Shown piece after piece: positions 1 to 64,000 of a stretch of DNA of 64,000 nucleotides. The stretch covers positions 338,347-402,346 of the forward strand of contig OZ244717.1 of the NCBI GenBank assembly GCA_965218975.1. Reading direction: 5' to 3'. The DNA comes from Candidatus Oxydemutatoraceae bacterium. Its GTDB lineage: Bacteria > Pseudomonadota > Gammaproteobacteria > Poriferisulfidales > Oxydemutatoraceae. Within the stretch, counting starts at the first letter, position 1, and each line of letters begins with the position of its first letter. The notes below the pieces were generated by a model. It was given only the letters and a program-made list of their open reading frames with translations, was not told the origin of the DNA and made no database searches. The translations under genes were made by a program, and so were the position numbers.

Positions 1-2
1 AT

Positions 3-1043
3 CAGGATAAAGCTAAGGCAGCTTATCCTGACGATCTGCTTGACTGCTTGCAGAAAGATACGACATGGGTGCGCTCTCACGGTTGGAATCGGCCGCCCGG
101 CAGTCGGCGTGTCTTCTATTGGCGACCATCCAATGCCATATCGGTTGGTGCCCCGAAGGCAAGAACAGCAGCTCGACGCCAGCCACGGGTTGAAGCCATG
201 CTTCTATCTCTCACGAATACCAGCCGCAACGACCACGCGTTGCCGCCGGTGACCAGAACTTTGCCACAGGCAGAATTGCTGCATCGCAATCTCGTCGGTA
301 TTGCAGCTAAGATGCTGAAAGCTCAGCAACAAGAAAAGCATGAGGAATTGCTATCACCTGAACTGACCGGGCGCGACGACAACCGCCGACCGCTTCGAGG
401 ACCGCATGAACACGCACACATCAATCCTCTTGATCTCGACGGCGACGGGCACCTGGACCACATTCTCGTCTGGGCGCCGGGGGGACTCGGTGCCGAAGCC
501 CAGGCGGCCATTCGCGCGGCACGGACAACTTACACCAAGGGCAGCGGCGAACCGCTGCGCCTGGCACCGGCCGTAACAGGTGACCTGCAAAATTTGGCTC
601 GGTTGCCTCTGGAATACGGACAACGTGTCATCCGTCTTGTTTCCCGTTCGGTTTCTTCGGATGGCGCGACGGTTTGGGAATCCCTGACGCCCTTCGTTCC
701 TCCAAGGTATCTCAAACTGCGTGGCAAAAACACATTGGAAGGACAAATACACGCCGAGCTTCAATCGAGAGGATATCCTGAACCAGCCTCGGTGCATCCA
801 TTCGCGCCAATGTTCCGGAATCAAAATGATGCCGTGTCGGCAGGTAGCGCTGCCGGCGAACGAAGCAAAACGACCTGGAGCCGTTTCCGCCATTTCAAGA
901 TCATGCGTCAACGCGGACCGACGCCACCGGTCGTATGCTGGTTTGGCATCCGGCTGGAGTTTGATCGTCCGGTCCGAGGTCCCATAGCGCTTGGATACGC
1001 CTCGCATTTTGGTCTAGGGCTGTTCACTGCTGTTGACCCATAA
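3..1043 (+). CDS. Csb2-family (type I-G/I-U Cas5-Cas6-like RAMP) protein, 5'-truncated by the window edge
   Basis: The frame is open from nt 3 to the stop at 1041-1043, with no stop upstream of the listed TTG at 48. The C-terminal half aligns by eye with the C-terminal half of the Csb2 at 5847-8036: HxH..DxDxDG..V.AP; VWES.[ST]P[FY].P.R; G[YL]P.P; RL.F....V.GPI.LG...H.G.GLF.AV. Confidence 0.6.
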   Translation, partial: QDKAKAAYPDDLLDCLQKDTTWVRSHGWNRPPGSRRVFYWRPSNAISVGAPKARTAARRQPRVEAMLLSLTNTSRNDHALPPVTRTLPQAELLHRNLVGIAAKMLKAQQQEKHEELLSPELTGRDDNRRPLRGPHEHAHINPLDLDGDGHLDHILVWAPGGLGAEAQAAIRAARTTYTKGSGEPLRLAPAVTGDLQNLARLPLEYGQRVIRLVSRSVSSDGATVWESLTPFVPPRYLKLRGKNTLEGQIHAELQSRGYPEPASVHPFAPMFRNQNDAVSAGSAAGERSKTTWSRFRHFKIMRQRGPTPPVVCWFGIRLEFDRPVRGPIALGYASHFGLGLFTAVDP

Positions 1044-1086
1044 ACAGCAGCGTTGAATAGCATTTGACGTATATACTTATCGGAAT

Positions 1087-3839
1087 ATGAAAGATAGTTT
1101 TGAGAAAGATTTCAAAGAGCTGACAGGATTTCCTCCGTTCAAATGGCAGAAACGCCTTTTCTATGAGCGTTTCGCCAAAGGTGATATTCCTTCTGCGCTC
1201 GACATCCCGACAGGTCTCGGCAAGACTTCGGTGATGGTAATCTGGTATTTGGCCCGGAAGGCCAAAGCTGCATTGCCCCGGCGTTTAGTTTATGTGGTTG
1301 ATAGACGGGCAGTCGTTGATCAGGCGACAACTGTGGCCGATGAAATTAAAAAGAAATCAAAGGACGATACATTGCGGGTGAGCACGCTGCGCGGTCAACA
1401 TGTGGATAATCGGGAATGGCTTGCGGACCCAGTTGCGCCGGCCATTATTGTCGGCACCGTTGATATGATCGGCTCACGGCTGTTGTTCTCGGGTTACGGC
1501 GTATCACGCAAGATGCGCCCCTATCATGCGGGTCTGCTCGGAGCGGATACGCTCGTCGTGCTTGACGAAGCGCATTTGGTTCCACCGTTTGAAAAACTTC
1601 TCGAAAAGATTGCGAAGATTGTGAACGGAGCCAACGTATTCGGTCCGCGCGAGCAAGAGGACCGAAGAATAACGCCGCCCCTCAAGTTGCTTTCGCTGTC
1701 GGCTACAGGACGTGAAAATGATCAAAGCAGAAAAGGAGGATTCTCGCTTCTTCGCGAAGACTGGGAAGATGAAGTTGTTAAGAAGCGTCTGGAAGCACGA
1801 AAACGACTTACGATCCAAGTGCTCAATGATGCAGAAAAGCTGGCACAGGAGCTGGCCGAGCGGGCATGGAAACTTGGAGAGAAGCCGGCACGTGTGCTCG
1901 TTTATTGCGATCGCAGAAAAGATGCTGTGGAAGTAAAGAATAAAATTGATAAGAAGTTTGAGAAAGGAACCCCCGAACCTGTTTCCGAACTTTTGGTCGG
2001 CGGGCGGCGTGTGTTTGAGCGGCAAACGCTTTCTGACTGGTTGAAAGAGTACGGTTTCTTTGGCGATGCCAAAGGATCGCCAAAGCAGCCGACTTTTCTG
2101 ATTGCGACCTCAGCCGGTGAAGTAGGCGTTGATCTTGATGCGGACCACATGGTGTGCGATTTGGTCGAGTGGGAGCGCATGGTGCAGCGCCTTGGCCGTG
2201 TGAATCGGCGCGGCAACGGGGATGCCCGTATTGAGGTCGTTGCCGCGCCCCGCACGGAAAAGCCCAGCAATCAAAAAAAGGCCAAAGAGTGGGAGAAACT
2301 CTTGGCCTGTTTCCGCAAGCCGCTGGACAGCCTGCGTTGTGTCGGCGTACAGGACGAACGGGACGCGAGCCCGGGTGCGCTCCTGGAACTCAAAGAACGC
2401 GCGGAAAATCATTCGGAACTACGAAACGCGATTGAAGCGGCAACAACACCGGTCCCGTTGCGGCCGGCATTGACTCGTGCCCTCGTTGATGCGTGGTCTA
2501 TGACCTCGTTGGACGAGCATACGGGGCGACCGGACGATATTCAGCCGTGGCTGCGCGGATGGGAGGAAGATCCACAACCGCAAACTACGGTTGTCTGGCG
2601 CAAGTATCTGCCGGTACGCGCAAATGGGACCGAGACGGAGGCAACGAAGAAAGAAATTGAAGCATTTTTTGAAGCAGCGCCTCCGCATACGAGCGAGAAA
2701 CTTGAAATCGAGACTGGTAAAATTGTTGGATGGTTTTCCGAACGTGCCGAGAAACAATTCCAAATAAAGAAAACCGTCGACTCGGCGGCAGAACCAAGCG
2801 AATCCGACGACAACTCCATCGCAGATATTCAACCGTTACTGAAGAAAGATATTTGTGCCTATGTCCTGTCGCCTGCTCACGATTTGCTCTCTATACTTAA
2901 AGGGCATGACTGCGATAATAATACGAAGGTTAAAGAATACATTCTTCCCGGTTCCACGCTCATAGTGGACGCGCGCTTTGGTGGTCTTTCAGAAGAAGGG
3001 ATGCTTGCAGAAGAGGGGATGCTTGATGAGAATGCTAGCGGTCCGCCGCGCACGATTGACGACGATGAAAATTGGCTGCCTGACGATGGAGAGGGCAAGC
3101 CAACCATAAGGTTCCGTGTGCGACACGTTACTGGCGTTACTGAAAGTGACAGCACCGAGTCAAAACCAGACTCAGGTTGGCGGGAGCGGCTGAGGTTTGA
3201 TCTTAAACGTAGCGAGGAAGGCGAAGCTACCAAGTGGCTGCTCGTTGAGAAATGGCGCGACGACTCCGAAACCGGGGACGACCGTTCCATAGGTAGGTTG
3301 CAAGAATTGTGTGAGCATCACGCCTGGACGGAAGCCAAGGCGCGTAAAATAGCCAACGCTTTAGATCTGCCTGACTCCCACATTGAATTGCTAGCCGTTG
3401 CGGCACGACTGCACGATAAAGGAAAGCAACACTCATTGTGGCAACGGGCTGCCAAGGCCCCGCAGGACGGTAAAATTTATGCAAAGACGGATAAACGGAT
3501 GAATGTTAATTTGCTGAATAAATATCGTCATGAATTCGGCTCGCTTCCGTTCGCTAAAGAAGATGCAGATTTTAAGGCTTTGCCTGCTGACTTGCAGGAA
3601 CTTTCTCTGCATTTGATCGCGACACATCACGGTTATGCGCGGCCTGTCATTTCTACTAGCGGTTGCGACGACCCTCCTTCTGTTCTTGAAAAACGCGCCC
3701 GCGATGTTGCACTACGATTCGCCCAAATGCAGAAGCGATGGGGGCCTTGGGGATTGGCCTGGTGGGAATCATTGTTGCGCGCCGCAGACCAACAAGCCTC
3801 ACGCGATAATGATGACCCCAATCGAAAGAAGGATAACTA

Positions 3840-3840
<1 letters not shown>
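1087..3840 (+). CDS. cas3: Cas3 helicase-nuclease, type I-G/I-U architecture (SF2 helicase N-terminal, HD nuclease C-terminal)
   Basis: Walker A DIPTGLGKTS and DEAH box VLDEAH lie in the N-terminal half. The C-terminal HD-domain signature is LHDKGK...RHEFGS...ATHHGYARP. The gene sits at the head of a cas operon, and its stop overlaps the next start by 1 nt. Confidence 0.9.
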
Positions 3841-5814
<1,974 letters not shown>

Positions 5815-5846
5815 CAAGAATCTCATTTAAGTTTCTTGAGTTAACT

Positions 5847-8036
5847 ATGAATCGGACACTTCTCCTCTCGGCTTATTTTCATGACGGTCGCTATCACGGT
5901 GAATGTGGGCATGGCAGCAGCGAGTGGCCTCCAGCACCGGCGAGACTATTTCAGGCGCTGGTTGCCGGTGCCGCAAGAGGTGCCGAATTAGCTGGCAGGG
6001 ACGAAACGGCGCTTGAATGGCTTGAGAAGCTTGGAGCACCGGTGATTGCCGCACCAACCGTTCGCCGGGGCCAACTCTACAAAATCTATGTGCCGAATAA
6101 CGATCTCGACGCGGTCGGCGGTGACCCGAGGAAAATCAACCAGATTCGAGTCGGGAAGTACGTACATCCACATATTTTCGATGCGAGAATACCACTACTC
6201 TTCGTCTGGACATTCAATAGCGGTGCATTCAGCGAAGATCATGCTCAAGCCGTCTGCCAAATCGCGGAGCAACTCTATCAATTGGGGCGAGGCATTGACA
6301 TGGCTTGGGCTTCGGCAGAGCTTCTGGACGCAGGCGAAGTTGAAACACGCCTCAATCGTCATGGCGGTGTTGTGTATCGGCCGAGCAAAGCTGGAGTCGG
6401 CAAGATGTTGTTGTTCTGTCCAAAGAAAGGATCATTTGCGAGCCTCAAAGAGCGATACGATGCGAACAGGAAACGCTTCACCTATATAAGAAAGGGTAGG
6501 GGGTTTCAGCAACTTTTCTCTCAGCCACCTAAGCCACGGTTTGCCAGGGTCGCGTATAACGCTCCACCTCAGCGTTTTCTATTTGAGCTACGTGCAGCTA
6601 CGCACAATGAATCTTTTGTGACATGGCCATCCGCTCGAACGGTTGAGCTCGTTGTAGCTTTGCGGGATAAAGCAGCTGATAAATTGAAAGACAAACTACC
6701 CGAAGAGGCTGGAAAGATTGACCGCGTATTTATAGGCTGTGAGGCAACGGAGGCAGACAAAGCTGCCCGGATACGGATTTTACCGCTTCCTTCTATTGGT
6801 CATATCCATGCGGATCGTGCGATTCGCCGGGTACTGGTTGAAGTACCGCCAAATTGCCCGCTACGCTCGGATGACGTAGCTTGGACATTTTCCGGCCTTC
6901 CTGAGGTTGACCGAACGACCAGAGAAATCCTATGGAATCTTGTGCAGACACAAGAACGGATGATGCTCAAACACTATGGAATTAATAGCAGTAAACAACA
7001 GAGCTTCCGTGTCTGGCATACGGTTACTCCCGCGGCTCTGCCGGTCATGCGGACAGGACGCAGAAATTCCGGAGCCAAACGTGTTGCAAGGGAAGCGAAA
7101 GTAACTCGCGCTGTTATGCAAGCGCTACGTCATGCCGGAGTGACAGAACCGGTAGAGTCTGTTCGCGTGCAACGCGAACCGTTTGATCGCAATGGTTCCC
7201 GGGCAGAAGAGTTTGCGATACCCGAGCGATTTGTCGCACGTGGTCTACATCACGTGGAGATTACTTTTGCGCGAGCCATACGCGGTCCTCTTATTATCGG
7301 GAACGGCCGCTATCTTGGGCTAGGGCTGATGGCGCCGCGAGAGATCGTCGTGCGTGACGCGCTGGCTTTTCCAATAACGCCAAATATCGCTGTCGCCGAT
7401 ACTGCGCTGTTGTTACGTTCGGTCAGGCGCGCATTGATGGCATTGTCGCGAGACGGTGCTAATGGGCATGTCCCTCGACTTTTCTCCGGGCATGAGCCCG
7501 ATGGCGCACCGGCAAAATCCGGTGGACATGATCATATTTTTCTTGCCGCGGATGACGTTGACAGAGACGGACTCATTGAGCGGTTGATTGTTGCTGCGCC
7601 ATGGGTTTGCGACCACACCACCAAGGAAACTCTTAAGGATCGCACTTGCTTTGATAGAGTATCCAGGCAGTTAACCAACGTTCGAGCCGGCAGACTCGGC
7701 ATTCTTACTATTGGTCCCGCACAGACTCTGACGGTCGGCGACCCACTTGTCGGGCCTGCCTGCGTATGGGAAAGTCGTAGCCCTTATCGCCCGACACGCC
7801 ATGCCGGGCGAGGCAAAGATTTAGATGCTGCTGTCGCACGCGACATAATCGCCGAATGCGAACGTCGCGGCTTGCCTAAGCCTGAAGTCGAATTGTTAGA
7901 GCTCAACGCCGGTCCAAACGGCGGCAATCTAACTGCTCGCGCACGTCTTCGTTTTGCTGTAGCAGTTACGAAACCGATCATGCTCGGATGTGACAGCCAC
8001 AGAGGCGGAGGCCTTTTTTCCGCCGTGAGCGGATAA
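5847..8036 (+). CDS. csb2: Csb2 (Cas5-Cas6 fusion RAMP of type I-G/I-U)
   Basis: The N-terminus MNRTLLLSAYFHDGRYHG....EWPPAPARLFQALVAGA matches my recollection of the Csb2 (GSU0054) family N-terminal signature. Glycine-rich RAMP loops are GNGRYLGLGLMAP and HRGGGLFSAV. The listed ORF starts at 5811. Confidence 0.8.
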   Translation: MNRTLLLSAYFHDGRYHGECGHGSSEWPPAPARLFQALVAGAARGAELAGRDETALEWLEKLGAPVIAAPTVRRGQLYKIYVPNNDLDAVGGDPRKINQIRVGKYVHPHIFDARIPLLFVWTFNSGAFSEDHAQAVCQIAEQLYQLGRGIDMAWASAELLDAGEVETRLNRHGGVVYRPSKAGVGKMLLFCPKKGSFASLKERYDANRKRFTYIRKGRGFQQLFSQPPKPRFARVAYNAPPQRFLFELRAATHNESFVTWPSARTVELVVALRDKAADKLKDKLPEEAGKIDRVFIGCEATEADKAARIRILPLPSIGHIHADRAIRRVLVEVPPNCPLRSDDVAWTFSGLPEVDRTTREILWNLVQTQERMMLKHYGINSSKQQSFRVWHTVTPAALPVMRTGRRNSGAKRVAREAKVTRAVMQALRHAGVTEPVESVRVQREPFDRNGSRAEEFAIPERFVARGLHHVEITFARAIRGPLIIGNGRYLGLGLMAPREIVVRDALAFPITPNIAVADTALLLRSVRRALMALSRDGANGHVPRLFSGHEPDGAPAKSGGHDHIFLAADDVDRDGLIERLIVAAPWVCDHTTKETLKDRTCFDRVSRQLTNVRAGRLGILTIGPAQTLTVGDPLVGPACVWESRSPYRPTRHAGRGKDLDAAVARDIIAECERRGLPKPEVELLELNAGPNGGNLTARARLRFAVAVTKPIMLGCDSHRGGGLFSAVSG

Positions 8037-8521
8037 GCGCATAGAACTGTTGCCGAGACGAGCGTGTGAACACCTGCTATGGTGGCGCCCTAATTTGATT
8101 TTCCCTTTACAGGTTCCAAAACCCCTTTTGGCTATAATAGATACTATTATTAACGTATTAACGGCATCCTCGCGAGGACGATTATGGTCGGAGCTATCAA
8201 GCTCGGATCAGTTGGTTATGGACGCAACCAAGTAAACCGGAGTGTTTTTGTCGTTTGCCACCGAAACAGACTGATCATTGGACAACAATCGGAAAATCTG
8301 GTGAAAAAATATTGATTTACCAACAGGATATTGTGAAATATATACTAATTAGATTAGAAGAGGGGAATTTCGGCAATTCTTATCTAGTATCGGCTCGGGC
8401 GAAAATGATTCAGAGCGATGTCTTTTACGGAGTAATGAAAAGCCTTGCGAGAAAGAAAAAAGGTTGCCGGTCACGCTATCGTGATTGGTCGAAATAAAAC
8501 CCGTCGATTGCGCTTAGCGCA

Positions 8522-10243
8522 ATGCTCATGCCAAGACAAGTGATCCAACAGGAATTACCCCTGCCTTTTCCAAAGCTTGGCGCAGACATGCCATTATTGC
8601 CGGCGCGTATGGTGAATGAGTACGAATATTGCCCGCGTCTCGCTTATCTGGAGTGGGTACAAAAAGAATGGGCAGATTCGTCGGATACCGTCGAGGGCAA
8701 GTATCGGCATCGTCGCGTCGATAGATTCGGGGGCAATTTGCCGGACCCGGAGCAGGTGGCGGCAGACGAAACATTTCACGCGCGTTCGATTACTTTGTCC
8801 TCGAATCAACTCGGGGTTATTGCAAAACTTGATTTGGTGGAAGGGGAAGGCAATGCCGTTATCCCTGTAGATTATAAAAAGGGGAAACGCCCCCATGTGG
8901 CACGAGGTGCATACGATCCCGAACGTGTTCAACTATGCCTGCAGGGCATGTTGTTGGAAGAGCACGGTTATGAATGTGCGGAGGGGATCTTGTATTACGC
9001 GGAATCGAAGGAACGGATACGTGTGATCTTTGATAAAGAATTGAAAAACAAAACCCTGTCCGCAGTCTCTAGCCTGCGCCTCATGGCTGCCGGCAAAAAA
9101 ATGCCGCCGCCTTTGGAAGACAGCCCTAAATGCCCGCGTTGTTCTTTGGTTGGCATCTGCCTTCCGGATGAAGTTAACTTTTTGAAGTATATGAAAACAC
9201 CGCCGAGACCTCTAAGTGTCGCGCAGGACGACAGCCTTCCGGTATATGTGCAGGCCAACCGCGCCTCTGTCAAAAAGGCAGGAGAGACTCTGGAAATCCT
9301 GGTTGAGGATAAGTTAGTCAAGAAAGCCCGTTTGCCGGAGGTTTCGCAAGTAGTCTTAATGGGCAATGTATATCTCACCACTCCCGCTTTGTGCGAACTC
9401 ATGCGCCGGGAAATTCCGATCACTTGGCATTCCTTTGGCGGCTGGTTTCTGGGGCATACCATTGGCACCGGACACAAAAATGTCGAGCTGCGCACGGCAC
9501 AGTTCAAGGCCAGTTTTGATGAACAGGTGTGTCTGACTTTGTCTAAAGGGTTCGTGCGCGCCAAGATTCAGAATTGTCGCATCATGATGCGGAGAAACTG
9601 GAAGCTGAAAGATAAGCCTGCCAGACTGTACCGTGCATTTCACCAAGATGCTAACCGGTCTGACCGTGTGTCTTCAATAACCGAATTATTGGGTGTGGAG
9701 GGTAATGCGGCAGCGCGATATTTCGGTGAATTTCAAAATTTGATCAAGCGGGAAAAGGACACGGATCAATTTATTTTTGAGTTTGAGAAGCGCAACCGTC
9801 GTCCGCCGGCAGACCCAGTCAATGCTTTATTGTCATACGCTTATAGCCTTTTAACACGTACCTGGACGGTTACCCTTACTGCGGTAGGGTTTGATGCATA
9901 CCGTGGATTTTTTCATCAGCCCCGCTATGGCCGTCCGGCGCTGGCGCTGGATATGATGGAACCCTTTCGTCCTTTGGTTGCCGATTCCACAGTGTTGATG
10001 GCAATTAACAACGGTGAAGTTCGTCCGGGCGATTTCATATCTGCGGCTGGTAGCTTCAATCTGACGCCTGCAGGAAGAAAACGGTTTATCGGAACATTTG
10101 AACGGCGACTGAGTCAGGAAATTATTCACCCGCTGTTCGGCTATAAAATCAGTTACCGCCGCCTGTTTGAGGTGCAAGCCAGACTGTTGGCTCGATTCCT
10201 TCTTGGCGAGTTGATTGAGTTTCCCCAATTTACCACGCGGTGA
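8522..10243 (+). CDS. cas4/cas1: Cas4-Cas1 fusion protein
   Basis: The N-terminal Cas4 part has EYCPRLAYLEW and the C-terminal cysteine cluster CPRCSLVGIC (RecB-like nuclease with an Fe-S cluster). The following ~340 aa are a Cas1-like integrase part (NALLSYAYSLL..., EPFRPLVAD). This fusion is typical of type I-U/I-G. Confidence 0.9.
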   Translation: MLMPRQVIQQELPLPFPKLGADMPLLPARMVNEYEYCPRLAYLEWVQKEWADSSDTVEGKYRHRRVDRFGGNLPDPEQVAADETFHARSITLSSNQLGVIAKLDLVEGEGNAVIPVDYKKGKRPHVARGAYDPERVQLCLQGMLLEEHGYECAEGILYYAESKERIRVIFDKELKNKTLSAVSSLRLMAAGKKMPPPLEDSPKCPRCSLVGICLPDEVNFLKYMKTPPRPLSVAQDDSLPVYVQANRASVKKAGETLEILVEDKLVKKARLPEVSQVVLMGNVYLTTPALCELMRREIPITWHSFGGWFLGHTIGTGHKNVELRTAQFKASFDEQVCLTLSKGFVRAKIQNCRIMMRRNWKLKDKPARLYRAFHQDANRSDRVSSITELLGVEGNAAARYFGEFQNLIKREKDTDQFIFEFEKRNRRPPADPVNALLSYAYSLLTRTWTVTLTAVGFDAYRGFFHQPRYGRPALALDMMEPFRPLVADSTVLMAINNGEVRPGDFISAAGSFNLTPAGRKRFIGTFERRLSQEIIHPLFGYKISYRRLFEVQARLLARFLLGELIEFPQFTTR

Positions 10244-10247
10244 GACA

Positions 10248-10538
10248 TTGGAAGAACATCTTTATGTCATTGCTTATGACATTTCCGATCAAGCAAGGGG
10301 GCGCCTGATATTCAAACTGCTGCATGGTTATGGGGAATGGTTGCAAATGTCTGTCTTTCAATGCCGGCTATCCCGTCGTCGTCATGCGGAATTGATTGCC
10401 ATGCTGGACGAAATTATCCACCACACGGAAGATCATGTTATGCTGATGGACCTGGGATTAGCGGATTCGGTTAAACCGAAAATTGTAAGTCTAGGCAAAG
10501 GTTTTCAACCGGTGGAAAGGGAACCGATTATTGTCTGA
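10248..10538 (+). CDS. cas2: Cas2
   Basis: LYVIAYDISD....R......L..YGEWLQMSVFQCRL is the Cas2 beta1/ferredoxin-fold signature. The likely TTG start at 10248 lies just after the cas1 stop (10241-10243); the listed ORF starts at 10215. Confidence 0.85.
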   Translation: MEEHLYVIAYDISDQARGRLIFKLLHGYGEWLQMSVFQCRLSRRRHAELIAMLDEIIHHTEDHVMLMDLGLADSVKPKIVSLGKGFQPVEREPIIV

Positions 10539-10749
10539 TGTTCTTCCGTTCTTCATAACTCCCGCGAGAGCCTAGGTGATGAACGTTTGTCCGGGCAGTG
10601 CTCGCATAAAAATGTTCTTTGACAATCAGTATCTTACAGGTGACATCTTGCAAAAAAAATACAAGAAACACGACAGTGTTATGATGCATTTAGACCTCTC
10701 GAAATGGCTTTCTATAATCTTTGCCAAACAATAGGTTATGGGATGTGCT
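10539..10749 (+). promoter_or_regulatory. CRISPR leader with a candidate promoter (TTAGAC 10690-10695, 17 nt spacer, TATAAT 10713-10718)
   Basis: An AT-rich 211 bp non-coding stretch lies between cas2 and the first repeat. A perfect -10 hexamer sits 32 bp upstream of repeat 1, with a weak -35 at 17 bp spacing. Confidence 0.5.
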
Positions 10750-13700
10750 GTATTCCGTAGCTATATGCTACGGCCTCATTGAAGCATCTCCATTTTATAC
10801 GCGGCAGAATTACCGCGTGATGTATTCCGTAGCTATATGCTACGGCCTCATTGAAGCGATATGGCCACATTCGGCGATGAGGACGATGACATCAGTATTC
10901 CGTAGCTATATGCTACGGCCTCATTGAAGCTAGAAGTAGTGGTTTTATACCTTGATAGAAGTTTTGTTGTATTCCGTAGCTATATGCTACGGCCTCATTG
11001 AAGCCGACACTGTATGTGATCGCGAGCTACTCTGTGACACGTATTCCGTAGCTATATGCTACGGCCTCATTGAAGCGAGAATAATGAAAAGTAAGATGAA
11101 AACACCTGCTTATGTATTCCGTAGCTATATGCTACGGCCTCATTGAAGCTTTTGCAGCAAGCTGCTAAAATTATGATAACAGATTGTATTCCGTAGCTAT
11201 ATGCTACGGCCTCATTGAAGCTTCTAAGTTCGGCTTCCATCATTTGTTGAGCACCTGGTATTCCGTAGCTATATGCTACGGCCTCATTGAAGCATCTACA
11301 AGTCGCTCGCATCTCCGCACGTCATCGGCGTATTCCGTAGCTATATGCTACGGCCTCATTGAAGCAGCACCGGTAGTTTCTGTTGAAGAACTTGCTATGA
11401 AGTATTCCGTAGCTATATGCTACGGCCTCATTGAAGCCAATGCCAAAGACCTAATGCACCATGTCATTAGATGTATTCCGTAGCTATATGCTACGGCCTC
11501 ATTGAAGCATCGACCAGCCGCTCGCATTTCTGCACGTCATCGGCGTATTCCGTAGCTATATGCTACGGCCTCATTGAAGCGAGATAACCGTCAGTAATTC
11601 CGCAAAGAATTTTGTGGTATTCCGTAGCTATATGCTACGGCCTCATTGAAGCGATTACTTGGGCACAAGAAACGAAAGCAGCATATCGTATTCCGTAGCT
11701 ATATGCTACGGCCTCATTGAAGCGAATTTTCAAGCGTTTGCGTGTACCAGATATGCCGGGTATTCCGTAGCTATATGCTACGGCCTCATTGAAGCCGTAC
11801 AGGCAGTCACGCATCGGAGATCGGCATCGCGGTATTCCGTAGCTATATGCTACGGCCTCATTGAAGCGAGAGGTTAGCTGCACCTGCCGACTGGAAAGAA
11901 TCAAGTATTCCGTAGCTATATGCTACGGCCTCATTGAAGCTCGAGTTATCTTCGCGTTAGTCGGGTCAAAAAATAGTATTCCGTAGCTATATGCTACGGC
12001 CTCATTGAAGCCTGCAATTCAACCTGCAAACCGTTTTTTACAATGCGGTATTCCGTAGCTATATGCTACGGCCTCATTGAAGCTGCCGCAAGTGTCGGGT
12101 TGCCGAAGTCGTTAAATGCGTATTCCGTAGCTATATGCTACGGCCTCATTGAAGCTTTACCCCGCTCCACAATGGCCATGATTGCTGCGTAGTATTCCGT
12201 AGCTATATGCTACGGCCTCATTGAAGCTGCGGGTCGCCGACGCAAGAAAAAAGGTTGCATTAGGTATTCCGTAGCTATATGCTACGGCCTCATTGAAGCT
12301 TGGCGGGACGCAACTAAGTCGACCGAAGGGTTAGGTATTCCGTAGCTATATGCTACGGCCTCATTGAAGCTGGGCTGTACCCTGACGACTCCTGCGAATT
12401 TGATGATGTATTCCGTAGCTATATGCTACGGCCTCATTGAAGCGCGGTAAACGCTAACTCCATGTTCAGCTAATCGGCTGCGTATTCCGTAGCTATATGC
12501 TACGGCCTCATTGAAGCCTCACTGCCTTCGTTTCCTTCCAGCATAATTACAGCGTATTCCGTAGCTATATGCTACGGCCTCATTGAAGCTATATTTTTTT
12601 TCTACATCTTCCATGTTTTATCTCCGTATTCCGTAGCTATATGCTACGGCCTCATTGAAGCCCACGATTATCTTTGTGTTGCGAATGATTGCCGAGGTAT
12701 TCCGTAGCTATATGCTACGGCCTCATTGAAGCCGGTGTAAAATCATCCATCAAAATAACGGTCTTGCTGTATTCCGTAGCTATATGCTACGGCCTCATTG
12801 AAGCAAGAAATTGAACATCGGCTACAGCTATGATACCTGACGTATTCCGTAGCTATATGCTACGGCCTCATTGAAGCTGTTTTGTAGTAGTGCATTGTTA
12901 GCAGTTCGTTTGTGTATTCCGTAGCTATATGCTACGGCCTCATTGAAGCTTCTCCAATAACTGTTGGGTCAGGCACAAGGCCTGCGTATTCCGTAGCTAT
13001 ATGCTACGGCCTCATTGAAGCTAGTAAGATCATTAGTTCTGCTGTTTTGAGATTCCGGTATTCCGTAGCTATATGCTACGGCCTCATTGAAGCTGCAAGA
13101 GCTAATTGAAGGTGGAAAAAATGGCAGGTGTATTCCGTAGCTATATGCTACGGCCTCATTGAAGCAACGTTACACAGAATTAGTTGTATAGACTTATTAG
13201 GGTATTCCGTAGCTATATGCTACGGCCTCATTGAAGCCCACGATTATCTTTGTGTTGCGAATGATTGCCGAGGTATTCCGTAGCTATATGCTACGGCCTC
13301 ATTGAAGCCGGTGTAAAATCATCCATCAAAATAACGGTCTTGCTGTATTCCGTAGCTATATGCTACGGCCTCATTGAAGCTCATTGACTCGGGATATGGA
13401 CGTCCTCGATTCTTTAGTATTCCGTAGCTATATGCTACGGCCTCATTGAAGCTATGCAAAAGATACCGAAGAATACAATAATTTGAAGTATTCCGTAGCT
13501 ATATGCTACGGCCTCATTGAAGCTTTGAAGATCAATATGTATTCAATCGTTAAGTTGGGGTATTCCGTAGCTATATGCTACGGCCTCATTGAAGCACATT
13601 GGATAGTGCTGCGATTGAGCCTTTTATGAGAGGTATTCCGTAGCTATATGCTACGGCCTCATTGAAGCCCATTCTCCAAAGCTGCCGCGAGAAACCCGTT

Positions 13701-15981
13701 CCCGCGTATTCCGTAGCTATATGCTACGGCCTCATTGAAGCTCTACGGTGATCTGACCGAGCACTTCCAACTCAGCGTATTCCGTAGCTATATGCTACGG
13801 CCTCATTGAAGCTACGCAGCGGTACGGCGTCTCGGAGCCGCACACTTGGGTATTCCGTAGCTATATGCTACGGCCTCATTGAAGCGAGGCAGCTTTGTCC
13901 ATTTGCTGGAGCCGCACGCGGTATTCCGTAGCTATATGCTACGGCCTCATTGAAGCCGGTGTAAAATCATCCATCAAAATAACGGTCTTGCTGTATTCCG
14001 TAGCTATATGCTACGGCCTCATTGAAGCTCATTGACTCGGGATATGGACGTCCTCGATTCTTTAGTATTCCGTAGCTATATGCTACGGCCTCATTGAAGC
14101 TATGCAAAAGATACCGAAGAATACAATAATTTGAAGTATTCCGTAGCTATATGCTACGGCCTCATTGAAGCTTTGAAGATCAATATGTATTCAATCGTTA
14201 AGTTGGGGTATTCCGTAGCTATATGCTACGGCCTCATTGAAGCACATTGGATAGTGCTGCGATTGAGCCTTTTATGAGAGGTATTCCGTAGCTATATGCT
14301 ACGGCCTCATTGAAGCCCATTCTCCAAAGCTGCCGCGAGAAACCCGTTCCCGCGTATTCCGTAGCTATATGCTACGGCCTCATTGAAGCCTCACTGCCTT
14401 CGTTTCCTTCCAGCATAATTACAGCGTATTCCGTAGCTATATGCTACGGCCTCATTGAAGCTATATTTTTTTTCTACATCTTCCATGTTTTATCTCCGTA
14501 TTCCGTAGCTATATGCTACGGCCTCATTGAAGCGCGGATGATAATTTGTGCAATTCCCTCATTTGCCTTAAGTATTCCGTAGCTATATGCTACGGCCTCA
14601 TTGAAGCCCGGAAGTTAAAGTCCCCATGTCCGCAGTTAAAGCGGAGTATTCCGTAGCTATATGCTACGGCCTCATTGAAGCGGCTCGGCAATTTCAGTCA
14701 TCAAATCTTTATAACTCGTATTCCGTAGCTATATGCTACGGCCTCATTGAAGCATGATGGTGTTTTAGCACCGTCATGAATGATGTTAAGTATTCCGTAG
14801 CTATATGCTACGGCCTCATTGAAGCTTGTTGCAGTATTTATTTTTATCTCGCTTGTCATGTTGTATTCCGTAGCTATATGCTACGGCCTCATTGAAGCTG
14901 GTAAGCACATTCGACTCAACCATGGCTTTCCTCACGTATTCCGTAGCTATATGCTACGGCCTCATTGAAGCTGTGTGGCGGAATGTCCCTTTTGGGTATA
15001 GTTTATCCGTATTCCGTAGCTATATGCTACGGCCTCATTGAAGCAGCGAAGAAGCCGATGAGGCAGGCGTATATATAGTGTATTCCGTAGCTATATGCTA
15101 CGGCCTCATTGAAGCGACCGCTGTAACTACGACCTGTCACATTACATAATGTATTCCGTAGCTATATGCTACGGCCTCATTGAAGCGGTGCTTTACTCAC
15201 GCATTCAAGGAATCCGGCGCATGTATTCCGTAGCTATATGCTACGGCCTCATTGAAGCAAATCTCCGTTGTTGTGGTGCCGGCAAGAGCGCCGGGTATTC
15301 CGTAGCTATATGCTACGGCCTCATTGAAGCAACCTTTGCATCTGGGGATAAAAAACAGTACTGGAATGTATTCCGTAGCTATATGCTACGGCCTTATTGA
15401 AGCATTGCAAATCATCCATATACGGATAAGGAAACAAAGTATTCCGTAGCTATATGCTACGGCCTCATTGAAGCTTTGGCTTCTATTGTTCTGCGCGGTT
15501 CGGGTACGCATGTATTCCGTAGCTATATGCTACGGCCTCATTGAAGCCCAACTATTTGGTCAACACCTATCAACCCAGAAATAAGTATTCCGTAGCTATA
15601 TGCTACGGCCTCATTGAAGCGACTCAACGCTAATGACGCATACGGCAAAGCCGGATGTATTCCGTAGCTATATGCTACGGCCTCATTGAAGCGGCGTTGG
15701 GTAAATCTCAGCTAGTGCGTAAAGTGCACGTATTCCGTAGCTATATGCTACGGCCTCATTGAAGCGATTTTCTAAGTCAGGAAGCTCCAACCCGCAACAT
15801 AGGTATTCCGTAGCTATATGCTACGGCCTCATTGAAGCAAGCCGCTGTTATATCGAGTGGTCAAGGAGTGAGTGGTATTCCGTAGCTATATGCTACGGCC
15901 TCATTGAAGCTTTTCGTTATTGGGACGCAAGTCATTCCAGGAGACGTATTCCGTAGCTATATGCTACGGCCTCATTGAAGC
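10750..15981 (+). CRISPR. CRISPR array: 73 copies of the 36 bp repeat GTATTCCGTAGCTATATGCTACGGCCTCATTGAAGC and 72 spacers of 35-38 bp
   Basis: I located every repeat start by hand: first at 10750, last at 15946, with periods of 71-74 bp. The repeat has an internal hairpin, CCGTAGC-TATAT-GCTACGG, and ends in ATTGAAGC. One variant repeat at 15368-15403 has C>T at 15395. The leader and cas2 lie at the 5' side. Confidence 0.97.
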
Positions 15982-16010
15982 GCGATTAAATGTTTTTCGT
16001 AAATTTATGC

Positions 16011-16901
16011 TCAACGTTCACCACTGAATAAAGCCTCTTGAATGTCGCCTTGAATACAATTCTTCACGCCATTCGCATTTCTTTGTTTTGTATTTTTAAC
16101 AGGTTTCCTAAGTGGTTGCCCATTATGTTCAAGATACCCAAGAACTCTCCGCAAGCCAATTTCAACATGCTTTTGTGATCTTTCAATACCGATGCTTTTT
16201 CTACCTAATGTTCGTGCAACTGCATTAGTAGTAAATGCTCCTGCAAACGGGTCAAGAATTATATCTTCTTTATTTGAACTTGCTTGAACAATTCTTTGAA
16301 GAAGCGTTTCAGGTTTTTGGGATGGATGATCTTCATATTCATCCATCTTGTAACGTACTCGAGGAAAATACCAAACATTTCCTGGAACTTTTTTCGTATT
16401 ATAAATCGTTGGAATCTTTTTTCTGTAGTCAATAAGTTTACGTTTAGCCCCCGTTTTAGCTTCTATAGCAATTGTGTCAGCGTTAAAAGTGTAATTATCA
16501 AGATCTTTCACACAGAAAAGAATCGGTTCATACATGGAACCATAATATTTTTTCGCTTGCACCCCCGAACTATCATATGACCAAATAATTCTGCTAAGTA
16601 TGTTTATTCTCTTTCTCAATATAATATCTATGTAGGGCATAGCTTGGGTGCTTGTCATCACATACATAGAGCCTTGAGATGAAAGTTTATCAATACAAAG
16701 AGTTAACCATTTCTCACACCATTCAGCATACGCTTCATCAGAAGGCCATTTGTCATCAAATCCATCAAAGCGTTTCCCAATGTTGTAAGGGGGATCAGCA
16801 AATATCAAATCAATTGAATTATTAGCAATTTTATCGCGTAATACTTCTATTGCATCGCCTTGGTAAATGGCATGATTTTTTATTTCGTATTTTTTAATCA
16901 T
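16011..16901 (-). CDS. DNA methyltransferase, beta-class N6-adenine/N4-cytosine type (DPPY)
   Basis: Motif IV, IFADPPYNIG, lies near the N-terminus. Motif I, LDPFAGAFTTNAVA, lies near the C-terminus, giving the beta-class order. The start is 4 nt downstream of the IS1595 transposase stop. Confidence 0.8.
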   Translation of the reverse strand: MIKKYEIKNHAIYQGDAIEVLRDKIANNSIDLIFADPPYNIGKRFDGFDDKWPSDEAYAEWCEKWLTLCIDKLSSQGSMYVMTSTQAMPYIDIILRKRINILSRIIWSYDSSGVQAKKYYGSMYEPILFCVKDLDNYTFNADTIAIEAKTGAKRKLIDYRKKIPTIYNTKKVPGNVWYFPRVRYKMDEYEDHPSQKPETLLQRIVQASSNKEDIILDPFAGAFTTNAVARTLGRKSIGIERSQKHVEIGLRRVLGYLEHNGQPLRKPVKNTKQRNANGVKNCIQGDIQEALFSGER

Positions 16902-16905
16902 TAAA

Positions 16906-17826
16906 TCAAGCTACCAATTGTTCATAAGTAATCGTCTTCCCAACCATGGCCTTAAAGAGATCATCAAGTCTGTCCTGTGTATCACGTTTCACATTGCCTT
17001 CATTAAGTCTGAATGTAAACTCATTTACATATTGTTGACAATGCTTCTTGCTCCAATTGTGGTAAACACCATTGAAGCCACGTTTAATCACTGACCATAC
17101 AGATTCAACTCCATTAGTATGCGCCATCCCGTTAACATATTCTCTTGCTGAATGTTTTACGCTTTCATGCTGATAATAGTCGCCTCCAATATCTTTATAA
17201 CCCTTGTGGTCATCCGTATAAATGGTGGTACCCACTTCAATGTTAGCAAGAACAGCACTATGAATAGTAGCCTTGTCTTCACCTTCAACTGGCATAGCTT
17301 TTACACGGCCTTCCCGTTCTCTCATACCCAGCACAGCCTGCTTTCCCACAGTACCGCGTCCGGCCTTGAGTTTCTTATGAGAGTGTTTATTCTTTTCAGC
17401 CCTACCAATATAGGTGGCGTCCATTTCCACTTCACCACTCAAGGCTTCAAGATTGTTGCCGCAAGCTAAACGTAGCCTATGCAGCATGTACCAGGCTGTC
17501 GGATAGCTAACGTCCAGTTCCTTGCTTAATTGCATGGCGGAAATACCTTTACGGGCGGTCATAAGCAGATACGCTGCAAATAGCCACATACGGGCATCAC
17601 GCACCCTGTTATGTTCAAGTGGGGTTTCTGTGAAAGCATTGAAATATCCGCGACAATCGCCGCACCAATAACCTTTCTTGTAGTTCTTTTGCTTGGTGAT
17701 TCTGCCGGTACAGCCGCATTTGACACATACAGGCTTAGTTCCCCATCTAAGCTGCTCAAGCTTCGGCAAAAATGTTTTCAAGGGCAATTTCATAATTGGA
17801 CTCTTTTGGCGATAGACCCCGTTCAA
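16906..17826 (-). mobile_element. IS1595-family transposase gene (intact)
   Basis: The N-terminal zinc ribbon is CVKCGC....WCGDCRGYF. The ISXO2-like DDE core is TIYTDDHKGYKDI...HESVKHSAREYVNGMAHTNGVESVWSVIKRG..GVYHNWSKKHCQQYVNEF.FR. The probable start is MKLPLKTF at 17793. I could not define terminal inverted repeats confidently. Confidence 0.8.
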
Positions 17827-18193
17827 TTGATTTATTGCGGGTCACGCCCCGTGCCTTTAGGCAGGCAACTTTTAGGAGCCACTCATCAACATCCGGAATC
17901 CATTGTTCCTTTGTATCCGAAGGCAGCAGAAAAAGTCTTTGCTTCCCACCTTCGAGAAAGGGACTTTGTAAATTGTCACGTATATTTTTTAAAAGTATAT
18001 CGCTTGCTACAGAATCATCATAAATTTTATGGCACCAATTCCAAATCGGACCAAGTTTATCGGCCTTATCAACCACTTCCCCTGTTTCATCAAGGAGGAT
18101 ACTAACAGGAATTAGCTTCTTGTCGAACGCCTTCTTAGGATCAACAAGAGATTTACCGATTTTGGAATTTCGGTAACGTAATTCTTCCTTCAT
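17756..18193 (-). CDS. Hypothetical protein (145 aa); its 3' end runs into the IS1595 upstream region and is possibly IS-truncated
   Basis: The ORF lies on the same strand as the upstream operon, 105 nt after the 300 aa gene. No recognisable motifs were seen. The last ~13-25 codons overlap the transposase start region. Confidence 0.4.
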   Translation of the reverse strand: MKEELRYRNSKIGKSLVDPKKAFDKKLIPVSILLDETGEVVDKADKLGPIWNWCHKIYDDSVASDILLKNIRDNLQSPFLEGGKQRLFLLPSDTKEQWIPDVDEWLLKVACLKARGVTRNKSIERGLSPKESNYEIALENIFAEA

Positions 18194-18298
18194 CTACCAA
18201 TTTAATCCAATCATGAATTGAGCGTTCTTTATAGATTGTTTCCATAGTCTGTTGTCCTCCTTATCGGAAATACAACCTCTGCATCGACAATTGCAGCT

Positions 18299-19201
18299 TC
18301 AATTCTTTCCATCTTCAGCGGCTTTGACTGCATCAACAACGTCATCAGCAAGTCGACGAAGTTCAACATATTCAAGCACTGCTAGTTCTCGAGAACCGCC
18401 GATAAAGCAAATCTCCCGGCATACATCTAGCACTTTGCCGGCAGGCGGCAGTTTGCCGCTACTTTCATTGTCGTCGGGAAGAAATCTTGTGAGACTCGCC
18501 GCCACGGCTTCTTGGACCGAAGCTATTCCAAAAACGGGATTCCTGGATACCATTGCAGATACAAACCATTCCCAGTGGGCTTTTGTTTGCCGAAGTATTT
18601 TTCCTATCCGGTCTTTCGCTATCCCGGATTGTATCTCGGCTCGCCGAACTAGCCGCTCCCGCCACCAAGCTCTCGCAAACGGACAATCAACAAGAACACT
18701 TTTGTTCCCCCGAACATGAGGCAATCCACCCAGTTGGCGTAGAACCGAACGCACGCAGTTGTCCGTTTGCTCTTTTCTTTTAGGGTTCTCGTTGGCCATT
18801 ATCCTGTCAATACGCTCTGCGCCTGTTTGTGATGCGATCCCATTACTTGCGAGGAAACTCGGTTCGATTCGACCTTCCCGAACGTGGCACATAGTGACAT
18901 GAGTCCAAAATAATGTGCTTGAGGCAATCGACAAAGAAAGGTTATTCCAGAGATCGTACATCTTGGATTCAGTGCTAGCTGGGGGATCCTTGAATTGCGC
19001 CTCGCTCATCTTGACCTGATACAGATCGGGATCAATCAAACCAGAAACCGGAATCTGCTCCATAGTTTTGATGAATGCTTCCCCGTCTCTGATCTCTTGA
19101 AGAAATGCCTCTTGTTTTTCGCTACCTTTCTCGCTAAGCAAATTCGCCCGGAATTTGGCCCACTCTTTGTCGTCAAGACATTTCCAATCAAGTTCACTCA
19201 T
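18299..19201 (-). CDS. Hypothetical protein (300 aa), operon partner of the sulfur-modification module
   Basis: An 8 nt overlap with the upstream gene indicates translational coupling. I cannot assign a family. The conserved-looking core is FWTHVTMCHVREGRI ... RQLGGLPHVRGNKSVLVDCPFARAWW. Confidence 0.6.
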   Translation of the reverse strand: MSELDWKCLDDKEWAKFRANLLSEKGSEKQEAFLQEIRDGEAFIKTMEQIPVSGLIDPDLYQVKMSEAQFKDPPASTESKMYDLWNNLSLSIASSTLFWTHVTMCHVREGRIEPSFLASNGIASQTGAERIDRIMANENPKRKEQTDNCVRSVLRQLGGLPHVRGNKSVLVDCPFARAWWRERLVRRAEIQSGIAKDRIGKILRQTKAHWEWFVSAMVSRNPVFGIASVQEAVAASLTRFLPDDNESSGKLPPAGKVLDVCREICFIGGSRELAVLEYVELRRLADDVVDAVKAAEDGKN

Positions 19202-20087
19202 CTTCGTGCCTCAATGGTGGGGGTACATCATGCGGATAAAGCAGCGTTGCAGCCTCCTCAGGTCTGAAATCCGGATCTTCCCAATTACAATTAGTGCAGC
19301 CTTTCGTTTCCAGATCATTGGCAAGCGATTCTAGAGCTTTGTAACTGCACCATCCTTCTTCACTATCTCCGTCGGAATCCTTGTATTTCCGTTGCAGTGC
19401 AGAAAAGCACGAAGTCACGACATGAGTCATAATGTCCTTGCGTTTATCCGAATAGTGCCCTTTGTCTTGAAGAAAAGTATAAAGAGCTGGACCACAATGT
19501 ACTACGAAGCGGAACGTGTCTCCATCAACAGCCTCTGTATAAAATTGGCCTTGCTTTAAGCTTTCGTCCGACCAAATAGAAATGAGTCCTTGAAGACCTG
19601 ATGCCCCAAGATTAAATACCGGCCCCTGCGCAAGCCAAGCACCCTTCGGAAATATTACTTCCAAACCATTCCAGTCGGGATGTACATCATCCTTTTCAGA
19701 ATCCAGAGTACAGAATATTTCCCGGATGCATACAATTACTGGAGTGAAGTACGGAGGCTCACCAAAGTTTGTGTTATTCCAAGCAATTTCCTGGGTCGGA
19801 TCTTGAGAACACTGAAGTTCCCGATACGCCGAGCGAGGCGCGGCCAAAGAACAAGCATACCGGGCATGTTTTTGCGCAATCAGTCGCTCGACCAGACGGG
19901 CACCCGTCACCGAATGCGTTAGCAAGAAGCGGCTTTTGTCGGAACTAAACCTATGTTGAACCTGACTATGTTGAACCTGATAATTGCCATTCGGGAAGGC
20001 ATCATTGCCTTCCTCAATTGCCGGATAATTACGCGCCAGAATCGCGTTCGCCCCGGGGGCGCTCTTGGCGTTGATGTCGGTATTCAT
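19194..20087 (-). CDS. Hypothetical protein (297 aa), operon partner of the sulfur-modification module
   Basis: There is a 4 nt start/stop overlap with the GHKL ATPase gene. No recognisable catalytic motif was seen. Confidence 0.6.
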   Translation of the reverse strand: MNTDINAKSAPGANAILARNYPAIEEGNDAFPNGNYQVQHSQVQHRFSSDKSRFLLTHSVTGARLVERLIAQKHARYACSLAAPRSAYRELQCSQDPTQEIAWNNTNFGEPPYFTPVIVCIREIFCTLDSEKDDVHPDWNGLEVIFPKGAWLAQGPVFNLGASGLQGLISIWSDESLKQGQFYTEAVDGDTFRFVVHCGPALYTFLQDKGHYSDKRKDIMTHVVTSCFSALQRKYKDSDGDSEEGWCSYKALESLANDLETKGCTNCNWEDPDFRPEEAATLLYPHDVPPPLRHEDE

Positions 20088-22051
20088 TCTGAAGTGCTTA
20101 TGGTGGGCTTAGTATCATCGGAGGGTCTCTTGCCAATCTCCACTCGGAGACTTGCTCCGGATTGGATAGGGACACCATCGGCTGCCAGTTTATATTCGGC
20201 CTCTACTTCGGTCGTAGTATTCTTTCCAAGATTGCCCAGCAAAATAGCAGGATAGGGTTTGGTAATTATTCTATCCGGCTGAATCGTTTTTCCATTGACC
20301 TTCGCCGCGGTGATTGCGGCAACACGATCAGTCCATATACGCTCAGTCGTTACATCCGAATGATCATCAACAACGAGACGGAGTTCCAGATCTTCACAAG
20401 GCTCAATGCAATGGATCCGGATTTTCCGGCGATTTGAAGCCGATGGAGTAACAACGATCTTAAAATATTGCGGCAAGGTCGGCCTTTCCCGAGAGCCGCT
20501 CCGGCTACTTTGCCGTCTTTTCCCGGTATTCTTGCTTCGGCCCTTGTTCCTGCCACCTGTCGTTCCCCCGGGCCCTGTTTCATGTGGTCGCCGTGAGGAT
20601 ATCCGTCTCTTAATCAGCGCGATTGTGCCCTGATATTCCCGACCGGCTTTTTTTCCTTGTCGGCTTCCGGCGGTGCTATCAGGGAAGACCAAGAAGTCGT
20701 CAGGGCTATACTCGTCAGAAGTAAGTTTTGGTATTACCTCTTCGATTTTCTTTTTAATCACATTAAATGCCTGACGTAGCTGCTTCCAGTCCTCGTTGCT
20801 GATAGCCTTCTTATCAAGCCGATTGTGTAGAGGCCCCTCAGCTTTTCCAATAAGATCGTGGAACCGGCGGGGCGCGCTCTTTGCGGAAACCAGAACCAAA
20901 CCTTCAAAGGCCTCATAGTCTGCAAAGTTAAAACCGGGAATGTTGCCGGTAATCCACATACCGTTCCTGCAAAGATTTACTCGCGTTCGCCCTGAAGGCG
21001 CCGGATGCTGAACGAAAAGTCTTACCGAGCCATCCAGGACCTCAACTTCATGGCGATAACCTCCTCGGTAGGCTTGATAGGCAAAAAATGCCTGTTCGCC
21101 CGGGAGATAGTCCTTTTTCCGTTTTTGTTCCCGATATTTCTCCAGAACAGTCTGCAACTGCTCACTCGTAAGTTCCCGCTGGGGCTTATTGCCCTCGCCT
21201 TCAATAACCACCTCGAGCTGCCCATCAGCTATTGCGACAAAAAAACTACAGGCAATAGCCTCCGGTACGGTATCAGATAGAAAATCCTTATCCTTACTAC
21301 GAAAACGGTTGAATGCAGGAACGATAACGGCAGTCCCATGTCCGGAATCCTTCTCAATATCCGCCAAAGCGTTTTTAATCAATATCGGAAGGTCATTTCC
21401 CCACGGGTATATGTATTCTCTTTTTTTGCGATCAACCAAGTAATAACCGTTAGCGCTCCGCCCTGTGTCGTCGCTCTGGTTAGCATAATGGGATGCGAGA
21501 ATTGCGTGGCCGCTTGCAATCCGTTTCCCGTTGCAAATACCACCGTAGAGTACATACCTGAGATCTGAGGCGGGAAATAACGAAAAATGCCCAACGCCGA
21601 AGGTACCGGACGCTCCACTTTCCTTGCGACTTCTGCCGTCCGACAATAATGCCGTCATTCTGTCTTTGTCGAGGCCAATACCATTGTCCGAAACAATAAG
21701 TGCCTGCTGCCAATCTTGTGATAGCGCTTCAGAGATTCTGTCAGCCACAATTTGCTCCTGATCATTGAGCGAACCGTTGTTTTCCTCCTCACGCCTTTTC
21801 ACTGCTTTCTTAAAAGCGGATTTATAACTCTCAATTCCAGGTATATCTTCGGTTTTTACCTCCGTAGTAGAAAAACGTACTATAGCCCTAGCCTCACGAA
21901 CCCCAGTGTAATGGAGGGCGGCGGCGGCATCCAGAGAATTTTGGATCAGCTCGCGCACAATTGCGAACGAACTCATCTCTCGGAAGCTGCTAATGCTAGC
22001 AGCCGTAAATCCGTAAGAGTCACTCGATTTGAAAAAATAAAGATCTGTCAT
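20084..22051 (-). CDS. GHKL-superfamily (sacsin/Hsp90-like, HATPase_c_3-type) ATPase with a basic low-complexity linker
   Basis: Bergerat-fold motifs are present: N-box FAIVRELIQNSLDA, G1 box VSDNGIGL and G2 box GASGTFGVGHFS. The C-terminal third contains an R/K/S/G-rich stretch (RNKGRSKNTGKRRQSSRSGSRER). A 4 nt overlap with the desulfurase gene stop indicates coupling. Confidence 0.75.
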   Translation of the reverse strand: MTDLYFFKSSDSYGFTAASISSFREMSSFAIVRELIQNSLDAAAALHYTGVREARAIVRFSTTEVKTEDIPGIESYKSAFKKAVKRREEENNGSLNDQEQIVADRISEALSQDWQQALIVSDNGIGLDKDRMTALLSDGRSRKESGASGTFGVGHFSLFPASDLRYVLYGGICNGKRIASGHAILASHYANQSDDTGRSANGYYLVDRKKREYIYPWGNDLPILIKNALADIEKDSGHGTAVIVPAFNRFRSKDKDFLSDTVPEAIACSFFVAIADGQLEVVIEGEGNKPQRELTSEQLQTVLEKYREQKRKKDYLPGEQAFFAYQAYRGGYRHEVEVLDGSVRLFVQHPAPSGRTRVNLCRNGMWITGNIPGFNFADYEAFEGLVLVSAKSAPRRFHDLIGKAEGPLHNRLDKKAISNEDWKQLRQAFNVIKKKIEEVIPKLTSDEYSPDDFLVFPDSTAGSRQGKKAGREYQGTIALIKRRISSRRPHETGPGGTTGGRNKGRSKNTGKRRQSSRSGSRERPTLPQYFKIVVTPSASNRRKIRIHCIEPCEDLELRLVVDDHSDVTTERIWTDRVAAITAAKVNGKTIQPDRIITKPYPAILLGNLGKNTTTEVEAEYKLAADGVPIQSGASLRVEIGKRPSDDTKPTISTSE

Positions 22052-23202
22052 GCTACTGCTACTCCTTCACCAAACTGCCGTTCAAACGCAAGAGCGGCAA
22101 GCATAATATCCTCCTCTGTGGTAAACCGGCCTAGGCTAATACGGACCGCCTGAAGCGCCGACAAAGGCGGTTGTCCGAGGGCCGTTAAAACATGAGACGG
22201 TTCAACCCCTCGTGACGAACAGGCAGAACCCGTTGAAATCGCCACGCTCCCTTCAAGCCCGGCAATTACTTCATCTCCGGATATCCCCGGAAACGACACA
22301 TTTAAACTTCCCGGTACACGTTGATATTTGTGCCCGTTCAGTTGAAGCCCTGGCGCGCTTTTCTGCAGTAACTGCCATAGCCGGGAAGTCAGTTTCCTGA
22401 TACGTAACGAATCCTTTTCTGTCTCATTCAACGCAATTTCACATGCCGCACCAAAGCCAACAACGAGATGTACGGGCAAGGTGCCGGGACGTAAGCCGCG
22501 CTCCTGACCACCTCCTGTAGCAACCGGCCCGATGCGATCAAAAGTATCGTTGTGGACATAGAGGACCCCAATCCCCATCGGGCCATATACTTTGTGCGAG
22601 GATAACGACAACAGGTCGATTCCAAGCGAATCGACATCAATTCCTATTTTTCCGGCGGCTTGGGTTGCATCCGTATGCATTAACGCACCATGCTCATGGG
22701 CAATCGACGCAATCTCGGCAACCGGATGAACAACTCCAATTTCGTTATTAACCAGCATAGCGGATACTATCGCAGTCTTATCGCTGATCGCATCTTGCAT
22801 TTCGTCCATATCCATAATGCCGTCCGGATTCACCCCGATCTTGCGGATAGGAACTCCATCCAAACCCAATGCTCGAACTGTTTCCAAAACTGCCGGGTGC
22901 TCGGTAGCTACAGTAATAATCTCGTTACGGCCAGTGCTTCTCTTGATCGTGCCTCGAAGCGCAATGTTGCAGGATTCCGTTGCGCCGGAAGCAAAAATAA
23001 TTTCTTGGTCGTCTGCGCCTAACAGGGCAGCTACCTGAGCACGACCTTCAGCTACGGCCCGCGCCGCATTCCATCCATAGGCATGATGGATTGCATGGGG
23101 ATTCCCAAAACGCTCTTGCAGAAAAGGCTGCATGGCATCTCGAACCCGGGGGTCAAGCGGAGTGGTGGCCTGGTAGTCCAGATACACCGGTGCAGAAGCC
23201 AT
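22048..23202 (-). CDS. Cysteine desulfurase (NifS/IscS/DndA class, PLP-dependent)
   Basis: VYLDYQATTPLDPRV is at the N-terminus. The PLP-lysine motif is SSHKVYGPMGIGVLYV and the active-site cysteine loop is STGSACSS. The probable start is the ATG at 23202 (MASAPVYLDY), 4 nt after the upstream stop; the listed ORF extends to 23274. Confidence 0.9.
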   Translation of the reverse strand: MASAPVYLDYQATTPLDPRVRDAMQPFLQERFGNPHAIHHAYGWNAARAVAEGRAQVAALLGADDQEIIFASGATESCNIALRGTIKRSTGRNEIITVATEHPAVLETVRALGLDGVPIRKIGVNPDGIMDMDEMQDAISDKTAIVSAMLVNNEIGVVHPVAEIASIAHEHGALMHTDATQAAGKIGIDVDSLGIDLLSLSSHKVYGPMGIGVLYVHNDTFDRIGPVATGGGQERGLRPGTLPVHLVVGFGAACEIALNETEKDSLRIRKLTSRLWQLLQKSAPGLQLNGHKYQRVPGSLNVSFPGISGDEVIAGLEGSVAISTGSACSSRGVEPSHVLTALGQPPLSALQAVRISLGRFTTEEDIMLAALAFERQFGEGVAVA

Positions 23203-23206
23203 ATGT

Positions 23207-24568
23207 TTAGTCAGTGCAATCACATGGCAACATGGCCTTGGTTTCAGTGAGCGCTTGGACTCCGCGGTCCGCAATGTTTCGGTAAGTCATCTTGCTGTTC
23301 GTTCCAAAGAAACCGACTGTACCGTCAATGCCTCGTTGTTCTGCTGTCAAATCCCGAGTGTAGGTATCCTCTATACGAGCCCACCAAGCGACATCCATCG
23401 GTGTGTTCTGCTGACTGTTAGGTAAATCTGCCTCGCATTCCGAATGAATACTCTCATAAACCTTAGTCAGGTTTGATGTTCCCTTGAGAAAACAGTAAAC
23501 ACAATTGGACAGATGCCCGGTCGCGGGGAGTTTCAATTCAAAATCCTTGTTTTTCCGCCAGAATGCCTTAACGTCTTCTTTTTTTACACACATGTCTGAA
23601 AGCGGCATATAGACATGTTCTCCTTCATACTCCCGAACCTCAGAACTGCCCGAGATTCTCGCTTCGACACGTTGCACACGTGCCTCTTCATCTCCCCTCA
23701 ACCCGATAAAAGCGACATATTGCACTCCACCCTCGCCAAATACAGCATTCCCCCCATACGCTTTCCCATCCAAGAGCTTACTGTCCATGGCGTCTGATGC
23801 TGTCGAAAAATCCTTATAACGTTGCTCCGGACGACATACCGGCTGTGACATCACAAATTTCTTCTTGGCCAGAAAAATATCTCTTGGGACCCCGCCATTA
23901 TTGCGACGGTGGCGTTGATAAAGCGTTTCCTCATCAACCTGGGGCTTATTCTCCCAATGGCCAAGACGAGGAATGATTTTTTTGCAGGCCAGCCAGTCGC
24001 GCAGAAACATTCGTGTTGTCTCAAGTTTCAGAGTTGCTGTGCAGGTCCGGCGGAACTGGTTGGGAACATACCCTGACCACGACAACATCTCCTCAAAGAC
24101 CTCGCCCCTCCAGCAGTAACCATCCGGGTTATTTTCCGAACGAGGCTTGGCATTCACTAGCCGATAGGAAGGCAAACGAGTCCAGTCGCCGTTGCGCACA
24201 TCTTCATAGGTTTGATACTCGATCAGAAAAAATGGAATTCCGTAGCAAGATTCTGCTCGTTTCTTGCATTGGGCTACAAAGTCATAGGTGGCCGGATGTT
24301 CGGCAGCAGTATTGTTAAAGAGTATGACATCACCGCGCTCGGCCTTTAGTACACGGTTTTCCAGCAGAGTAAACAAAAGCATTCCGCTGGATCGACCGCC
24401 GGAGAATTTGACAACGTGAGGAAAATTCTCGTGCCTTTTAGACCGATATCGAAACTGATACTCGAACTCCGGATCGTATTTTTTTGGTTTGCGAAGGCGT
24501 TTCGAAACTACTAGCTTGGGAATTCCTTTTACAGAATGTTTAACAAGATTTTCTACAACGGTCTGCAT
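23207..24568 (-). CDS. PAPS-reductase-fold PP-loop ATP pyrophosphatase (DndC/SspD-like class)
   Basis: The PP-loop is VVKFSGGRSSGMLLF, followed by LFNNTAAEHPATYDF, the CysH/PAPS_reduct pattern SGGxxS...NT..E.P.T..F. C-terminal cysteines are NCVYCFLKG and a terminal LPCDCTD. The gene sits directly upstream of a cysteine desulfurase. Confidence 0.75.
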   Translation of the reverse strand: MQTVVENLVKHSVKGIPKLVVSKRLRKPKKYDPEFEYQFRYRSKRHENFPHVVKFSGGRSSGMLLFTLLENRVLKAERGDVILFNNTAAEHPATYDFVAQCKKRAESCYGIPFFLIEYQTYEDVRNGDWTRLPSYRLVNAKPRSENNPDGYCWRGEVFEEMLSWSGYVPNQFRRTCTATLKLETTRMFLRDWLACKKIIPRLGHWENKPQVDEETLYQRHRRNNGGVPRDIFLAKKKFVMSQPVCRPEQRYKDFSTASDAMDSKLLDGKAYGGNAVFGEGGVQYVAFIGLRGDEEARVQRVEARISGSSEVREYEGEHVYMPLSDMCVKKEDVKAFWRKNKDFELKLPATGHLSNCVYCFLKGTSNLTKVYESIHSECEADLPNSQQNTPMDVAWWARIEDTYTRDLTAEQRGIDGTVGFFGTNSKMTYRNIADRGVQALTETKAMLPCDCTD

Positions 24569-24623
24569 TACGGCCTGCCTCCAAAAATCCGGGAATTATT
24601 AAGATTCGTTGACAAGGACTGAC

Positions 24624-24968
24624 TTATTCAACCTCTTCCATGATTGGTTTTCCCTTGCGACCTACCCGCATTCTAAACTTTCTTTGCAAGTCTTTCTTGA
24701 AAACATAGGTTCGATTAAGAGGGTAAAACTCGTTCATCATCGAAAGTTTAGACATGACAAAAGAGTCTTTATCGTAATTTTCATCAAAATCGCAACCCCA
24801 TCCAAAGCAAACAAACGGCGTCAGAGCCTCATGGTTCATCGCTGCCCTGATGCCTATCAGATTCTTGCCAAGTCGTTCTATAGCGTTTCCTTGTGCCTGT
24901 TTTTTCTTTCCTTCCTGTTCACGTTCCCTATTCGTTCCCTGTTTCTTTATTTCTGAAACAACAATCAA
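24624..24968 (-). CDS. Hypothetical small protein (up to 114 aa)
   Basis: The ORF is on the operon strand between the NPPF methyltransferase and the PP-loop gene. It has a lysine/glutamate-rich N-terminus and no motif. An equally long ORF exists on the opposite strand, so coding status is uncertain. Confidence 0.3.
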   Translation of the reverse strand: MIVVSEIKKQGTNREREQEGKKKQAQGNAIERLGKNLIGIRAAMNHEALTPFVCFGWGCDFDENYDKDSFVMSKLSMMNEFYPLNRTYVFKKDLQRKFRMRVGRKGKPIMEEVE

Positions 24969-25031
24969 TTTGCGGTAGTTGGCATCATTTTCCTTTCTCA
25001 GCCAGATTACCCCGCCATCGGGTATTATTGT

Positions 25032-25781
25032 TCAATCAGTAAACACCAAATCAAACTCATGTCTCTGGCCGGCCCCTTTGATTATAGATGGCTTTGTCGC
25101 TCCGTTTGGAGTCTTTATTCTTGACCTTGTGTTGCGCCGTGTTTTGGCGCAGATCCTCTGCTCTAGCCACTGTAGAAATAATGCCCCTTTTAGCCCATGA
25201 ATATTGAAAATCAAAACTTCACTATGGAATAGAACATCGTTGTATATGTCTTTCGGCAAGGCCACTATAGACGTGATTTCAGGGTAGGTTCCATCTACAA
25301 AACGCATCCAACGCTTGCTATTCAGAGTCTGGTTAAGACGTAACCCATAAGGCGCAAACAAAACAATCGGGATGTTTTTACCAAATAACTCTATCGTTTT
25401 ACGCAACCAGACTTCAAGTAAAAGCGGACGTCTGCCGAATGTTTCCGATACCAACTGTTTTGTTTTTTCTTCAATATTAAAAGGCGGGTTCGCAATGACA
25501 AGTGCGGGTTTTTCCACTTCACCTCTTGAAAGGGAAATAAAATCCCTGACAATCGTGTCGGGAAATCCTTGATCCTCTATGTCAACCCCTTTTGTTTTGA
25601 ACCCCGCTTGCTTAAAAGGGATAAGAAGCGAACCCTTACCTACACACGGGTCAAATACGATTCTGTCGGATTTGATTTTCTTATGAACAATACTAAACAG
25701 GAATTGGCTTAATTCCGGCGGGGTGTAGACTGTGGAGTTCTTTTGCTCCTTGTAAAAGTCGTTGCGGTCAACGCGATACAT
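25032..25781 (-). CDS. N6-adenine DNA methyltransferase, gamma-class (NPPF), compact form
   Basis: Motif I is VFDPCVGKGSLL. About 55 aa later comes motif IV, VIANPPFN. The ATG abuts the stop of the decayed IS1595 transposase (TGAATG). Confidence 0.7.
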   Translation of the reverse strand: MYRVDRNDFYKEQKNSTVYTPPELSQFLFSIVHKKIKSDRIVFDPCVGKGSLLIPFKQAGFKTKGVDIEDQGFPDTIVRDFISLSRGEVEKPALVIANPPFNIEEKTKQLVSETFGRRPLLLEVWLRKTIELFGKNIPIVLFAPYGLRLNQTLNSKRWMRFVDGTYPEITSIVALPKDIYNDVLFHSEVLIFNIHGLKGALFLQWLEQRICAKTRRNTRSRIKTPNGATKPSIIKGAGQRHEFDLVFTD

Positions 25782-26275
25782 TCATGCTACCAGTTTCTCA
25801 AACGTTACGGTCTTCCCAACCATGGCCTTAAACAGGTCATCCGGTTTGTCTTGTGTATCACGAGCAACATTGTCTTCATTCAGGCGAAAGGTGAACTCGT
25901 TGACGTACTGCCGGCAATGCTTCTTGCTCCAATTGTGGTAAACACCATTGAAGCTGCGTTTGATGAGCAACCATACAGACTCGACCCCGTTTGGTATGAG
26001 CCGTCCCGTTCACATACTCTCTGGCCGAATGGTTGACCTTTGCCTTTATACCCCCTGTAATCATCGGTGTAAGGAGTAGAGCCAAGCTCAATGTGCTCGC
26101 GGAATGGCATTGCTGGTCGTTTCATGGTCCTCGGCCCGTATCGGCATGGCCTTTATATGGCCGCCACGCTCCTGCATCCCCAGCACGGCCCGTTCGTCTA
26201 CCGATCCTCGTCCAGCTTTCAGCTTCTTGTCCATGTGCTTGTTCTTTCATTTACGGGCATCCATGAGCTTGTTGT
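25782..26275 (-). pseudogene. IS1595-family transposase remnant (5'-truncated, multiple frameshifts)
   Basis: Pieces in three frames match the C-terminal ~160 aa of the transposase at 16906-17826. Examples are KKLKAGRGS..AVLGM, PYTDDYRGYKG, HSAREYVNG and SFNGVYHNWSKKHCRQYVNEFTFRLNEDNV....DDLFKAMVGKT.T.E.LVA. The DNA is clearly diverged from the intact copy. Confidence 0.8.
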
Positions 26276-26560
26276 GCTCAAAAAGACTTAGCGTTTTAGC
26301 GTGTTTTCTAGACATCTTTCTTGTTCCTACAGAATATGAATTAATGCCTTTGAAGCCCCGCAACTTTGAAGAATATGGGCTAGTGATTATACACGCTTCG
26401 CTTCTGCTCTCCCGCTTCTCTCCTTACCTTTCTGCACAGGAGGCATGTCAACAGATGAGCCAACGACATGCCCTTCAAACTACCTCAATCGGTCGCAAGG
26501 CAGTGCCTTATTGGTCGTTCCCCCGTTCGCGGGTGCATAAGCTCAGAAACATTTGAAACC

Positions 26561-27040
26561 GTTTTGTGTTTGGTGGCAGATTGTCGGCGGATTGTGCCGG
26601 ATTATTGGTGGATTGTTGGTAGGTTGTGCCGGATTATTAGCAAAGTGCATGTCGTCCATGACGCGACTGGGTTCTGTCAACAAGCCCCAGCCCCGACATC
26701 CTTGTCGGGTCGTTCGCCGCTGAAAACCGTTCGGTTTTCCGGGCGCGGCTTACCCATGACGCGACTGGGTTCTGTCAACAAGCCCCAGCCCCGACATCCT
26801 TGTCGGGTCGTTCGCCGCTGAAAACCGATCGGTTTTCCGGGCGCGGCTTACCCATGACGAGACTGGGTTCTGTCAACAAGCCCCAGCCCCGACATCCCTG
26901 TCGGGTCGTTCGCCGCTGAAAACCGTTCGGTTTTCCGGGCGCGTCTCACCCGACAACGGACAGAAAGCACCGATCCGAATGTTGCTGCCGAATGCTTCCC
27001 CGGAAGCCCTTCAAGAATCCCATTTAGGGTGGCATCGTAC
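26561..27040 (+). repeat. Mosaic intergenic repeat cluster, copy 1: G/T-rich head, three ~97 bp units, conserved tail
   Basis: The head (26561-26657) has GGATTGT/GGATTAT motifs every 9-12 bp. Units start at 26658, 26755 and 26853. Each contains the hairpins CCCGACA-TCCT-TGTCGGG and GAAAACCG-TT-CGGTTTTC. The tail AAAGCACCGATCCGAATGTT...CCCATTTAGGGTGGCATCGTAC runs 26964-27040. Confidence 0.9.
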
Positions 27041-27166
27041 ATTCTTGACAAGCCCGCCGCTTTCCCCTAACCTGAGCTTAAGTTACGAGGCGCAGGCCTT
27101 ATTCTTTACTCGCCCGCGGGGAGGATCCTCGCGGGGACCTTCCAGCGGTAACAACAGGAGACTATT

Positions 27167-27376
27167 ATGGAAATTACTGCTGAGAAATTTGAGCAGGAGC
27201 TTCAAAAGCTTGAACAGAGGCTTGAGCGAAAGTTTGATACGAAGCTTGATACGAAGTTTGATAAGCTCGAAGCCAAACTCGACTCGGTGAAGACTTGGTT
27301 TGTCGGTTTAATGGTCACTACCGTTTTAGTCGTGACCGCGTTGATGACAACATTCGTCAACATTAACATGAACTAA
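27167..27376 (+). CDS. Small coiled-coil protein with a C-terminal transmembrane anchor (69 aa; DUF1640-like pattern by recollection)
   Basis: An AGGAG RBS lies 7-8 nt upstream. A heptad-like region, EQELQKLEQRLERKFDTKLDTKFDKLEAKLDS, is followed by the hydrophobic helix WFVGLMVTTVLVVTALMTTFV. The gene is flanked on both sides by the mosaic repeat clusters. Confidence 0.6.
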   Translation: MEITAEKFEQELQKLEQRLERKFDTKLDTKFDKLEAKLDSVKTWFVGLMVTTVLVVTALMTTFVNINMN

Positions 27377-27487
27377 CCCGGGCATCACCGCCTATTCTTA
27401 AAACTTGGTTTCGCGTCTGCTCGCGAAATCCTACTCTAAATTGATGATACAAACCATGGGTTTTTATCCTTAGCCTGCCTATCAGCA

Positions 27488-27851
27488 TCGTTCGCCGCTG
27501 AAAACCGTTCGGTTTTCCGGGCGCGGCTCACCTGTTTTGTGTTTGGTGGTAGATTGTCGGCGGATTGTGCCGGGTTGTTGGTGGATTGTTGGTAGGTTGT
27601 GCCGGATTATTAGCAAAGTGCATGTCGTCCATGACGAGACTTCGTGCTGTTAATGAACCCCAGCCCCGACATCCTTGTCGGGTCGTTCGCCGCCCGCTAA
27701 AAAAGGTGGCACCGTTCGGTTTTCCGGGGCGCGGCTCACCCATGACGAGACTTGGTTCTGTCAATGAGCCCCAGCCCCGACATCCCTGTCGGGTCGTTCG
27801 CCGCTGAAAACCCCGCTGAAAACCGTTCAGTTTTCCGGGCGCAGCTCACCC
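27488..27851 (+). repeat. Mosaic intergenic repeat cluster, copy 2: partial unit, head, two units, no tail
   Basis: The family and orientation match 26561-27040. The head sequence TGTTTTGTGTTTGGTGGTAGATTGTCGGCGGATTGTGCCGGGTTGTTGG... is followed by CATGACGAGACTT...CCCCGACATCCTTGTCGGG...TTCGGTTTTCCGGG units. Confidence 0.9.
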
Positions 27852-28044
27852 TGCGGCGTCAGGGTGGGCCTTATCCGCACGTAGCGGTCAACCGTATATA
27901 GCGTCAGGCATGCGAGCCGAAATCGGACAGCGCCGGCAACCGATATATCCTCGCATCCCGGTAACATTGCCTGCGCGGACCGCGCAGCTCATTGGGTTAC
28001 AATACCCCGTAGCTAAAAATAAAAAAGGTCTGACTGACAACTAC

Positions 28045-29661
28045 ATGTTTTACCTAGATACGACAACGCCTTTATTTCAAGACAAAGAGAATCAAGACCT
28101 GATTACCATATATCAGGCGAGTGTTTGGATATCAAAGCACCTAAACAAAGAAGTAACCTCCTCCAATATCTCGTATCTAATCCAATACGGAAGGATTGCC
28201 AAATATTCGGAGAACGGGACAACCGCGGTCAGTAAAAACGAGCTGGTCAATTACTATAAAGGCTTTCTTCAGGACCGGGAAAGTGTTTGGAAGAATAAGC
28301 TCGGGGACGACCTAAACTGGAATCTTTCATTCGACTTCCTCAGAGAGAAAGACACAACGAAGCATGTGCATCGATTTCATCCCTACAAGGGGAAGTTTAT
28401 CCCTCAATTAGTTGAGTATTTCTTGGATGGCCACACGGATGAGTTTAAAAAAGAGGCCTTTTTCCAAACCGGGGATATTGTTTTAGACCCGTTCTGCGGC
28501 AGCGGAACAACGCTGGTGCAAGCAAACGAACTCGGAATGCACGCCGTCGGCGTTGACATTTCAGCTTTCAATACTTTGATTGCCAACGTAAAAATAGCGA
28601 AGTATGACCTCAACGAGCTGCGCAACGAACTGAGATGCATAGGCCTTTTACTTCGGCGGAAAACATACGATTCTCCGAATATTGAGTTTGAAAGAGAATT
28701 GTCGGAAGCGTTAAACGTCTTTAATAAAAACAACTTTCCGACACCGGATTTCAAAAGAAAGCTTCGGGTAAAGGAAATAGATGAAAAAACTTATGCCTGC
28801 GAAAAAGAGAAGGAATTTATGCCTGCTTATGACAAATTGGTTAAGAGGCATCGTATTCAAATTAAGCAGACTAAAACCGGCCGTTTTACGGACAAGTGGT
28901 TTTTGAGGCCCGTAAAGGATGAGATAGAGTTGTTGCTCAAACAAATCAGGGAAGTCAAGAATGAGCGCATCAGAAAAATCTTGGAAATCGTTTTAAGCAG
29001 AACCGTTCGGTCGTGCCGAGCTACGACCCATGCCGACCTGGCCACCTTGAAAGAGCCCGTAACAAAACCGTATTACTGCAAAAAACACGGCAAGATTTGC
29101 AAGCCCTTGTTTTCTGTCCGGTCGTGGTGGAAGAGATACGGTGAGGACACTTTAATCAGGATTCAGGCATTTAATACTCTGCGCACTGAAACCAAACAAA
29201 TCTGCCTGCAGGGAGATTCGAGAACAATAAACTTGATTGATCGCCTGCCGGGGAAAGAGAAGCGCCTTGCGGGACTTATAAAAAGCAAAGGAATAAACGG
29301 CATATTTACCAGTCCTCCTTATGTCGGACTGATTGACTACCACGAACAGCACGCCTACGCATACGACCTATTTGGCTACAAAAGAAACGACCGGCTTGAA
29401 ATAGGCCCCCTGTCCGAAGGGCAAGGCGCTATAGCAAGACAAACTTACTCGGAGTCAATTGCCGAAGTGCTACGAAATTGCAGAAAATACCTTGCGAAGG
29501 ACTTTAATGTTTTTCTTGTCGCGAATGATAAATACAACTTGTATCCATCAATCGCCAAACTTGCCGATATGCGCATAGCGAATACGTATAAGCGACCGGT
29601 TCTTAACCGAACGGAAAGGGATAAAGGGGCTTATTCGGAGATGATATTTCACTTGAAATAA
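28045..29661 (+). CDS. DNA methyltransferase, N4-cytosine/N6-adenine type (SPPY), alpha-class motif order
   Basis: Motif I, LDPFCGSGTTLVQA, lies ~270 aa upstream of motif IV, FTSPPYVGLIDY. The probable start is the ATG at 28045 (MFYLDTTTPLF); the listed ORF starts at 27910 in GC-rich repeat-flanking sequence. The gene is AT-rich. Confidence 0.8.
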   Translation: MFYLDTTTPLFQDKENQDLITIYQASVWISKHLNKEVTSSNISYLIQYGRIAKYSENGTTAVSKNELVNYYKGFLQDRESVWKNKLGDDLNWNLSFDFLREKDTTKHVHRFHPYKGKFIPQLVEYFLDGHTDEFKKEAFFQTGDIVLDPFCGSGTTLVQANELGMHAVGVDISAFNTLIANVKIAKYDLNELRNELRCIGLLLRRKTYDSPNIEFERELSEALNVFNKNNFPTPDFKRKLRVKEIDEKTYACEKEKEFMPAYDKLVKRHRIQIKQTKTGRFTDKWFLRPVKDEIELLLKQIREVKNERIRKILEIVLSRTVRSCRATTHADLATLKEPVTKPYYCKKHGKICKPLFSVRSWWKRYGEDTLIRIQAFNTLRTETKQICLQGDSRTINLIDRLPGKEKRLAGLIKSKGINGIFTSPPYVGLIDYHEQHAYAYDLFGYKRNDRLEIGPLSEGQGAIARQTYSESIAEVLRNCRKYLAKDFNVFLVANDKYNLYPSIAKLADMRIANTYKRPVLNRTERDKGAYSEMIFHLK

Positions 29662-29669
29662 AAAACAGA

Positions 29670-30455
29670 ATGGCACTTGATGAACGACAAATAACAGGAA
29701 TCGGGGGCACTATAAGGGAAAGCCTAAGGAATAAGCTCAGCAATTATAAACCCGAGACAAACCACATGCCCTTTCACTACAGATTGATCGGTAAAGACAG
29801 AATGGCGTTGTTTTCTTTTATTCACTCTCTGAATACAACCTTCGGAACTTCTATCTTTGAACCTGCGGCAGAAGCTTTGGCGAAACCGAACTTCCGGTCC
29901 GTAAACAAACAATACGAAGTCGGCAATAAAATCAGCAAACGGTCCCAGTCCGAAATTCAGAGCATTATCAATGATCTTACAACCGGAAAAGACCCGGATA
30001 AAAAAGCAGAGAGCGAAAGAATAAGAAAAGTATGTAACAGCGGCAGTATGGAAGAACTACAAACTGTAAAAGTAGATTTATACGCTCAAAGTTTTGACGG
30101 AGTAGTCCATTTGTTCAACCTGAAACCCGCCAAACCGAACATTAGCGACTTCAAAGACTTTAAAAGAACCCTGTTAGAGTGGACTGCAATTTTTCTGGCC
30201 AACAATCCACAAGCAAGAGTAAATTCATATATTGCCATCCCCTACAATCCTTATGAACCGAAACCTTACGAGAGATGGACCTTAAAAGGAATGCTAGACT
30301 TGGAAAATGAACTGAAGGTTGCGGAAGAGTTCTGGGATTTTTTAGGCAGCGAAGGCACTTACGAGGACTTGCTCGGATGCTTTGAAAAAGTGGGAGTCGG
30401 AATGAAGGAAGAGATAAGCGATTATTTCCAGAGATTTAATCAGGTTTTAATATGA
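29670..30455 (+). CDS. Probable type II restriction endonuclease partner (TdeIII-like by recollection)
   Basis: A 261 aa ORF starts 9 nt after the methyltransferase stop and has the same AT-rich composition. It has an acidic/lysine pattern (VKVDLY...FNLKPAKPN). The family call rests on memory of TdeIII-family annotations and was not verified. Confidence 0.5.
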   Translation: MALDERQITGIGGTIRESLRNKLSNYKPETNHMPFHYRLIGKDRMALFSFIHSLNTTFGTSIFEPAAEALAKPNFRSVNKQYEVGNKISKRSQSEIQSIINDLTTGKDPDKKAESERIRKVCNSGSMEELQTVKVDLYAQSFDGVVHLFNLKPAKPNISDFKDFKRTLLEWTAIFLANNPQARVNSYIAIPYNPYEPKPYERWTLKGMLDLENELKVAEEFWDFLGSEGTYEDLLGCFEKVGVGMKEEISDYFQRFNQVLI

Positions 30456-30701
30456 AAAGGCCAAACCAAAGCGGCCTTGCGGGTAGCCGCCGAAGAATAT
30501 CCCGCATACCCGGGATACACCGCCGCTTAGTCCATCATGCTAGGAAAGTGCGCATAAGGCAAAAATTGCCATTCAAAGATTGCATGGGGCTGTCATAATT
30601 TACACACTTGATGTCGCGCGGGTGTCCTCCGCGGGATTGATCCGACCGCGAGGCAAAGTCAGGCTCCTGCGGGAGCTTCAAAGCAGCCGAGACACAACGG
30701 A

Positions 30702-31295
30702 TCAGCAATTCTTAAAGTTCTTCTTAATACATTCGCGAGCAAGGTCTTGCGCTTTAGAGATATCGGCAGAGGTCATTTTTTTTGCCATCGTCTCTCTTAA
30801 TTTTCTTCCGTCCTCAGCCCCGTTTGCGGAAGCGATGTTCGCCCACATATGGGCATAAACATTATCCTTTATTAACCCCCGACCTAAAGCATACATCAAA
30901 CCCAGATTATTTTGCGCGGACGCATGTCTCTGTCCGGCGGCGAGCCTGTACCATTTCACTGCCTCGCGATAATCTTGAGGAACACCGTCTCCGTTGCGAT
31001 ACATCACACCCAGACTGTGCTGCGCGTCCGCATGTCCCTGTTCGGCGGCGAGCCTGTACCATTTCACTGCTTGCCGACCGTCTTGAGGAACACCGTGTCC
31101 GTTGTCATACATCACACCCAGATTGTACTGCGCGGACGCATGTCCCTGTTCGGCGAGAGGCATCCACTTTTGCAGGGCGGTCGCAAAGTCTCGTTTTAGA
31201 GCGACATCCAACCCTTTCTGAAAATCAGCAGAATAGGCAAACGACCCGAATAAGAGTGCGAACAGTAAAATAGAAATGATAGACAGAGTTCTCAT
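30702..31295 (-). CDS. Sel1-repeat (TPR-like) protein with signal peptide
   Basis: The N-terminal hydrophobic leader is MRTLSIISILLFALLFGSFAYSA. It is followed by Sel1 units of the form AQ.NLG.MY.NG.GVPQD...AVKWYRLAAEQGHA.AQ. Confidence 0.85.
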   Translation of the reverse strand: MRTLSIISILLFALLFGSFAYSADFQKGLDVALKRDFATALQKWMPLAEQGHASAQYNLGVMYDNGHGVPQDGRQAVKWYRLAAEQGHADAQHSLGVMYRNGDGVPQDYREAVKWYRLAAGQRHASAQNNLGLMYALGRGLIKDNVYAHMWANIASANGAEDGRKLRETMAKKMTSADISKAQDLARECIKKNFKNC

Positions 31296-31456
31296 CCTTG
31301 GATTGTAATCCGAATAATGTTAACGGCGAAAAGATTGTATGGAGCCGCTGTAGTTTACACACTCGGTGTTGCGCGGGTGTCCTCTGCGGGATTGACCCGC
31401 CCGCGAGGCAAAGTCAGGCTCCTGCGGGAGCTTCAAAGCAGCCGAGACACAACGGG

Positions 31457-32374
31457 TCAACAATTCTCAAAGTTCTTTACGATGCATTCGCGAGCAAGGT
31501 CTTGCGCTTTGGAGATATCGGCAGGGATCATTTGTTCCGCCATTATCTCTTTTAATTTTTCGCCGCTTTCATCGCCGTTGATGGAGCCGATGCTTCCCCA
31601 CATATAAGCATAAATATTATCTTTTGATAACCCTTTACCCAGAGCGTACATCAGGCCAAGTTTGGTCTGTGCTCTCGCATCCCCCTGTTCGGCAGCGAGT
31701 TGGTACCACTTTACCGCTTGCCGATTATCTTGGGGAATGCCGTCTCCGTTATAGTACATTGATGCAATATTGTACTGTGCCTTTGCATGCCCCTGTTCGG
31801 CGGCAAGTTGGTACCACTTTGCTGCTTGCCGACTGTCTTGAGAAATGCCGTCGCCGTTGTGATACATCACTGCCAGATTGGTCTGTGCGGTAACTCGTCC
31901 CTGTTCGGCGGCTAACCTGTACCATTTCACTGCTTGTCGACTGTCTTGAGGAATGCCGTCGCCGTTGTCGTACATCAACGCCAGATTAGTCTGTGCTAGC
32001 CCTTCTCCTTGTTCAGCAGCTCGCTCGTACCACCTCATCGCCTCGCGATAATCTTGAGGAACACCGTCGCCGTTGTAGTACATCCATGCCAGATTGGTCT
32101 GCGCTTTTACGTCTCCTTGTTCGGCGGCGAGCCTGTACCATTTCACTGCTTGCCGATCGTCTTGAGGAACGCCGTCGCCGTTGTCGTACATCACGCCCAG
32201 ATTGCACTGAGCCCTTGCATCTCCCTGCTCGGCGAGAGGCATCCACTCTTGCAGGGCGGTCGCAAAGTCTCGTTTTAGAGCGGCATCCAACCCTTTCTGA
32301 AAATCAGCGGAGTAAGCGGACACACCAAACAGGAGCGTATGCAGTAAAACAGAAACGACAAACAGAGATTTCAT
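31457..32374 (-). CDS. Sel1-repeat (TPR-like) protein with signal peptide, longer paralog
   Basis: The leader and Sel1 unit consensus match 30702-31295, with about seven units. The N-terminal 40 aa are nearly identical to the neighbouring paralog. Confidence 0.85.
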   Translation of the reverse strand: MKSLFVVSVLLHTLLFGVSAYSADFQKGLDAALKRDFATALQEWMPLAEQGDARAQCNLGVMYDNGDGVPQDDRQAVKWYRLAAEQGDVKAQTNLAWMYYNGDGVPQDYREAMRWYERAAEQGEGLAQTNLALMYDNGDGIPQDSRQAVKWYRLAAEQGRVTAQTNLAVMYHNGDGISQDSRQAAKWYQLAAEQGHAKAQYNIASMYYNGDGIPQDNRQAVKWYQLAAEQGDARAQTKLGLMYALGKGLSKDNIYAYMWGSIGSINGDESGEKLKEIMAEQMIPADISKAQDLARECIVKNFENC

Positions 32375-32725
32375 ACTCGCATTGTAATCAAATAATTTTT
32401 GAACTGTAAAGAAATTGTATAGGCCCGCTATATATCACGCTTAAGTGAATTTTTTTTATCAATGACACGATATGAATTTGAATTTATACACCTTTTTCTA
32501 ATAATACGGCCTTTTTCATATAAAAATGATTGACATCAGGAATAGCGGCTTCCGGAAAAATGAGTCGCTTTCATCGCCAACATGAGCCGTCTAAGAAAGC
32601 CGGAACTTGAACGACGTCAGAGCGGCGACGCCCTTACAAACACCGAAGAGTTTGTAGACTTGATATATAGCAATTCCATCAAACAGATCGTTAAATTTCG
32701 TTGATAAGCGACCTGGTTTCTATAA

Positions 32726-35700
32726 TCACCTTTCCCCGATACGCAATAAACAGGGTAACAGCACTAGCGTAAATAAAGTGCTCAGCAGCAATCCGCCCAC
32801 AATCACCGTCGCTAACCCGCGATAGAGTTCGGCGCCGGCGCCGAATGCCATCAGCAATGGGAGCATGCCGAATAAACTGGTCAATGTGCTCATTAGAATA
32901 GGGCGCAGACGCAAACGAATCGCCTGCCGTACCGCATCGCAACGATTGCAACCGCCGCGTTCCGCCTGACGTGTTTGATGCACTAGCAAAATGGCATTAT
33001 TCACAACCAAACCCAACAGGATGATAAGACCGATCATCGTCAACAAATCCATCGGCTGAAATGTGATGAAATTGACAATTCTTAACAAAATCACACCGCC
33101 GACAGTTGCCAGCGGTAAAACAATCACTACGAATAAGCTATCGCGGAAAGAACGGAATAACACCGCCATCAGCAAATACAGAATTAAGACCGCCAGTGCA
33201 AATGCTTGCGACATACCGGATAGGGCCACTTTTAATTTATCTGCGCTTCCGGTATATGTAATTTCCCCGTCCTCAGGCAATTGTTCGCGCAGAATCGGCT
33301 CGACTCTTTCGCGCAACAATTTCGCCGTTACTTCAAGCGGTAAAAACGGCGGCGAAATCACTTCCAATGTAACGGTGCGACGTCGGTCAAGGCGACGAAT
33401 GCGATTGGGGCCTGCGGTTCGGCTGATTGTAACCAGCTCGCCAAGCGGTACGGTCCCGGCATTTGGCGTCGCCAACGGAACTGCTGCCAATTCCTCAGGA
33501 GTTTTCCAACCGCTGATTCTACCGATAACATCAATCTTCTTGTCGCCGTCAAAGTAATCGGTAATAAACAAACCGTCGCCGATCATACGAGTGAGCAGTC
33601 CCATTGTCGTATAATCCCACCCCACCTCGACAATCCGCTCTTCGCGGGGAAGCAGCGAAATCTGAGATTCCGCCAGTTCGAGTCCCGGTTTCGGGTTGAC
33701 TCTTGCACCGGGGACCTCGCGCATGATTAGACCATAACCGGTATATGCGGCTTGCAATAAACTCTCAATATCGCGCGTTTGTAAGTTCACCTCAACGCTA
33801 CGAGTGTTCCCTTGACTGAATAAAGATGCGATTCGCGCAAATGAGAATGTGTCAGGGAAATCACGAAATACATTCCCGATAATTGATGATAGTTGTTTCA
33901 CTTGACTCGGTATTCGCGCGACCGCGCCCATGAATGCCCCATTGGCAAAGGCGACAAAAAAATAATGTCGTATCGCGGGTTGTTTGTCGCCGATAACATG
34001 CGGCTGTAATTGTTGCGTAACAACCTCCCCCATTTCTTTTTCCAGCGTTGCAAGATTCATCCCCGGTGGCGTCAGTAGAAATGCAAAAACCAAATTGCGA
34101 TTACCCGCGGGCAAATAATCAGCTTTAGGCAGCAATAACCCCGTCAGAACGACCGGCATTAGAAATAACCCGGCAATTAAAATATGTCTGTGTGTCTTCG
34201 CCGCGGTCAAGCGCATCAAGTGTTCCGTAATTCGGTCCCAAACTTTTGCGAATAAATCCGTATTGCACTCTTTATGCAACCACTCCTTGCTCATCGCCGG
34301 AACTAAAATCAGTGCAGCAACCATTGAAGCGGTGACCGCTGCCGACAGCCCGACGGCAAGATCGGCAAACAATTGCCCGGCCTCGTCCTCCAACAAAATA
34401 ATCGGCAGAAAAACCGCCACAGTGGTAATGGTTGATGCGATCAACGCAACCTTGATTTGATCGCTGCCTTCAACCGCCGCTTCGCGCAAGCCACGCCCCG
34501 CTTCACGCAAACGCAAAATATTTTCAATCGCAATAATTGACGCATCCAGCACCATGCCGACTGCTAACGCCAATGCCGCCAGCGAAATCACATTGAGCGT
34601 GCGTCCGGTAATTTGTAATACAATCAATGCGGCAAATAGCGAGATAGGAATGCTAACGGCAACGATCAAAACCGTACGCACACGGCGGGTGAACCACCAC
34701 AATATCGCACCGGCGAGCACAATGCCAAGCAACAAGTTCGTCAATAACACTTCAATCGACTTCTCGATATAAATCGTCTCGTCGTACACTTGCTCCATTT
34801 CGAGTCCGACACGTTTGAGCGGGCCTTCTGCCAATGCGTTTGCCACCTCCCGCAAACGCGCCATCACCTCGATGACATTCACACCGACTTCACGGTACGC
34901 ATTGACCGCTAACGACCCCTCGCCATTGTTGATTACAAATGATTGACGGTCTTCATAATCCGGACGAATATCGGCTATATCGCGTAAACGTACGGGTCTT
35001 CCGTCGCGCCATTCCAGAATCATTTCCGATAAACCGACGATATCAAACGCGCCTTCAAAGCGAATCGTATAACTCCGCCTGCCGATATCTTCCGTTCCGC
35101 CGGAAATATTTTCTTGTCCGGTAATCATCCGTGCCGCCCGCGGTAGGTCTATACCCAAACCGGCCGCTTTATAAGGGTCCACGGAGATTCGAATTTCCTG
35201 CTCCAAACCGCCGCGCACTTCAGATTGCGAAATTCCCCATACCCGTTCAAACCGAGATTGCACCACTTCTTCGACAAATCGTTTGTACTCCGCAATGTTT
35301 TTGTCGTTACCGTGTATCGGCTTGATAATAAACCAAGCGATCGGACGTGCCGCTTCGCCGACAGTGCTTAATATCGGTTCGTCGGCATCAACCGGATAGT
35401 CCGCCACTCGATTCAAGCGATTGAGCACTTCAATCAACGCACGTTCGATGCTGTAACCTAAATCAAATGTCAAAGTAACAGAACCTTGACCACGGCTTGC
35501 TTCCGAAAGCATCGATACGACTCCCGGCAGTCCTTTTAACGCATCTTCTTGCGGCTCAATAATTTCAGACTCGATTTCTTCAGGCGCCGCCGCGCGCCAA
35601 GTCGTTGTAATAGTAATCTCAGGCTTAATAATTTCCGGAGTGAGCTGAATCGGTAATTTAAGCAACATTACAATCCCAAAGGTCATCACTAACAAGAGGA

Positions 35701-35749
35701 TGACATATCCCATAATCGGATTGTCTATTACCGTACGCGTCAGCTTCAT
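32726..35749 (-). CDS. RND efflux transporter, inner-membrane permease subunit (AcrB/CzcA superfamily)
   Basis: The 1007 aa protein has a 12-TM-type organisation with two large periplasmic loops. Typical segments are present (VLDASIIAIENI, LGLVVNNAILLV). A 4 nt overlap links it to the adaptor gene. Confidence 0.85.
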   Translation of the reverse strand: MKLTRTVIDNPIMGYVILLLVMTFGIVMLLKLPIQLTPEIIKPEITITTTWRAAAPEEIESEIIEPQEDALKGLPGVVSMLSEASRGQGSVTLTFDLGYSIERALIEVLNRLNRVADYPVDADEPILSTVGEAARPIAWFIIKPIHGNDKNIAEYKRFVEEVVQSRFERVWGISQSEVRGGLEQEIRISVDPYKAAGLGIDLPRAARMITGQENISGGTEDIGRRSYTIRFEGAFDIVGLSEMILEWRDGRPVRLRDIADIRPDYEDRQSFVINNGEGSLAVNAYREVGVNVIEVMARLREVANALAEGPLKRVGLEMEQVYDETIYIEKSIEVLLTNLLLGIVLAGAILWWFTRRVRTVLIVAVSIPISLFAALIVLQITGRTLNVISLAALALAVGMVLDASIIAIENILRLREAGRGLREAAVEGSDQIKVALIASTITTVAVFLPIILLEDEAGQLFADLAVGLSAAVTASMVAALILVPAMSKEWLHKECNTDLFAKVWDRITEHLMRLTAAKTHRHILIAGLFLMPVVLTGLLLPKADYLPAGNRNLVFAFLLTPPGMNLATLEKEMGEVVTQQLQPHVIGDKQPAIRHYFFVAFANGAFMGAVARIPSQVKQLSSIIGNVFRDFPDTFSFARIASLFSQGNTRSVEVNLQTRDIESLLQAAYTGYGLIMREVPGARVNPKPGLELAESQISLLPREERIVEVGWDYTTMGLLTRMIGDGLFITDYFDGDKKIDVIGRISGWKTPEELAAVPLATPNAGTVPLGELVTISRTAGPNRIRRLDRRRTVTLEVISPPFLPLEVTAKLLRERVEPILREQLPEDGEITYTGSADKLKVALSGMSQAFALAVLILYLLMAVLFRSFRDSLFVVIVLPLATVGGVILLRIVNFITFQPMDLLTMIGLIILLGLVVNNAILLVHQTRQAERGGCNRCDAVRQAIRLRLRPILMSTLTSLFGMLPLLMAFGAGAELYRGLATVIVGGLLLSTLFTLVLLPCLLRIGER

Positions 35750-36882
35750 TGACGTGACTTCAAAGATGGCTGGGAATCGCCTTGCGGCGCATGAAGCGGC
35801 CGTACCGACATCCCTTCGCGTACCCGCTCGGCGCCGCGAATAATCACTTGGTCGCCGATTTTTAATGTGCTGTTGCGCACTTCAATCAAACCATCGCTGG
35901 TGGATACTCCGACTTGTACCGGCACACGTTGCGCCATCTGATCACGAGTCACTCTCATCACGCTCATCCCGGTGTTGCGAATAACCAATGCATCTTCCGG
36001 TACTACCAAACTATTGCGCGGCGATGAAATCGGTACTGCAACGCGCACCAACTGCCGAGCATAACCCGTCGGTATTATCCAATCCAAACGCAACTCAAAC
36101 AGCCGCGATACGCTGTCGGCAACCGGCACAACGGTGCGCAGATTTGCTTGTTGAGCTTGCCCGTTGACCTCGATTATCAACAGGTCGCCTACGGCAACTT
36201 GCGATAGGATGTAGGCAGGGACCGATGTTGTAATTTCCAAACTCTGCGGGTCTGTCAATGCGACAATTTCATCTCCCGCCGACACCCATTCGCCTTCTTC
36301 CGCGTGCCTTTCGTTAATCACTCCGTCAAACGGCGCAACAATGCTCATCCGGCGAAGTAATTCATCCGTCCGTGCCACTCTTGCTTGGTTTGCCGCATAC
36401 ATTGCTCTAGTCGCATCCAAATCGGCCTGCATCTGTTCAAGCCGGCTTAAAGCCGCATTGTTATTTTTCGCAAGTTCGTTAAGACGCCCAACTTCCCTAT
36501 TCAGAAATCCGATGCTTGCTTGCAGGCTAACACTTTCCGCTTTCTGCGCGATCAATTCTTGTTGCAACAATGCATCGTCAAGCCGCACGATGACTTCACC
36601 GCGCTTAAAGTAATCGCCAACTTCCGGTACCGCGATAATCCGCCCGGCATTTTCAGCAGCGATGTCAGCGTGATTGCGACTTATCACACTGCCGCTAAAC
36701 CATAATTGTTCGCGTAATTCCTGCTGTTGCACCGGAGCAAGAATTACCGGCATTGAGGGGACTGCCCCGCCGGGCGGTCCTCCCGGCAGTTGCGCGACAC
36801 TCGACGCTACCGTAAACAACAGCGCCACACAAATCATGCCTGCTGCCGACACACTCAACTTTACTTTTAATATTATTGACAA
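35746..36882 (-). CDS. RND efflux periplasmic adaptor (membrane fusion protein, HlyD family)
   Basis: It has an N-terminal anchor, a coiled-coil hairpin region (LQASIGFLNREVGRLNELAKNNNAALSRLEQMQADLDATRA) and beta-barrel segments. It lies directly upstream of the RND permease. Confidence 0.8.
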   Translation of the reverse strand: MSIILKVKLSVSAAGMICVALLFTVASSVAQLPGGPPGGAVPSMPVILAPVQQQELREQLWFSGSVISRNHADIAAENAGRIIAVPEVGDYFKRGEVIVRLDDALLQQELIAQKAESVSLQASIGFLNREVGRLNELAKNNNAALSRLEQMQADLDATRAMYAANQARVARTDELLRRMSIVAPFDGVINERHAEEGEWVSAGDEIVALTDPQSLEITTSVPAYILSQVAVGDLLIIEVNGQAQQANLRTVVPVADSVSRLFELRLDWIIPTGYARQLVRVAVPISSPRNSLVVPEDALVIRNTGMSVMRVTRDQMAQRVPVQVGVSTSDGLIEVRNSTLKIGDQVIIRGAERVREGMSVRPLHAPQGDSQPSLKSRQ

Positions 36883-37001
36883 CTTACCCTTTGCGTTATT
36901 TGCTTATAGTTTAAACCAAGATCGGACTGTACTCGTTCCTTAGCGGAAGAATAAAATTTTCGACTTAGAATCGGGGCGCTGCCGCCGCAATCCGCGCACT
37001 T

Positions 37002-37751
37002 TTACCAGTAAGCTTCAACCGTGATGTGTCCTGGCGTGCGTCGCCGATTTCTCTCTAACCCCTTCTTGCGCAGAACAGTCATGGTGTCTTTTACCATATC
37101 CGGATTGCCGCAAAGCATCACCTGCGAATCTGCCGTATTGAACCGGCAGCCGGTTCCCGCTTCCAGCGAACCATTCCGAATCGCCGCGGGGATTCTTCCC
37201 GGCAAAGCGAAGTCGCTTTGTTCACGACTAACAAAATGTACCAATGTGAACTGATTCGGGTGTTGCGCGGCAAACTGCCGAAGAATGTCGCGGTAAGAGG
37301 CTTCTTTAATCATTCTTACCGCATGGATAAGAATCACTTTCTCAAACCTTTGCCATGGCGTTGCAGTTTTGAGTATGGATAAAAATGGCCCTATTCCCGT
37401 GCCGGTCGAAATTAACCAAAGATGCTTGCCGTGCGGAATTTCATCAAGAACTAAAAAACCGACGGGCGATTTCGCGACCAAGACCGAATCGCCGGATTGT
37501 AATTCGGCAAGCTTTGAAGACAAGCGGCCGGCGGAAACGACAATGGAATAAAACTCTTTGATCGGATCGCCCGGTGCATTGACATATGAATAGGGGCGAG
37601 CCACCTGCTCTCCGTCAATCATCAACGCCAATTTGCCGAACTGTCCCGCTTGGAACAGATCGGTTTCCACATCCACACGCAGCGAATACAACCGATTTGT
37701 CCAGTGTTTATTCTCGACAACTGTTCCTTCCGCATACTTTGCATTGACCAT
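37002..37751 (-). CDS. fpr: Ferredoxin-NADP+ reductase (Fpr type)
   Basis: The FAD-binding motif is RPYSYVNAP and the NADP-binding motif is WLISTGTGIGPFLSIL. The C-terminal ...HITVEAYW ending and the ~249 aa size fit bacterial Fpr. Confidence 0.85.
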   Translation of the reverse strand: MVNAKYAEGTVVENKHWTNRLYSLRVDVETDLFQAGQFGKLALMIDGEQVARPYSYVNAPGDPIKEFYSIVVSAGRLSSKLAELQSGDSVLVAKSPVGFLVLDEIPHGKHLWLISTGTGIGPFLSILKTATPWQRFEKVILIHAVRMIKEASYRDILRQFAAQHPNQFTLVHFVSREQSDFALPGRIPAAIRNGSLEAGTGCRFNTADSQVMLCGNPDMVKDTMTVLRKKGLERNRRRTPGHITVEAYW

Positions 37752-38136
37752 TTCTTTGTACCGATATTTTTTAAAAACGCATTGTAGTGCAGAATAAATT
37801 ACCTGTCTTTATTACTTAAGGATGAACATACGTTATAGATCAATCGGGTGGATACGGCGTTAGTTGCCGAGCATAATAATCATTGATTGACGTAGAGATT
37901 TTTTCTATAGTACCCGTTACGATTACAATTGTTTGCAAAGGAGAAACGAATGGATATCTATCGCATCACCGCTATTATCGTTGGTCTGTTTATAATGGGC
38001 CTTGCGGTGTATATGGGCATGCACTAAACGCCGCGCTTAATCAATCGCAACCCAATCGCGACCGCTGGTTACCTGCTTCGCAACCGTTTATCGGTTGAGC
38101 TGCCGTCTGTTCCGCCATCTCTGGTAAAACACCCGA

Positions 38137-38673
38137 ATGATGGCATGGCGGCACGCAACACTTGGCTTCACTCTGGTAGAACTATTAATTACATTGACTC
38201 TGATCGCAATTGCATTAAACGGTGCGGTATACGGCTACCGTGACTGGCAGAAACGCACTTTGATTAGCGAACACTTAAACTTGTGGGTCAAGACTTTGCG
38301 CTTTGCTCGCAATTATGCGTTAATTTCAGGTAACGCAACGGTTCTTTGTCCGAGCTCAAGCATTGTCGGATGTAATGGGAACGATTATGCAAAAGGCTGG
38401 TTGGTCTTTGCAGAAAATTCTCATGGCGACGCGGGACGCTACGACAGCGAAGATCGCATCATTGCTCGCTCGGATGCTTGGCATTCCTCGCTAACATTAC
38501 ATAGCAATTTTAAAACGCCGGTGCGGTTTAACTCTTCGGGCAGAACCAATGCCAACGGGCGGTTTGTCCTCTGCATTGATCATGACCCCGGATTAATGCG
38601 CGGAATCTTTTTGATTCGTTCCGGACGGCTGCGTTTGACACGAAGCGGCGAACTCAACGAGTGTTTATCGTGA
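38137..38673 (+). CDS. fimT: Type IV pilus minor pilin, FimT/GspH family
   Basis: The prepilin N-terminus is GFTLVELLITLTLIAIAL. It is the first gene of a minor-pilin operon. ~178 aa. Confidence 0.7.
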   Translation: MMAWRHATLGFTLVELLITLTLIAIALNGAVYGYRDWQKRTLISEHLNLWVKTLRFARNYALISGNATVLCPSSSIVGCNGNDYAKGWLVFAENSHGDAGRYDSEDRIIARSDAWHSSLTLHSNFKTPVRFNSSGRTNANGRFVLCIDHDPGLMRGIFLIRSGRLRLTRSGELNECLS

Positions 38674-39176
38674 CGAACACGGCAAACCGCTTGCAGAAAT
38701 CAACATGCGGATTTGCTTTAGTGGAATTGCTGATCACTATTTTACTGCTAACGGTCGGTGTACTCGGCACTTTACATTTGCAACAATACGCCGCCATGAT
38801 AGAGCGTGATCTGCAATATCGCATTCGCGCAAGCGCCTTAATCGAAGACATCGTCCGCAAGATGGATGCGGCAGAACATCATGCCGATAATTTTTTAACC
38901 GGTTTCGGCGCACCGCCCGCAACTACTAATTGCTGGCAAACAAACTGCGGAGAAACTCAACGTCACCGCTTTCATCTCGCTCATTGGAAATGCCGCTTAG
39001 GGAGATGGCAAAATACAAGCGTTTGCCGCACCCGACTTCGCACTCGCGGATTACTGCCTTACGGTGACGGTGAAATTCAACGCGGCCATCAAACCTTGCG
39101 CATTGCCGTGCGCTGGCATGACAGTCGCCAACAGATACAAACACTGACCCACCATTATGTTCCGTTACATCCTTAG
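38661..39176 (+). CDS. pilV: Type IV pilus minor pilin PilV
   Basis: The prepilin N-terminus is GFALVELLITILLLTVGVLG. It lies between fimT and the pilW-like gene, with overlapping gene boundaries. Confidence 0.7.
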   Translation: MFIVTNTANRLQKSTCGFALVELLITILLLTVGVLGTLHLQQYAAMIERDLQYRIRASALIEDIVRKMDAAEHHADNFLTGFGAPPATTNCWQTNCGETQRHRFHLAHWKCRLGRWQNTSVCRTRLRTRGLLPYGDGEIQRGHQTLRIAVRWHDSRQQIQTLTHHYVPLHP

Positions 39177-40179
39177 CGCCAACAATCCTAAATTCTTAAG
39201 CATTGCGGGCACAGCTCTTCTCGAATGGATACTTGCCTCATTACTCGGGATTTTTCTGATAGTCGCATTAGAACGATTGTTTCAGACGATCGCTACCGAT
39301 CATAGCTTTAGGGAGGCACAATCCGCCGCGATAATAACGTTGGCAGTAACCGAGCAAACCGTCAGTAAACGCTTGCACCTTAGTACCGCGCTTCCTTGCG
39401 GTAACACCCCGGGACAAATCAACCTTGTGAACGACGGAAGCGCTCTCTATTGGCTTGACCTGTTTGCAAGTGCAAAACAAATACATCCCTACGATAGCGA
39501 GGAAGCATCAGCGATTCGTCGCCTCGGCACTGCTGCGGGCGAACGCGCCGCCGGCAGCGATGTATTAGTGATTCTCGCCGCACAACAACCGATTCGGGTT
39601 GTCACACACAATGTTGAAGAGGGCATATTAGTTTTAGCCGAAGCTTCCTTATTGCGGCCCGGTGAATTTGCGATCGTCTGCGACCCGCAAGTAACCGCGT
39701 TATTCCAAATCACCCGGCAATTTGATCAAGGGCAGCGATTGGCATATCGTGGTGGCGGCGTGTCGCCGGGCAATTGTGCAAACGATTTTGATATAAATCG
39801 GCCGTGTGCCCCGAACACTGCTTACATATTTTCCGACCACGCCTTGCTCACGGTGTTTGAACCGGCTGTTCTGTTTGTCGGGCAATCGCATCATCCCGGT
39901 CGTCGTTCACTTTATCGCGAACGGCTCAGTCTGACTCAATCCGGCGATGGCAACATTCGTGCCGGCATGCGCCGCGAGGAAATTATTGAAGGTGTTGAAA
40001 TTCTGCGTGCCCGCTCGCTAAGCGATAACGTGGTTGATTTTGGAATTGTCGCCGCCGCTCCATTACCGGTTGCCGACCTAACGCCCGCTTCCGTTCATTT
40101 GCTTGGCAGGGATGTTACATCATGGCTATCCGACCACGGAAGCTTATATGACGTAACGGAGTTCAGCGTTGCACTATAA
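39157..40179 (+). CDS. pilW: Type IV pilus assembly protein PilW-like
   Basis: The 340 aa protein has an N-terminal hydrophobic segment (TALLEWILASLLGIFLIVAL). The call rests on its position and size in the pilV-pilW-pilX order. Confidence 0.55.
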   Translation: MFRYILSANNPKFLSIAGTALLEWILASLLGIFLIVALERLFQTIATDHSFREAQSAAIITLAVTEQTVSKRLHLSTALPCGNTPGQINLVNDGSALYWLDLFASAKQIHPYDSEEASAIRRLGTAAGERAAGSDVLVILAAQQPIRVVTHNVEEGILVLAEASLLRPGEFAIVCDPQVTALFQITRQFDQGQRLAYRGGGVSPGNCANDFDINRPCAPNTAYIFSDHALLTVFEPAVLFVGQSHHPGRRSLYRERLSLTQSGDGNIRAGMRREEIIEGVEILRARSLSDNVVDFGIVAAAPLPVADLTPASVHLLGRDVTSWLSDHGSLYDVTEFSVAL

Positions 40180-40591
40180 ATATTTCATTGACCAATGTTT
40201 GGCGTATCCTCATTCGAAAACTCGTGGCAGTAGCCTGATTATTACTTTAGCATTACTGTTGATTTTGACACCTTTAGCGCTCGGCAGCATGTACCGATTG
40301 CAATATCAGTCTCAAACCTTATATGCGCTAGACAACAAACGCCGCCTGCAAACCGAAGTCAGGCAGCAACTCGTTCTAGCCGCCGCAATTGCGCAGACGC
40401 TGCCGGCAAATATCTCAGTAGCCAATTCAAATTGGCAAATCACCGCCTTAGCCAATACCGCCTCAACTCAAACCATCAGTTATTTTCAGCTCAGCGGGCA
40501 AGTTGAAAATGCTTCCGGTCGCGTTACCGCTCACGCCCTGTACCGACGCGGCATTGATCCGGCAATACGGATGTTTCAGTTTGCTCAATAG
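40169..40591 (+). CDS. PilX-like minor pilin (by position)
   Basis: The 140 aa protein has an N-terminal hydrophobic helix (SSLIITLALLLILTPLALG). It overlaps the pilW stop. Confidence 0.45.
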   Translation: MHYKYFIDQCLAYPHSKTRGSSLIITLALLLILTPLALGSMYRLQYQSQTLYALDNKRRLQTEVRQQLVLAAAIAQTLPANISVANSNWQITALANTASTQTISYFQLSGQVENASGRVTAHALYRRGIDPAIRMFQFAQ

Positions 40592-41006
40592 CTCGAATAA
40601 CGCGAAATACGGTTGCCGTATTGCAGCCTTCTCTTTGCTTGAACTGCTGTTTGCAATGGTCATCAGCGCCATTATTTTATCGTTGGCGATCAACACTTAT
40701 GATCGTTATCAAATAAAAATTCAATATTTAGACGGGCGCAATAAACTGCTTGAAATCATGCAGAAACAGCATCACCATTTTGCCGAACATTTAACTTTCA
40801 CCGACCAACTCGAATCTCTAGGGTTTTCCTCGATTGATCATGCCGTCTTATCCGATCACCAACATTTTCGCATCCGTGCCGCACCTTGCCAAACCGTGAT
40901 TGCTCAATGTGTCCGCTTAACCGCAACTGCAACCGATCCCACAAACGATGTTGACACTTTAACTTTGGACTCCATGGGGCGCCGAACTCCAGCAGATATC
41001 TGGTAG
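40581..41006 (+). CDS. Minor pilin, PilE/FimU-like
   Basis: The prepilin-like N-terminus is AAFSLLELLFAMVISAIILSLAI. The likely TTG start at 40581 is in frame with the listed ORF 40503-41006. Confidence 0.55.
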   Translation: MLNSSNNAKYGCRIAAFSLLELLFAMVISAIILSLAINTYDRYQIKIQYLDGRNKLLEIMQKQHHHFAEHLTFTDQLESLGFSSIDHAVLSDHQHFRIRAAPCQTVIAQCVRLTATATDPTNDVDTLTLDSMGRRTPADIW

Positions 41007-41070
41007 ATTGAACAAGTGAAAACAGGATTTATTAGTTTAAGGTAATTGCTTAATTTTTTATATATTTTGC

Positions 41071-41144
41071 ACGATGCCACCCTAAATGGGATTCTTGAAT
41101 AGCTTCGGGGGAAGCGTTCGGCAGAAAGCACCGATCCGAATGTT
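41071..41144 (+). repeat. Solo fragment of the mosaic-repeat tail: the arm is inverted relative to loci 26964-27040 and 52470-52546, and the core is in the same orientation
   Basis: ACGATGCCACCCTAAATGGGATTCTTGAA..GCTTCGGGGGAAGCGTTCGGCAG is the reverse complement of the tail arm. It is followed by the shared core AAAGCACCGATCCGAATGTT. Confidence 0.85.
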
Positions 41145-41162
41145 ATGGTCCTATACATATTG

Positions 41163-41191
41163 TTGACATGCTGTTGTAAAGTCAATATACT
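41163..41191 (+). promoter_or_regulatory. Sigma70-type promoter (TTGACA, 17 nt spacer, TATACT) upstream of the lipoprotein gene
   Basis: A perfect -35 lies at 41163-41168 and a near-consensus -10 at 41186-41191 with exactly 17 nt between them. The element is 85 nt upstream of the ATG at 41277. Confidence 0.6.
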
Positions 41192-41276
41192 TTGACGCAA
41201 ACCAAACAAGATGGCGCAACGCTTAGTGGCGTTACGGCGTTTAATAAAATACCCCGAATTCGAAGGAATGTAAGAT

Positions 41277-42803
41277 ATGAAAGAAATAACCCCGCGTCGT
41301 TTCCAGCGTGCCAGATTAACCGCCTTTCTCCTAATCAGCGGCTTTGCGTTAAGCGGTTGTTTTGATTCGGGCGGAAGCGGTTCAAGCGGCGCTTCGGTTG
41401 AGCGGTTTTTATACACGAGTAGCAATAGCAGTAGCGGGAATGAAATTATACGGATGGGTATTGCTTCCGACGGCACACTCAGTAGTAGCACCGTAACTCG
41501 AATACCGACCCATGGTTTTGGCGATGCCGACGATGACGACTTTGACGGGCAACATTCGTTGCATATCGTGCATAATTATCTGCTTGCCGTCAATGCCGGG
41601 GAAGATCCTGCATTTTCGGACATGAAATTTAATGGCGAGTTTGCCGCTCGCACCAGCGGCAACGGAACTATATCGGTATTTCGTTTTGAAGATGACGCTT
41701 TAACCCAAGTGCCGCAGGGAGAGGATTCTGCAAGCAGTAATGTGGAGTCGCACGGAATCAGACCGGTGAGTCTGACATCGGCAATAATCGACGATGTAAC
41801 ATGGGTATTAGTCGCAAACCAATACGACAATCCATTTTGTAAGTGGTTTGACGGCAAGGAGCCGCAATGTCCTGCTATTCCGTCGCCGCGTGAGGATGAC
41901 AAACCGAGTATTGATGCGTTTAAATTCAATCCCGAGGACGGACAATTGACTTATTCCGGCGAAATGGACCTTTTTAATTTCGGCGACAACGGCGGGCCGT
42001 CACAAGTTTCTTTTAGTCCGGACCGGAGCAAAGTTGCGGCAACGATGTGGGGAATACCGTTTCTAAGTTCCACAGGAGTGGAAACGATAGATATATTGCG
42101 GAGTACAACTGTCAATACTTTCCGTGAAGGTGGGGTGTTCGTATGGGATGTGGAAGTACAGGATTCCACTCAGGGTTCCAATTTGATGCTTATCAAGCGC
42201 CGCTTTTGGTTTGAACCGGGGGTTTCGGGTAGTATCGGGTTTGTTTGGAGTCCGGATAGCCGGTATCTTTATGTAACAAACTTCAATGTCCCGATCAACG
42301 GGGATAGGAACTTCAGCGTAGTTTCGTTGGAAGATACGTCTTCGGAACTGACTCCTGTCGATCAGTCGGGAACACGCGACAATGACGGCGCGATGCAGGT
42401 GCGACATGCCGATGAGGCCTGTTGGGCATGGCTTGAACCCGACGGGAGCAGGCTTTATACGGCAAGTTTTAGCGGAAACATCGTGTCGTTCTTTGACGTG
42501 ACACCCGAGACCGGCATGATTGATCACAATTCGTATTATCCTCGTCGTGACCAAGCGCTCCCATTTCCGATCGCTCCTTCTTTAAGAATATCCGAAGCTC
42601 CGGATACAAAGGATATTTACGTTTTATCGAACGGAACATTTCTCTATGTTTCCGGCGCATTAAATTCGCACACGATTTCAATTTATGCGGTGAACAGCAA
42701 GGGAACTTTAGTGGAAATAAATTCCTCGCCGTTTAGCGTCCCGTTTCCGGATGCAAGGACGGATAAGCGCGAAGAAGCATTTTTGGGTCTTGTCGGCTAC
42801 TAA
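41277..42803 (+). CDS. Lipoprotein with a beta-propeller (lactonase-like 7-bladed) repeat pattern
   Basis: The lipobox is LISGFALSGC. Recurrent blade-like segments are present (TISVFRFEDD, VSFSPDRSKV, VWSPDSRYLYVTNF, DGSRLYTASFSGNIVSFFDV, FLYVSGALNSHTISIYAV). Confidence 0.65.
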   Translation: MKEITPRRFQRARLTAFLLISGFALSGCFDSGGSGSSGASVERFLYTSSNSSSGNEIIRMGIASDGTLSSSTVTRIPTHGFGDADDDDFDGQHSLHIVHNYLLAVNAGEDPAFSDMKFNGEFAARTSGNGTISVFRFEDDALTQVPQGEDSASSNVESHGIRPVSLTSAIIDDVTWVLVANQYDNPFCKWFDGKEPQCPAIPSPREDDKPSIDAFKFNPEDGQLTYSGEMDLFNFGDNGGPSQVSFSPDRSKVAATMWGIPFLSSTGVETIDILRSTTVNTFREGGVFVWDVEVQDSTQGSNLMLIKRRFWFEPGVSGSIGFVWSPDSRYLYVTNFNVPINGDRNFSVVSLEDTSSELTPVDQSGTRDNDGAMQVRHADEACWAWLEPDGSRLYTASFSGNIVSFFDVTPETGMIDHNSYYPRRDQALPFPIAPSLRISEAPDTKDIYVLSNGTFLYVSGALNSHTISIYAVNSKGTLVEINSSPFSVPFPDARTDKREEAFLGLVGY

Positions 42804-42844
42804 AAGTGAGTCTTTTCGGAAGAAAAGATATAACTTAATAGGCA

Positions 42845-43585
42845 ATGCGCAACGCATTATTTTTGCTCGGTGTGGTACTGATGCTCGCGTTCGTTTGGAA
42901 TCGGATGCTACCCTCCGCATCTGAAAGTGGTGCGGAGAAAAACGGGCACAACCACGCGACAGCAAAAATGTCCGCTCCCACTATGATTCTTACGGCATCG
43001 GATGAAAAAGTGTCCGATTTGTCCGATGCAAAAGCGGTTCCGTCGCGGCAACTATTCCCTCGTTCAATGATTGAAGCTGAATGGCAAATTTCCGAGGAGA
43101 TTATTCCTTGGCTTGGCACTTTCGGCCCTTTCTCCAGAGAAGAACTCCGACAGTTTGCTTCAAACCCAAGCTTTATTCCGCGTTTTCTCGAGATTGGGCT
43201 TTCGGACAAGGAGGTACGCCCTGCAGATATCGGTCAAGGAGCAGAACAAAGAAGAAAAGTTCATTTTCGACACAACGCTTTACCGCAGTCTCGGGACGCT
43301 GCGATACCGCCTGATTTTCCAATCGATCAAAAAAGAATTTATGCTCACTTTACATATCACAACCTCCCGCATGATCAGGTGCTGGTCAAATGGAGCGAGT
43401 CGGCGGAAAATGGGGAAGTGTTGTTGTTTAAGCGATATCCGCTGATTACTTCAAATCAGCATCATTATGTTTGGTTTGATAAAGACGCTCCATGGGACCC
43501 GGGCGTTTATCGCGTTGAGATATTTTCCGCAGATGCCGACCTAACGGCGCTTGCGGCAGGAACTTATACGGTAAACGTTAATTAG
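42845..43585 (+). CDS. Hypothetical membrane-anchored protein
   Basis: It has an N-terminal TM helix (ALFLLGVVLMLAFVW). No recognisable motifs were seen. Confidence 0.5.
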   Translation: MRNALFLLGVVLMLAFVWNRMLPSASESGAEKNGHNHATAKMSAPTMILTASDEKVSDLSDAKAVPSRQLFPRSMIEAEWQISEEIIPWLGTFGPFSREELRQFASNPSFIPRFLEIGLSDKEVRPADIGQGAEQRRKVHFRHNALPQSRDAAIPPDFPIDQKRIYAHFTYHNLPHDQVLVKWSESAENGEVLLFKRYPLITSNQHHYVWFDKDAPWDPGVYRVEIFSADADLTALAAGTYTVNVN

Positions 43586-43682
43586 TTAATTGCATAGATC
43601 ACTTATCCTGTCGGACCCCATGAAGAAACCTGCATACTAGTGAAAAACTTTACATCGCTATAGAATGCTTGTCGGAGGCACC

Positions 43683-44420
43683 ATGAAACGTACGCTCATA
43701 CTCTTATTTATATTGCTTGTTTCGTCCGTCGCTTACGCGAAGGGAAGCGCCGTGCTTTACAAGGTTAACGGACAGTCTTATGAAGGCTATTTCGTGATGC
43801 CGTCTCCCGGCGCGCCGCTGGTGTTGCTCATCCACGATTGGGACGGTTTGACCGATTATGAAATCCGTCGTGCCGAGATGCTTGCCGGGATGGGGTATGC
43901 AGTGTTTGCAGCCGACCTGTTCGGGGCAGGAGTACGACCGTCCGAACTTGCCGATAAACGCCGGCACACCGGCGAGTTGTACGCAGACCGCAAGAAAATG
44001 CGTGCTGTACTACAAGGCGCGCTCAACACCGCCCAAGCGAAAGGCGCCAGCGTTCGCAACGCTGTGGCAATAGGCTACTGTTTCGGCGGGGCTGCCGTGC
44101 TTGAGCTGGCAAGATCAGGCGCGGCGCTCAAGGGATTTGTTACTTTCCACGGCGGCTTGAGCACCCCGCCTGGGCAAGGGTATGCCGACACTAAGGGAAA
44201 GCTGCTGATCCTGCACGGCACAGCAGATACTATCATCACGATGGATCAGTTTGCCGCACTCGGTAGCGAGCTGGAAAAAGCGAACGTTGACCACGAAATG
44301 ATCACGTACGGCGGCGCGCCGCATGGGTTTACTGTATTCGGCTCAAATAACTATCGGGAAGACGCCGATAGAAAGTCATGGCGACGGTTTTCGAAGTTTT
44401 TGGTTGATACGCTGGGATGA
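43683..44420 (+). CDS. Dienelactone hydrolase family protein (secreted)
   Basis: A signal peptide is followed by LLIHDWDGLTDY, the nucleophile motif GYCFGG, and a late HG..D / APHGF pattern. A GGAGG RBS precedes the ATG at 43683; the listed ORF starts at 43665. Confidence 0.8.
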   Translation: MKRTLILLFILLVSSVAYAKGSAVLYKVNGQSYEGYFVMPSPGAPLVLLIHDWDGLTDYEIRRAEMLAGMGYAVFAADLFGAGVRPSELADKRRHTGELYADRKKMRAVLQGALNTAQAKGASVRNAVAIGYCFGGAAVLELARSGAALKGFVTFHGGLSTPPGQGYADTKGKLLILHGTADTIITMDQFAALGSELEKANVDHEMITYGGAPHGFTVFGSNNYREDADRKSWRRFSKFLVDTLG

Positions 44421-44844
44421 CGAACGTACTAGATATTTAAAAATATACACCGAGAGAATCTAAAATATATTAAATGGCGTCGTGCCGGTTCCGTCCGAAG
44501 AAATAACGGATGCCAATCTCGGTTATTCACCGTCTTTGGACTTCGTTTTTATCCCACGGCACATCGGAGAGGAAATAACGGATGCCAAGCTCGGTGATTC
44601 ACCGGGAATACGGTAATGATAGATTGGCTTACATTAGAGTCACCACAGAGTCACCACTAACTCATGGAGGGGCATTTTCCTTGTCGCAGGCTGCACAATT
44701 CACTAAGAATGCCGTCGCCGGATTGTGGCTGATCTTCTCCCACAAATTGAACACTATGCGAAGGGAAGCTCGGTGCAAAATAGCTCCGGAGGAAACGAAC
44801 CTCCCGAATAATCGGCCGTGTCTCCTTGAAGTTCAAATCAGAAA

Positions 44845-47433
44845 ATGCCGCACCTTTTTGAAGCATTAGAACATTCTGCTGCCAGCTGGCGTAAGAAGGG
44901 TTATCCTTGTGACGCCTATCCGCTCATAGGCGAAATTCTTGCTTACCAAACGGAAAAGCAGGAGGACAGGTCAACCCCGAAGTTTCTGCGCGAACCCCAA
45001 TTCCTTGCCTTGGAGGTTTACTGGTATATCCGCCTTATACGGGAAACCCCTCATATCATAGACCTTTACAAGCATTATCACGGCAGCAATAAAGAAGATT
45101 TTTTTGATGCGCTTGGAATCTCAGTATCAAGAGATGCTTTGGAGTTTGCAGAAATAGACGGAATGATTGAAAAAATTAAAAGGGATGAGGGTTTTGTCAA
45201 AGACAAAAGAATTCAAGCGTTGCACGAAGCCGTCAAATTAGACTATCCGAGCTACATTTTTGCTTTGGCTATGGGTGCGGGCAAAACCGTTCTGATAGGG
45301 ACGATTATCGCAACCGAGTTTGCAATGTCGCTGCGTTATCCCAAAGATAGATTTATGAAAAATGCCCTCGTTTTTGCTCCGGGCACGACAATCATAGAAA
45401 GTTTGCGCGAACTCAGCGATATATCTTATGAGCAGATTTTGCCGCCCGGCCTTAACCGCGATTTCCTTGCTAATTTGAAGATTGAATTTCCGGGCAAGGA
45501 AAAAGACATACAGGCGCAGAGAAACAGCAGTTATAACTTGATTGTTACCAATGTTGAAAAAATCAACCTGCGTGCCAGGCAGCGGGAGAATCAAACACAA
45601 TTATCTTTTGAACACGAAGAAGCACAGGCGAATCTACGGCTTCAAAAGATCGCAAGCCTGCCCGGCCTCGGGGTTTTTTCAGATGAAGCGCACCACACAT
45701 ACGGAAACACCTTTGACAAACTCAAACGCGTGAGGGAAACCATCAACTACATACACGAGCAGACTGAAATAGTGGCGGTGATCAACACCACCGGAACGCC
45801 TTACTATAAAAAGCAACCCTTAAAGGAGGTGGTTGTCTGGTACGGGCTTGGCGACGGCATCAAAGATAATATCCTCAAAGGCCTCAATAACGGCATTCAT
45901 CTATACGATATCGGAGAGCAGCCGGAGGAAGAGGTTTTTAGGGACATCATTCGAGAATTTTGGGAGGGCTACGGAAATGTTTCTCTTCCCAACGGCGCAC
46001 CGGCAAAGATTGCCTTTTATTTCAAAACGCAACAGCATCTGGTAAGTTCAAAACAACAAATAGAGAAGGCGATGACGGAAATCGGGCAACCTGTTTCCCA
46101 TATATTAGTTAATACACAACAATCCGATGCAGCGCAGATCGACGAGTTTAAGCGTCTCAATAATCCCGAAACCCAGAAGCGAGTTATTCTGTTGATCGGC
46201 AAAGGGGTTGAAGGTTGGAACTGCCCCAGCCTGTTTTCCTGCGCACTGATAAAGGAGCAGACGAGTAAGAATTACGTTTTGCAAGCATCAACGAGATGTT
46301 TGCGGCAGGTTCCGGGCAATAGCCTTCCGGCGAAGATATTTCTAGATTCCGTCAACGCAACGATTCTAGACAAAGAATTACAAAATAACTTCGGCACCGA
46401 TCTTGATAGACTTAGCGGGGAAACGGGAGACAAAGAAACCATCACTCTGCGTATTCTTAAAACAGAACTGCCGAAACTGGAAATCACCCGCACTGTTAAA
46501 AGAGCTATAAGAAAAGGGGAAATAAACAGAAATATACGTTTGGAGAAACCGAAGGCGCAAAAACTGCCCGTTGTATTGCGCAGCATTTGCACCCCTGATT
46601 TCAGCGGTCCAAAGGAAATATTAATGCCGACAGGACAAACGAAGGAGCTACCGGCGGGAAGACGTGTTACCGGTTGCCATACTGCCGCTTGGAGAATCGC
46701 TTCACGATACCATGTACCGGTTCTACCGATCTTGAAAAAACTCAAAAGCTTTTATCCGAAAGGAGTAATGCCGGATAGTCATTTATACGGGCTTTTTCAG
46801 CAGGTTGAACGGCAACAAACAAGTTACACAACGGTTGAAGAAAAAGTAACCGAGGCGATGGCGTTGATCCGAGTTCAGGATGAGAACGGAGAAGGCATCT
46901 TTGATAAGGATGAAAAGGGGGTTTTTGTTCACCGTTTGCGGTTGCTTAAAAGGACTGTTGAACGTATGGAAGAAGGCGGATTGTTTGCAGAGAGGGAAAA
47001 TTATGAGGACCAGCACGAGTTGAGTTTTCACTATACCCCCTACAACTTTGACAGCAAACCGGAACGTTCCCTGTTCCGAAGGATTTTATCCATGTTGAAT
47101 ACAGAACCTTATGACGTGGAAGTGTTTCTGTTCACCGGTGGGCTAACAGACCCGAAGAAAACTGATTTCCATTTTGAATATCTGGGCGAAGACAAGCGGT
47201 ATCATCGCTACTTTCCGGATTTTGTGATTGCCAAAAAGACCGGTGAGTTTTATATTGTCGAGGTGAAAGAAGATAAGCGCGAGGATAAAACTGTGGAGGC
47301 CAAGAAAAAGGCAGTTGAGAAACTGCAGAATTTGCCAACGAACAAGTTCGGATACCATATTATCTATGCTTCTACAGCGACGCTAGGCGTGAGAGAAACC
47401 ACGCCGATTCAGAATTGGATACAAAAAAACTAA
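44845..47433 (+). CDS. Type III restriction enzyme Res-like subunit (SF2 DEAH helicase plus C-terminal PD-(D/E)xK nuclease)
   Basis: Walker A is ALAMGAGKTVLIG and the DEAH box is VFSDEAHHTYG. The helicase C-terminal part includes QASTRCLR. The C-terminal nuclease motif is YFPDFVIAKKTGEFYIVEVKEDK. Confidence 0.8.
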   Translation: MPHLFEALEHSAASWRKKGYPCDAYPLIGEILAYQTEKQEDRSTPKFLREPQFLALEVYWYIRLIRETPHIIDLYKHYHGSNKEDFFDALGISVSRDALEFAEIDGMIEKIKRDEGFVKDKRIQALHEAVKLDYPSYIFALAMGAGKTVLIGTIIATEFAMSLRYPKDRFMKNALVFAPGTTIIESLRELSDISYEQILPPGLNRDFLANLKIEFPGKEKDIQAQRNSSYNLIVTNVEKINLRARQRENQTQLSFEHEEAQANLRLQKIASLPGLGVFSDEAHHTYGNTFDKLKRVRETINYIHEQTEIVAVINTTGTPYYKKQPLKEVVVWYGLGDGIKDNILKGLNNGIHLYDIGEQPEEEVFRDIIREFWEGYGNVSLPNGAPAKIAFYFKTQQHLVSSKQQIEKAMTEIGQPVSHILVNTQQSDAAQIDEFKRLNNPETQKRVILLIGKGVEGWNCPSLFSCALIKEQTSKNYVLQASTRCLRQVPGNSLPAKIFLDSVNATILDKELQNNFGTDLDRLSGETGDKETITLRILKTELPKLEITRTVKRAIRKGEINRNIRLEKPKAQKLPVVLRSICTPDFSGPKEILMPTGQTKELPAGRRVTGCHTAAWRIASRYHVPVLPILKKLKSFYPKGVMPDSHLYGLFQQVERQQTSYTTVEEKVTEAMALIRVQDENGEGIFDKDEKGVFVHRLRLLKRTVERMEEGGLFAERENYEDQHELSFHYTPYNFDSKPERSLFRRILSMLNTEPYDVEVFLFTGGLTDPKKTDFHFEYLGEDKRYHRYFPDFVIAKKTGEFYIVEVKEDKREDKTVEAKKKAVEKLQNLPTNKFGYHIIYASTATLGVRETTPIQNWIQKN

Positions 47434-48389
47434 TGGAACGCCACTCATTCTCGCCCGACAACCGAACAGGCCGGAAAGTTTTCCATGGACTGTATTACCG
47501 CAGGCGCATCCTGCTTGCCATTCTGGCGCAAAGAAAGAGGCGCATAGAGAAACTGCGTTTGCAGAAGCTGCTCTTCCTTTTCACTCAACAGCAAGAAAAG
47601 CCGGCATACTATTTTCTTCCTTATAAATATGGAAGCTACTCATTTCAGGCCTCCGAAGACGCAAGAATACTCGCTTGCCATTACGGTTTGATAATAAATA
47701 GCCGGGACGACTCTTATTCCTTGAACAAAAAAAACGTTAAAGAAGAATATTTTGCACTAAAAGACACGGACCACGATCGGCTGGCACATGTATATAAGCA
47801 ATACGGACCTCTCTCAACAAAGGAGTTAATTTACCAAGTTTACAAACAGTATCCGTACTATGCGGTCAGAAGTGAAATAATTGGTGAGCAGCGCTTCAAG
47901 GCGTTACATAAGAGCATAAAGAAAGAGCAGCTACAATTCCAAACAAGCAACGGTCGCCGTTGTCTCTACACAATCGGTTATGAAGGCATAAGCATAGAGC
48001 AATATATTTCCCGCCTGATGAGAAACGGCATATCCGCTCTGGTGGATGTCAGACGCAACCCCTTCAGCATGAAGTACGGATTTTCCAAAACTCAGTTACG
48101 GCGTATCACTAAAAAATTTGACATAGAGTATTACCACATACCTGAGCTCGGGGTCGAAAGCGACCGTCGCGTGAACTTGACGACCCGCGCCGACTATAAT
48201 CAACTCTTCAGAATGTATCGTAGATCATTGCGGCAAGAGGAGGAAAGTCTGCAATGTATTCAAACTATTTTGCGTGAACATTTGCGTACGGCGCTGACGT
48301 GCTTTGAAAAAAAACACGAGTGGTACCATAGAGGAATTTTATCCGAAGCAATTCATGCTCAATGCGGTATAACCGTAAAGCACTTTTGA
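47415..48389 (+). CDS. DUF488-domain protein with an uncharacterised ~170 aa N-terminal extension
   Basis: The C-terminal half is YTIGYEGISIEQYISRLMRNGISALVDVRRNPFS.KYGFSK..L........IEYYHIPELG ... ALTCFEKKHEWYHRGIL, the DUF488 pattern with W-Y-HR in place of the usual C-HR. The N-terminal part (LQKLLFLF...PYKYGSYS) is unassigned. The gene overlaps the res stop. Confidence 0.65.
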   Translation: MDTKKLMERHSFSPDNRTGRKVFHGLYYRRRILLAILAQRKRRIEKLRLQKLLFLFTQQQEKPAYYFLPYKYGSYSFQASEDARILACHYGLIINSRDDSYSLNKKNVKEEYFALKDTDHDRLAHVYKQYGPLSTKELIYQVYKQYPYYAVRSEIIGEQRFKALHKSIKKEQLQFQTSNGRRCLYTIGYEGISIEQYISRLMRNGISALVDVRRNPFSMKYGFSKTQLRRITKKFDIEYYHIPELGVESDRRVNLTTRADYNQLFRMYRRSLRQEEESLQCIQTILREHLRTALTCFEKKHEWYHRGILSEAIHAQCGITVKHF

Positions 48390-49007
48390 AAGGCGTGGGA
48401 ATCCAAAAAATAAAGGCAAAACAGTTTACAGATTTTTCTCATGCGCCTATTCCAAACCCGGAACGTCAAAAATACCAAGCAAAGAGAGAGAACATTCTGA
48501 ATAGTCGGAAGCAGGGGTCGCTGATAGATGATGGCCTGAGAGATGCCGAGCTGGTATCTGCCCCCGACTATCGTTTCTACTATCACTTTGACGATCTAAA
48601 CGGCAAAAACAGTAAAATGATGATAGCAGATTGGGAAATACAAGCGTTATACAGAAATTGTTTGCGAGGGAAAAATAAGCAACAAGCGCTTGAGGATGTG
48701 CGCAAAAAATACTCTGGCGGGCCGACAGACTCGAACAAAACCGATTTCCATTTTTGAATATCTAGGCGAAGACAAGCAGGATCATCGCTACTTTCCGGAT
48801 TTTGTGATTGTCAAAAAGACCGGCGAGTTTTATATTGTCGAGGTGAAATCGAAAGATGAGCGCGGGGATGAAACCGTAGAAGCAAAGAAGAAAGCGGTGG
48901 AAAAGTTACAAAATCTACAAGCTGATAAGGTTAAATATAATATCATTTACACAAAGACGAACACAATAGGGGTTGAGGACATTGACATCAATACGATTGT
49001 GGATTAG
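48362..49007 (+). pseudogene. Frameshifted gene whose 3' part duplicates the Res C-terminal PD-(D/E)xK domain
   Basis: ORFs 48362-48757 and 48690-49007 join if one T of the T5 run at 48751-48755 is removed. The paralogous site at ~47170 has T4. The joined product ...GGPTDSNKTDFHFEYLGEDKQDHRYFPDFVIVKKTGEFYIVEVK...VEAKKKAVEKLQNL parallels Res ...GGLTDPKKTDFHFEYLGEDKRYHRYFPDFVIAKKTGEFYIVEVK...VEAKKKAVEKLQNL. Confidence 0.7.
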
Positions 49008-49022
49008 GTAGGAGTCGGATGA

Positions 49023-49893
49023 ATGCGACCACTTGATGAGTATATCAAATCTCACCTGAATGATTACATTAAAGAAATCGGTGAGGCATTGGGAGGGGTT
49101 GACACAATGTCAATAGTTAGCCCGATTATTCCCGGTGTTGATCAAAAAGTTAGAAATGTTATTGATATGAAGCAAGAGAAAAAATCCGCAATCGCTGTGG
49201 TTCTACAGACTCCTGGTGGCGTAGTTGAAATTGTTGAAAGGATGGTTGAAGTAATCAGAAATTTTTATACTGAAGTAAGTAGTAGTGATAGTACCAGACC
49301 GGGCAATGTCTGCCGGAACTGTTTTTACGTTGAGTGCAGACAGAATAATGATGGACTATTTTTCTCGATTGGGTCCGATTGACCCACAAATTGTTAAAGA
49401 CGAAAAACTTGTACCCGCTCTCTCTTACTTGAATCAGTATGAAATTTTGAATAAAAAAGCTAAACAGGGCCAACTCACCACGGCAGAGTATGCCATGCTT
49501 GACAAACTTGATTTGGGTGAATTGTATCGATTTGAGCAAGCCCGCGAACTCTCCATAGAACTTCTCAAGAAGTGGCTTTTTACATACAAATTTAAAGATT
49601 GGAGAAAGACAGAGAGTAGAAAACAGGCGGTTACAGAAGAAATGAAAGAGGAGCGTGCCGAAGAGATTGCTCAAAAATTAAATGATACAAACAGATGGCA
49701 TTCGCACGGACGAGGAATAGATATTTTCACTTTAAGGGAAGAATTAAATTTGAGAATTGAAGACTATTCGGAAAACAAAAAATTAAGCAAATATATACAG
49801 AATTACTATAATCTTCTAATTGATTATTTGGAACGAGAGAGGGTGGGTTCTTTCGTTCACACGGAGGAATATTTCTCGGAGGGATATTTTTAG
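49023..49893 (+). pseudogene. ClpP/SppA-fold serine protease (SDH_sah-like), split by a 1 nt frameshift
   Basis: ORF 49023-49382 (..VLQTPGGVVEIVERMVEVIRNFYTEV) and ORF 49285-49893 (VVIVPDRAMSAGTVFTLSADRIMMDYFSRLGPIDPQI..) join if one A at 49277-49278 (GAAGTAAGTAGTAGTG) is deleted. The MSAGT...LGPIDPQ pattern fits that family by recollection. Confidence 0.6.
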
Positions 49894-50088
49894 ACATGGG
49901 GGAAAAATAAATCGACTGGAGAAAATTCCATTTAGTCAGTTGTCCAAAAACAATCCGAAAATATCAACATCTGTTGTTACCCAACATCGTGAGTTGGAGG
50001 AAAAATTGAAAAACATAGGTGTGCGTAAAAAAGCTCGCTACACGCTTTCTCCCCCACTTGGCGAGACCATTAATCTATCAAAAATAGT

Positions 50089-51810
50089 TTGAAGTCTCTA
50101 AAAATCACCCCAGTTAAAGGTCGCCCGATGCTACACTGGATCGGTAAGAAGCCGCTGGATGTTGTCCGCCATTTTCCGGCGCAGTTATGCGAGAGTATCG
50201 GCATTGAAAACCCGCCTGTTGAGCCGTCGCACAAGAAATTTATTAAAAGCGATTACAACCTGCTCTTTCACGGCGACAACAAAGAAGTTCTTTCCTCTCT
50301 TTTGATTGCCGGGTTTCGGGGCAAGATAGATCTGATTTACATTGACCCGCCGTTTGATTCCGGCGCGGATTATGTCCGCAAGGTGACGTTGCGCGGGCAG
50401 TCTGCGAAACTTGCGGGTGAGGGGCATACTTTTATTGAGCAGGTGCAATACGAAGACATTTGGGCCAATGATAACTATTTGCAGTTTATGTATGAACGAC
50501 TGATTCTGATGCGCGAGTTGTTGAGTGATAAGGGAAGTATTTATCTGCATTGCGATTGGCACAAAAGCCACCATCTGCGGTTTTTATTGGATGAAGTATT
50601 TGGTGCGGAAAACTTTATAAATGAGATTGTTTGGTATTACAAAGATGCATCGGGAATTCTTAAGAAAGGTTTTAGAAAAAAGCACGACGGCATTTTTATT
50701 TATTCTAAGAGTACAGATTTTTATTTTGACGTAGATTCTGTTCGTCAGGAGTATGGAGATTCAACGAAAAAAGCGGCAGAAACAGGAACATTTTCTTTTG
50801 GCAGACCTACAAGGATTAATCCTTTGGGGAAGTATCCCGATGATGTTTGGGAAATAGCTATAATTAACAGTCAAGCAAAAGAAAGACTCAATTTCCCCAC
50901 CCAAAAACCCGAAGCACTTTTAGAGCGTATTATCAAAGCCTCCAGCAACGAAGGTTCCATCGTCTTGGACTGCTTTTGCGGCAGCGGCACAACCGCCGCA
51001 GTCGCCGAAAAGCTGGGACGGCGCTGGATTATGGCGGACTTGAACAAAGGCGCGATTCAAACGACCATCAAGCGATTGCAAAGTGTTATCAAAGAAAAGA
51101 ATGGCGACCTTGCGGAAAAAAACGGACGCGGGTTGATTCATTATCGGGTCAACAACTACGATTTCGCAAAGCAGGCCGAACTCAAGAAAATCATCGTCTC
51201 TAAATACGGTATTCAAACAGACCACAAGGATTTGTTCTTTGACGGAACGGCCGACGGCCGGTTGGCAAAGATTACCGATTTGGACAAGCCGCTGACGCGG
51301 TTGGATATTCAGATTATCAAAGACGAAATTGCCGATAACCGGCCGGACGAAACACGACACATCATCGTTTTCTGTAATGGTTCCGAGTTGGAATTGATCA
51401 AAGAGCTTAACGAAGAAATAAGACCGATCAATAAAATTAGCATCTGCGATATCCGGCAGGACGGAATGATTACCGATCAGCTGGCGCAAGCGGAGATTAA
51501 AATTACGAAAAGAGGCAAAAAGGCGATTATCAAAATTGAAGATTACATCAGCCCTACGATACTTGCCCGACTGGAGATTGACCGCAGTTTGTTTAATGAG
51601 CAGGTCGAAGATTTCCGATCGCAAATAGATTGCGTATTGATTGATACCAATTACAACGGCAAGGATTTCAGAATAACGGAAAGCGACTTGCCTGAGAAAA
51701 AGACCGGTCTCATCAGAGGGGAATACACACTGAACTTGCCCCGAGCAGGCGTCAAAGTGGCGGTAAAAATCGTGGATATGCTCGGAGAGGAAGTTTTGGC
51801 GATTAAGTAG
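50089..51810 (+). CDS. Adenine-specific DNA methyltransferase, beta-class (type III Mod-like)
   Basis: Motif [16 protein letters not shown], precedes motif [38 protein letters not shown] lies between them. The 573 aa protein has a C-terminal extension. Confidence 0.8.
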
Positions 51811-51911
51811 AAGGGTTATATACCTGACTTCGCGTACCGCCGGCGTCGGCGGATCTGGCCGCAGGCGATCCGCCATAGAATCAAACGCCTGCGTCGGGTG
51901 AATCTCGGTAG

Positions 51912-52546
51912 CTTTGTGTTCGGTGTGGGGTTGTCGGTGGATTGTGCCGGATTGTCGGCGGATTGTTGGCGGATTGTTGGCAAAGTGCCTGTCGTCCATG
52001 ACGCGACTTAGTTCTGTCAACAAGCCCCAGCCCCGACGTCCTTGTCGGGTCGTTCGCCGCTGAAAACCGTTCGGTTTTCCGGGCGCGTCTCACCCTGTCG
52101 TCCATGGCGAGACTTGGTTCTGTCAATGAACCCCAGCCCCGACGTCCTTGTCGGGTCGTTCGCCGCTGAAAACCGTTCGGTTTTCCGGGCGCGTCTCACC
52201 CGTTTTGTGTTTGGTAGCAGATTATTGGCAAAGTGCTTGGTGCAGGTTTGTCGGCGGATTGTGCCGGGTTGTTGGCAAAGTGCCTGTCGTCCATGACGAA
52301 ACTTAGTTCTGTCAATAAACTCCAGCCCCGACATCCTTGTCGAGTCGTTCGCCGCTGAAAACCAGTAGGTTTTCCGGGCGCGGCTCACCCAGCCCCGACA
52401 TCCTTGTCGGGTCGTTCGCCGCTGAAAACCGATCGGTTTTCCGGGCACGTCTCACCCGGCAACGGACAGAAAGCACCGATCCGAATGCTACTGCCGCACG
52501 CTTCCCCAGAAGCTCTTCAAAAATCCCATTTAGGGTGGCATCGTAC
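51912..52546 (+). repeat. Mosaic intergenic repeat cluster, copy 3: head, two units, second head, full and truncated units, tail
   Basis: The family and orientation match 26561-27040. The tail AAAGCACCGATCCGAATGCT...CCCATTTAGGGTGGCATCGTAC runs 52470-52546. It is followed by TTGGCA (52553-52558), a 17 nt spacer and TATATT (52576-52581). Confidence 0.9.
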
Positions 52547-52745
52547 ACGGTGTTGGCAAGTGTTGTCGTTTAATGTATATTAGCAACCTGCTACAGCACT
52601 ACGTGTCCGCCCTGTCGGGCGGCCCGTGAATATAAAACCGTTCGAAAATAAGCGGGAATACTTCTTTACGTAGTGTTTGTAGCAATCGCCTGACTCCTTA
52701 AGTCAGGCGATTAAGCAGATTTAATTTAATCTATGGAGAAATATA

Positions 52746-54761
52746 ATGAAACTATTAATTCGAACGGCTACTCTTTTAATGGCCTTTGCTTTTATTCTCA
52801 CCTCGACAACGCAAGCGCAAAACGCCCCGGCGGATCAAGCGGAGTTCGAGAGGCTGGTTGCAGGTATGCAGATAGAGGCTGCTGTTGGTAGCACCATGAC
52901 CACACTGCAATTCCCGAATCCAGGGCGTATCCTAGAAATTAGTGAAGAAGGAAACTTCCTTGGTAATTATCAGTACACAAATACCGGCGACAATACGGGA
53001 ATGCTCACTTACACCTACGACGCGAGCGGTAACAATGCGGCTATGGAGCAAACCGAGGGTACACTCACGTTCACTTCGGCGACAATGGGAACATTCGAGA
53101 GTACCTATTTCTATGTCACAGCGAGCGAACCCCGTGTGATGAGCAGTGGCACATTTGAAATCGTCGACGCCGAACCTCCAGCTGTGTTTGCCCCACTGGA
53201 TCAAGCGGAGTTCGAGAGGCTGGTTGCAGGTATGCAGATAGAGGGGATTGATGCTCGCGGCAGCATGGGCACACTGCAATTCCCGAATCCAGGGCGTATC
53301 CTGGAAATTGTGGAAGAAGGAAACTTCTTTGGTGATTATCAGTACACAAATACCGGCGACAATACGGGAATGCTCACTTACACCTACGACGCGAGCGGTA
53401 ACAATGCGGCTATGGAGCAAACCGAGGGTACACTCACGTTCACTTCGGCGACAATGGGAACATTCGAGAGTACCTATTTCTATGTCACAGCGAGCGAACC
53501 CCGTGTGATGAGCAGTGGCACATTTGAAATCGTCGACGCCGAACCTCCAGCTGTGTTTGCCCCACTGGATCAAGCGGAGTTCGAGAGGCTGGTTGCAGGT
53601 ATGCAGATAGAGGCTGCTGTTGGTAGCACCATGACCACACTGCGATTCCCGGACTCGGGCCGTATCCTAGAAATTAGTGAAGAAGGAAACTTCCTTGGTA
53701 ATTATCAGTACACAAATACCGGCGACAATACGGGAATGCTCACTTACACCTACGACGCGAGCGGTAACAATGCGGCTATGGAGCAAACCGAGGGTACACT
53801 CACGTTCACTTCGGCGACAATGGGAACATTCGAGAGTACCTATTTCTATGTCACAGCGAGCGAACCCCGTGTGATGAGCAGTGGCACATTTGAAATCGTC
53901 GACGCCGAACCTCCAGCTGGGTTCGCCCCGCAGGATCAAGCGGAGTTCGAGAGGCTGGTTGCAGGTATGCAGATAGAGGGGATTGATGCTCGCGGCAGCA
54001 TGGGCACACTGCAATTCCCGAATCCAGGGCGTATCCTGGAAATTGAAGAAGAAGGAATCTTCCTTGGTAATTATCAGTACACAAATACCGGCGGCAATAC
54101 GGGAATGCTCACTTACACCTACGACGCGACCGGTAACAATGCGGCTATGGAGCAAACCGAGACTATACTCACGTTCACTTCGGCGACAATGGGAACATTC
54201 GAGAGTACCTATTTCTATGTTGAAGCAAGCGAAACCCCCGAGGTGAACACAGGTACATTTGAAATCGTTGCTGCTCCGGTCGCCCCGGCGACTCAAGCGG
54301 AGTTCGAGAGGCTGGTTACAGGTATGCAGATAGAGGCTGCTGTTGGTAGCACCATGACCACACTGCGATTCCCGGACTCGGGCCGTATCCTAGAAATTAG
54401 TGAAGAAGGAAACTTCCTTGGTAATTATCAGTACACAAATACTACCGCCGTTTCCACCAGTGTAGGAAGCCTCACTTACACCTACGACGCGAGCGGTAAC
54501 GATCCGGCTATGGAGTACGTCACGGTCAACCTCGTGTTCACTTCGGCGACAATGGGAGCATTCGAGAGTACCTATTTCTATGTTGAAGCAAGCGAACCCC
54601 GTGTGATGAGCAGTGGCACATTTGAAATCGTCCCTATTCCTGGTAGCAGCGGTGGCGGTGGCGGCAGCGGCAGCGCGGGTTTGTGGCTGTTATTGCTACT
54701 GCTTGCATCAGTTGTCGGCAATCGCTGTGCTCCTGTCATTTTTCGGACCGGATCATCCTAG
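52746..54761 (+). CDS. Secreted tandem-repeat protein (five ~122 aa repeats) with a glycine-rich plus hydrophobic C-terminal sorting-like tail
   Basis: The signal peptide is MKLLIRTATLLMAFAFILTSTTQA. Repeat starts (DQAEFERLVAGMQIE) lie at nt 52833, 53199, 53568, 53934 and 54291. The C-terminus is GSSGGGGGSGSAGLWLLLLLLASVVGNR..., which looks GlyGly-CTERM-like. Confidence 0.85.
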   Translation: MKLLIRTATLLMAFAFILTSTTQAQNAPADQAEFERLVAGMQIEAAVGSTMTTLQFPNPGRILEISEEGNFLGNYQYTNTGDNTGMLTYTYDASGNNAAMEQTEGTLTFTSATMGTFESTYFYVTASEPRVMSSGTFEIVDAEPPAVFAPLDQAEFERLVAGMQIEGIDARGSMGTLQFPNPGRILEIVEEGNFFGDYQYTNTGDNTGMLTYTYDASGNNAAMEQTEGTLTFTSATMGTFESTYFYVTASEPRVMSSGTFEIVDAEPPAVFAPLDQAEFERLVAGMQIEAAVGSTMTTLRFPDSGRILEISEEGNFLGNYQYTNTGDNTGMLTYTYDASGNNAAMEQTEGTLTFTSATMGTFESTYFYVTASEPRVMSSGTFEIVDAEPPAGFAPQDQAEFERLVAGMQIEGIDARGSMGTLQFPNPGRILEIEEEGIFLGNYQYTNTGGNTGMLTYTYDATGNNAAMEQTETILTFTSATMGTFESTYFYVEASETPEVNTGTFEIVAAPVAPATQAEFERLVTGMQIEAAVGSTMTTLRFPDSGRILEISEEGNFLGNYQYTNTTAVSTSVGSLTYTYDASGNDPAMEYVTVNLVFTSATMGAFESTYFYVEASEPRVMSSGTFEIVPIPGSSGGGGGSGSAGLWLLLLLLASVVGNRCAPVIFRTGSS

Positions 54762-54786
54762 AAGGTTGAGATATAGCGCATAAAAT

Positions 54787-54824
54787 CCGTATTGTCGCCT
54801 AGAAATAGGCGGCAATACGGTTTA
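54787..54824 (+). terminator. Rho-independent terminator candidate after the repeat-protein gene
   Basis: The hairpin CCGTATTGTCGCC-TAGAAATA-GGCGGCAATACGG is followed by TTTA, 26 nt after the stop codon. Confidence 0.6.
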
Positions 54825-54860
54825 TCAGTGTATGCTGCTTTAAGAGAGACCTGCGCAAGT

Positions 54861-55119
54861 GTTTTTGTGTGGGTCACTCTCGGCCGGAGGCAAAGTGCTT
54901 AGTCCAGGTTTGTCGGCGGGTTGTGCCGGGTTGTTGGCAAAGTACATGTCGTCCTTGACGAGACTTGGTGCTGTCAATGAACTCCAGCCCCGACGTCCTT
55001 GTCGAGTCGTTCGCCGCTGAAAACCAGTAGGTTTTCCGGGCGCGTCTCACCCAGCCCCGACGTCCTTGTCGAGTCGTTCGCCGCTGAAAACCAGTAGGTT
55101 TTCCGGGCGCGTCTCACCC
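54861..55119 (+). repeat. Mosaic intergenic repeat cluster, copy 4: head, one full and one truncated unit, no tail
   Basis: The family and orientation are the same. The CAGCCCCGACGTCCTTGTCGAGTCGTTCGCCGCTGAAAACCAGTAGGTTTTCCGGGCGCGTCTCACCC sequence is present twice. Confidence 0.9.
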
Positions 55120-55180
55120 TTACAAAATTTTGCGAGTCGGGTATGATTAGCATATTGTTAAACTCGTTAGGTGAAATATT

Positions 55181-55948
55181 GTGATTGCCGTTATTTCTCC
55201 CGCAAAAACTTTAGACTTTAAAACACCTCCTTCAACCAAGATATATTCGGAACCGATCTTTTTGGATGATAGCGCCAAGCTGATACGGAGGTTGAAAAAA
55301 ATGACTGTGGAAGACTTATCCGGTTTGATGGATGTAAGCGAACGAATCGCGCAGTTGAATTATGCGCGGTATCGATCATGGAACAAGCCTTTCACACCGA
55401 ATAATGCAAAGCAGGCAATCCTTGCTTTCAAAGGCGACGTTTATGCCGGGCTTGATGCTGAAAGTTTCACCAATGCCGATTTCAAGTTTGCGCAAAAACA
55501 CTTGTGTATCTTGTCGGGCCTTTACGGCATTTTGCGCTCATTGGATTTAATTCAGCCGTACCGTTTGGAAATGGGAACACGTTTGGATGTCGACGGTAAT
55601 AGGAATTTGTATCAATTTTGGGACAATCGTGCTACCGATTGGCTGAACGGTCTTCTGCATGTCGAGAGAAGCCCGGCGCTGATTAATCTTGCTTCCAATG
55701 AATACTTCAAATCAATTAAACTTGATAGAATCAACGCAAGAGTTGTGACTCCGGTGTTTAAGGAGCGTAGGAAAGGAGTATTCAAGGTGATTAGCTTTTC
55801 TGCGAAAAAAGCGCGCGGGATGATGAGCCGCTATATCATCAGAAATCGGCTCCGCAACATTACCGCGATTAAACAATTCTGTGAAGCAGGTTATTGCTAT
55901 CACAAAAATTTATCCGGTCATGATACATGGGTATTTGCTCGCGGTTAA
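55181..55948 (+). CDS. yaaA: Peroxide stress protein YaaA (UPF0246/DUF328)
   Basis: It has a GTG start with an AGGTGA RBS. The N-terminus IAVISPAKTLDF and the ~255 aa size are typical of YaaA. Confidence 0.85.
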   Translation: MIAVISPAKTLDFKTPPSTKIYSEPIFLDDSAKLIRRLKKMTVEDLSGLMDVSERIAQLNYARYRSWNKPFTPNNAKQAILAFKGDVYAGLDAESFTNADFKFAQKHLCILSGLYGILRSLDLIQPYRLEMGTRLDVDGNRNLYQFWDNRATDWLNGLLHVERSPALINLASNEYFKSIKLDRINARVVTPVFKERRKGVFKVISFSAKKARGMMSRYIIRNRLRNITAIKQFCEAGYCYHKNLSGHDTWVFARG

Positions 55949-56002
55949 TTGATCGGAGCTTGCTAATTAGCTAATCGTAACTTTTGGGCGTCAAGCACGC
56001 AT

Positions 56003-57377
56003 GTGAAAATTTATCTGGCAGGTATTTGCGGTGCTTTTATGGCAGGGCTTGCGCGTCTAGGGCAAGAGATGGGACATATTGTCGGAGGTTGCGATGTTGC
56101 CGCTTGGCCGCCGATGAGCACCCAACTTGAGCAAATCGGTATTATTCCCGATCAAGGTTGGGATCAGGTGGAACCGGAGCAAGGTTTGGGACTGCATCAT
56201 TATAGGAAATGCGTTACCGCGCGGCAATCCTTTGGTTGAAAAAGTCCTAACCGAACGTTTGCCTTTTACTTCGGGCCCGCAATGGCTGCGCGATGAAGTT
56301 CTTACCCAACGCGAAGTTATCGCTATTTCCGGCACTCACGGCAAGACAACGACAACCGGCATGTTAGCGTGGATTTTAGAAAACGCAGCGCTATTTCCAG
56401 GATTTTTACTCGGCGGACTAGCAAAAAAATTTTCAGCCTCGGCACGATTCGGTAAAACATCGGCGCCTTTTGTAATTGAGGCCGATGAATACGACACAGC
56501 TTTTTTCGATAAACGGCCGAAGTTTATTCATTACTACCCGCGTGTTGCGGTTTTGAATAATCTTGAGTTTGATCATGCTGATATCTACCCGGATATTCGG
56601 GCAGTTCAGCGTCAATTTCATTATTTTTTGCGTACCGTGCCGAGTGACGGGATGATACTATATCGTGCGGCTGATTCGGTTTTGCAAGAAGTTATTAATG
56701 AAGGTGTATGGACACCGATAGAAACCTTTGGTATTGATGGCGGCGGTCTGCGGGCGGATTGGACGGCACGTTTGATCCCCGATAAAGATAGTAACCGATT
56801 CGCTGTGTTTTATCGCGGGAAGGAGCAGGGAGTCTGTCGAATGAACGCTGTCGGAAAACACAATGTTGAAAATGCGCTGGCGGCAATTGCAGCGGCCTAT
56901 CACGCGCAAGTTGACGTTGCGTGTGCAATAAATGCGCTTGAGTTTTTTACCGGTGTCAGTCGCAGACTCGAAGTCGAGGCGGAAGTTTCCGGGGTCACCG
57001 TGTATAATGATTTTGCTCATCATCCGACAGCAATTGCGGCAAGTTTGCAGGCGTTAAAACAGTATGCGGCGAAAGGTCGTTTGCTTGCGGTGTTTGAACC
57101 GCGTTCCAATTCAATGAGAGCAGGTGCGCATCGTAAAGGATTAGTAACGGCGTTTGTCGATGCGGACCAGGTGTTTATGTATCAATCCGGGCGGTTAGAT
57201 TGGTCGCCGGCAGAGGTATTGCCTGCGGCGCAATGCTTCACCGATACCAAAATGCTATTGGAAAGCGTTTGCGCCGAAGCACGTGACGGAGATTGCATTA
57301 TTGTCATGTCAAATGGTGCTTTTGATAATTTGCCGACTCGTATCAGCGAGCGCTTATCGGCGCGAATGCCGCATTGA
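56003..57377 (+). CDS. mpl: UDP-N-acetylmuramate:L-alanyl-gamma-D-glutamyl-meso-DAP ligase (Mpl), interrupted by a 1 nt frameshift
   Basis: The N-terminal piece (56003-) is MKIYLAGICGAFMAGLA....GH.V.G.D....PPMSTQLE. The remainder (frame of 56127-57377) is DCIIIGNALPRGNP...SGPQWL...ISGTHGKTTT. Removing one G from the GGG run at 56187-56189 restores ..EQGLDCIIIGN.., colinear with E. coli Mpl as I recall it. Confidence 0.85.
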
Positions 57378-57394
57378 AAGGCGGAGACGCAAGC

Positions 57395-58324
57395 ATGTCT
57401 AAAATGTTTGGCGTATGGCTTTGGAAAAAGATTGCAAACTGGTTGTCTCAGATCACCATTGATGAGTTTTTATCGCCGAATGACATGAACTGTGTCATGC
57501 GGGAAATACGTGCGGGCGATGTGCTGTTGGTTGAAGGGCGCACGCGTATCGGTAACGTTATTAAAATTATTACACGCAGTTCGTGGAGTCATGCGGCAAT
57601 ATGTATCGGGCGACTCGAAGAAATAAAAGATGAGAAAACTCGCGCATTGATTTTACAGCATTATGACGGGGATACCTCAGTGCCGCTGATTATTGAAGCT
57701 GAGCTGAATAAAGGAACAGTGGTTGAACCGGTTACTTTTTATCTTTACCATCATGTGCGAATTTGCCGTCCGGCAGGGCTCTTAAAAGAAGATGCCGACA
57801 AAATTGTCGCCTATGTTGCATCGTATCTCGGCAGTCATTACGATGTTCAACAATTGTTTGACTTGGCGAGGTTTCTAATTCCGTGGTGGGTTGTTATTCC
57901 GCACCGTTGGCATTCGACGTTATTTGAACACAATGCCGGTATTCCGACGCGTACTGTCTGTTCAACGATGATTGCCAGCGCATTCCGGCATGTTGATTTT
58001 CCTATATTGCCGCTAATTGAGCGATGTCCCGACGGCGGATTTAGAATGCGCCGGCGTAACCCAAAAATTTTCACGCCGCGTGATTTTGACTATTCACCAT
58101 TTTTTCGTACGATCAAATGCCCGTTGTTGATAGATATGCATCACGGTTATTATCGTAAGTTACCATGGAACGATGAACAGAAAATGCATGATAAGATCAG
58201 CGATTATCTGGATTCGGCGGACGTTATTCATGTAAAAAGCGCTACCGATCCGAACGATGAAAAATTTGGGCGACAAGATCACTCCGCCGATACGGTGCAA
58301 TCCGATGAGAAACCAATCCGATGA
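57395..58324 (+). CDS. YiiX/YaeF-like permuted papain-fold (C92) hydrolase, putative
   Basis: AGDVLLVEGRTRIGNVIKIITRSSWSHAAICIG is followed later by a cysteine segment, TVCSTMIASAF. This is the permuted His-then-Cys order of that family by recollection. The listed ORF starts at 57374 (TTG). Confidence 0.5.
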   Translation: MSKMFGVWLWKKIANWLSQITIDEFLSPNDMNCVMREIRAGDVLLVEGRTRIGNVIKIITRSSWSHAAICIGRLEEIKDEKTRALILQHYDGDTSVPLIIEAELNKGTVVEPVTFYLYHHVRICRPAGLLKEDADKIVAYVASYLGSHYDVQQLFDLARFLIPWWVVIPHRWHSTLFEHNAGIPTRTVCSTMIASAFRHVDFPILPLIERCPDGGFRMRRRNPKIFTPRDFDYSPFFRTIKCPLLIDMHHGYYRKLPWNDEQKMHDKISDYLDSADVIHVKSATDPNDEKFGRQDHSADTVQSDEKPIR

Positions 58325-60783
58325 TATTTGATATCGTTTCCGAACTGATTCTACTTGTGCTGCTTGGTATTGCTTTGCTCGGAATCATTTATCTCAAAGC
58401 AAGGCTCCCGGTTGCAGTCGCTCTGACGGTTGTTACGGTAATCGCATATAAGGCTTATTCGATACTGCCGCTGTGGTTGCATCTGATATTGTGGTTATTG
58501 ATTATCGCCGGAATAACTCTATTCAACGTTCCGTTTTTGCGCCGCCAATGGGTTAGTCGATTTGTGCGTTTATATATGCAACGCAGACTCCCGCATATTT
58601 CAACCACTGAGCGTGAAGCGCTTGAGGCCGGCACGACTTGGTGGGATGCCGAACTGTTTTCGGGCAAACCGGATTGGAATATATTTCTTGCAGGACGGAA
58701 GCCTGAGTTAAACGATGAGGAGAAATTTTTTCTGGAAGAGACAACGCAGACTTTGTGTTCCATGATTGATGACTGGAAAGTAACGACAGAGCACTATGAT
58801 TTGTCGGAACCGGTGTGGGATTTTATAAAGCGGAATAAATTTTTTGGAATGGTTATACCCAAACAATACGGCGGACTTGGGTTTTCGGCTTATGCACATT
58901 CTTGTGTAGTGCAAAAAATCGCCAGCCGTTCGGTTACCGCTGCCGTAACCGTGATGGTGCCTAATTCTTTGGGACCCGGTATGCTGCTGCTGGAGTACGG
59001 CACCGACGAGCAGAAAAATCACTATCTACCACGTCTCGCGAGTGGTGAGGAGATACCATGTTTTGCATTAACAAGTGCACAATCAGGTTCGGATGCGGCA
59101 AGTATGATTGATACCGGGGTTGTATGTCGCGGAACATTTGTCGGTGAGGAGATGATCGGTATTCGTTTGAACTGGAGCAAACGGTACATCACACTGGCGC
59201 CGATTGCGACAGTGCTTGGAATTGCATTTCATTTGTACGACCCCGACGGTCTGTTGAGCGATCAGCAAGATGTCGGTATCACGTTGGCGTTGGTCCCGTC
59301 CGGAACTCCCGGTGTTGAGGTTGGTGATCGTCATATGCCGCTAAATACACCATTTATGAACGGACCGATACGTGGTAAGGATGTATTCATTCCGGTGGAT
59401 TGGCTCATCGGCGGAAAGAAATACGCAGGACAAGGATGGCGTATGTTAATGGAATGCTTGGCCGAAGGACGCGGTATTTCATTACCTGCCTTGGCCGCCG
59501 CCGCGGCAAAGTTTGCTTGCTTTAATACGGGCGCTTATGCGCGCGTACGGAATCAATTTAAGCTCCCGATTAGCGAATTTGAGGGGGTTGCCGAACCATT
59601 ATCACGAATTGCCGGAAATGCTTATTTGATGGAAGCGGTACGTAGTGTGACTGCGGCGGCGATTGATACGGGCGAGAAGCCGGCGGTTATTTCTGCAATT
59701 GCAAAATATCATTTGACCGAACGGATGCGTTCGGTTATCAACGATGCGATGGATGTCCATGGAGGCGCCGGCATCTGTATAGGGCCGCGTAACCATATTG
59801 CACGGCTTTATCAATCTGTTCCCATTGCAATTACCGTCGAAGGGGCAAACATTCTTACACGTAGTATGATTATCTTCGGGCAAGGTGCGGCACGTTGTCA
59901 TCCGTGGTTGAGTAAGGAAATGGCAGCCGCTTCGGATACCGAGAACTACACACTCGAAGATTTTGATGAAGTACTCTACGGACACATCCAAAGTATTTTA
60001 CGCAATACCGCAAGATGTTTGTTCTTAGCGCTTACGAATGGGCGTTTGGCAAAATACATTCCCTCGCATGTTCAGCTCAAAAATCATTTTCGGCAAATTT
60101 CCAGAATGTCGGCAGCGTTTGCTTTAGTATCCGACTATACCCTACTTAGGTTAAAAGGAGGTTTTAAGCGCAAGGAACATTTATCGGCTCTACTCGGCGA
60201 TATGTTGAGCGCCATGTACTTGGCATCATCAACACTTAAATATTTTCACGACAATAACTGCCTGAGCGAACAAATCGTGTTTGTTGATTGGGCAATGAAA
60301 GAATGCCGGAATTGTTTTCATGCCGCATTACTGAATTTGCTTGAAAATCTTCCTGGCGGATTGCTTAAAATAAAACTACGCTGGCTGATTTATCCGTATG
60401 GCAAGCCGAACATAACGCAGAATGAGCAGATGATCGCGCGAGTCGCCGACACAGTGAGCGAAGCATCGCCGGCACGTAAACATTTGATTAAGGGAATGTT
60501 TGTTCCGCAATCTGCCGACGAACCGCTGGCAAAATTAGAGGATGCTTTCTATAAAGTGCTTGCCGCCGAGCTGCCGGAGAAAAAATTGCGCCGAGTCCAA
60601 CGTGAGAAAAATATCAAAAGCCTCAATTATGAACATTTGCTGGATATTGCCGAGACACAAAATATTTTAACCGGTGAGGAGTTGAAGATTGTGCGTCAGG
60701 CACATCGAGCACGACTGGAAGTAATCGCGGTGGATCAATTCAATCCGGCTTACTGGCAACGTTCTTATTCGGTCAACGAATAA
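58321..60783 (+). CDS. fadE: Long-form acyl-CoA dehydrogenase FadE
   Basis: The 820 aa protein has N-terminal TM helices followed by an ACAD core (FGMVIPKQYGGLGFS, FALTSAQSGSDAAS, EGANILTRSMIIFGQGA) and a C-terminal extension. It lies upstream of fadIJ. Confidence 0.9.
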   Translation: MIFDIVSELILLVLLGIALLGIIYLKARLPVAVALTVVTVIAYKAYSILPLWLHLILWLLIIAGITLFNVPFLRRQWVSRFVRLYMQRRLPHISTTEREALEAGTTWWDAELFSGKPDWNIFLAGRKPELNDEEKFFLEETTQTLCSMIDDWKVTTEHYDLSEPVWDFIKRNKFFGMVIPKQYGGLGFSAYAHSCVVQKIASRSVTAAVTVMVPNSLGPGMLLLEYGTDEQKNHYLPRLASGEEIPCFALTSAQSGSDAASMIDTGVVCRGTFVGEEMIGIRLNWSKRYITLAPIATVLGIAFHLYDPDGLLSDQQDVGITLALVPSGTPGVEVGDRHMPLNTPFMNGPIRGKDVFIPVDWLIGGKKYAGQGWRMLMECLAEGRGISLPALAAAAAKFACFNTGAYARVRNQFKLPISEFEGVAEPLSRIAGNAYLMEAVRSVTAAAIDTGEKPAVISAIAKYHLTERMRSVINDAMDVHGGAGICIGPRNHIARLYQSVPIAITVEGANILTRSMIIFGQGAARCHPWLSKEMAAASDTENYTLEDFDEVLYGHIQSILRNTARCLFLALTNGRLAKYIPSHVQLKNHFRQISRMSAAFALVSDYTLLRLKGGFKRKEHLSALLGDMLSAMYLASSTLKYFHDNNCLSEQIVFVDWAMKECRNCFHAALLNLLENLPGGLLKIKLRWLIYPYGKPNITQNEQMIARVADTVSEASPARKHLIKGMFVPQSADEPLAKLEDAFYKVLAAELPEKKLRRVQREKNIKSLNYEHLLDIAETQNILTGEELKIVRQAHRARLEVIAVDQFNPAYWQRSYSVNE

Positions 60784-62084
60784 TGTCGCAAGATGAAACG
60801 CGCAGTGTCTATATCGTTGACGGCACTCGAACCCCGATACGAAAATTCCGCGGCAAACCGGGGGGTCTGACTGCGACAAACCTTGCGGTTTCAGCCGGTA
60901 ATGCATTATTGATTCGTCAAACTTTTGACATGAATGCGATTGATGAAGTAATTCTCGGGTGTGTGATGCCTTTACCTAAGGAGGCGAATATTGCCAGAGT
61001 CGCGGCATTGCGGCTGGGTTTGCCGGTGCATATTCCGGCATGGACGGTACAACGTAATTGCGCTTCGGGAATGCAAGCTTTAGATAGCGCAGCGGCTCGC
61101 ATCACACTCGGAGCATCGAATATCGTGCTTGCCGGCGGGGTGGAAGCGATGAGCCATGCGCCGTTGTTATTTGATTCTATGGCAGTGGCTTGGCTAGGGG
61201 AATGGCGCAACGCCCGCTCCGTTCGGCAGAAAATTCGGGCTCTTACTAAACTGCGCTTGCGATATTTCAAACCGGTTGTTTCATTATTGCGCGGACTCAC
61301 CGATCCTACGGTTAATTTGTCGATGGGGCAAACTGCAGAAAACATTGTGCACCGCTTTGGCATCACTCGCGAAGCGATGGACTTGTTTGCGTACGAGAGT
61401 CATAGTCGTTTGGCACGTGCTCAGGATGAAGATGTGTTTAGTGAGGAAATCAGTCCGATCTATGATGATCAAGGGAATGTGTTTATACATGATGATGGTT
61501 TGCGTCGTGATACCGATGCGGAAAAGTTATCTGCGTTACCGGCAGTGTTTGATCGTCGATTCGGTAACGTTACCGCCGGCAATAGCGCACAAATTAGCGA
61601 CGGTGCCGCTTGGTTAATCTTAGCTTCGCATGAAGCAGTGCGCAAGCATCGTCTGCCGGTGTTGGGGAAATTGTGCGCGACTCGTTGGGCGGGATTAGAT
61701 CCGGCACAGATGGGTTTGGGGCCGGCTTTTGCCGTTGCGGCATTATTGTGCGAACGGAAACTTTCACTGCAGGAAATTGACTACTGGGAGATTAATGAAG
61801 CATTTGCGGGGCAGGTGCTTGCCTGTCTTGCCGCTTGGGAAGACGAACGCTTTTGCTGCGAGCAGCTGCGGCTAACCTGCGCGCTAGGGCGATTGAATCG
61901 CACCCGCTTGAATGTTGACGGAGGAGCAATTGCCTGCGGTCATCCGGTGGGCATGAGCGGAGCGCGAATCGTTCTGCATCTACTGCATGTATTGCGTAGA
62001 AATCAGGTAAGGCAAGGCATTGCGACAATGTGCATCGGTGGCGGACAAGGCGGTGCAATGCTAATTGAGCAACCAAATGATTGA
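60783..62084 (+). CDS. fadI: 3-ketoacyl-CoA thiolase (FadI type)
   Basis: Thiolase motifs are VQRNCASGMQALDSAA (active-site Cys), NVDGGAIACGHPVGMSGARI and CIGGGQGGAMLIE. The 433 aa gene is followed by a FadJ-like gene (fadIJ order). The start overlaps the fadE stop by 1 nt. Confidence 0.85.
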   Translation: MSQDETRSVYIVDGTRTPIRKFRGKPGGLTATNLAVSAGNALLIRQTFDMNAIDEVILGCVMPLPKEANIARVAALRLGLPVHIPAWTVQRNCASGMQALDSAAARITLGASNIVLAGGVEAMSHAPLLFDSMAVAWLGEWRNARSVRQKIRALTKLRLRYFKPVVSLLRGLTDPTVNLSMGQTAENIVHRFGITREAMDLFAYESHSRLARAQDEDVFSEEISPIYDDQGNVFIHDDGLRRDTDAEKLSALPAVFDRRFGNVTAGNSAQISDGAAWLILASHEAVRKHRLPVLGKLCATRWAGLDPAQMGLGPAFAVAALLCERKLSLQEIDYWEINEAFAGQVLACLAAWEDERFCCEQLRLTCALGRLNRTRLNVDGGAIACGHPVGMSGARIVLHLLHVLRRNQVRQGIATMCIGGGQGGAMLIEQPND

Positions 62085-64000
62085 GCATGGTCGACAAAGT
62101 CATCGCCATTGGTCGCTTAATTACAATGCGGACGGGATCGGTCGTTTAACTTTGGATTATGCCGATGGCGCGGTAAATGTATTAAATGCCGCAGTGTTGG
62201 AAGAATTAGAAGCGGCATTAACGGACATTATGCAATCTGCTCCTCACGGCCTGATTATTGCGTCGGCAAAGCTTCGGGGATTTCTTGCCGGCGCCGATAT
62301 CGCCGAATTTATTAAATTGGAAAGTCGCCGGCAGGCGTTGGAAAAATTGCGTTACGGACAAGTATTATTTGAACGTATTACACAGCTGAAATGTCCGTCG
62401 GTCGCGATAATTCACGGTTATTGCCTCGGCGGCGGGTTGGAATTGGCGCTTGCTTGTGATTGGCGTGTTGCCGAAGATGCGTCGTCATGCCGTCTCGGCT
62501 TTCCCGAAGTGCGTTTGGGAATCCATCCGGGTTACGGCGGCACTGTTCGCTTACCGGAGTTAGTCGGTGATTTGCCGGCGATGTCTTTAATGTTGCGCGG
62601 ATGCCTAGTCCCTGCACGGCAGGCGCAAGCAATGGGGCTTGTTGACTATGTCGAACCGTTTAGACAATTGGATACTGCCGCAAATCAGCTTGCGGTCAAA
62701 ATATCGCAACGAAAGAAGCCCCGATTTCATGCAATCACACGGCTTTTTCCGGTGCGTCAGACGCTTGCAAAGATTATGCGTCATCAAATCGGGCGGCATG
62801 TACGCCGCGATCATTACCCGGCGCCATATCAGTTGATTAAGCATTGGCAAAGCGCACCTAAAAAAAGAGCGCTGCAACTTGAAGCGGAAGCGCAATCGGT
62901 CGCAACATTGTTTTTATCTCAAACCGCAAGAAATCTTGTACGAGTATTCTTTTTGCGTGAACAGCTTAAAGAGCAAGGAAAGAAACGCACGTTCGAGGCG
63001 CGTCATGTGCATGTGATCGGTGCCGGTGTTATGGGTGGCGACATCGCCGCATGGTGTGCGCTACAGGGGCTTAGGGTTACATTACAAGATCGTGAACCGC
63101 GATTGATTGCCCCGGCAATTGCTCGTGCATACGGCCTATTTCAAAAGAAACTCAAACAGCCGCATCGGCGAATTGCCGCTCGCGACCGTTTGATACCGGA
63201 CCCGAATGCGTGCGGACTTCGGCAAGCGGATGTGATTATTGAAGCGGTATCTGAAAATCTTGAGATTAAACGTGAGATTTTTGCCGCAATTGAACCGCAA
63301 ATTAAAGCGGATGCGATATTAGCGACGAACACTTCAAGTATACCGCTAAAACAGCTGGCGCAAGGGTTGAATCATCCCGAACGTATAGTGGGCTTACACT
63401 TCTTTAATCCGGTCGCTAAAATGGAATTGGTTGAAGTAGTGTACGATACGGCAACCGCTTCCACGCTTGTCGAACAAGCAGCGGCATTTGTTTCGGCAAT
63501 TCGTCGGCTGCCGTTATCGGTGCGGTCGGCGCCGGGGTTCGTCATCAATCGTATTCTGATGCCCTATCTGTCGGAAGCGATTTTATTGGTCGAAGAAGGT
63601 GTGCCGCCAGCTGCAATTGATCATGCGGCTGAGAGTTTCGGGATGCCGATGGGCCCAATTGCCTTAGCAGATACTGTCGGTTTGGATGTGTGTTTGTCGG
63701 TTGCGCAAGTGCTCGGGCAGGCATTTGATCGAATCATACCGGATTCTTTGATACGGCATGTAAACGCACAACGCTTAGGACGCAAAACCGGTCGCGGCTT
63801 TTATGTTTGGAAGAACGGCAAACCGAAACGTGCTCGTTTGCGGCGTTCGCGTCGGTTCGAATTTGATGTCACCGAGCGATTGACAATGACGTTGCTGAAG
63901 GAGTCTATGGCATGTTTAAGCGAGCGGTTAGTCGCTTCATCCGATTTGCTTGACGCCGGTATGATTTTCGGCACCGGTTTTGCGCCGTTTCGCGGCGGGC
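62077..64000 (+). CDS. fadJ: Enoyl-CoA hydratase/3-hydroxyacyl-CoA dehydrogenase FadJ, 3'-truncated by the window edge
   Basis: My own translation from the ATG at 62077 gives MIEHGRQSHRHWSLNYNADGIGRLTLDY.... The crotonase part is FLAGADI..., HGYCLGGGLELALACDWR and FPEVRLGIHPGYGGT. The 3HCDH part is IGAGVMGGDIAAW, ATNTSSIPL and GLHFFNPV. The frame is open to nt 64000. Confidence 0.85.
   Translation, partial: MIEHGRQSHRHWSLNYNADGIGRLTLDYADGAVNVLNAAVLEELEAALTDIMQSAPHGLIIASAKLRGFLAGADIAEFIKLESRRQALEKLRYGQVLFERITQLKCPSVAIIHGYCLGGGLELALACDWRVAEDASSCRLGFPEVRLGIHPGYGGTVRLPELVGDLPAMSLMLRGCLVPARQAQAMGLVDYVEPFRQLDTAANQLAVKISQRKKPRFHAITRLFPVRQTLAKIMRHQIGRHVRRDHYPAPYQLIKHWQSAPKKRALQLEAEAQSVATLFLSQTARNLVRVFFLREQLKEQGKKRTFEARHVHVIGAGVMGGDIAAWCALQGLRVTLQDREPRLIAPAIARAYGLFQKKLKQPHRRIAARDRLIPDPNACGLRQADVIIEAVSENLEIKREIFAAIEPQIKADAILATNTSSIPLKQLAQGLNHPERIVGLHFFNPVAKMELVEVVYDTATASTLVEQAAAFVSAIRRLPLSVRSAPGFVINRILMPYLSEAILLVEEGVPPAAIDHAAESFGMPMGPIALADTVGLDVCLSVAQVLGQAFDRIIPDSLIRHVNAQRLGRKTGRGFYVWKNGKPKRARLRRSRRFEFDVTERLTMTLLKESMACLSERLVASSDLLDAGMIFGTGFAPFRGG

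Follow-up and report, generated by a model that had tools for sequence, protein, structure and literature searches.

Four repeat clusters lie at positions 26561-27041, 27488-27850, 51908-52547 and 54856-55118 (clusters 1 to 4, ~260-640 bp long) of the window, the 64-kb stretch of DNA analyzed here. All four were found where the initial annotation had placed them, in the same orientation (+ strand), and they are indeed G+C-rich (57-59% versus 48% for the window). The surroundings are a defence or variable region, with restriction-modification genes and an IS1595 remnant adjoining the clusters, which sit between the end of one gene and the promoter-like site of the next; 3 of the 4 lie downstream of co-oriented genes. 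Clusters 1 and 2 bracket a 69-aa ORF (27167-27376, + strand) for a protein with a coiled coil and a C-terminal membrane helix, and the second part of cluster 3 and cluster 4 bracket the gene (52746-54761, + strand) for a 671-aa signal-peptide protein built of 369-bp repeats. As judged by eye, the genes upstream of clusters 3 and 4 seem to have terminator hairpins of their own.

The clusters are composed of four modules, namely, a G/T-rich head (H) carrying 0-6 heptamers of the GGATTGT type at intervals of 9-12 bp, a 30-bp module A, a 67-68-bp module B with two hairpins (7-bp stem and 4-nt loop each) and a 91-bp tail (T). Searching the 64 kb with nhmmer profiles recovered 11 full and 1 truncated B, 9 A, 5 H and 2 T modules, and no further degenerate copies. 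All H, A, B and T copies are on the + strand, arranged head to tail, and the four clusters follow the grammar H-(A-B)1-3-(B)0-1-(T). With an additional module, U, found outside the window, the order becomes U, H, A, B, T, on a single strand throughout and with a copy number that varies for every module. A 37-nt core of module B occurs 10 times in the window with at most 3 mismatches, and 0 times in 100 shuffles.

The head of cluster 1 (26561-26656) consists of a leader (GTTTTGTGTTTGG), six GGATTGT-type heptamers spaced by 9-12 bp and a constant segment (GCAAAGTGCATGTCGTC). Three tandem A-B units of 98 bp follow (26657-26754, 26755-26852 and 26853-26950), each with hairpin 1 (CCCGACA-TCCT-TGTCGGG) and hairpin 2 (GAAAACC-NNNN-GGTTTTC), and the cluster ends in a tail (26951-27041) made of the stub CGGACAG, a 20-nt 'loop' (AAAGCACCGATCCGAATGTT) and a 58-nt arm ending in GGGTGGCATCGTACA. 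Cluster 2 begins with a B unit reduced to its 3' 45 nt (27488-27532), which had escaped earlier description, and continues with a head (27533-27629) and two A-B units (27630-27740 and 27741-27850), in which hairpin 2 is broken by a 13-nt replacement or insertion and a 12-nt duplication. Cluster 3 turned out to hold two heads, also not given before. Its first part (51908-52200) comprises a five-heptamer head (51908-51996), an A-B unit (51997-52094) and a segment (52095-52200) formed by 8 nt of the head end plus A-B, with a period of 106 bp; the second part (52201-52547) comprises a rearranged head (52201-52291), an A-B unit (52292-52389), an extra B (52389-52456), which creates a 67-bp period, and T (52457-52547). 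Cluster 4 consists of a rearranged head (54856-54953), an A-B unit (54954-55051) and an identical extra B (55051-55118).

TRF detected a tandem array at 26656-26951 (3.0 copies of a 98-bp unit, 96% matches) and related arrays with periods of 111 bp (27629-27851), 106 bp (51988-52201) and 67 bp (52322-52457 and 54984-55119). The tandem units of ~97 bp in the initial annotation correspond to the three 98-bp units of cluster 1, which represent just one of these four periods. The periods differ in their breakpoints, placed at CC(C) junctions: all B modules end in ...CACC, and whatever module comes next begins with C. Adjacent units are identical or 1 nt apart, and nearby clusters are each other's closest relatives: the heads of clusters 1 and 2 are 93% identical over 160 nt, and cluster 4 (54889-55119) is 92% identical over 231 nt to the second part of cluster 3 (52227-52457).

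The motif GGATTRT occurs 35 times in the window, versus 18 +/- 4 expected. In the heads, heptamers are spaced by 10, 11 and 21 bp (cluster 1), 21 and 21 bp (cluster 2) and 10, 11 and 11 bp (cluster 3), with the gaps occupied by the near-copies AGATTGT and GGTTGT; the overall spacing is 9-12 bp with a mean of ~10.6 bp. The five heads of the window have 6, 6, 5, ~4 and ~3 heptamers, and copies outside have 5, 1 and 0. The proposed number of 5-6 motifs per head holds for 3 of the 5 heads and fails for the second head of cluster 3, with one exact heptamer, and the head of cluster 4, with none.

The two hairpins of module B, CCCGACA-TCCT-TGTCGGG and GAAAACC-GTTC-GGTTTTC, are both present as originally described, with 96% of cells paired across the copies. 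Both 7-bp stems are nearly invariant, and the flanks are the same in every copy (cccagc/tcgttc for hairpin 1 and gccgct/cgggcg for hairpin 2). The loops vary: hairpin 1 has a TCCC variant, and hairpin 2 has three loop forms in the window (GTTC, GATC and AGTA), to which ORFs outside it add at least two inferred ones. Neither hairpin displays a compensatory change, and head and tail fold no better than shuffled sequences.

A conserved tail had been noted in two clusters, and clusters 1 and 3 share 160 nt at 93% identity. Absent from the earlier description is a tail-related piece at 41068-41144, in which 57-60 nt of the tail arm are inverted (41068-41127) and precede the tail 'loop', itself in direct orientation (41122-41144). 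Combined, this piece and T reconstruct a 57-20-57 palindrome (~134 bp); no complete version is present in the window, each locus keeping one arm and the loop. An invertible switch at the tail was rejected, because inverted-repeat stubs are not retained at 41 kb, and the half-palindrome reading fits better for that reason. The ends of IS1595 were likewise rejected as a source of the tail, no similarity being seen. Promoter-like sites lie 3' of the tail of cluster 1 (TTGACA-17 nt-TAACCT, 27045-27073, identified by eye), after cluster 3 (TTGGCA-17-TATATT, 52553-52581), abutting cluster 4 (CTTACA-17-TATGAT, 55119-55147) and 3' of the 41-kb piece (TTGACA-17-TATACT, 41163-41191), where a lipoprotein gene follows. 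The downstream genes of all three tail-linked sites encode exported or membrane proteins. Moreover, the layout [H-(AB)n-T]-promoter-gene-[H-(AB)n] is seen twice, around the membrane-protein ORF and around the secreted-protein gene.

The clusters encode nothing plausible, as had been claimed: none of the periods of 67, 98 and 106 bp is divisible by 3, and the spurious ORFs have no Pfam match. Such ORFs nevertheless revealed copies elsewhere in the genome. Eleven distinct ones on the same 2.081-Mb contig carry the modules and mark at least 9 further loci, for a total of 13 or more in one genome. Outside the window, at least 9 copies have module U ahead of the head; the module is essentially absent from the window itself, with a ~21-nt trace at 51838-51862 (+ strand; GCCGGCGTCGGCGGATCTGGCCGC) and no convincing alignment upstream of cluster 1. 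The translations of at least 7 U-A-B copies outside the window are 82-97% identical, and the head lacks any heptamer in P0134 and five cluster-mates of P0127.

The statement that the repeats cannot be assigned to a known element withstood every search, which covered Rfam, public genome, metagenome and viral collections, plasmids, phages, E. coli and papers. When translations of the spurious ORFs that run across the repeat were searched, solely ORFs of the same contig were returned; among 5.8 billion protein clusters or 1.84 billion representatives, no module-bearing ORF came from another source. The exact pattern of the B core had 0 matches in 185,579 species genomes, and a looser pattern had 6 chance matches, of which the 3 inspected were two within coding sequence and one lone hairpin. 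The B core and tail core were not found in metagenomes, nor the repeat in viral contigs; blastn gave no match in plasmids, phages or E. coli genomes, and the four module sequences had none in the full text of papers. The nearest relatives by YaaA (73% and 66% identity; L007 and L008) carry no trace of the repeat. In Rfam, nothing in the clusters at E<10 counted as a match, the best scores being 12-24 bits (E >= 0.045) versus gathering thresholds of 33-100 bits; only CRISPR repeats pass the threshold in the window.

Several functional assignments were considered. Intrinsic terminators are G+C-rich stem-loops directly followed by a U-tract. Hairpin 2, initially taken to look like a terminator, does not conform: the T-run belongs to the stem, as its 3' arm, the next sequence is CGGGCG with no U-tract, and a consensus scan does not call it. 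Hairpin 1 is followed by TCGTTC and was also negative in the scan. Iteron origins have iterons beside a rep gene and an A+T-rich unwinding region, occur once or a few times per replicon and have a fixed iteron number. The suggestion of an iteron or protein-binding array had its sole support in the phasing; copies have anywhere from 0 to 6 heptamers, neither a rep gene nor origin features lie nearby, and five heads in 64 kb plus more outside are unlike an iteron-type origin. A heptamer number varying from 0 to 6 is better likened to a slippage-prone minisatellite, which leaves the iteron reading unsupported. CRISPR arrays consist of short identical repeats with unique spacers of similar length between them. 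The units here abut without spacers, and the CRISPR assignment was rejected also because the genuine array of the window has another repeat. That array lies at 10750-15981. A short motif resembling a DNA uptake sequence was discarded, every over-represented k-mer being confined to the clusters, and so was a resemblance of the cluster 2 flank (GCCTTATCCG) to E. coli REPs: the sequence is found in exact form once in the window, and BLAST against E. coli genomes gave nothing.

In organization, the family resembles several known repeat systems. The parallel drawn earlier with E. coli BIMEs, in logic rather than sequence, is borne out: the clusters are modular, non-coding, intergenic mosaics without a BIME sequence match. 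REPs are imperfect palindromes of 20-40 bp with an unpaired GTAG or CGTC tag at one end (PMC3733652); in BIMEs they alternate in orientation (PMC2817692), and REP families rarely contain head-tail dimers. The genomes concerned also encode a cognate RAYT, a Y1 transposase, as a rule with REPs on either side of its gene. Short G+C-rich hairpins, extragenic clusters and mosaic linkers are common to REP/BIME and to the present repeats, and mRNA 3'-end protection has been proposed for both. However, neither of the hairpins here has a GTAG or CGTC tag, their stems measure 7 bp, all units run head to tail rather than alternating, and there is no RAYT gene in the window. The BOX elements of pneumococci and S. 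suis have the composition boxA-boxBn-boxC, are 67-637 bp long and differ between strains in boxB number, which is attributed to slippage or unequal crossover (PMC3049150). The same layout, an intergenic composite of a 5' module, variable tandem internal modules and a 3' module, is found here at a similar size, with hairpin-forming units and spurious ORFs across large arrays in both. This comparison is one of layout, the host being a gammaproteobacterium rather than a streptococcus and the repeats G+C-rich relative to the genome. Furthermore, terminal inverted repeats and target duplications have been reported for BOX (PMC3049150), whereas here the start of the head and the reverse complement of the tail end match at 7 of 40 positions, which gives no terminal inverted repeats as in BOX or MITEs, and neither target duplication nor direct repeats were seen at the cluster borders.

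The NIMEs of Neisseria, composed of dRS3 and RS arrays, flank genes for surface proteins, and a part in promoting the exchange of these genes is attributed to them (PMC1797815). Like NIMEs, the clusters are long non-coding arrays of several repeat types, dynamic in length, which adjoin surface-protein genes near variable restriction-modification loci and bracket genes in pairs. Unlike in NIMEs, dRS3 (ATTCCCN8GGGAAT) is absent from both strands of the window, and a few fixed modules in fixed order and single orientation replace the >100 RS families between inverted 20-mers. Correia elements are often upstream of genes, and the two halves of the ~134-bp palindrome, T and 41068-41144, recall ERIC and Correia elements in lying just upstream of promoter-like sites; nevertheless, no complete palindrome exists in the window and neither family has sequence similarity to it. 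Mycobacterial MIRU-type VNTRs are intergenic and consist of tandem 50-110-bp units that point the same way as the flanking genes and whose copy number depends on the locus. The present units share all these properties, but they are flanked by distinct head and tail modules, show no translational-coupling arrangement and have the periods, given above, that are not multiples of 3. In integrons, attC arrays combine RYYYAAC ... GTTRRRY core sites, separated by 40-130 nt, with an IntI integrase; no attC core pair was detected inside any cluster on either strand, and no integrase among the window ORFs scanned.

Bacteria commonly carry mosaic repeats that are private to a lineage, and seldom is a function known for them. 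Because neighbouring units are identical, periods differ and cluster 2 is decaying, we read the clusters as a lineage-specific mosaic growing by local duplication. On balance, it is somewhat probable that they are a lineage-specific, non-coding, interspersed mosaic repeat, akin in kind to BOX, NIME and BIME and apparently unrelated to them in sequence. The family is a fresh example of a familiar type of bacterial repeat, with no sign of an origin, a terminator or an RNA gene. The short C-rich junctions would let the arrays grow and shrink in place, by slipped-strand mispairing or unequal crossing-over, and the heptamer run of the head may be a slippage-prone minisatellite. Whole arrays could be copied to nearby intergenic sites via recombination or some enzyme. 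Their effect on the host is probably mostly passive: read-through transcripts would gain stable hairpins able to slow 3' exonucleases, and, since direct repeats of ~160-230 bp bracket exported- and membrane-protein genes, with the arrays also adjoining restriction-modification genes, homologous recombination may readily delete, duplicate or exchange the enclosed genes. The indels that destroy hairpin 2 in the units of cluster 2 indicate a copy not under strong constraint. Against this reading stands the strict co-orientation of every module at four loci, which passive recombination alone does not predict. In addition, the nearly invariant stems combined with the varied hairpin 2 loop suggest that the stems or half-sites are constrained by a partner recognizing structure or sequence, and the similarity of the U-A-B copies hints at recent proliferation and possibly active mobility.

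Alternatively, the arrays might be cis sites of an active recombination or transposition system, which we consider unlikely. An HUH/RAYT-like single-strand enzyme or another recombinase might recognize the B hairpins and cut at ...CACC|C, or a NIME- or integron-like system might insert or exchange array-flanked genes. Single-strand orientation, invariant stems with free loops, module junctions always after ...CACC, the twofold array-promoter-gene-array layout, the defence-region setting next to restriction-modification genes and the IS1595 remnant, and the several near-identical U-A-B copies elsewhere in the genome all favour such a system. However, apart from IS1595, no Y1/HUH transposase, RAYT, integrase or other recombinase was identified among 50 window ORFs scanned against Pfam, and a rough tblastn search was negative. 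Furthermore, a check for GTAG/CGTC tags, attC core sites, dRS3, terminal inverted repeats and target duplications found none, identity between the flanking direct repeats reaches just 92-93%, and the differing tandem periods resemble slippage, not precise cut-and-paste. The more specific proposal of an undescribed system, in which an enzyme encoded elsewhere would read the B hairpins on one strand, join modules at ...CACC|C and insert or swap the bracketed exported-protein genes amid defence genes, functioning like an integron or NIME without attC or dRS3, is distinctly improbable.

The regular heptamer spacing and the half-sites conserved around a variable 4-bp centre would also suit a protein-binding DNA array, in which a regulator or an architectural or partition-type protein binds the phased heptamers on one helix face, the two 18-bp palindromes serve as operators, and the downstream promoter is controlled or insulated. 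Consistent with this role, promoter-like sites directly follow clusters 1, 3 and 4 as well as the 41-kb piece, and the genes beyond all three tails encode exported or membrane proteins. Yet the heptamers vary from 0 to 6 and are wholly lacking from the heads of P0134 and five cluster-mates of P0127, the head-to-promoter distance shifts by hundreds of bp with unit number, the cluster 2 palindromes are broken and no cognate regulator gene is adjacent; this alternative is distinctly improbable. Activity at the RNA level, either as + strand 3'-UTR stabilizers or attenuators or as a - strand CsrA/RsmA-titrating RNA, is very unlikely. The - strand folds better than shuffles (z = -3.05 for the A-B unit and -4.4 for cluster 1) compared with the + strand (-1.7 and -1.9), and its hairpin 1, CCCGACA-AGGA-UGUCGGG, presents ACARGGAUGU, roughly the CsrA consensus, with GGA in the loop; the TCCC variant still gives R-GGA on that strand, and 3 of the 4 clusters lie downstream of co-oriented genes. 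Conversely, GGA is not enriched relative to composition on either strand and Rfam gives no match at E<10, CsrB and RsmX/Y/Z included, on which grounds a CsrA sponge was rejected. Nor is there a promoter-like site or GacA box for - strand transcription, a U-tract terminator after the clusters on either strand or covariation, and the upstream genes of clusters 3 and 4 have the hairpins, seen by eye, that resemble terminators of their own. Finally, although tandem repeats are error-prone in short-read assemblies, the clusters are almost certainly not collapsed or chimeric artefacts, given that the copies differ in structured ways, each with unique flanks on a 2.08-Mb contig, and that the eleven spurious ORFs elsewhere on it carry the same modules with variants of their own.

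If the bracketing layout reflects recombination, the family could explain reshuffling of the variable region; were a cognate enzyme found, the invariant stems, free loops and strict orientation would point to a new hairpin-recognizing mobile or recombination system. The mosaic repeat provides ready-made VNTR markers for the lineage. It also marks sites where annotators call spurious ORFs, and public databases already list eleven such 'proteins' from this genome.

Reading and profiling the four clusters (26561-27041, 27488-27850, 51908-52547 and 54856-55118) resolved them into a few modules: H (head), A, B and T (tail). In H, a series of GGATTGT-type heptamers lies between a leader (GTTTTGTGTTTGG) and a constant segment (GCAAAGTGC(A/C)TGTCGTC). 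Module A is 30 bp long (CATGACGMGACT...GTCAAYRAGCC), B (67-68 bp) consists of CCAG, hairpin 1 (CCCGACA-TCCT-TGTCGGG), TCGTTCGCCGCT, hairpin 2 (GAAAACC-NNNN-GGTTTTC) and CGGGCGCGKCTCACC, and T measures 91 bp. Cluster 1 reads H-AB-AB-AB-T; cluster 2, (3' 45 nt of B)-H-AB-AB; cluster 3, H-AB-(8 nt of head end)AB-H-AB-B-T; and cluster 4, H-AB-B. The window's 11 full B, 9 A, 5 H and 2 T modules all share the + strand, and nhmmer, run over the 64 kb at relaxed thresholds, turned up neither additional nor older copies. Given this single-strand placement, the elevated G+C content (57-59% in the clusters vs 48% in the window) and the complete lack of cluster-motif matches in shuffled sequences, the observation is real and far beyond chance, and the four clusters reported in the initial annotation are confirmed.

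Modules are joined in a uniform manner: B ends in ...CACC, and a C follows as the first base of whichever module comes next, namely CATGACG (A), CAGCCCC (B), CGTTTTGTG (H) or CGACAACGG (T). There are four tandem periods (98, 106, 111 and 67 bp), and TRF detected periods of 11, 21 and 32 within the heptamer run. The closest copies are neighbours, both among units (c3.1 and c3.2 of cluster 3 are identical, as are c4.1 and c4.2 of cluster 4, and c1.1 and c1.2 of cluster 1 differ by 1 nt) and among clusters, the heads of clusters 1 and 2 being 93% identical over 160 nt and the second part of cluster 3 matching cluster 4 at 92% over 231 nt. Cluster 2 is decaying: both of its units are altered in the 5' arm of hairpin 2, one by a 13-nt replacement or insertion and the other by a 12-nt duplication.

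No module matched Rfam, whether gathering thresholds or a cut-off of E<10 was applied, and there were zero true matches in one genome each from 185,579 species; the species-genome matches examined (loci L002, L005 and L006) were due to chance. At L005 (positions 698-767, a Eubacteriales MAG), two GAAAACC-N4-GGTTTTC-type hairpins lie 40 bp apart, the first sharing 31/36 nt with the B unit, which we judge to be a chance resemblance. Metagenome and viral contigs, plasmids, phages and E. coli genomes likewise yielded no module match, the module sequences were not found in the full text of papers, and the repeat is absent from the nearest relatives by YaaA (73% and 66% identical). Copies outside the window were recovered by searching translations of spurious ORFs spanning the repeat in 5.8 billion clusters and 1.84 billion representatives. 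The 11 distinct matching ORFs (P0124, P0125 and P0127-P0135), none identical to a window ORF, all come from the window's own 2.081-Mb contig; the only other source was a weak low-complexity match to an insect protein (P0126), taken as spurious. Together with the loci in the window, these matches bring the family to 13 or more loci, all in one genome; in the collections searched, no other genome carries it.

The start of 9 of these 11 ORFs falls in a further module, U (~170 bp, translation MNTTAQQKYDALLFWEGCNSRTHSRSVAVLCTAG...), which is present in at least 9 copies (P0127-P0135) ahead of head/A/B modules. In the window, U is absent apart from a ~21-nt trace at 51838-51862, and the searches of other genomes and metagenomes found no relatives. 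The heads of the outside copies contain 5 heptamers in P0128, 1 in P0133 and none in P0127 and its four cluster-mates or in P0134, and their hairpin 2 shows further loop variants with the stems kept.

On balance, we favour the interpretation that the clusters are a mosaic repeat of intergenic DNA, specific to the lineage and of the same kind as BOX, NIME and BIME. Here we observe a modular grammar, copy-number variation of every module, identity between neighbours, decay of cluster 2, intergenic placement and a spread confined to one genome. Private families of interspersed repeats are common in bacteria. Slippage or unequal crossing-over at the C-rich junctions would lengthen and shorten the arrays in place, the mechanism also argued for variation in boxB number (PMC3049150), and the phased heptamers would likewise be a minisatellite, with a period of 10-11 bp (21 or 32 bp). 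Arrays may also have been copied to nearby intergenic sites. Their effects would be passive, through hairpins in read-through RNA and through long direct repeats that could render bracketed genes recombination-prone, a consequence similarly argued for NIME arrays beside surface-protein genes (PMC1797815).

An active mobile element or recombination site is a possible but doubtful alternative: the strict single orientation would fit an enzyme recognising hairpins on one strand, and the near-constancy of the stems beside a hypervariable 4-nt loop in hairpin 2, the constant ...CACC|C junctions and several near-identical U-A-B copies point the same way, but the window contains no candidate enzyme. 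Terminal inverted repeats and target duplication, as expected of a MITE, are both absent, and the clusters are neither attC sites nor dRS3/NIME elements. According to the definitions of REP/BIME (PMC3733652, PMC2817692), they do not belong there either, since the GTAG or CGTC tag is absent, all units run head to tail and no RAYT was found among the 50 window ORFs scanned against Pfam. A 41-bp palindrome (GGGaaGCTT-GAAAaACC...GGTaTTTCgAAGC-gCCC) is reported around the CGTC-1 repeats of Halothiobacillus neapolitanus (PMC3733652), and is faintly similar to hairpin 2 (GAAAACC/GGTTTTC) and to the tail hairpin GCTTC..GAAGC. With no module match in the collections searched, the earlier description of a mosaic repeat of no known family stands.

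That the clusters act as a DNA-binding array is unlikely, despite the phased heptamers, whose number per head varies from 0 to 6 among copies; the iteron resemblance proposed initially fails on the same variation, on the many loci and on the lack of a rep gene or A+T-rich region. An RNA role appears slightly less probable still. On either strand, head and tail show no more folding than shuffled sequence, the A-B unit gives folding z-scores of -1.7 (+ strand) and -3.05 (- strand), and both hairpins show 96% pairing with zero compensatory changes. Seen from the - strand, hairpin 1 has the sequence ACA-AGGA-UGU of a CsrA-type site, but neither strand is enriched in GGA, there is no CsrB/Rsm match, and no promoter-like site, GacA box or terminator was found for a - strand RNA. 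Hairpin 2 is not the terminator it was suggested to be, its T-run forming the 3' arm of the stem and being followed by CGGGCG, with no call from the terminator scan. Coding sequence is rejected by periods that are not multiples of 3 and ORFs without Pfam match, and the clusters are not a CRISPR array. An assembly artefact is very improbable.

At a fifth locus (41068-41144), an inverted tail arm of 57-60 nt precedes the 20-nt segment AAAGCACCGATCCGAATGTT, which is directly oriented. Taken together, the tail and this piece make up a 57-20-57 palindrome, of which each locus retains only one arm and the loop. Promoter-like sites lie directly 3' of the repeat at 52553 (TTGGCA-17-TATATT) and 55119 (CTTACA-17-TATGAT) and of the tail piece at 41163 (TTGACA-17-TATACT); another, recognised by eye, lies 3' of the repeat at 27045 (TTGACA-17-TAACCT). 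Three genes lie 3' of a tail or tail piece; their products are a 69-aa protein with a coiled coil and a membrane helix, a lipoprotein and a repeat protein with a signal peptide. There are two instances of the arrangement [H-(AB)n-T]-promoter-gene-[H-(AB)n], so that the enclosed genes are bracketed by direct repeats of ~160-230 bp with 92-93% identity. The gene between clusters 3 and 4 (52746-54761) encodes a 671-aa signal-peptide protein in which a 369-bp (123-aa) unit is repeated 4.9 times in tandem with 88% identity. After cluster 2, a type II methyltransferase ORF is called at 27910-29661; its profile match begins at residue 60 and the true start is probably near 28046, leaving ~195 bp of partly G+C-rich non-coding DNA (27851-28045). 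A hairpin there, CACCCTG-N6-CAGGGTG, makes use of the bases that end the last B unit.

The surroundings of the clusters are a variable/defence region. A complete type I-G (I-U) CRISPR-Cas locus (48-15981, + strand; csb2, cas3, GSU0053 and GSU0054 family genes, cas4-cas1 fusion and cas2) includes, after these genes, a very long array (10750-15981) of 73 repeats of 36 nt (Rfam CRISPR-DR16). Region 19194-24568 (- strand), possibly a DNA-modification defence module, carries an SspA/DndA-like cysteine desulfurase gene (22048-23274), PADLOC PDC-M33 candidate defence genes A (20084-22051) and B (19194-20087) and a weak SspD/BrxP-like ORF. The type II methyltransferase is accompanied by a TdeIII endonuclease, and a type III-like res/mod pair by a DUF488 gene. 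An IS1595-family transposase gene (16906-17826, - strand) has a decayed second copy (25782-~26315, - strand; 79% identity over 210 nt, frame broken) that ends ~250 bp away from where cluster 1 begins. Neighbouring genes for two Sel1-repeat proteins (30575-32374, - strand) are made up of 108-bp tandem repeats, with a 300-nt segment duplicated at 83% (30575-30874 and 31330-31629). The last ~130 nt of the type III res-like helicase gene (47137-47268), whose product has a weak TnsA-like endonuclease match at its C-terminus, are duplicated 1.58 kb downstream (48716-48848) with 85-95% identity.

Follow-up and report, generated by a model that had tools for sequence, protein, structure and literature searches.

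A mosaic intergenic repeat of a poorly sampled gammaproteobacterium, with an arm-inverted copy ahead of a lipoprotein gene

How did one copy of an intergenic repeat come to carry its arm reversed and on the opposite side of its core, and does this layout point to a recombination switch, a decayed mobile element, or a single accident? The copy in question is an 80-base repeat piece (41068-41144) upstream of a lipoprotein gene, in the 64-kb stretch of DNA analyzed here (hereafter the window). The analysis also documents a mosaic intergenic repeat family in a poorly sampled gammaproteobacterium, with one rearranged copy adjoining a strong promoter.

Arm and Core at Three Loci

The window contains exactly three matches to the core, AAAGCACCGATCCGAATG(T/C)T, each of them on the + strand; none of 100 shuffles reached that number. 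We number the loci by core start: locus 1 at 26964, locus 2 at 41125, and locus 3 at 52470 (Table 1). Profile searches with nhmmer found no further arms or cores in the window beyond these three of each. Loci 1 and 3 are paralogous over 160 nt, both lie at the ends of repeat clusters, and in both a 12-nt linker (GRCAACGGACAG) precedes the core and the arm follows it. Locus 2 consists of arm and core only, without a cluster, and here the core is flipped relative to the arm or, equivalently, the arm is placed mirror-wise across the core. The sequence-only reading had already reported the arm as a reverse complement on the other side of the core, and our alignments bore this out, with complementarity of 54/60 positions (90%) to locus 1 and 52/57 (91%) to locus 3, and a blastn E-value of about 1e-16 against the other arms. 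The arm start given there, 41071, was 3 nt too far in; homology begins at 41068 (TGCACGATG).

At locus 2 the outer terminus of the arm, 5'-TGCACGATGCC, lies at 41068 and the inner end, CGGCAG, adjoins the core; the same inner end faces the core at every locus, whichever side the arm is on. Together with the preceding CAG, the core of locus 2 forms a 23-nt stretch (41122-41144) identical to that of locus 1 (26961-26983; 23/23), and locus 3 matches both at 22/23 positions, its core carrying one T>C change. Identical runs between the inverted arms reach 29 nt for loci 1 and 2 and 23 nt for loci 2 and 3. A short inverted repeat, CGG(A)CAG ... CTGCCG, brackets the core, which read from the sequence has 5 of 10 symmetric pairs and no dyad of the type used by recombinases.

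Table 1. Repeat features of the window and the neighboring lipoprotein gene.
Feature	Position	Strand	Description
Repeat cluster A	26561..26951	+	GGATTGT iterations, then 98-nt tandem units with two hairpins
Usual copy 1	26952..27041	+	Linker d 26952-26963, core 26964-26983, arm 26984-27041; 3' end of cluster A
Repeat cluster B	27488..27851	+	Without linker-core-arm tail; start 93% identical to start of cluster A
Arm, locus 2 (58 nt)	41068..41125	-	Reverse-complemented, before core; 90-91% match; nhmmer E 1.4e-21
Core, locus 2	41125..41144	+	AAAGCACCGATCCGAATGTT
Sigma-70-type promoter-like site	41163..41191	+	TTGACA-17-TATACT; 11/12 consensus; 18 nt after core
Lipoprotein gene (508 aa)	41277..42803	+	Lipobox LSGC; beta-propeller lactonase family
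Repeat cluster C	51901..52457	+	Two sub-clusters
Usual copy 3	52458..52547	+	Linker d 52458-52469, core 52470-52489, arm 52490-52547; 3' end of cluster C
Repeat cluster D	54858..55119	+	Without tail; 92% identical to second half of cluster C; directly upstream of yaaA

Placed side by side, the two arrangements do describe a long inverted repeat around the core, as had been proposed, and the implied palindrome would measure about 136 nt. No remnant of a second arm was detectable at any of the three window loci (all p > 0.06), the linker remnant sought after the locus-2 core was not significant (p = 0.22), and no target-site duplication was present in the flanks (41058-41067 and the DNA after 41144, 27041, and 52547). 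The module boundaries are sharp and free of remnants, consistent with a rearranged copy.

Repeat Clusters and Copies Beyond the Window

Each cluster opens with GT-rich iterations of GGATTGT and continues with 98-nt units in tandem, which contain two hairpins (CCCCGACATCCTTGTCGGG and GCCGCTGAAAACCGTTCGGTTTTCCGGGCGCGGC); linker, core, and arm come after the cluster at loci 1 and 3. Clusters A-D and locus 2 draw on these five modules (GT-rich iterations, 98-nt units, linker, core, and arm) in different combinations, and such variable combination of several modules, with clusters B and D lacking the tail, is a hallmark of mosaic repeats. The clusters also pair up in X-Y-X layouts (26561-27693 and 52227-55119). 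The start of cluster A and cluster B (93% identical, period 973 nt) enclose a tail and the gene for a 69-aa membrane protein; the second sub-cluster of C and cluster D (92% identical, period 2662 nt) enclose a tail and the gene for a 671-aa exported repeat protein. From their layout, both pairs look like cassettes that may have been integrated or duplicated via the clusters.

We looked for copies outside the window by translating the repeat in both directions and searching protein databases for called ORFs that cross it. In the forward frame this recovered P0159 (..SFAAENRSVFRARLT-LHRPHV-GNGEKAPVRM-LLPNASPEALQESHLGWHRT, then HSITG..). The reverse frame recovered P0160 (MIPHLKKIL, then YDATLNGIFEALREKRSV-VTFGLMLSV-RWW-VRRAWKADRFSAANDPTRTSGL..), P0161, with the same layout as P0160, and P0162, an ORF of the cluster only. 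All four lie on the 2,081,000-nt source contig, which also encodes P0001, 100% identical to the lipoprotein, and none of the four is encoded within the window. The three extra arm copies (P0159, P0160, and P0161) all have the usual order, cluster-linker-core-arm. The core-arm family thus has at least six copies on one contig, at least five in the usual arrangement and one, locus 2, flipped, which disposes of the caveat in the sequence-only reading that the similarity might be restricted to three loci. Full copies with both arms (arm'-core-arm), which that reading had suggested looking for, did not turn up: all three extra copies are one-armed, and none of the six known copies is two-armed, a count that draws on the 64 kb of DNA in the window and, for the three extra copies, on the amino-acid sequences of called ORFs, such that flipped or two-armed copies in uncalled regions would escape it. 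In all six copies homology stops at one arm terminus (..CATCGTRCA), with unrelated DNA beyond. The core itself varies elsewhere, as an I>V change in P0159 implies GATC>GGTC.

Beyond this contig, the best conserved 20-mer of the arm had no matches in species-representative genomes, JGI metagenomes, or viral contigs. A cluster 20-mer had none in metagenomes and two isolated matches of about 20 nt in genomes, and a core 18-mer matched twice, both times in one viral sequence otherwise unlike the repeat; we judged both pairs of matches to be due to chance. Searches of plasmids and phages (blastn) and of the literature (repeat sequence strings) returned nothing. The nearest relatives, at 50-73% protein identity and with common synteny only at yaaA-mpl, carry no such repeats. 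Apparently, this mosaic intergenic repeat family is undescribed and restricted to its lineage. In the public annotation of the source genome, P0159-P0162 appear as ORFs of 72-142 aa; they are largely translated repeat clusters and almost certainly spurious genes. Because the repeats generate such ORFs, knowledge of the family is useful for annotation.

Promoters and the Lipoprotein Gene

The promoter-like site downstream of locus 2 had been described as perfect. Its sequence, spacing, and 18-nt distance from the core were as reported, and at 11 of 12 consensus positions the adjective is slightly generous. The site lies outside the repeated sequence, as 41145-41213 has no significant similarity to the other loci. 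At locus 1 a TTGACA begins 3 nt after the arm, followed by a poor -10 element, and no promoter was called there by the scan; at locus 3 TTGGCA-17-TATATT (52553-52581) begins 5 nt after the arm. All three window copies are therefore followed within 3-18 nt by a -35-like hexamer and within 126-199 nt by a gene for a membrane or exported protein. We dropped the idea that the promoters are part of the repeat, given that all three lie outside it and only that of locus 3 resembles a cluster junction (p about 0.005, uncorrected). The repeat is close to promoters; a regulatory role would be conjecture.

The cluster 98-nt units contain a 9-mer, TGTCAACAA (e.g., at 26674-26682), that reads TTGTTGACA on the - strand, and TTGTTGACA is also the -35 region of the lipoprotein promoter (41160-41168). 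With this 9-mer common to both, the clusters may carry outward-facing -35 boxes on their - strand.

The lipoprotein gene reported at 41277 was confirmed: its product starts MKEITPRRFQRARLTAFLLISGFALSGC and the lipobox reads ..ALSGC. It forms a conserved two-gene module (41277-43585) with a 246-aa gene at 42845-43585. In a relative with 50% identity (L003 10001-12231) the module lies between clpP and tig on the opposite strand, which makes it accessory and, in evolutionary terms, mobile.

Sequence Constraint and a Possible Reading Frame

Conservation is uneven along the repeat. In the proximal arm, loci 1 and 3 differ at 6 of 33 nt, compared with 5 of 127 nt over the rest; the distal 25 nt of the arm do not vary among the three window copies. 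This better conservation of the core and distal arm hints at constraint. Read in the frame of an ATG inside the core, the arm gives MLLP(N/H)ASPEALQ(E/K)SHLGWHRT (26979-27041, 52485-52547, and 41068-41124 on the - strand). Sorted by codon position 1/2/3 in this frame, the 10 substitutions that separate the window arms number 4/0/6, a pattern to be read against a probability of about 0.05 that any one codon phase is empty. P0159 and back-translated P0160 and P0161 largely preserve the corresponding peptide, xNGQKAPIRMLLPNASPEALQ(E/K)SHLGWHRT. The arm-frame ORF continues into different, unrelated DNA at each of the loci, its ATG is missing at locus 2, no convincing ribosome-binding site precedes the ORF, and the repeat-encoded peptides have no Pfam match. 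The codon-phase signal is an unexplained lead, possibly the relic of a coding end or chance, and we do not take it as a sign of function.

A structured RNA was considered and dropped, as Rfam searches of 40900-41300 stayed empty up to E <= 10, those of the other loci gave hits at chance level only, and neither repeat half folded better than its shuffled counterparts (z from -0.7 to +0.8). The sole conserved small hairpin in the repeat is GCTTC-NNNN-GAAGC, with its variable base in the loop. A sigma-54 promoter and a dif/Xer site in the arm or core were likewise rejected on reading the sequence.

Possible Origins of the Flipped Copy

We assign a probability of roughly 0.5 to the reading that 41068-41144 is a solitary rearranged 3'-terminal module of lineage-specific mosaic intergenic repeats of the BIME/NIME/REP kind. 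In keeping with this reading, the family is intergenic, combines distinct modules variably, and has at least six core-arm copies on the contig. The usual form is a REP-like hairpin cluster leading into the 12-nt linker, the 20-nt core, and the 58-nt arm with its fixed terminus, and locus 2 would have arisen once, by an illegitimate or template-switch-type rearrangement at the sharp core boundaries, with the short inverted repeat around the core (CGG(A)CAG/CTGCCG) as part of the proposed template-switch setting. A loop bracketed by a short inverted repeat is the classic substrate for template switching at quasipalindromes, which yields either a flipped loop or an inverted copy that is extended and sharply bordered. 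The core resembles such a loop in being bracketed in this way; the second stem or linker to be expected is, however, undetectable at locus 2, so a template switch is a mechanism that we infer. We do not think that a dedicated switch lies behind locus 2, and the fragment presumably has no function of its own. Three observations sit less easily with this reading: the core and distal arm are better conserved than the proximal arm, the avoidance of one codon phase (4/0/6) is not predicted by a purely passive repeat, and precise junctions on both sides of the core are also expected from site-specific recombination. Because the inverted arms contain identical runs of 29 and 23 nt, rare RecA-dependent inversion of the 14-kb or 11-kb interval between them could occur, and such an inversion would swap no promoter.

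Of the origins put forward in the sequence-only reading, site-specific inversion at the core can be excluded on logical grounds. With all three cores in direct orientation, it cannot give the layout of locus 2, and recombination between two inverted full copies, be it homologous through the arm or site-specific at the core, would restore arm' then core', never arm' followed by a forward core. An invertible switch would also have inverted recombination sites and an adjacent recombinase gene, whereas 3 of 3 cores are on the + strand and no such gene was found among the scanned ORFs of the 64-kb window; inverted arms are present, yet recombination between them would not create the observed layout. 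Decay of a two-armed MITE, also put forward there, is unsupported, as neither a second-arm nor a linker remnant was detectable, target-site duplications are absent, each locus has a single terminus, and the three extra copies on the contig are one-armed in the usual order. In a broader form, a REPIN- or MITE-like progenitor would have been a palindromic unit of about 136 nt with termini 5'-TG..CA-3', each copy having since lost one arm. Long palindromes are unstable, which suits such losses, as do the meeting of the same inner arm end with the core on either side and the conservation of the outer 25 nt of the arm, the best conserved part, which ends in TG/CA like transposon termini. REP singlets have, moreover, been argued to be remnants of REP doublets (PMC3116915). 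We nevertheless regard this progenitor as unlikely. None of the six known copies is two-armed or has two inverted units at one locus, the window loci hold no trace of a lost arm or target-site duplication, and the scanned ORFs of the window include neither a Y1 nor a DDE transposase with matching ends. The loss would have hit the same arm in five of the six copies, all of which have the same linker and cluster in its place; this points to a single one-armed ancestor from which they were copied.

Recombination at the core does remain viable in another form, as integration or excision between direct cores. The segment 26984-41124 (14.1 kb) could have been integrated through a palindromic attP (arm'-core-arm) recombining with a chromosomal core, making locus 1 B-O-P' (attL-like) and locus 2 P-O-B' (attR-like) in lambda notation; in a symmetric version, 41145-52489 (11.3 kb) was inserted into a chromosomal palindrome. 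Direct cores would then split a defence and surface-protein island into excisable cassettes, served by a recombinase encoded elsewhere. The identical direct 23-nt repeats at the two segment ends (23/23), with inverted arms just inside them, are what such an element should show, as are the sharp core boundaries without remnants. The intervals hold accessory genes (restriction-modification systems, PDC-M19, and a type III methyltransferase), and the lipoprotein pair stands elsewhere, between clpP and tig, in the 50%-identity relative. Several facts make this history quite unlikely all the same. There is no integrase in 27042-41067 or 41145-52469, nor a recombinase elsewhere in the window; the 14.1-kb interval holds a housekeeping-looking RND efflux pump and the minor-pilin operon; the "attL" form is seen in at least five copies and the "attR" form in only one; locus 3 has no partner in the next 11.4 kb; and the core has neither a recombinase-type dyad (5/10 pairs) nor an invariant sequence (GATC>GGTC in P0159). 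That an unrecognised cassette-shuffling system, acting in trans, uses the 20-23-nt core as its crossover site we consider a long shot. If it did, the 14.1-kb and 11.3-kb units could each excise as a circle, the circle or the chromosome would carry the 136-nt palindromic site (arm'-core-arm), the empty site would read ..CAACGGACAG-core-ATGGTCCTATAC (linker-core-ATGGTCC), and the coding-like conservation seen in the arm would stem from a read-out ORF or from constraint by protein binding, either of them tied to that system. Direct cores serving as recombination sites would amount to a new way of organizing defence and surface-protein cassettes without a linked integrase. An integron attC site was rejected, as the junctions (GTTGCTG, GCTACTG, and GTTATGG) are not GTTRRRY and an IntI gene is absent, and so was a tRNA-type att site, as the window has no tRNA gene. 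It is also very doubtful that the module has an orientation-independent or outward-reading function, whether (a) the core and a distal arm box, ATCCCATTTAGGGTGGCAT, are putative protein-binding sites upstream of envelope-protein promoters, or (b) the core ATG opens a short conserved frame, MLLPNASPEALQ(E/K)SHLGWHRT.., that runs out through the arm. The position of all three window copies 3-18 nt before a -35-like hexamer and near membrane or exported-protein genes, the conservation of core and distal arm over proximal arm, the 4/0/6 substitutions, and the peptide kept in P0159, P0160, and P0161 are consistent with one or the other. The arm box, however, keeps no fixed distance from the promoter (by coordinates, about -55 for loci 1 and 3 but about -115 for locus 2), the promoter of locus 1 failed the scan, the codon-phase signal is marginal (P about 0.05), and the frame lacks a convincing ribosome-binding site, a Pfam match, a common tail across loci, and, at locus 2, its ATG.

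Comparison With Known Repeat Systems

Like the BIMEs of Escherichia coli, which are built from REP sequences, the repeats described here are intergenic composites of short modules, including strong hairpins, in variable combinations, with single modules in either orientation and no gene of their own. According to PMC2817692, the REPs of BIMEs alternate in orientation at regular spacing; the cluster units here are, in contrast, direct tandem 98-nt copies, they share no sequence similarity with BIMEs, and no RAYT gene was seen. REPINs consist of two inverted repeats and a short spacer that form a hairpin, and their single-repeat copies are seen as immobile remnants (PMC3116915; Bertels and Rainey, 2011), the concept that underlies the MITE-like origin proposed earlier. 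Our repeats differ in having no doublet, arms of 58 nt where REPIN units are palindromes of roughly 20-40 nt, and no significant fold in either half; no RAYT (Y1) transposase was found by Pfam among the scanned window ORFs.

In Neisseria, arrays of NIMEs (dRS3) and Correia elements flank surface-protein and restriction-modification genes and could promote cassette exchange. The X-Y-X layouts of clusters around the 69-aa and 671-aa genes are similar in this respect. NIMEs are bounded by 20-bp dRS3 inverted repeats, and Correia elements are complete units with terminal inverted repeats and a TA duplication; neither kind of boundary is found here. The likeness to lambda-type attL/attR lies in a direct common core with differing flanks at the two ends of a segment, and the differences in the lack of an integrase gene, would-be arms that are mirror images, and copy classes of 5:1.

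Genomic Context of the Window

Locus 2 lies between a minor-pilin operon (38137-41006) and the lipoprotein gene, in a window that as a whole looks like a defence island. Besides a DndA/SspA-like gene, PDC-M33, and PDC-M19, it holds a TdeIII restriction-modification pair, a type III methyltransferase, and an EcoRI relic, and housekeeping genes follow from yaaA (55181) on (mpl, fadE, fadA, and fadB). In such an island the repeat family is useful for judging rearrangement hot spots. The nearby invertase or tyrosine recombinase that the sequence-only reading had suggested seeking was not found, and the ORFs scanned in the 64-kb window likewise included no serine recombinase, integrase, or Y1 transposase; tRNA genes are also absent from the window. 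Its only transposase gene is of the IS1595 type (16906-17826, - strand), 24 kb from locus 2, and the ends of this element were rejected as a source of the arm, as they do not match it. The gene, for a DDE transposase, is tight against a DNA methylase gene, and no terminal inverted repeats are recognisable around it. A 210-nt relic (25782-25991), 79% identical to its 3' end, lies 9 kb away and adjoins methylase and EcoRI fragments.

Several other features of the window were recorded. A CRISPR array (10750-15981) comprises 73 repeats of 36 nt (Rfam CRISPR-DR16) and contains internal blocks that are 100% identical (12480-12661 = 14352-14533; 13269-13568 = 13917-14216). Upstream of it is a cas set (48-10243) encoding Cas3 (helicase and HD domain), GSU0053/GSU0054 family proteins, and a Cas4-Cas1 fusion. 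The 3' end of a gene for an 862-aa helicase-nuclease with a TnsA-like endonuclease domain is duplicated 1.58 kb downstream (47137-47268 vs. 48716-48848, 85-95% identity), with PDC-M19A/B-like defence genes between the two copies. Cumulative GC skew reaches its minimum at about 41 kb (about 40000-42000), at locus 2, where the gene strand switches; skew tracks gene strand except in the + strand pilin operon, where C>G, and a replication origin or inversion scar was dropped as a reading of the minimum. Two Sel1-repeat genes (30575-32374) show 108-nt periodicity and an 83%-identical duplication of 300 nt, and in the gene for the 671-aa exported protein (52824-54640) a unit of about 369 nt is repeated five times in tandem. 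The 5' leader of this 671-aa gene (52614-52702) has a sub-threshold Rfam match to sRNA-Xcc1 (24 bits vs. a gathering threshold of 53; E 0.13) and also holds a strong hairpin, AATCGCCTGACT..AGTCAGGCGATT.

Follow-up and report, generated by a model that had tools for sequence, protein, structure and literature searches.

The nesting of anti-phage genes inside modification-based systems is already known, and new anti-phage systems have been discovered by way of genes nested in R-M, BREX and similar operons. In their 'guilt-by-embedding' study, Payne, Hughes, Fineran and Jackson derived the candidate PDC systems from defence genes embedded within modification-based systems, the hosts analysed being Hma, BREX, DISARM and type I R-M, with type III R-M not among them (bioRxiv 10.1101/2024.01.29.577857). 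The word 'recombination' is absent from the text of that study (bioRxiv 10.1101/2024.01.29.577857), and throughout the literature covered here embedding is described only as a pattern, its origin being left unexplained. While nesting itself is familiar, scars that reveal how it arises are less common. The locus described here lies within a 64,000-nucleotide stretch of DNA from a Candidatus Oxydemutatoraceae bacterium (the window) and adds an example of such embedding, the host of the defence genes being a little-studied, unrecognised type III-like Res/Mod family.

The locus is framed by two intact genes on the + strand, separated by 2,655 bp, where the original prediction had placed a Res-like and a Mod-like gene: res at 44845-47433 (862 aa) and mod at 50089-51810 (573 aa), the true start of the latter probably being the ATG at 50128. 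Mod is a β-class N6/N4 DNA methyltransferase (Pfam N6_N4_Mtase, E=6e-57, residues 80-326) with the corresponding motif order, DPPF (IYIDPPF, motif IV) lying upstream of FCGSGTT (motif I). Its best PADLOC model is MTase_III (5e-77), it matches EcoP15I Mod (PDB 4zcf_A) at 1e-20, and residues 2-573 align with homologues end to end at 63-71% identity. Res combines an N-terminal SF2 ATPase (Pfam ResIII, E=4e-8, residues 123-319) with a C-terminal PD-(D/E)xK nuclease and is a full-length member of a large family of ~864-aa proteins (61-74% identity). It retains all residues that are invariant across 48 homologues, both in the ATPase (G144-G146-K147-T148 of GxGKT 144-148, D280-E281-A282-H283 of DEAH 280-283, and Q480/R484/R487) and in the nuclease (D792/E806/K808). 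The earlier label 'type III-like' is thus borne out by the domain architecture and by Mod, but not by any match of Res to solved structures or PADLOC models. No PDB sequence matched Res at E<=1, whether it was searched as a single sequence or as an 18-sequence profile, not even the EcoP15I entry to which Mod finds a match; PADLOC models of any kind, those for restriction enzymes included, were likewise without a match. A Foldseek search with the predicted Res structure (mean pLDDT 73) returned LlaBIII (type ISP), RadD and HsdR as top matches, with EcoP15I Res absent from the top 50. Among named families Res is related to NCBIfam BPTD_3080 alone, scoring 53 bits where the cut-off is 800. Profile searches, including Pfam, PADLOC and NCBIfam, found no hsdS-like gene or other separate specificity subunit in the locus. 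Judged by the invariant residues kept in Res and the full-length alignment of Mod, the R-M pair is not decaying, and the two proteins presumably form a working methylation-dependent restriction system.

The res-then-mod order had been taken as a sign of rearrangement, a reading that does not survive comparison across the family: in 77 of the 80 loci with both genes found, res precedes mod on one strand, and this order is native. The Res/Mod family is widespread: ~3,400 homologues could be detected, of which many come from metagenome-assembled genomes, and three of six genome matches are to sponge-symbiont lineages or marine taxa. The two genes abut in ~45 loci (gap <=150 bp), whereas ~20 loci carry an insert of >600 bp with variable defence-type cargo, of the types TIR, SLATT, 8xMP, SDH protease, PDC-M19, PDC-M34, DUF1828 and Fic; with a single exception the nearest relatives belong to this second group. 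The individual inserts comprise TIR with 8xMP, in some cases with SLATT (L001, L002, L093, L095), TIR_2 (L003), the SDH protease (L004, L090), M19A (L089, L090), DUF6978 with DUF1828 (L057, L090), DUF5343/PDC-M34A with Ymh (L094), PDC-S05 (L007), Fic (L031) and DUF1016 (L050). The DUF488 gene (M19A) and the protease, whose co-occurrence with res and mod elsewhere had been put forward as a check, are both among these inserts. The cargo differs among L001-L005, L007, L089, L090 and L093-L095, and loci whose Res proteins are all 70-74% identical to that of the window do not share the same cargo. The search was made among species representatives, which do not include the window's own genome, so that no insert-free close relative was available for comparison.

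Every ORF in 47433-50092 of the window lies on the + strand, nested between res and mod, an arrangement in which the genes may well be co-transcribed. All four intervening elements of the original prediction are present, but the gene with the second nuclease domain is in fact two ORFs, and its M19B remnant and the frameshifts had been overlooked. The first element, PDC-M19A (47433-48389), is intact, with a divergent Panacea-like N-terminal part and a DUF488 domain (PADLOC PDC-M19A, E=9e-94, whole profile covered; Pfam DUF488, E=3e-22); it is 52-63% identical to full-length homologues, and its start codon is most likely the ATG that shares bases with the stop codon of res (TAATG, 47431-47435). 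It is followed by a remnant of PDC-M19B (48362-48715; PADLOC PDC-M19B, E=1e-19) that covers only positions 128-227 of the 269 in the profile. When aligned to the intact M19B of L092 and L090, the remnant comprises the first ~11 codons and residues ~122-228 of a 269-275 aa protein, and appears to have undergone an internal deletion of ~115 codons and to have lost its last ~40. A complete PDC-M19, with M19A and M19B both intact, is thus not present in the window, M19B being truncated, fused to a repeated res 3′ end and frameshifted. That repeat ends 16 nt upstream of the gene for an SDH-type ClpP-fold serine protease (49023-49893; Pfam SDH_protease, E=2e-11; NCBIfam Clp_like_SDH), a pseudogene in which a +1 frameshift between 49278 and 49285 separates ORFs 49023-49382 and 49285-49893; its match to the intact 283-aa protein of L090, at 64-72% identity, is divided over the two frames. 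The last element is a small ORF of ~65 aa (49896-50092), without a family match in Pfam, PADLOC or NCBIfam; in L090/L091 the SDH protease likewise precedes an ORF, of 71 aa, to which the small ORF is 53% identical. Of the four cargo genes two are pseudogenes, and the idea of a decaying system, while it fails for the intact R-M pair, stands for this part of the cargo.

The duplication of Res nuclease-domain sequence on either side of the DUF488 gene, which had also been predicted, was confirmed. Copy 1 (47137-47433) is the native end of the intact Res, and copy 2 (48716-49007) consists of the last ~99 codons of a res gene, joined to the M19B remnant. The first segment of the repeat (47137-47175 versus 48716-48754) is 85% identical and the following 97 nt (47172-47268 versus 48752-48848) are 95% identical; from there to the stop codon identity drops to 61%. 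Such similarity is far beyond chance, and among the 79 loci in which the Res C terminus was compared with the remainder of its own locus, only one other (L001) holds a second copy. One explanation is that the repeat was born inside the genome with no outside allele involved: the res 3′ end would have been copied by tandem duplication or unequal crossing-over, and the copies would then have diverged. The 97-nt tract lends itself to this, since it exceeds the 78-87% found for the same segment in orthologues of other genomes, and the copy in L001 is 96% identical to L001's own Res, which fits such an origin in that locus. Outside the tract, however, the copies of the window share only 61% of their DNA, within the 46-64% range between the window Res and orthologues of other genomes, and 70% of their protein sequence over the last 99 aa, as do alleles of different phyla. 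The Res-M19A and Res-SDH arrangements are, moreover, each found independently elsewhere, and we consider a purely local duplication unlikely. Against the Res alleles of other genomes, copy 2 scores 63-69%, except for L004 at 55%. Its divergence from the resident Res equals that of foreign alleles, so copy 2 comes from a different res allele rather than from a recent local duplication, which supports the proposal that two res alleles recombined and left the repeat as a scar. For the 97-nt tract the preferred account is a later gene conversion between the two res 3′ copies.

Within copy 2, at ~48750, one additional T (CCATTTT[T]GAA; CAT TTT TGA) shifts the reading frame by +1 and splits the gene into ORFs 48362-48757 and 48690-49007. 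Both frameshifts in the locus were read from a single assembly, a single 2.08-Mb contig; this one lies within a run of T, and the SDH gene of L004 is also in pieces (62, 143 and 125 aa). One might accordingly suspect that metagenome assembly or long-read base-calling produced the structure or the frameshifts, through a chimeric join of two strains or through homopolymer errors. Strain joins are expected in shared sequence, yet the two parents of the 48715/48716 junction share no similarity, and the SDH frameshift falls outside any homopolymer run, in GTAAGTAGTAGTG. Elsewhere in the window 72 of 73 CRISPR repeats have identical scores, which indicates that the assembly is accurate at the base level and the frameshifts real, and the long housekeeping ORFs are intact. 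Since comparable scars occur in other assemblies, and the arrangement of L090 and L091 was recovered twice from different data, an artefact seems improbable.

The same frameshift could be given a function. The original prediction allowed that the extra genes are functional accessories, and they might be R-M guardians or regulators akin to PrrC, with an M19B-nuclease fusion made by +1 ribosomal frameshifting at UUU-UGA. The cargo is indeed co-stranded and tightly packed, with the TAATG overlap at res/M19A; PrrC in EcoprrI provides a precedent; CAT TTT TGA A permits perfect +1 re-pairing of tRNA-Phe beside the stop codon, where a +1 shift restores the Res-like frame; and the catalytic D...ExK residues are kept in copy 2. 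However, the cargo is not fixed, being wholly different among loci whose Res proteins are all 70-74% identical to that of the window and missing from most family members, and M19B has lost ~115 internal codons and its own C terminus. A search of 5.8 billion sequences with the frameshift-corrected M19B::Res3′ chimera found no protein spanning both halves; in L089, too, M19B has been eroded, though not in the manner seen in the window; and the SDH protease is frameshifted independently, at a site without an adjacent stop codon. Taken together, these points make an accessory role very unlikely, and the cargo is better described as embedded, optional defence cassettes than as fixed R-M accessories.

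We propose that the locus is a fusion of two res-cargo units within a res-then-mod type III-like family whose res-mod junction repeatedly collects anti-phage cassettes, a reading to which we assign a probability of about 0.68. Unit 1 would have consisted of Res, PDC-M19A and PDC-M19B, and unit 2 of Res, the SDH protease, the small ORF and Mod. Support for such a fusion comes from relatives in which each arrangement follows an intact Res: in L089, M19A comes after Res with overlapping stop and start codons, and in L090/L091 the SDH protease begins 7 nt after the res stop and is followed by the small ORF. In this scheme, incoming DNA with unit 1 would recombine with a resident unit 2, the first crossover being homologous and within the conserved res gene, and the second join, at 48715/48716, being illegitimate and linking M19B codon ~228 to res codon ~764. 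An equivalent route would be tandem integration followed by loss of the inner mod and res. Either way the outcome would be an intact Res, Mod and M19A, a dead M19B::Res3′ chimera and the older SDH cassette, now frameshifted. This pathway is deduced from end products alone; donor or recipient genomes with both units separate in the same lineage were not found, and GC content gives no clean split of the units (0.43-0.45 versus 0.38-0.41, with Mod at 0.45).

Comparable scars are present in other loci of the family. In L001 the last 51 Res codons are repeated between two TIR genes; in L089 Mod residues 2-25 are fused to Res residues 745-859; in L090/L091, two separate assemblies, Mod 5′ remnants follow two cassettes; and a Mod 5′ remnant is also found in L006. 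Integration at gene ends classically leaves the 3′ end of the target duplicated, and the cassettes are stacked in a single orientation, so that one might envisage site-specific entry, by an integron or integrative element, with the res 3′ end as attachment site and the element bringing a replacement 3′ end. Neither the locus nor its flanks encode an integrase, however, and the sole mobility gene among the annotated slots is an IS1595 transposase in L093. Nor is the junction position constant from locus to locus (res codons 745, 764 and 812; Mod codons 25 and ~38), and no repeat is shared at the cassette boundaries of the window, which renders site-specific entry highly improbable. The scars of the window and of its four or five relatives point instead to recombination anchored in the host genes, and the Res 3′ and Mod 5′ remnants suggest themselves as footprints of such anchor-driven capture. 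Our more general and tentative proposal, for which we would offer slightly less than even odds, is that the host res and mod genes serve as recombination anchors that capture and stack foreign cassettes, so that the fusion of res-cargo-mod units would turn the operon into a small defence island. As only 4-5 of about 30 cargo-bearing loci carry scars, most exchanges could be clean double crossovers or proceed by another mechanism.

If the anchor reading is general, it would explain by what mechanism defence systems become embedded in modification-based ones, and would make this type III-like family a new hunting ground for defence genes. Its cargo is largely unmined and includes TIR/8xMP, PDC-M19, PDC-M34, the SDH protease with its small ORF and several sets of unannotated ORFs. 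For the window's own genome the practical conclusion goes less far: its R-M pair looks functional, and half of the cargo is dead.

Compared with the type III R-M systems EcoP1I and EcoP15I, the locus shares a two-gene design with no specificity subunit, a β-class Mod that resembles EcoP15I Mod and a Res that joins an SF2 ATPase to a PD-(D/E)xK nuclease. It differs in gene order, which is mod then res in type III systems and res then mod in the window and its family, and in a Res without detectable similarity to characterised type III Res proteins, its helicase being nearest by predicted fold to type ISP LlaBIII, RadD and HsdR. The PrrC anticodon nuclease of the type IC EcoprrI hsd locus is likewise an accessory defence gene co-oriented inside an R-M operon. 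PrrC, however, is a fixed partner, kept inactive by the R-M enzyme that it guards, whereas the cargo of the window is variable and half decayed.

A further parallel can be drawn with the Panacea (PanA/SocA) toxin-antitoxin systems. Of 43 members of the M19A family, 8 match Pfam SocA_Panacea (PF13274) in their N-terminal domain (best E=8e-7), and weak matches to the C-terminal region of the DarG antitoxin were found on the M19A side. The decay of the partner M19B in two loci in which M19A is intact is as would be seen for a lost toxin and a persisting antitoxin, the toxin role of M19B being putative. Unlike Panacea, the M19A of the window shows no match to the Panacea model at E<=0.01 and carries a DUF488 domain.

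In homology-facilitated illegitimate recombination, reportedly described in natural transformation by de Vries and Wackernagel in 2002, a homologous anchor and an illegitimate joint together insert foreign DNA and leave a truncated piece of the recipient. The patterns at 48715/48716, in L089 and in L001 resemble this, the window preserving the end product only, which tandem integration followed by deletion would also give. The closest comparison overall is with the embedded systems of Payne et al. 2024, since the cassettes of the window are nested in a methylation-based system, co-oriented with it and variable among homologous hosts. PDC-M19 is itself a candidate (PDC) system of PADLOC-DB, and the nested M19A and M19B are also found outside the host, alone between housekeeping genes in L092. 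In contrast to the hosts of that study, the host here belongs to a type III-like family of two genes, of which Res matches no PADLOC model, and the boundaries of its cassettes are marked by remnants of the host's own genes.

The segment from 44.8 to 51.8 kb of the window holds eight head-to-tail ORFs, all on the + strand, among them res (44845-47433) and mod (50089-51810). In Res (862 aa), Pfam recognises a ResIII helicase core, and the C-terminus forms a PD-(D/E)xK module with the pattern FPDF...EVK. Mod is a 573-aa beta-class N6/N4 methyltransferase (Pfam E=6e-57) whose best PADLOC model is MTase_III (5e-77) and which matches EcoP15I Mod in the PDB at 1e-20. The Res family is large and well conserved, with about 3,400 matches; the best 120 of these are 61-74% identical and, with few exceptions, full-length proteins of about 864 aa, indicating that the window Res is complete and its nuclease domain native. 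Every residue invariant across 48 homologues, ATPase and nuclease motifs included, is kept in the window protein. A PDB sequence search with Res, both as a single sequence and as a profile, gave no match, and Foldseek comparison of its AlphaFold model (mean pLDDT 73, pTM 0.59) with the PDB returned only generic SF2 helicases at TM-scores of about 0.25, so that the fold of Res cannot decide type III membership. The intact motifs and the strict family-wide pairing of the two genes suggest that Res and Mod probably work as an active, type III-like restriction system. Ahead of res, a 424-bp spacer contains a 36-nt direct repeat (44497-44604, 92% identical, 72 nt apart), perhaps a regulatory element or the edge of the island.

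The original prediction read the res-then-mod order as inverted and as a possible sign of rearrangement, a view that does not survive comparison with the family. Scanning genome contigs with the single Res protein returned 6 loci, with the window's own genome not among them; the full sample comprised 95 related loci, and gene order was judged on the 80 where both genes were found. Res precedes mod on one strand in 77 of these 80. The two genes abut or overlap in about 45 loci, are 150-600 bp apart in 12, and are separated by an insert of 0.6-4.4 kb in about 20. The order is thus the family norm and the insert a recurrent state.

In the window, the insert between res and mod measures 2,655 bp and comprises four elements; GC across the locus is 0.38-0.46, lower than the 0.52-0.56 of the flanking segments and the 0.48 of the whole window. 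The first element is an intact gene for PDC-M19A (M19A), a DUF488 protein of 318-324 aa matched by PADLOC over its whole length (E=9e-94), whose start overlaps the stop of the intact res by TAATG, the same overlap being present in the related locus L089. The M19A family may carry a divergent Panacea-type antitoxin domain fused to DUF488, the domain being matched in 8 of 43 members. Its partner PDC-M19B (M19B) is reduced to a 131-aa ORF covering no more than positions 128-227 of the 269-position model, and decay of M19B in both the window and L089 would fit loss of a toxin with retention of the antitoxin. A 105-aa PD-(D/E)xK ORF lies in a different frame from the 131-aa ORF. The last element, an SDH-type ClpP-fold protease followed by a short ORF, is split into ORFs of 119 and 202 aa: between 49278 and 49285, within GTAAGTAGTAGTG, it has a +1 frameshift of its own, and the protease of locus L090, which is intact at 283 aa, aligns across this break in two frames. 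The window protease is a pseudogene; the small ORF that accompanies it is intact. All genes of the locus are co-oriented and tightly spaced, an arrangement consistent with co-transcription; promoter and terminator scans gave counts no higher than in shuffled sequence and so are silent on operon structure. Literature searches on DUF488 function, PDC-M19, 8xMP and SDH Clp-fold proteases found nothing specific.

A second nuclease-domain copy had been noticed from the sequence and ascribed to recombination between two res alleles or to cassette insertion into res; the observation stands, and so does the first of these explanations. The 3' end of res occurs again 1.58 kb downstream (copy 2, 48716-49007), where its DNA is 85% identical to the native end (copy 1) over 39 nt, 95% over the next 97 nt and 61% on to the stop codon. 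The one-base offset between the 85% and 95% blocks is an extra T in copy 2 (CCATTTTTGAA), which divides this copy between the 131-aa and 105-aa ORFs. Full-length M19B has 269-275 aa; the window retains approximately its first 11 codons and residues ~122-228, and after the M19B KKY the reading runs on as res from codon ~764. Among 5.8 billion sequences, no protein spanned both halves of the frameshift-corrected M19B::Res3' chimera, and every match to the nuclease half was the C-terminal fragment of a Res homologue; the possibility that such short nuclease-domain proteins form a small-nuclease family was rejected on that ground. Aligned over the final 99 residues, copy 2 shares 70% identity with the resident Res and 63-69% with the alleles of the other genomes compared, except L004 (55%). 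It is thus about as diverged from the resident Res as from foreign alleles, and so derives from a different allele. It ends 16 nt before the protease gene, and in L090 the intact Res stops 7 nt ahead of the same protease.

The frameshift site in copy 2, CAT TTT TGA A (48745-48756), is one at which a +1 slip of tRNA-Phe beside the stop would restore the Res-like frame. It resembles the frameshift site of RF2 (prfB), a likeness that is probably coincidental given the other lesions of the gene. The C-terminus of M19B aligns with the Res nuclease domain (TDLHLFLG...HR against TDFHFEYLG...HR), an unproven resemblance that might reflect distant homology. Since 72 of the 73 repeats in the CRISPR array at 10.7-16.0 kb have identical scores and the long housekeeping ORFs of the window are intact, we take both frameshifts as real, with some reservation for a single assembly.

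Comparable insertions recur across the family. Within the clade nearest to the window (Res identity 70-74%), cargo is present in every locus but L006, in which mod precedes res, and it differs locus by locus. The slot between res and mod holds ThsB-TIR, TIR and 8xMP in L001; TIR, SLATT, TIR and 8xMP in L002; TIR_2 in L003; an SDH protease in L004; a TIR-like effector in L005; four ORFs, one matching PDC-S05, in L007; TIR, TIR, 8xMP, an IS1595 transposase and more in L093; DUF5343/PDC-M34A and Ymh in L094; and TIR, DUF2281 and 8xMP in L095. More distant loci carry Fic, DUF5131, DUF1016/YhcG, and DUF6978 with DUF1828. The 283-aa and 71-aa ORFs of L093 match an SDH cassette in length, and were rejected as such when tblastn with the L090 protease missed L093. 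Sets of three or four small slot ORFs in L007 (12663-14727) and L089 (9275-10643) have zero Pfam matches, and PADLOC returned only PDC-S05 for one L007 ORF and a weak LmuC for one L089 ORF; these sets are candidates for undescribed defence modules.

Both cassettes of the window are also found in the res-mod slot elsewhere. In L089, Res is followed by M19A and further genes, and in L090/L091 the order is Res, intact SDH protease (283 aa), 71-aa ORF, M19A, intact M19B (269 aa), DUF6978, DUF1828, more genes and Mod. The L090/L091 slot spans ~8.4 kb (5805-14250 in L090, at least five cassettes), and that of L090 also holds a second, divergent methyltransferase (35% identical to the window Mod) and a Lipase_3 gene. 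Co-occurrence of the DUF488 gene and the protease with res/mod thus extends beyond the window; M19A and M19B also stand alone in L092, flanked by housekeeping genes. The DUF488 gene and the protease are optional, movable modules rather than fixed partners of res/mod.

Several of these loci bear scars of exchange. L001 has a second copy of the final 51 codons of its own Res, 96% identical, lying between two TIR genes. In L089, M19A is intact, and only the last ~32 codons of M19B survive (7941-8036). The second ORF after it, P0259 (8827-9219), opens with the Mod N-terminus MLQWVGKKPLDV and then passes into Res residues 745-859; it reads as a Mod5'::Res3' joint between two cassette sets. L090/L091, whose arrangement was obtained in two separate assemblies, have Mod 5' remnants after the M19 cassette and after the DUF1828 cassette, and L006 has one upstream of Mod. 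Site-specific integration of the cassettes would be one explanation, but the remnant junctions vary in position from locus to locus and no integrase is present at the locus or its flanks; both points favour instead recombination that uses the conserved host genes as its anchor and is joined illegitimately at one end. The scar is absent from most cargo-bearing loci, which limits the generality of this claim; such scarcity would be expected if most exchanges were clean double crossovers. For the window, the simplest reading is that two units fused, [Res-M19A-M19B...] and [...Res-SDH-ORF-Mod], meeting at M19B and res codon ~764 with loss of all that had lain in between. Gene conversion at a later time, acting on the two res 3' copies, would best account for the 95% tract. 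A further protein, P0248 (286 aa, encoded on a 2.64-Mb contig), pairs an HpaB-like N-terminus (Pfam PF11794) with the final ~190 residues of a Res homologue, as if a decaying res locus had fused with a metabolic gene.

Defence genes are abundant in the window well beyond the R-M locus. A CRISPR-Cas locus (1087-15981) comprises a Cas3-like helicase (1087-3840), Cas_GSU0053 (4714-5814), Cas_GSU0054 (5811-8036), a Cas4-Cas1 fusion (8522-10243) and an array of 73 repeats of 36 nt (10750-15981). On the - strand at 16011-17826, a short second N6_N4 DNA methyltransferase (296 aa) adjoins an IS1595-family transposase (306 aa). Upstream of the island, at 38137-42803, lie a type IV pilus minor pilin-like gene, whose GspH/FimT-like product bears an N-terminal methylation motif, and its neighbours, among which ORFs 40169-40591 and 40503-41006 overlap in different frames. 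Just 3' of mod, where GC rises again, 51916-52457 contains four copies of a ~129-nt direct repeat and shorter TTGTCGGCGGATTG-type repeats.

Embedding of defence genes within other defence systems has precedent. The classic functional example is PrrC in EcoprrI, and Payne et al. (bioRxiv 10.1101/2024.01.29.577857), from whom the candidate (PDC) systems derive, the class that includes PDC-M19, described defence genes nested in Hma, BREX, DISARM and type I R-M; type III systems were not analysed there and recombination was not discussed. No specific account of genes embedded in type III R-M loci emerged from our literature search. Although the host family fits type III in architecture, res precedes mod and homology of the window Res to characterised type III enzymes is not detectable, and we therefore name it type III-like. 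The locus exemplifies a known phenomenon, in partly decayed form and in a host family that earlier work did not cover; what it adds is this host family and scars that are unusually legible.

Follow-up and report, generated by a model that had tools for sequence, protein, structure and literature searches.

Two single genes in the window (the whole 64-kb stretch of DNA that was analyzed) are each enclosed by clusters of direct repeats. This raises the question of whether such brackets represent cassette-like mobilizable units or a regulatory module shared by envelope proteins, the two readings offered by a preliminary description, or a repeat family of another kind. The enclosed genes, a third gene located between them and the structured elements next to the longest of the three are as follows:

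27167-27376, + strand: 69-aa ORF; coiled-coil N-terminus, hydrophobic C-terminal segment; AGGAG 8 nt upstream
41277-42803, + strand: 508-aa gene for a predicted lipoprotein, with a signal sequence that terminates in the lipobox LSGC and a weak beta-propeller lactonase-like match
52588-52712, + strand: putative 5' leader of the 671-aa gene; a 17-bp long-range stem around two hairpins, then a 12-bp perfect hairpin (52684-52712)
52746-54761, + strand: 671-aa gene with a signal peptide, five ~122-aa tandem repeats, a Gly/Ser-rich stretch and a hydrophobic C-terminus
54784-54823, + strand: terminator-like hairpin 3' of the 671-aa gene; a 15- to 18-bp stem, then TTTAT (z -4.6)

The two bracketed genes had been described as encoding exported proteins. 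Sequence features agree with this (a signal peptide and a C-terminal transmembrane segment), but no family match accompanied them; the 69-aa protein yielded no significant match and only weak PHROG "hemolysin"-like ones. The repeats of the 671-aa gene have a DNA period of 366 to 369 nt and are 79 to 97% identical, and a GlyGly-CTERM assignment for its product was unsupported by NCBIfam. The putative leader of this gene is strongly structured (z -6.2) and contains the previously reported 12-bp hairpin. The clusters lie in a variable region, with restriction-modification systems, a CRISPR array, IS elements and a synteny break beside yaaA-mpl.

The repeat family comprises four modules, named H (head), A, B and T (tail). 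The H module starts with GTTTTGTGTTTGG, continues with four to six GGATTGTYGGC units at an 11-nt period and ends with TTGGCAAAGTGC..TGTCGTC. The A module is ~32 nt long, and the 66- to 67-nt B module forms two hairpins, CCCGAC/GTCGGG and GAAAACC/GGTTTTC. The T module spans ~85 nt and has the 3' terminus ...CCCATTTAGGGTGGCATCGTAC. These modules build four clusters:

26561-27041, + strand: C1, H-(AB)3-T; H 26561-26656, three tandem A-B units 26657-26951 (98-nt period, 96% matches), T 26953-27041
27488-27851, + strand: C2, ΔB-H-(AB)2; 5'-truncated B 27488-27533, head 27534-27629, then two A-B units; tail-less
51912-52547, + strand: C3, H-AB-AB-H'-AB-B-T; H 51912-51996, A-B 51997-52095, A-B 52096-52201, H' 52202-52291, A-B 52292-52390, B 52391-52457, T 52459-52547
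54861-55119, + strand: C4, H''-AB-B; H'' 54861-54953, A-B 54954-55052, B 55053-55119; tail-less

The positions and uniformly direct + strand orientation given for the clusters in the preliminary description were thus reproduced, as was the restriction of the tail to the two upstream clusters, where it ends at 27040/27041 and 52546/52547. The clusters are repeats far above chance level, with every module copy reaching an nhmmer E-value between 1e-14 and 1e-33, and with TRF scores of 230 to 557 for periods of 98, 106, 111 and 67 nt. The repeats are regarded as non-coding, given that neither 98 nor 67 nt is divisible by 3. Intergenic DNA totals 6.9 kb in the window, of which the clusters account for ~26%; they are richer in GC (57 to 59%) than the window as a whole (48%). 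Module order and number vary among clusters, whereas orientation is constant; minus-strand nhmmer matches represent self-complementary hairpin cores only. Identity ranges from 91 to 100% between adjacent units and from 88 to 100% among B copies, the two B copies of C4 being 100% identical, and the B modules of both A-B units in C2 carry insertions of 12 to 13 nt. Tandem expansion is ongoing, and H-(AB)n blocks have been concatenated. Variable B sites cluster in the two hairpin loops, affecting 5 of 10 loop positions compared with 6 of 56 others (Fisher p = 0.008). Selection acting on a protein or an RNA structure could account for the very strong conservation of B and the sparing of its stems.

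Conserved stems with variable loops, and the orientation of all clusters along neighboring + strand genes, would be expected if the arrays were transcribed as structured RNA, either as parts of 3' or 5' UTRs or as small RNA arrays, with hairpins that stabilize, attenuate or process the neighboring mRNAs. Effects of transcribed repeats have precedents in some REP/BIME, ERIC, Correia and BOX copies (PMC3049150). The A-B unit folded slightly better than its shuffles (z -2.0 on the + strand), but it did so equally well on the other strand (z -2.3), and neither head nor tail folded better than shuffled sequence. No B-hairpin pair was changed on both sides, so that the copies offered no compensatory changes, and C4 comes after the strong terminator-like hairpin. 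None of the arrays matched an Rfam family: CRISPR repeats alone passed the gathering threshold in the window, and the best sub-threshold scores in clusters and leader were 16 to 24 bits, compared with the 53 to 100 required. Taken together, we consider a role as transcribed structured RNA quite unlikely. A match to sRNA-Xcc1 (24 bits, with 53 needed) contained many non-canonical pairs and was rejected.

A second group of observations concerns the tail. The preliminary description placed it directly on sigma70-like promoters, and the sites that bear on this, together with a third tail copy (S3) absent from that description, are as follows:

27045-27073, + strand: C1 promoter-like site; perfect -35 TTGACA (27045-27050) 4 nt past the tail, 17-nt spacer, weak -10 TAACCT
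41068-41150, - strand: S3, a solo tail with no H, A or B modules (nhmmer E 1.6e-16)
41163-41191, + strand: S3 promoter-like site, TTGACA-17-TATACT (11/12), ~12 nt from S3 and upstream of the 508-aa gene
52553-52581, + strand: C3 promoter-like site; TTGGCA (52553-52558) 6 nt past the tail, 17-nt spacer, TATATT (52576-52581); 10/12
55119-55147, + strand: C4 promoter-like site, CTTACA-17-TATGAT (9/12), beginning at the last base of C4 and upstream of yaaA (55181-55948)

Both -35 hexamers, the 17-nt spacer and TATATT were as described, but the first site, with TAACCT as its -10, fails the consensus scan, which returned no promoter-like site there. The site at 52553 is one of just 9 distinct sites scoring at least 10/12 on both strands of the whole window, and that at 41163-41191 is the top sigma70-like match of all. 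The 3' half of the tail is almost invariant across the three copies. Compared with the other two tails, S3 carries a 20-nt segment, L (AAAGCACCGATCCGAATGTT), in flipped orientation, bounded by the short inverted repeat CGG(A)CAG/CTGCCG. A sigma54 motif, an IHF site and a LexA box suggested by eye in tail and A modules did not match their consensus sequences.

This arrangement can be read as a shared cis-regulatory module, in which the tail is an upstream activator, repressor or nucleoid-protein site that co-regulates promoters of envelope genes while the H iterons phase protein binding. A -35-like hexamer lies within ~12 nt of all three tails (TTGACA, TTGGCA and TTGACA), and of the window's four strong promoter-like sites in intergenic DNA, two adjoin a tail (rough chance probability of ~0.005, estimated post hoc). 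All three downstream genes encode predicted envelope-type proteins, namely, the tail-anchored 69-aa protein, the secreted 671-aa repeat protein and the lipoprotein. The near-invariant 3' half of the tail and the 11-nt period of the head, which is about one helical turn, point in the same direction. However, the solo tail is inverted, and therefore its opposite end faces the promoter; L is 18 nt from the -35 hexamer there, compared with 61 nt in C1 and C3. The tail shows no palindromy, the C1 promoter does not pass the scan, and tails are missing from the remaining envelope genes of the window, those for minor pilins, Sel1 proteins and an AcrB/HlyD pump, whereas the tail-less C4 likewise abuts a promoter-like site. 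The sample comprises only three tails, and co-regulation through the tail appears unlikely.

The C3 site differs in that its -35 hexamer lies inside a stretch like the 3' end of the head (TGTTGGCAA(A)GTG..TGTCGT). DNA past the C3 tail resembles, collinearly, the 3' end of the head and the core of B (5/500 and 8/500 shuffles were as good), and nhmmer did not detect a degenerate unit there. A decayed repeat unit after both tails, proposed by eye, is weakly supported for C3 (p of about 0.01 to 0.02) and fails for C1 and for the solo tail. The Correia elements (CREE) of Neisseria make target duplications. These small repeats are frequently found directly upstream of genes and can give rise to functional promoters (PMC3049150, PMC1797815), and they have 51-bp terminal inverted repeats (PMC1797815). 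The -35 hexamer of the 671-aa gene within head-like sequence recalls these elements; unlike them, the repeats lack terminal inverted repeats and target duplications, and the -35 hexamer lies outside the tail.

The flanks of the two bracketed genes were also compared with each other. Each bracketing pair consists of mutual closest relatives: the heads of C1 and C2 are 97% identical, and 52227-52457 of C3 is 92% identical to 54889-55119 of C4 over 231 nt, whereas identity across the two loci (59 to 74%) falls below these values. Nearest-relative flanks are the trace expected from Campbell-type insertion, duplication or local gene conversion. They also bear on the proposal of a site-specific mobile cassette, in which a tail-promoter-gene-terminator or repeat-gene-repeat unit is moved by a recombinase encoded elsewhere, in an integron- or NIME/dRS3-like manner, with B hairpins as recombination sites. 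Near-identical direct repeats flank each gene, with the tail on the upstream side only, as a Campbell-type insertion leaves. Conserved B stems with variable loops would suit such sites, the flipped loop segment of the solo tail hints at a hairpin extruded in single-stranded DNA, and the clusters lie in a variable region containing restriction-modification, CRISPR and IS functions, with the synteny break by yaaA-mpl. Against this, the junctions are unlike at the two loci, since the downstream cluster opens with a truncated B in C2 but with a head in C4. Only two brackets occur in 64 kb, and the 24 kb between them is free of H, A and B modules and holds the solo tail only.

Searches for the corresponding machinery point the same way. 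Apart from IS1595, no IntI or other integrase or recombinase domain was present among the scanned window ORFs, and the 64-kb window encodes no RAYT, the Y1 transposase of REPINs. Integron cassettes (for example, VCR arrays) likewise place single, often small genes of unknown function between direct structured repeats; here, however, just two genes are bracketed, 24 kb apart, by multi-module tandem arrays instead of one attC per cassette. Four attC core pairs, R'' (RYYYAAC)/R' (GTTRRRY), occur in the window, none of them in or near the clusters. MITE features were not found, as complementarity between cluster ends did not exceed that of shuffles and no duplication was seen in the flanking 15 nt. 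The window also lacks tRNA genes as integration sites, as well as ERIC2. The closest relatives by YaaA (73% and 66% identity) show yaaA-mpl synteny but have no repeats at their yaaA loci and are too distant for breakpoints, and no comparator genome contained the repeats. Movement of these genes as site-specific cassettes is, in our assessment, very improbable.

Among known systems, the repeats most resemble mosaic repeats (BOX, BIME and NIME) and not a new mobile cassette or a proven switch. The BOX elements of S. pneumoniae and S. suis have the modular composition A-Bn-C, that is, boxA-boxB(n)-boxC (PMC3049150). The clusters are similarly modular, non-coding and intergenic, with a 5' module, a variable tandem middle and a 3' module in a BOX-type H-(A-B)n-T architecture (n = 2 to 4). 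In BOX, boxA and boxC pair together as the stem of the element, whereas the head compared with the reverse-complement tail did no better than shuffles here (338/500 and 376/500 scored as high). Moreover, the head is an 11-nt tandem array, the tail also occurs alone and the host is a gammaproteobacterium and not a streptococcus. The BOXA1R 22-mer had no match in the window with up to 3 mismatches. As in enterobacterial REP and BIME elements and in REPINs, short GC-rich hairpin units form species-specific mosaic intergenic clusters in which loops and not stems vary. Palindromic units of BIMEs alternate in orientation and REPINs are inverted doublets, whereas all H, A and B units here are direct on the + strand.

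In the NIME arrays of Neisseria, dRS3 inverted repeats separate RS elements, often on both sides of surface-protein genes; unit number varies, and the arrays were proposed to promote recombination and exchange of the genes they flank (PMC1797815). The long mosaic intergenic arrays described here flank two genes for predicted envelope proteins and differ in unit number among the four clusters, and type IV minor pilins are also encoded in the window. In contrast to the more than 100 RS families of NIME, there are few, highly similar unit families. The 20-bp dRS3 sequence ATTCCCN8GGGAAT had no match in the window with up to 1 mismatch, and NIME was stated to be unobserved outside Neisseria (PMC1797815).

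The family was also followed beyond the window. Seven repeat-derived ORFs (P0142 to P0148), none encoded in the window, were all located on the same 2.08-Mb contig, and two of them (P0144 and P0145) contain tail-plus-B translations. The family has spread to at least seven further sites in the same genome. Among the collections searched, it occurs in one 2-Mb gammaproteobacterial genome only. An exact scan with the 19-mer of the B core across genome, metagenome and viral contigs gave only isolated single matches, from unrelated taxa. Of these, the 16 loci in genomes and metagenomes showed no more module similarity, and the viral locus only a weak extension of 29 positions. The tail 20-mer had no match in viral contigs. 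Distant blastn comparisons with plasmids, covering both loci, and with phages, covering the first one, returned no match.

Considering all of these results, the clusters are probably a lineage-restricted, non-coding, modular intergenic mosaic repeat of the BOX/BIME/NIME kind, one that slippage and recombination reshape and that is tolerated as far as the edge of the promoter. Arrays would grow and shrink through slippage and unequal crossing-over, and gene conversion would homogenize them locally. Each bracket may have arisen by recombination, through duplication or Campbell-type insertion of a repeat-bearing segment, which would leave near-identical direct repeats. Through RecA, such repeats would allow the gene between them to be lost, duplicated or replaced, an effect proposed for the NIME arrays of Neisseria. 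The tail may be a separate small element that mostly caps arrays and also occurs alone; it would be found beside promoters mainly because insertions reaching beyond the -35 edge of the promoter downstream do not survive. Upstream of the 671-aa gene, a decayed head-like segment may have been co-opted as the -35 hexamer. Tolerance to the promoter edge is supported by C4, since this tail-less cluster ends right at a promoter-like site. The inverted solo tail, the failing C1 promoter and the C4 edge fit it at least as well as they fit regulation. Still, the placement of three of three tails by -35-like hexamers upstream of envelope genes is more regular than pure tolerance predicts (rough chance probability of ~0.005), and the very strong conservation of B likewise speaks against this reading. 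The two readings of the preliminary description thus retain partial support from the related flanks and the adjacency of tails to promoters, but not from a recombinase, attC sites or repeats elsewhere, and the orientation and distance of the tail are inconsistent.

A mosaic repeat tolerated between genes would add one more species-specific family to those already described, of use for annotation, assembly quality and as a strain-typing marker. Gene calling appears to have produced at least nine spurious proteins from ORFs that run across the repeats. Large BOX copies likewise create spurious annotated ORFs, and copies can be 5' or 3' extensions of operons (PMC3049150). The repeats would gain in importance should the arrays really drive the exchange of genes for surface proteins, or should the tail be a portable, promoter-proximal element. 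Quite speculatively, and with little expectation that it is correct, the arrays could be a functional analogue of NIME in an unrelated gammaproteobacterium. A recombinase or nucleoid protein would then bind the B hairpins, and perhaps the 11-nt iterons, so that single-gene units for surface proteins, each capped by a tail and carrying a promoter, would be inserted, lost and exchanged. Such a cassette system would bring along a portable upstream element and do without integron machinery. If true, this would be an independent NIME-like invention in a small-genome, defence-rich, Sel1-bearing gammaproteobacterium, and recombination scaffolds of this type would be a recurrent solution.

Mapping with blastn and nhmmer, together with direct reading of both loci, resolved four intergenic repeat clusters in the window, every one of them on the plus strand and composed of four modules, termed head (H), A, B, and tail (T). 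Clusters C1 and C2 bracket the gene for a 69-aa protein (27167-27376), and C3 and C4 bracket that for a 671-aa protein (52746-54761).

Modules and clusters of the repeat family
H: opens with GTTTTGTGTTTGG, continues with four to six GGATTGTYGGC units, and closes with TTGGCAAAGTGC..TGTCGTC
A: about 32 nt, CATGACGNGACT..GTCAAYRAGCCCC
B: 66 to 67 nt, with two hairpins, CCCGAC/GTCGGG and GAAAACC/GGTTTTC
T: about 85 nt, with the 3' end CCCATTTAGGGTGGCATCGTACA
C1: 26561-27041, plus strand, H-(A-B)x3-T
C2: 27488-27851, plus strand, ΔB-H-(A-B)x2, with insertions of 12 to 13 nt in its B modules
C3: 51912-52547, plus strand, H-AB-AB-H'-AB-B-T
C4: 54861-55119, plus strand, H''-AB-B

The cluster coordinates of the preliminary description were all borne out, and its tail ends at 27040 and 52546 agree with ours. 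TTGACA at 27045 and TTGGCA-17-TATATT at 52553-52581 were found where it had placed them, and the 12-bp perfect hairpin that it noted at 52684-52712 is real. According to TRF, the head has a period of 11 nt (4.7 to 6 copies), and the larger tandem periods are 98, 106, 111, and 67 nt, with 82 to 100% matches. As the 98- and 67-nt periods are not divisible by three, the arrays are non-coding. The clusters account for approximately 26% of the intergenic DNA of the window, and their GC content is 57 to 59%, compared to 48% for the window.

Each bracket consists of two mutually nearest relatives. The heads of C1 and C2 are 97% identical, and 52227-52457 in C3 matches 54889-55119 in C4 with 92% identity across 231 nt, whereas heads from different loci share only 59 to 74%. 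This similarity between paired clusters would fit a site-specific cassette, a repeat-gene-repeat unit, which was one of two proposals made in the preliminary description. However, such a unit lacks any machinery or defined junctions, and we regard it as very improbable. R''/R' core pairs typical of integron attC sites were absent in or near the clusters; there were no inverted repeats at cluster ends and no target duplication, as would be seen for a MITE. Within the window, no tRNA gene that could serve as an integration site was present, and Pfam searches revealed no integrase, RAYT, or other recombinase besides IS1595.

The arrangement resembles several known mosaic repeats. BOX elements have the modular formula A-Bn-C, give rise to spurious ORFs, and extend operons at the 5' or 3' side (PMC3049150); the clusters share the modular plan and the spurious ORFs. 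NIME arrays lie on the flanks of surface-protein genes and were proposed to be recombination substrates (PMC1797815); the flanking position is shared. BIMEs are the same kind of mosaic repeat. Membership fails at the sequence level for all three: the NIME dRS3 motif was absent from the window, as were BOX and ERIC primer-site sequences. Matches of the clusters or of the leader described below to Rfam families were below threshold and were discarded, with only the CRISPR repeats passing.

In scans of genomes, metagenomes, and viruses, a 19-mer from B yielded single matches only. Module similarity did not extend further at the genome and metagenome loci, and the viral locus showed only a weak extension of 29 positions. 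No match to a tail 20-mer was found in viral contigs, and blastn found nothing in plasmids with either bracketed locus or in phages with the first locus. YaaA (55181-55948) places the window on one 2,081,000-bp gammaproteobacterial contig. The nearest relatives by this protein are just 73% and 66% identical in it; both maintain yaaA-mpl synteny, but their upstream genes differ and the repeats are absent. Word-indexed and exhaustive HMMER searches were performed with a spurious 143-aa ORF crossing C3 on the minus strand. Combined, they retrieved seven repeat-derived ORFs (P0142 to P0148), each a singleton, all from the window's own contig and none encoded inside the window. P0144 and P0145 are translations of a tail joined to B, and therefore the H-(AB)n-T design recurs. 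There are thus at least 11 array loci and a solo tail in one genome and no detectable copy elsewhere, as far as this route shows, which reveals only loci with an annotated ORF. Such ORFs are annotation noise from the repeats: at least seven translations of the minus strand of the modules (P0142 to P0148) are present in public protein collections, and the window ORFs 52017-52448 and 26468-26821 are artifacts of the same type.

The A-B unit folds slightly better than shuffled sequences, equally on either strand (z of about -2); the head and tail fold no better than their shuffles. No compensatory changes were seen in the B hairpins. Variable B sites cluster in loops (5 of 10 loop positions versus 6 of 56 others; P = 0.008), and therefore the stems, or their sequence, are preferentially kept. 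The arrays might be transcribed as structured UTRs, which is compatible with a mosaic repeat.

A third tail had been overlooked in the preliminary description. It is located at 41068-41150 on the opposite strand and is not accompanied by any H, A, or B module. A minor-pilin gene (40503-41006) lies on one side of it, and on the other is a gene (41277-42803) encoding a 508-aa product with an N-terminal lipoprotein signal ending in LSGC. A 20-nt segment, L (AAAGCACCGATCCGAATGTT), is inverted in this solo tail relative to both array-linked tails. Since L is enclosed there by a 6-bp inverted repeat, CGGCAG/CTGCCG (also written CGG(A)CAG/CTGCCG), its flip is a hairpin-loop inversion, of the kind made by template switching or intramolecular recombination.

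Our consensus scan of both strands detected only nine distinct sigma70-like sites scoring at least 10/12 in 64 kb, four of them intergenic, and tails adjoin two of these four. The chance of two such matches is about 0.005, a rough post hoc estimate that assumes random placement of three tails within about 5 kb of non-repeat intergenic DNA. The best match in the window, TTGACA-17-TATACT (41163-41191; 11/12), lies about 12 nt from the solo tail. A -35-like hexamer adjoins each of the three tails, but in C1 the perfect -35 is accompanied only by TAACCT as the -10, and the site fails the scan.

The other proposal, that the tail is a shared regulatory module for envelope genes, is favored by three of three tails adjoining promoter-like hexamers upstream of such genes. 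The geometry, however, is inconsistent. The tails of C1 and C3 face the -35 with their 3' ends, at a distance of 4 to 6 nt; the solo tail is inverted, with its opposite end toward the -35. The distance from the end of L to the -35 is 61 nt in C1 and C3 versus 18 nt in the solo tail. We consider a regulatory module unlikely, though less so than a cassette. The tail is most readily viewed as a small element of its own, which in most cases caps an array. Proximity of the tail to promoters may arise if insertions persist only as far as the -35 edge; such tolerance can explain the tail position. Tail-less C4 likewise runs up to a promoter-like site: CTTACA-17-TATGAT (9/12), which precedes yaaA, begins at the final base of the cluster.

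For the 671-aa gene, the -35 falls within a stretch resembling the 3' end of the head, TGTTGGCAA(A)GTG..TGTCGT (5 of 500 shuffles), which is followed by a collinear match to the B core, AAAACCGTTCG (8 of 500 shuffles). This suggests that a decayed repeat unit following the C3 tail, undetected by nhmmer, may have been co-opted as the promoter of this gene; in this one case, repeat sequence appears to have become a -35. The putative leader extends from 52588 to the start codon and, folded as 52588-52760, is strongly structured (z = -6.2 versus shuffles). Its structured part (52588-52712) consists of a 17-bp long-range stem (CUGCUACAGCACUACGU / ACGUAGUGUUUGUAGCA) around two hairpins, followed by the 12-bp perfect hairpin. 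It matched no Rfam family at threshold and may represent either a leader with a regulatory function or an inserted palindrome. The protein is made up of five units of about 122 aa in tandem, whose DNA copies are 79 to 97% identical (unit 1 versus unit 3, 97%; units 2 and 4 versus unit 1, 82% and 79%). The unit has no Pfam family and recurs at 34 to 52% identity in multidomain surface proteins (CARDB, dockerin, or fn3) of other genomes. The C terminus (GSSGGGGGSGSAGLWLLLLLLASVVGNR...) resembles a GlyGly-CTERM-type sorting signal, with no NCBIfam match.

Based on Pfam, the window is largely a variable, defense-rich region.

Mobile and defense features
1087-15981: type I-U/I-G-like CRISPR-Cas locus
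1087-3840: Cas3
4714-5814: GSU0053
5811-8036: GSU0054
8522-10243: Cas4-Cas1 fusion
16906-17826, minus strand: IS1595-family transposase gene

The CRISPR array downstream of the cas genes comprises 73 repeats of 36 nt (RF01330) and contains exact internal block duplications (12480-12661 = 14352-14533; 13269-13568 = 13917-14216). Pfam also identified several methylase and restriction genes, plus fragments; an RND efflux pump and a minor-pilin operon are present as well. A cysteine desulfurase gene (Aminotran_5; 22048-23274, minus strand) has on either side an ORF without Pfam matches (655 and 453 aa), and the region 20084-24568 may represent a dnd-type DNA phosphorothioation cluster in a defense island. 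A second, decayed IS1595 copy (25782-26320; 79% over 210 nt, frame broken) ends about 240 nt left of C1, and the 150-aa ORF overlapping it (26104-26556, plus strand) is probably spurious. The 3' end of an 862-aa ResIII-type gene recurs in two segments (47137-47268 and 48716-48848; identities of 85% and 95%), which suggests that part of a gene was duplicated within the restriction locus; the second segment is inside a short ORF (48690-49007) with a TnsA-like endonuclease N-terminal domain. Two neighboring Sel1-repeat protein genes (30575-32374, minus strand) exhibit a 108-nt DNA period and a 300-nt duplication (83% identical). Such eukaryote-like proteins, along with the small genome size of 2.08 Mb, hint that the bacterium may live in association with a host.

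The clusters combine modular architecture, recent tandem expansion, block concatenation, and dispersal within one genome with no coding capacity. They are best interpreted as a modular mosaic repeat, specific to this genome, of the kind represented by BOX, BIME, and NIME. Arrays would change by slippage and unequal crossing-over. Both brackets may have formed by recombination, through duplication or Campbell-type insertion, with local gene conversion afterwards or alongside. As direct repeats, they would make it easier for the genes between them to be lost, duplicated, or replaced.
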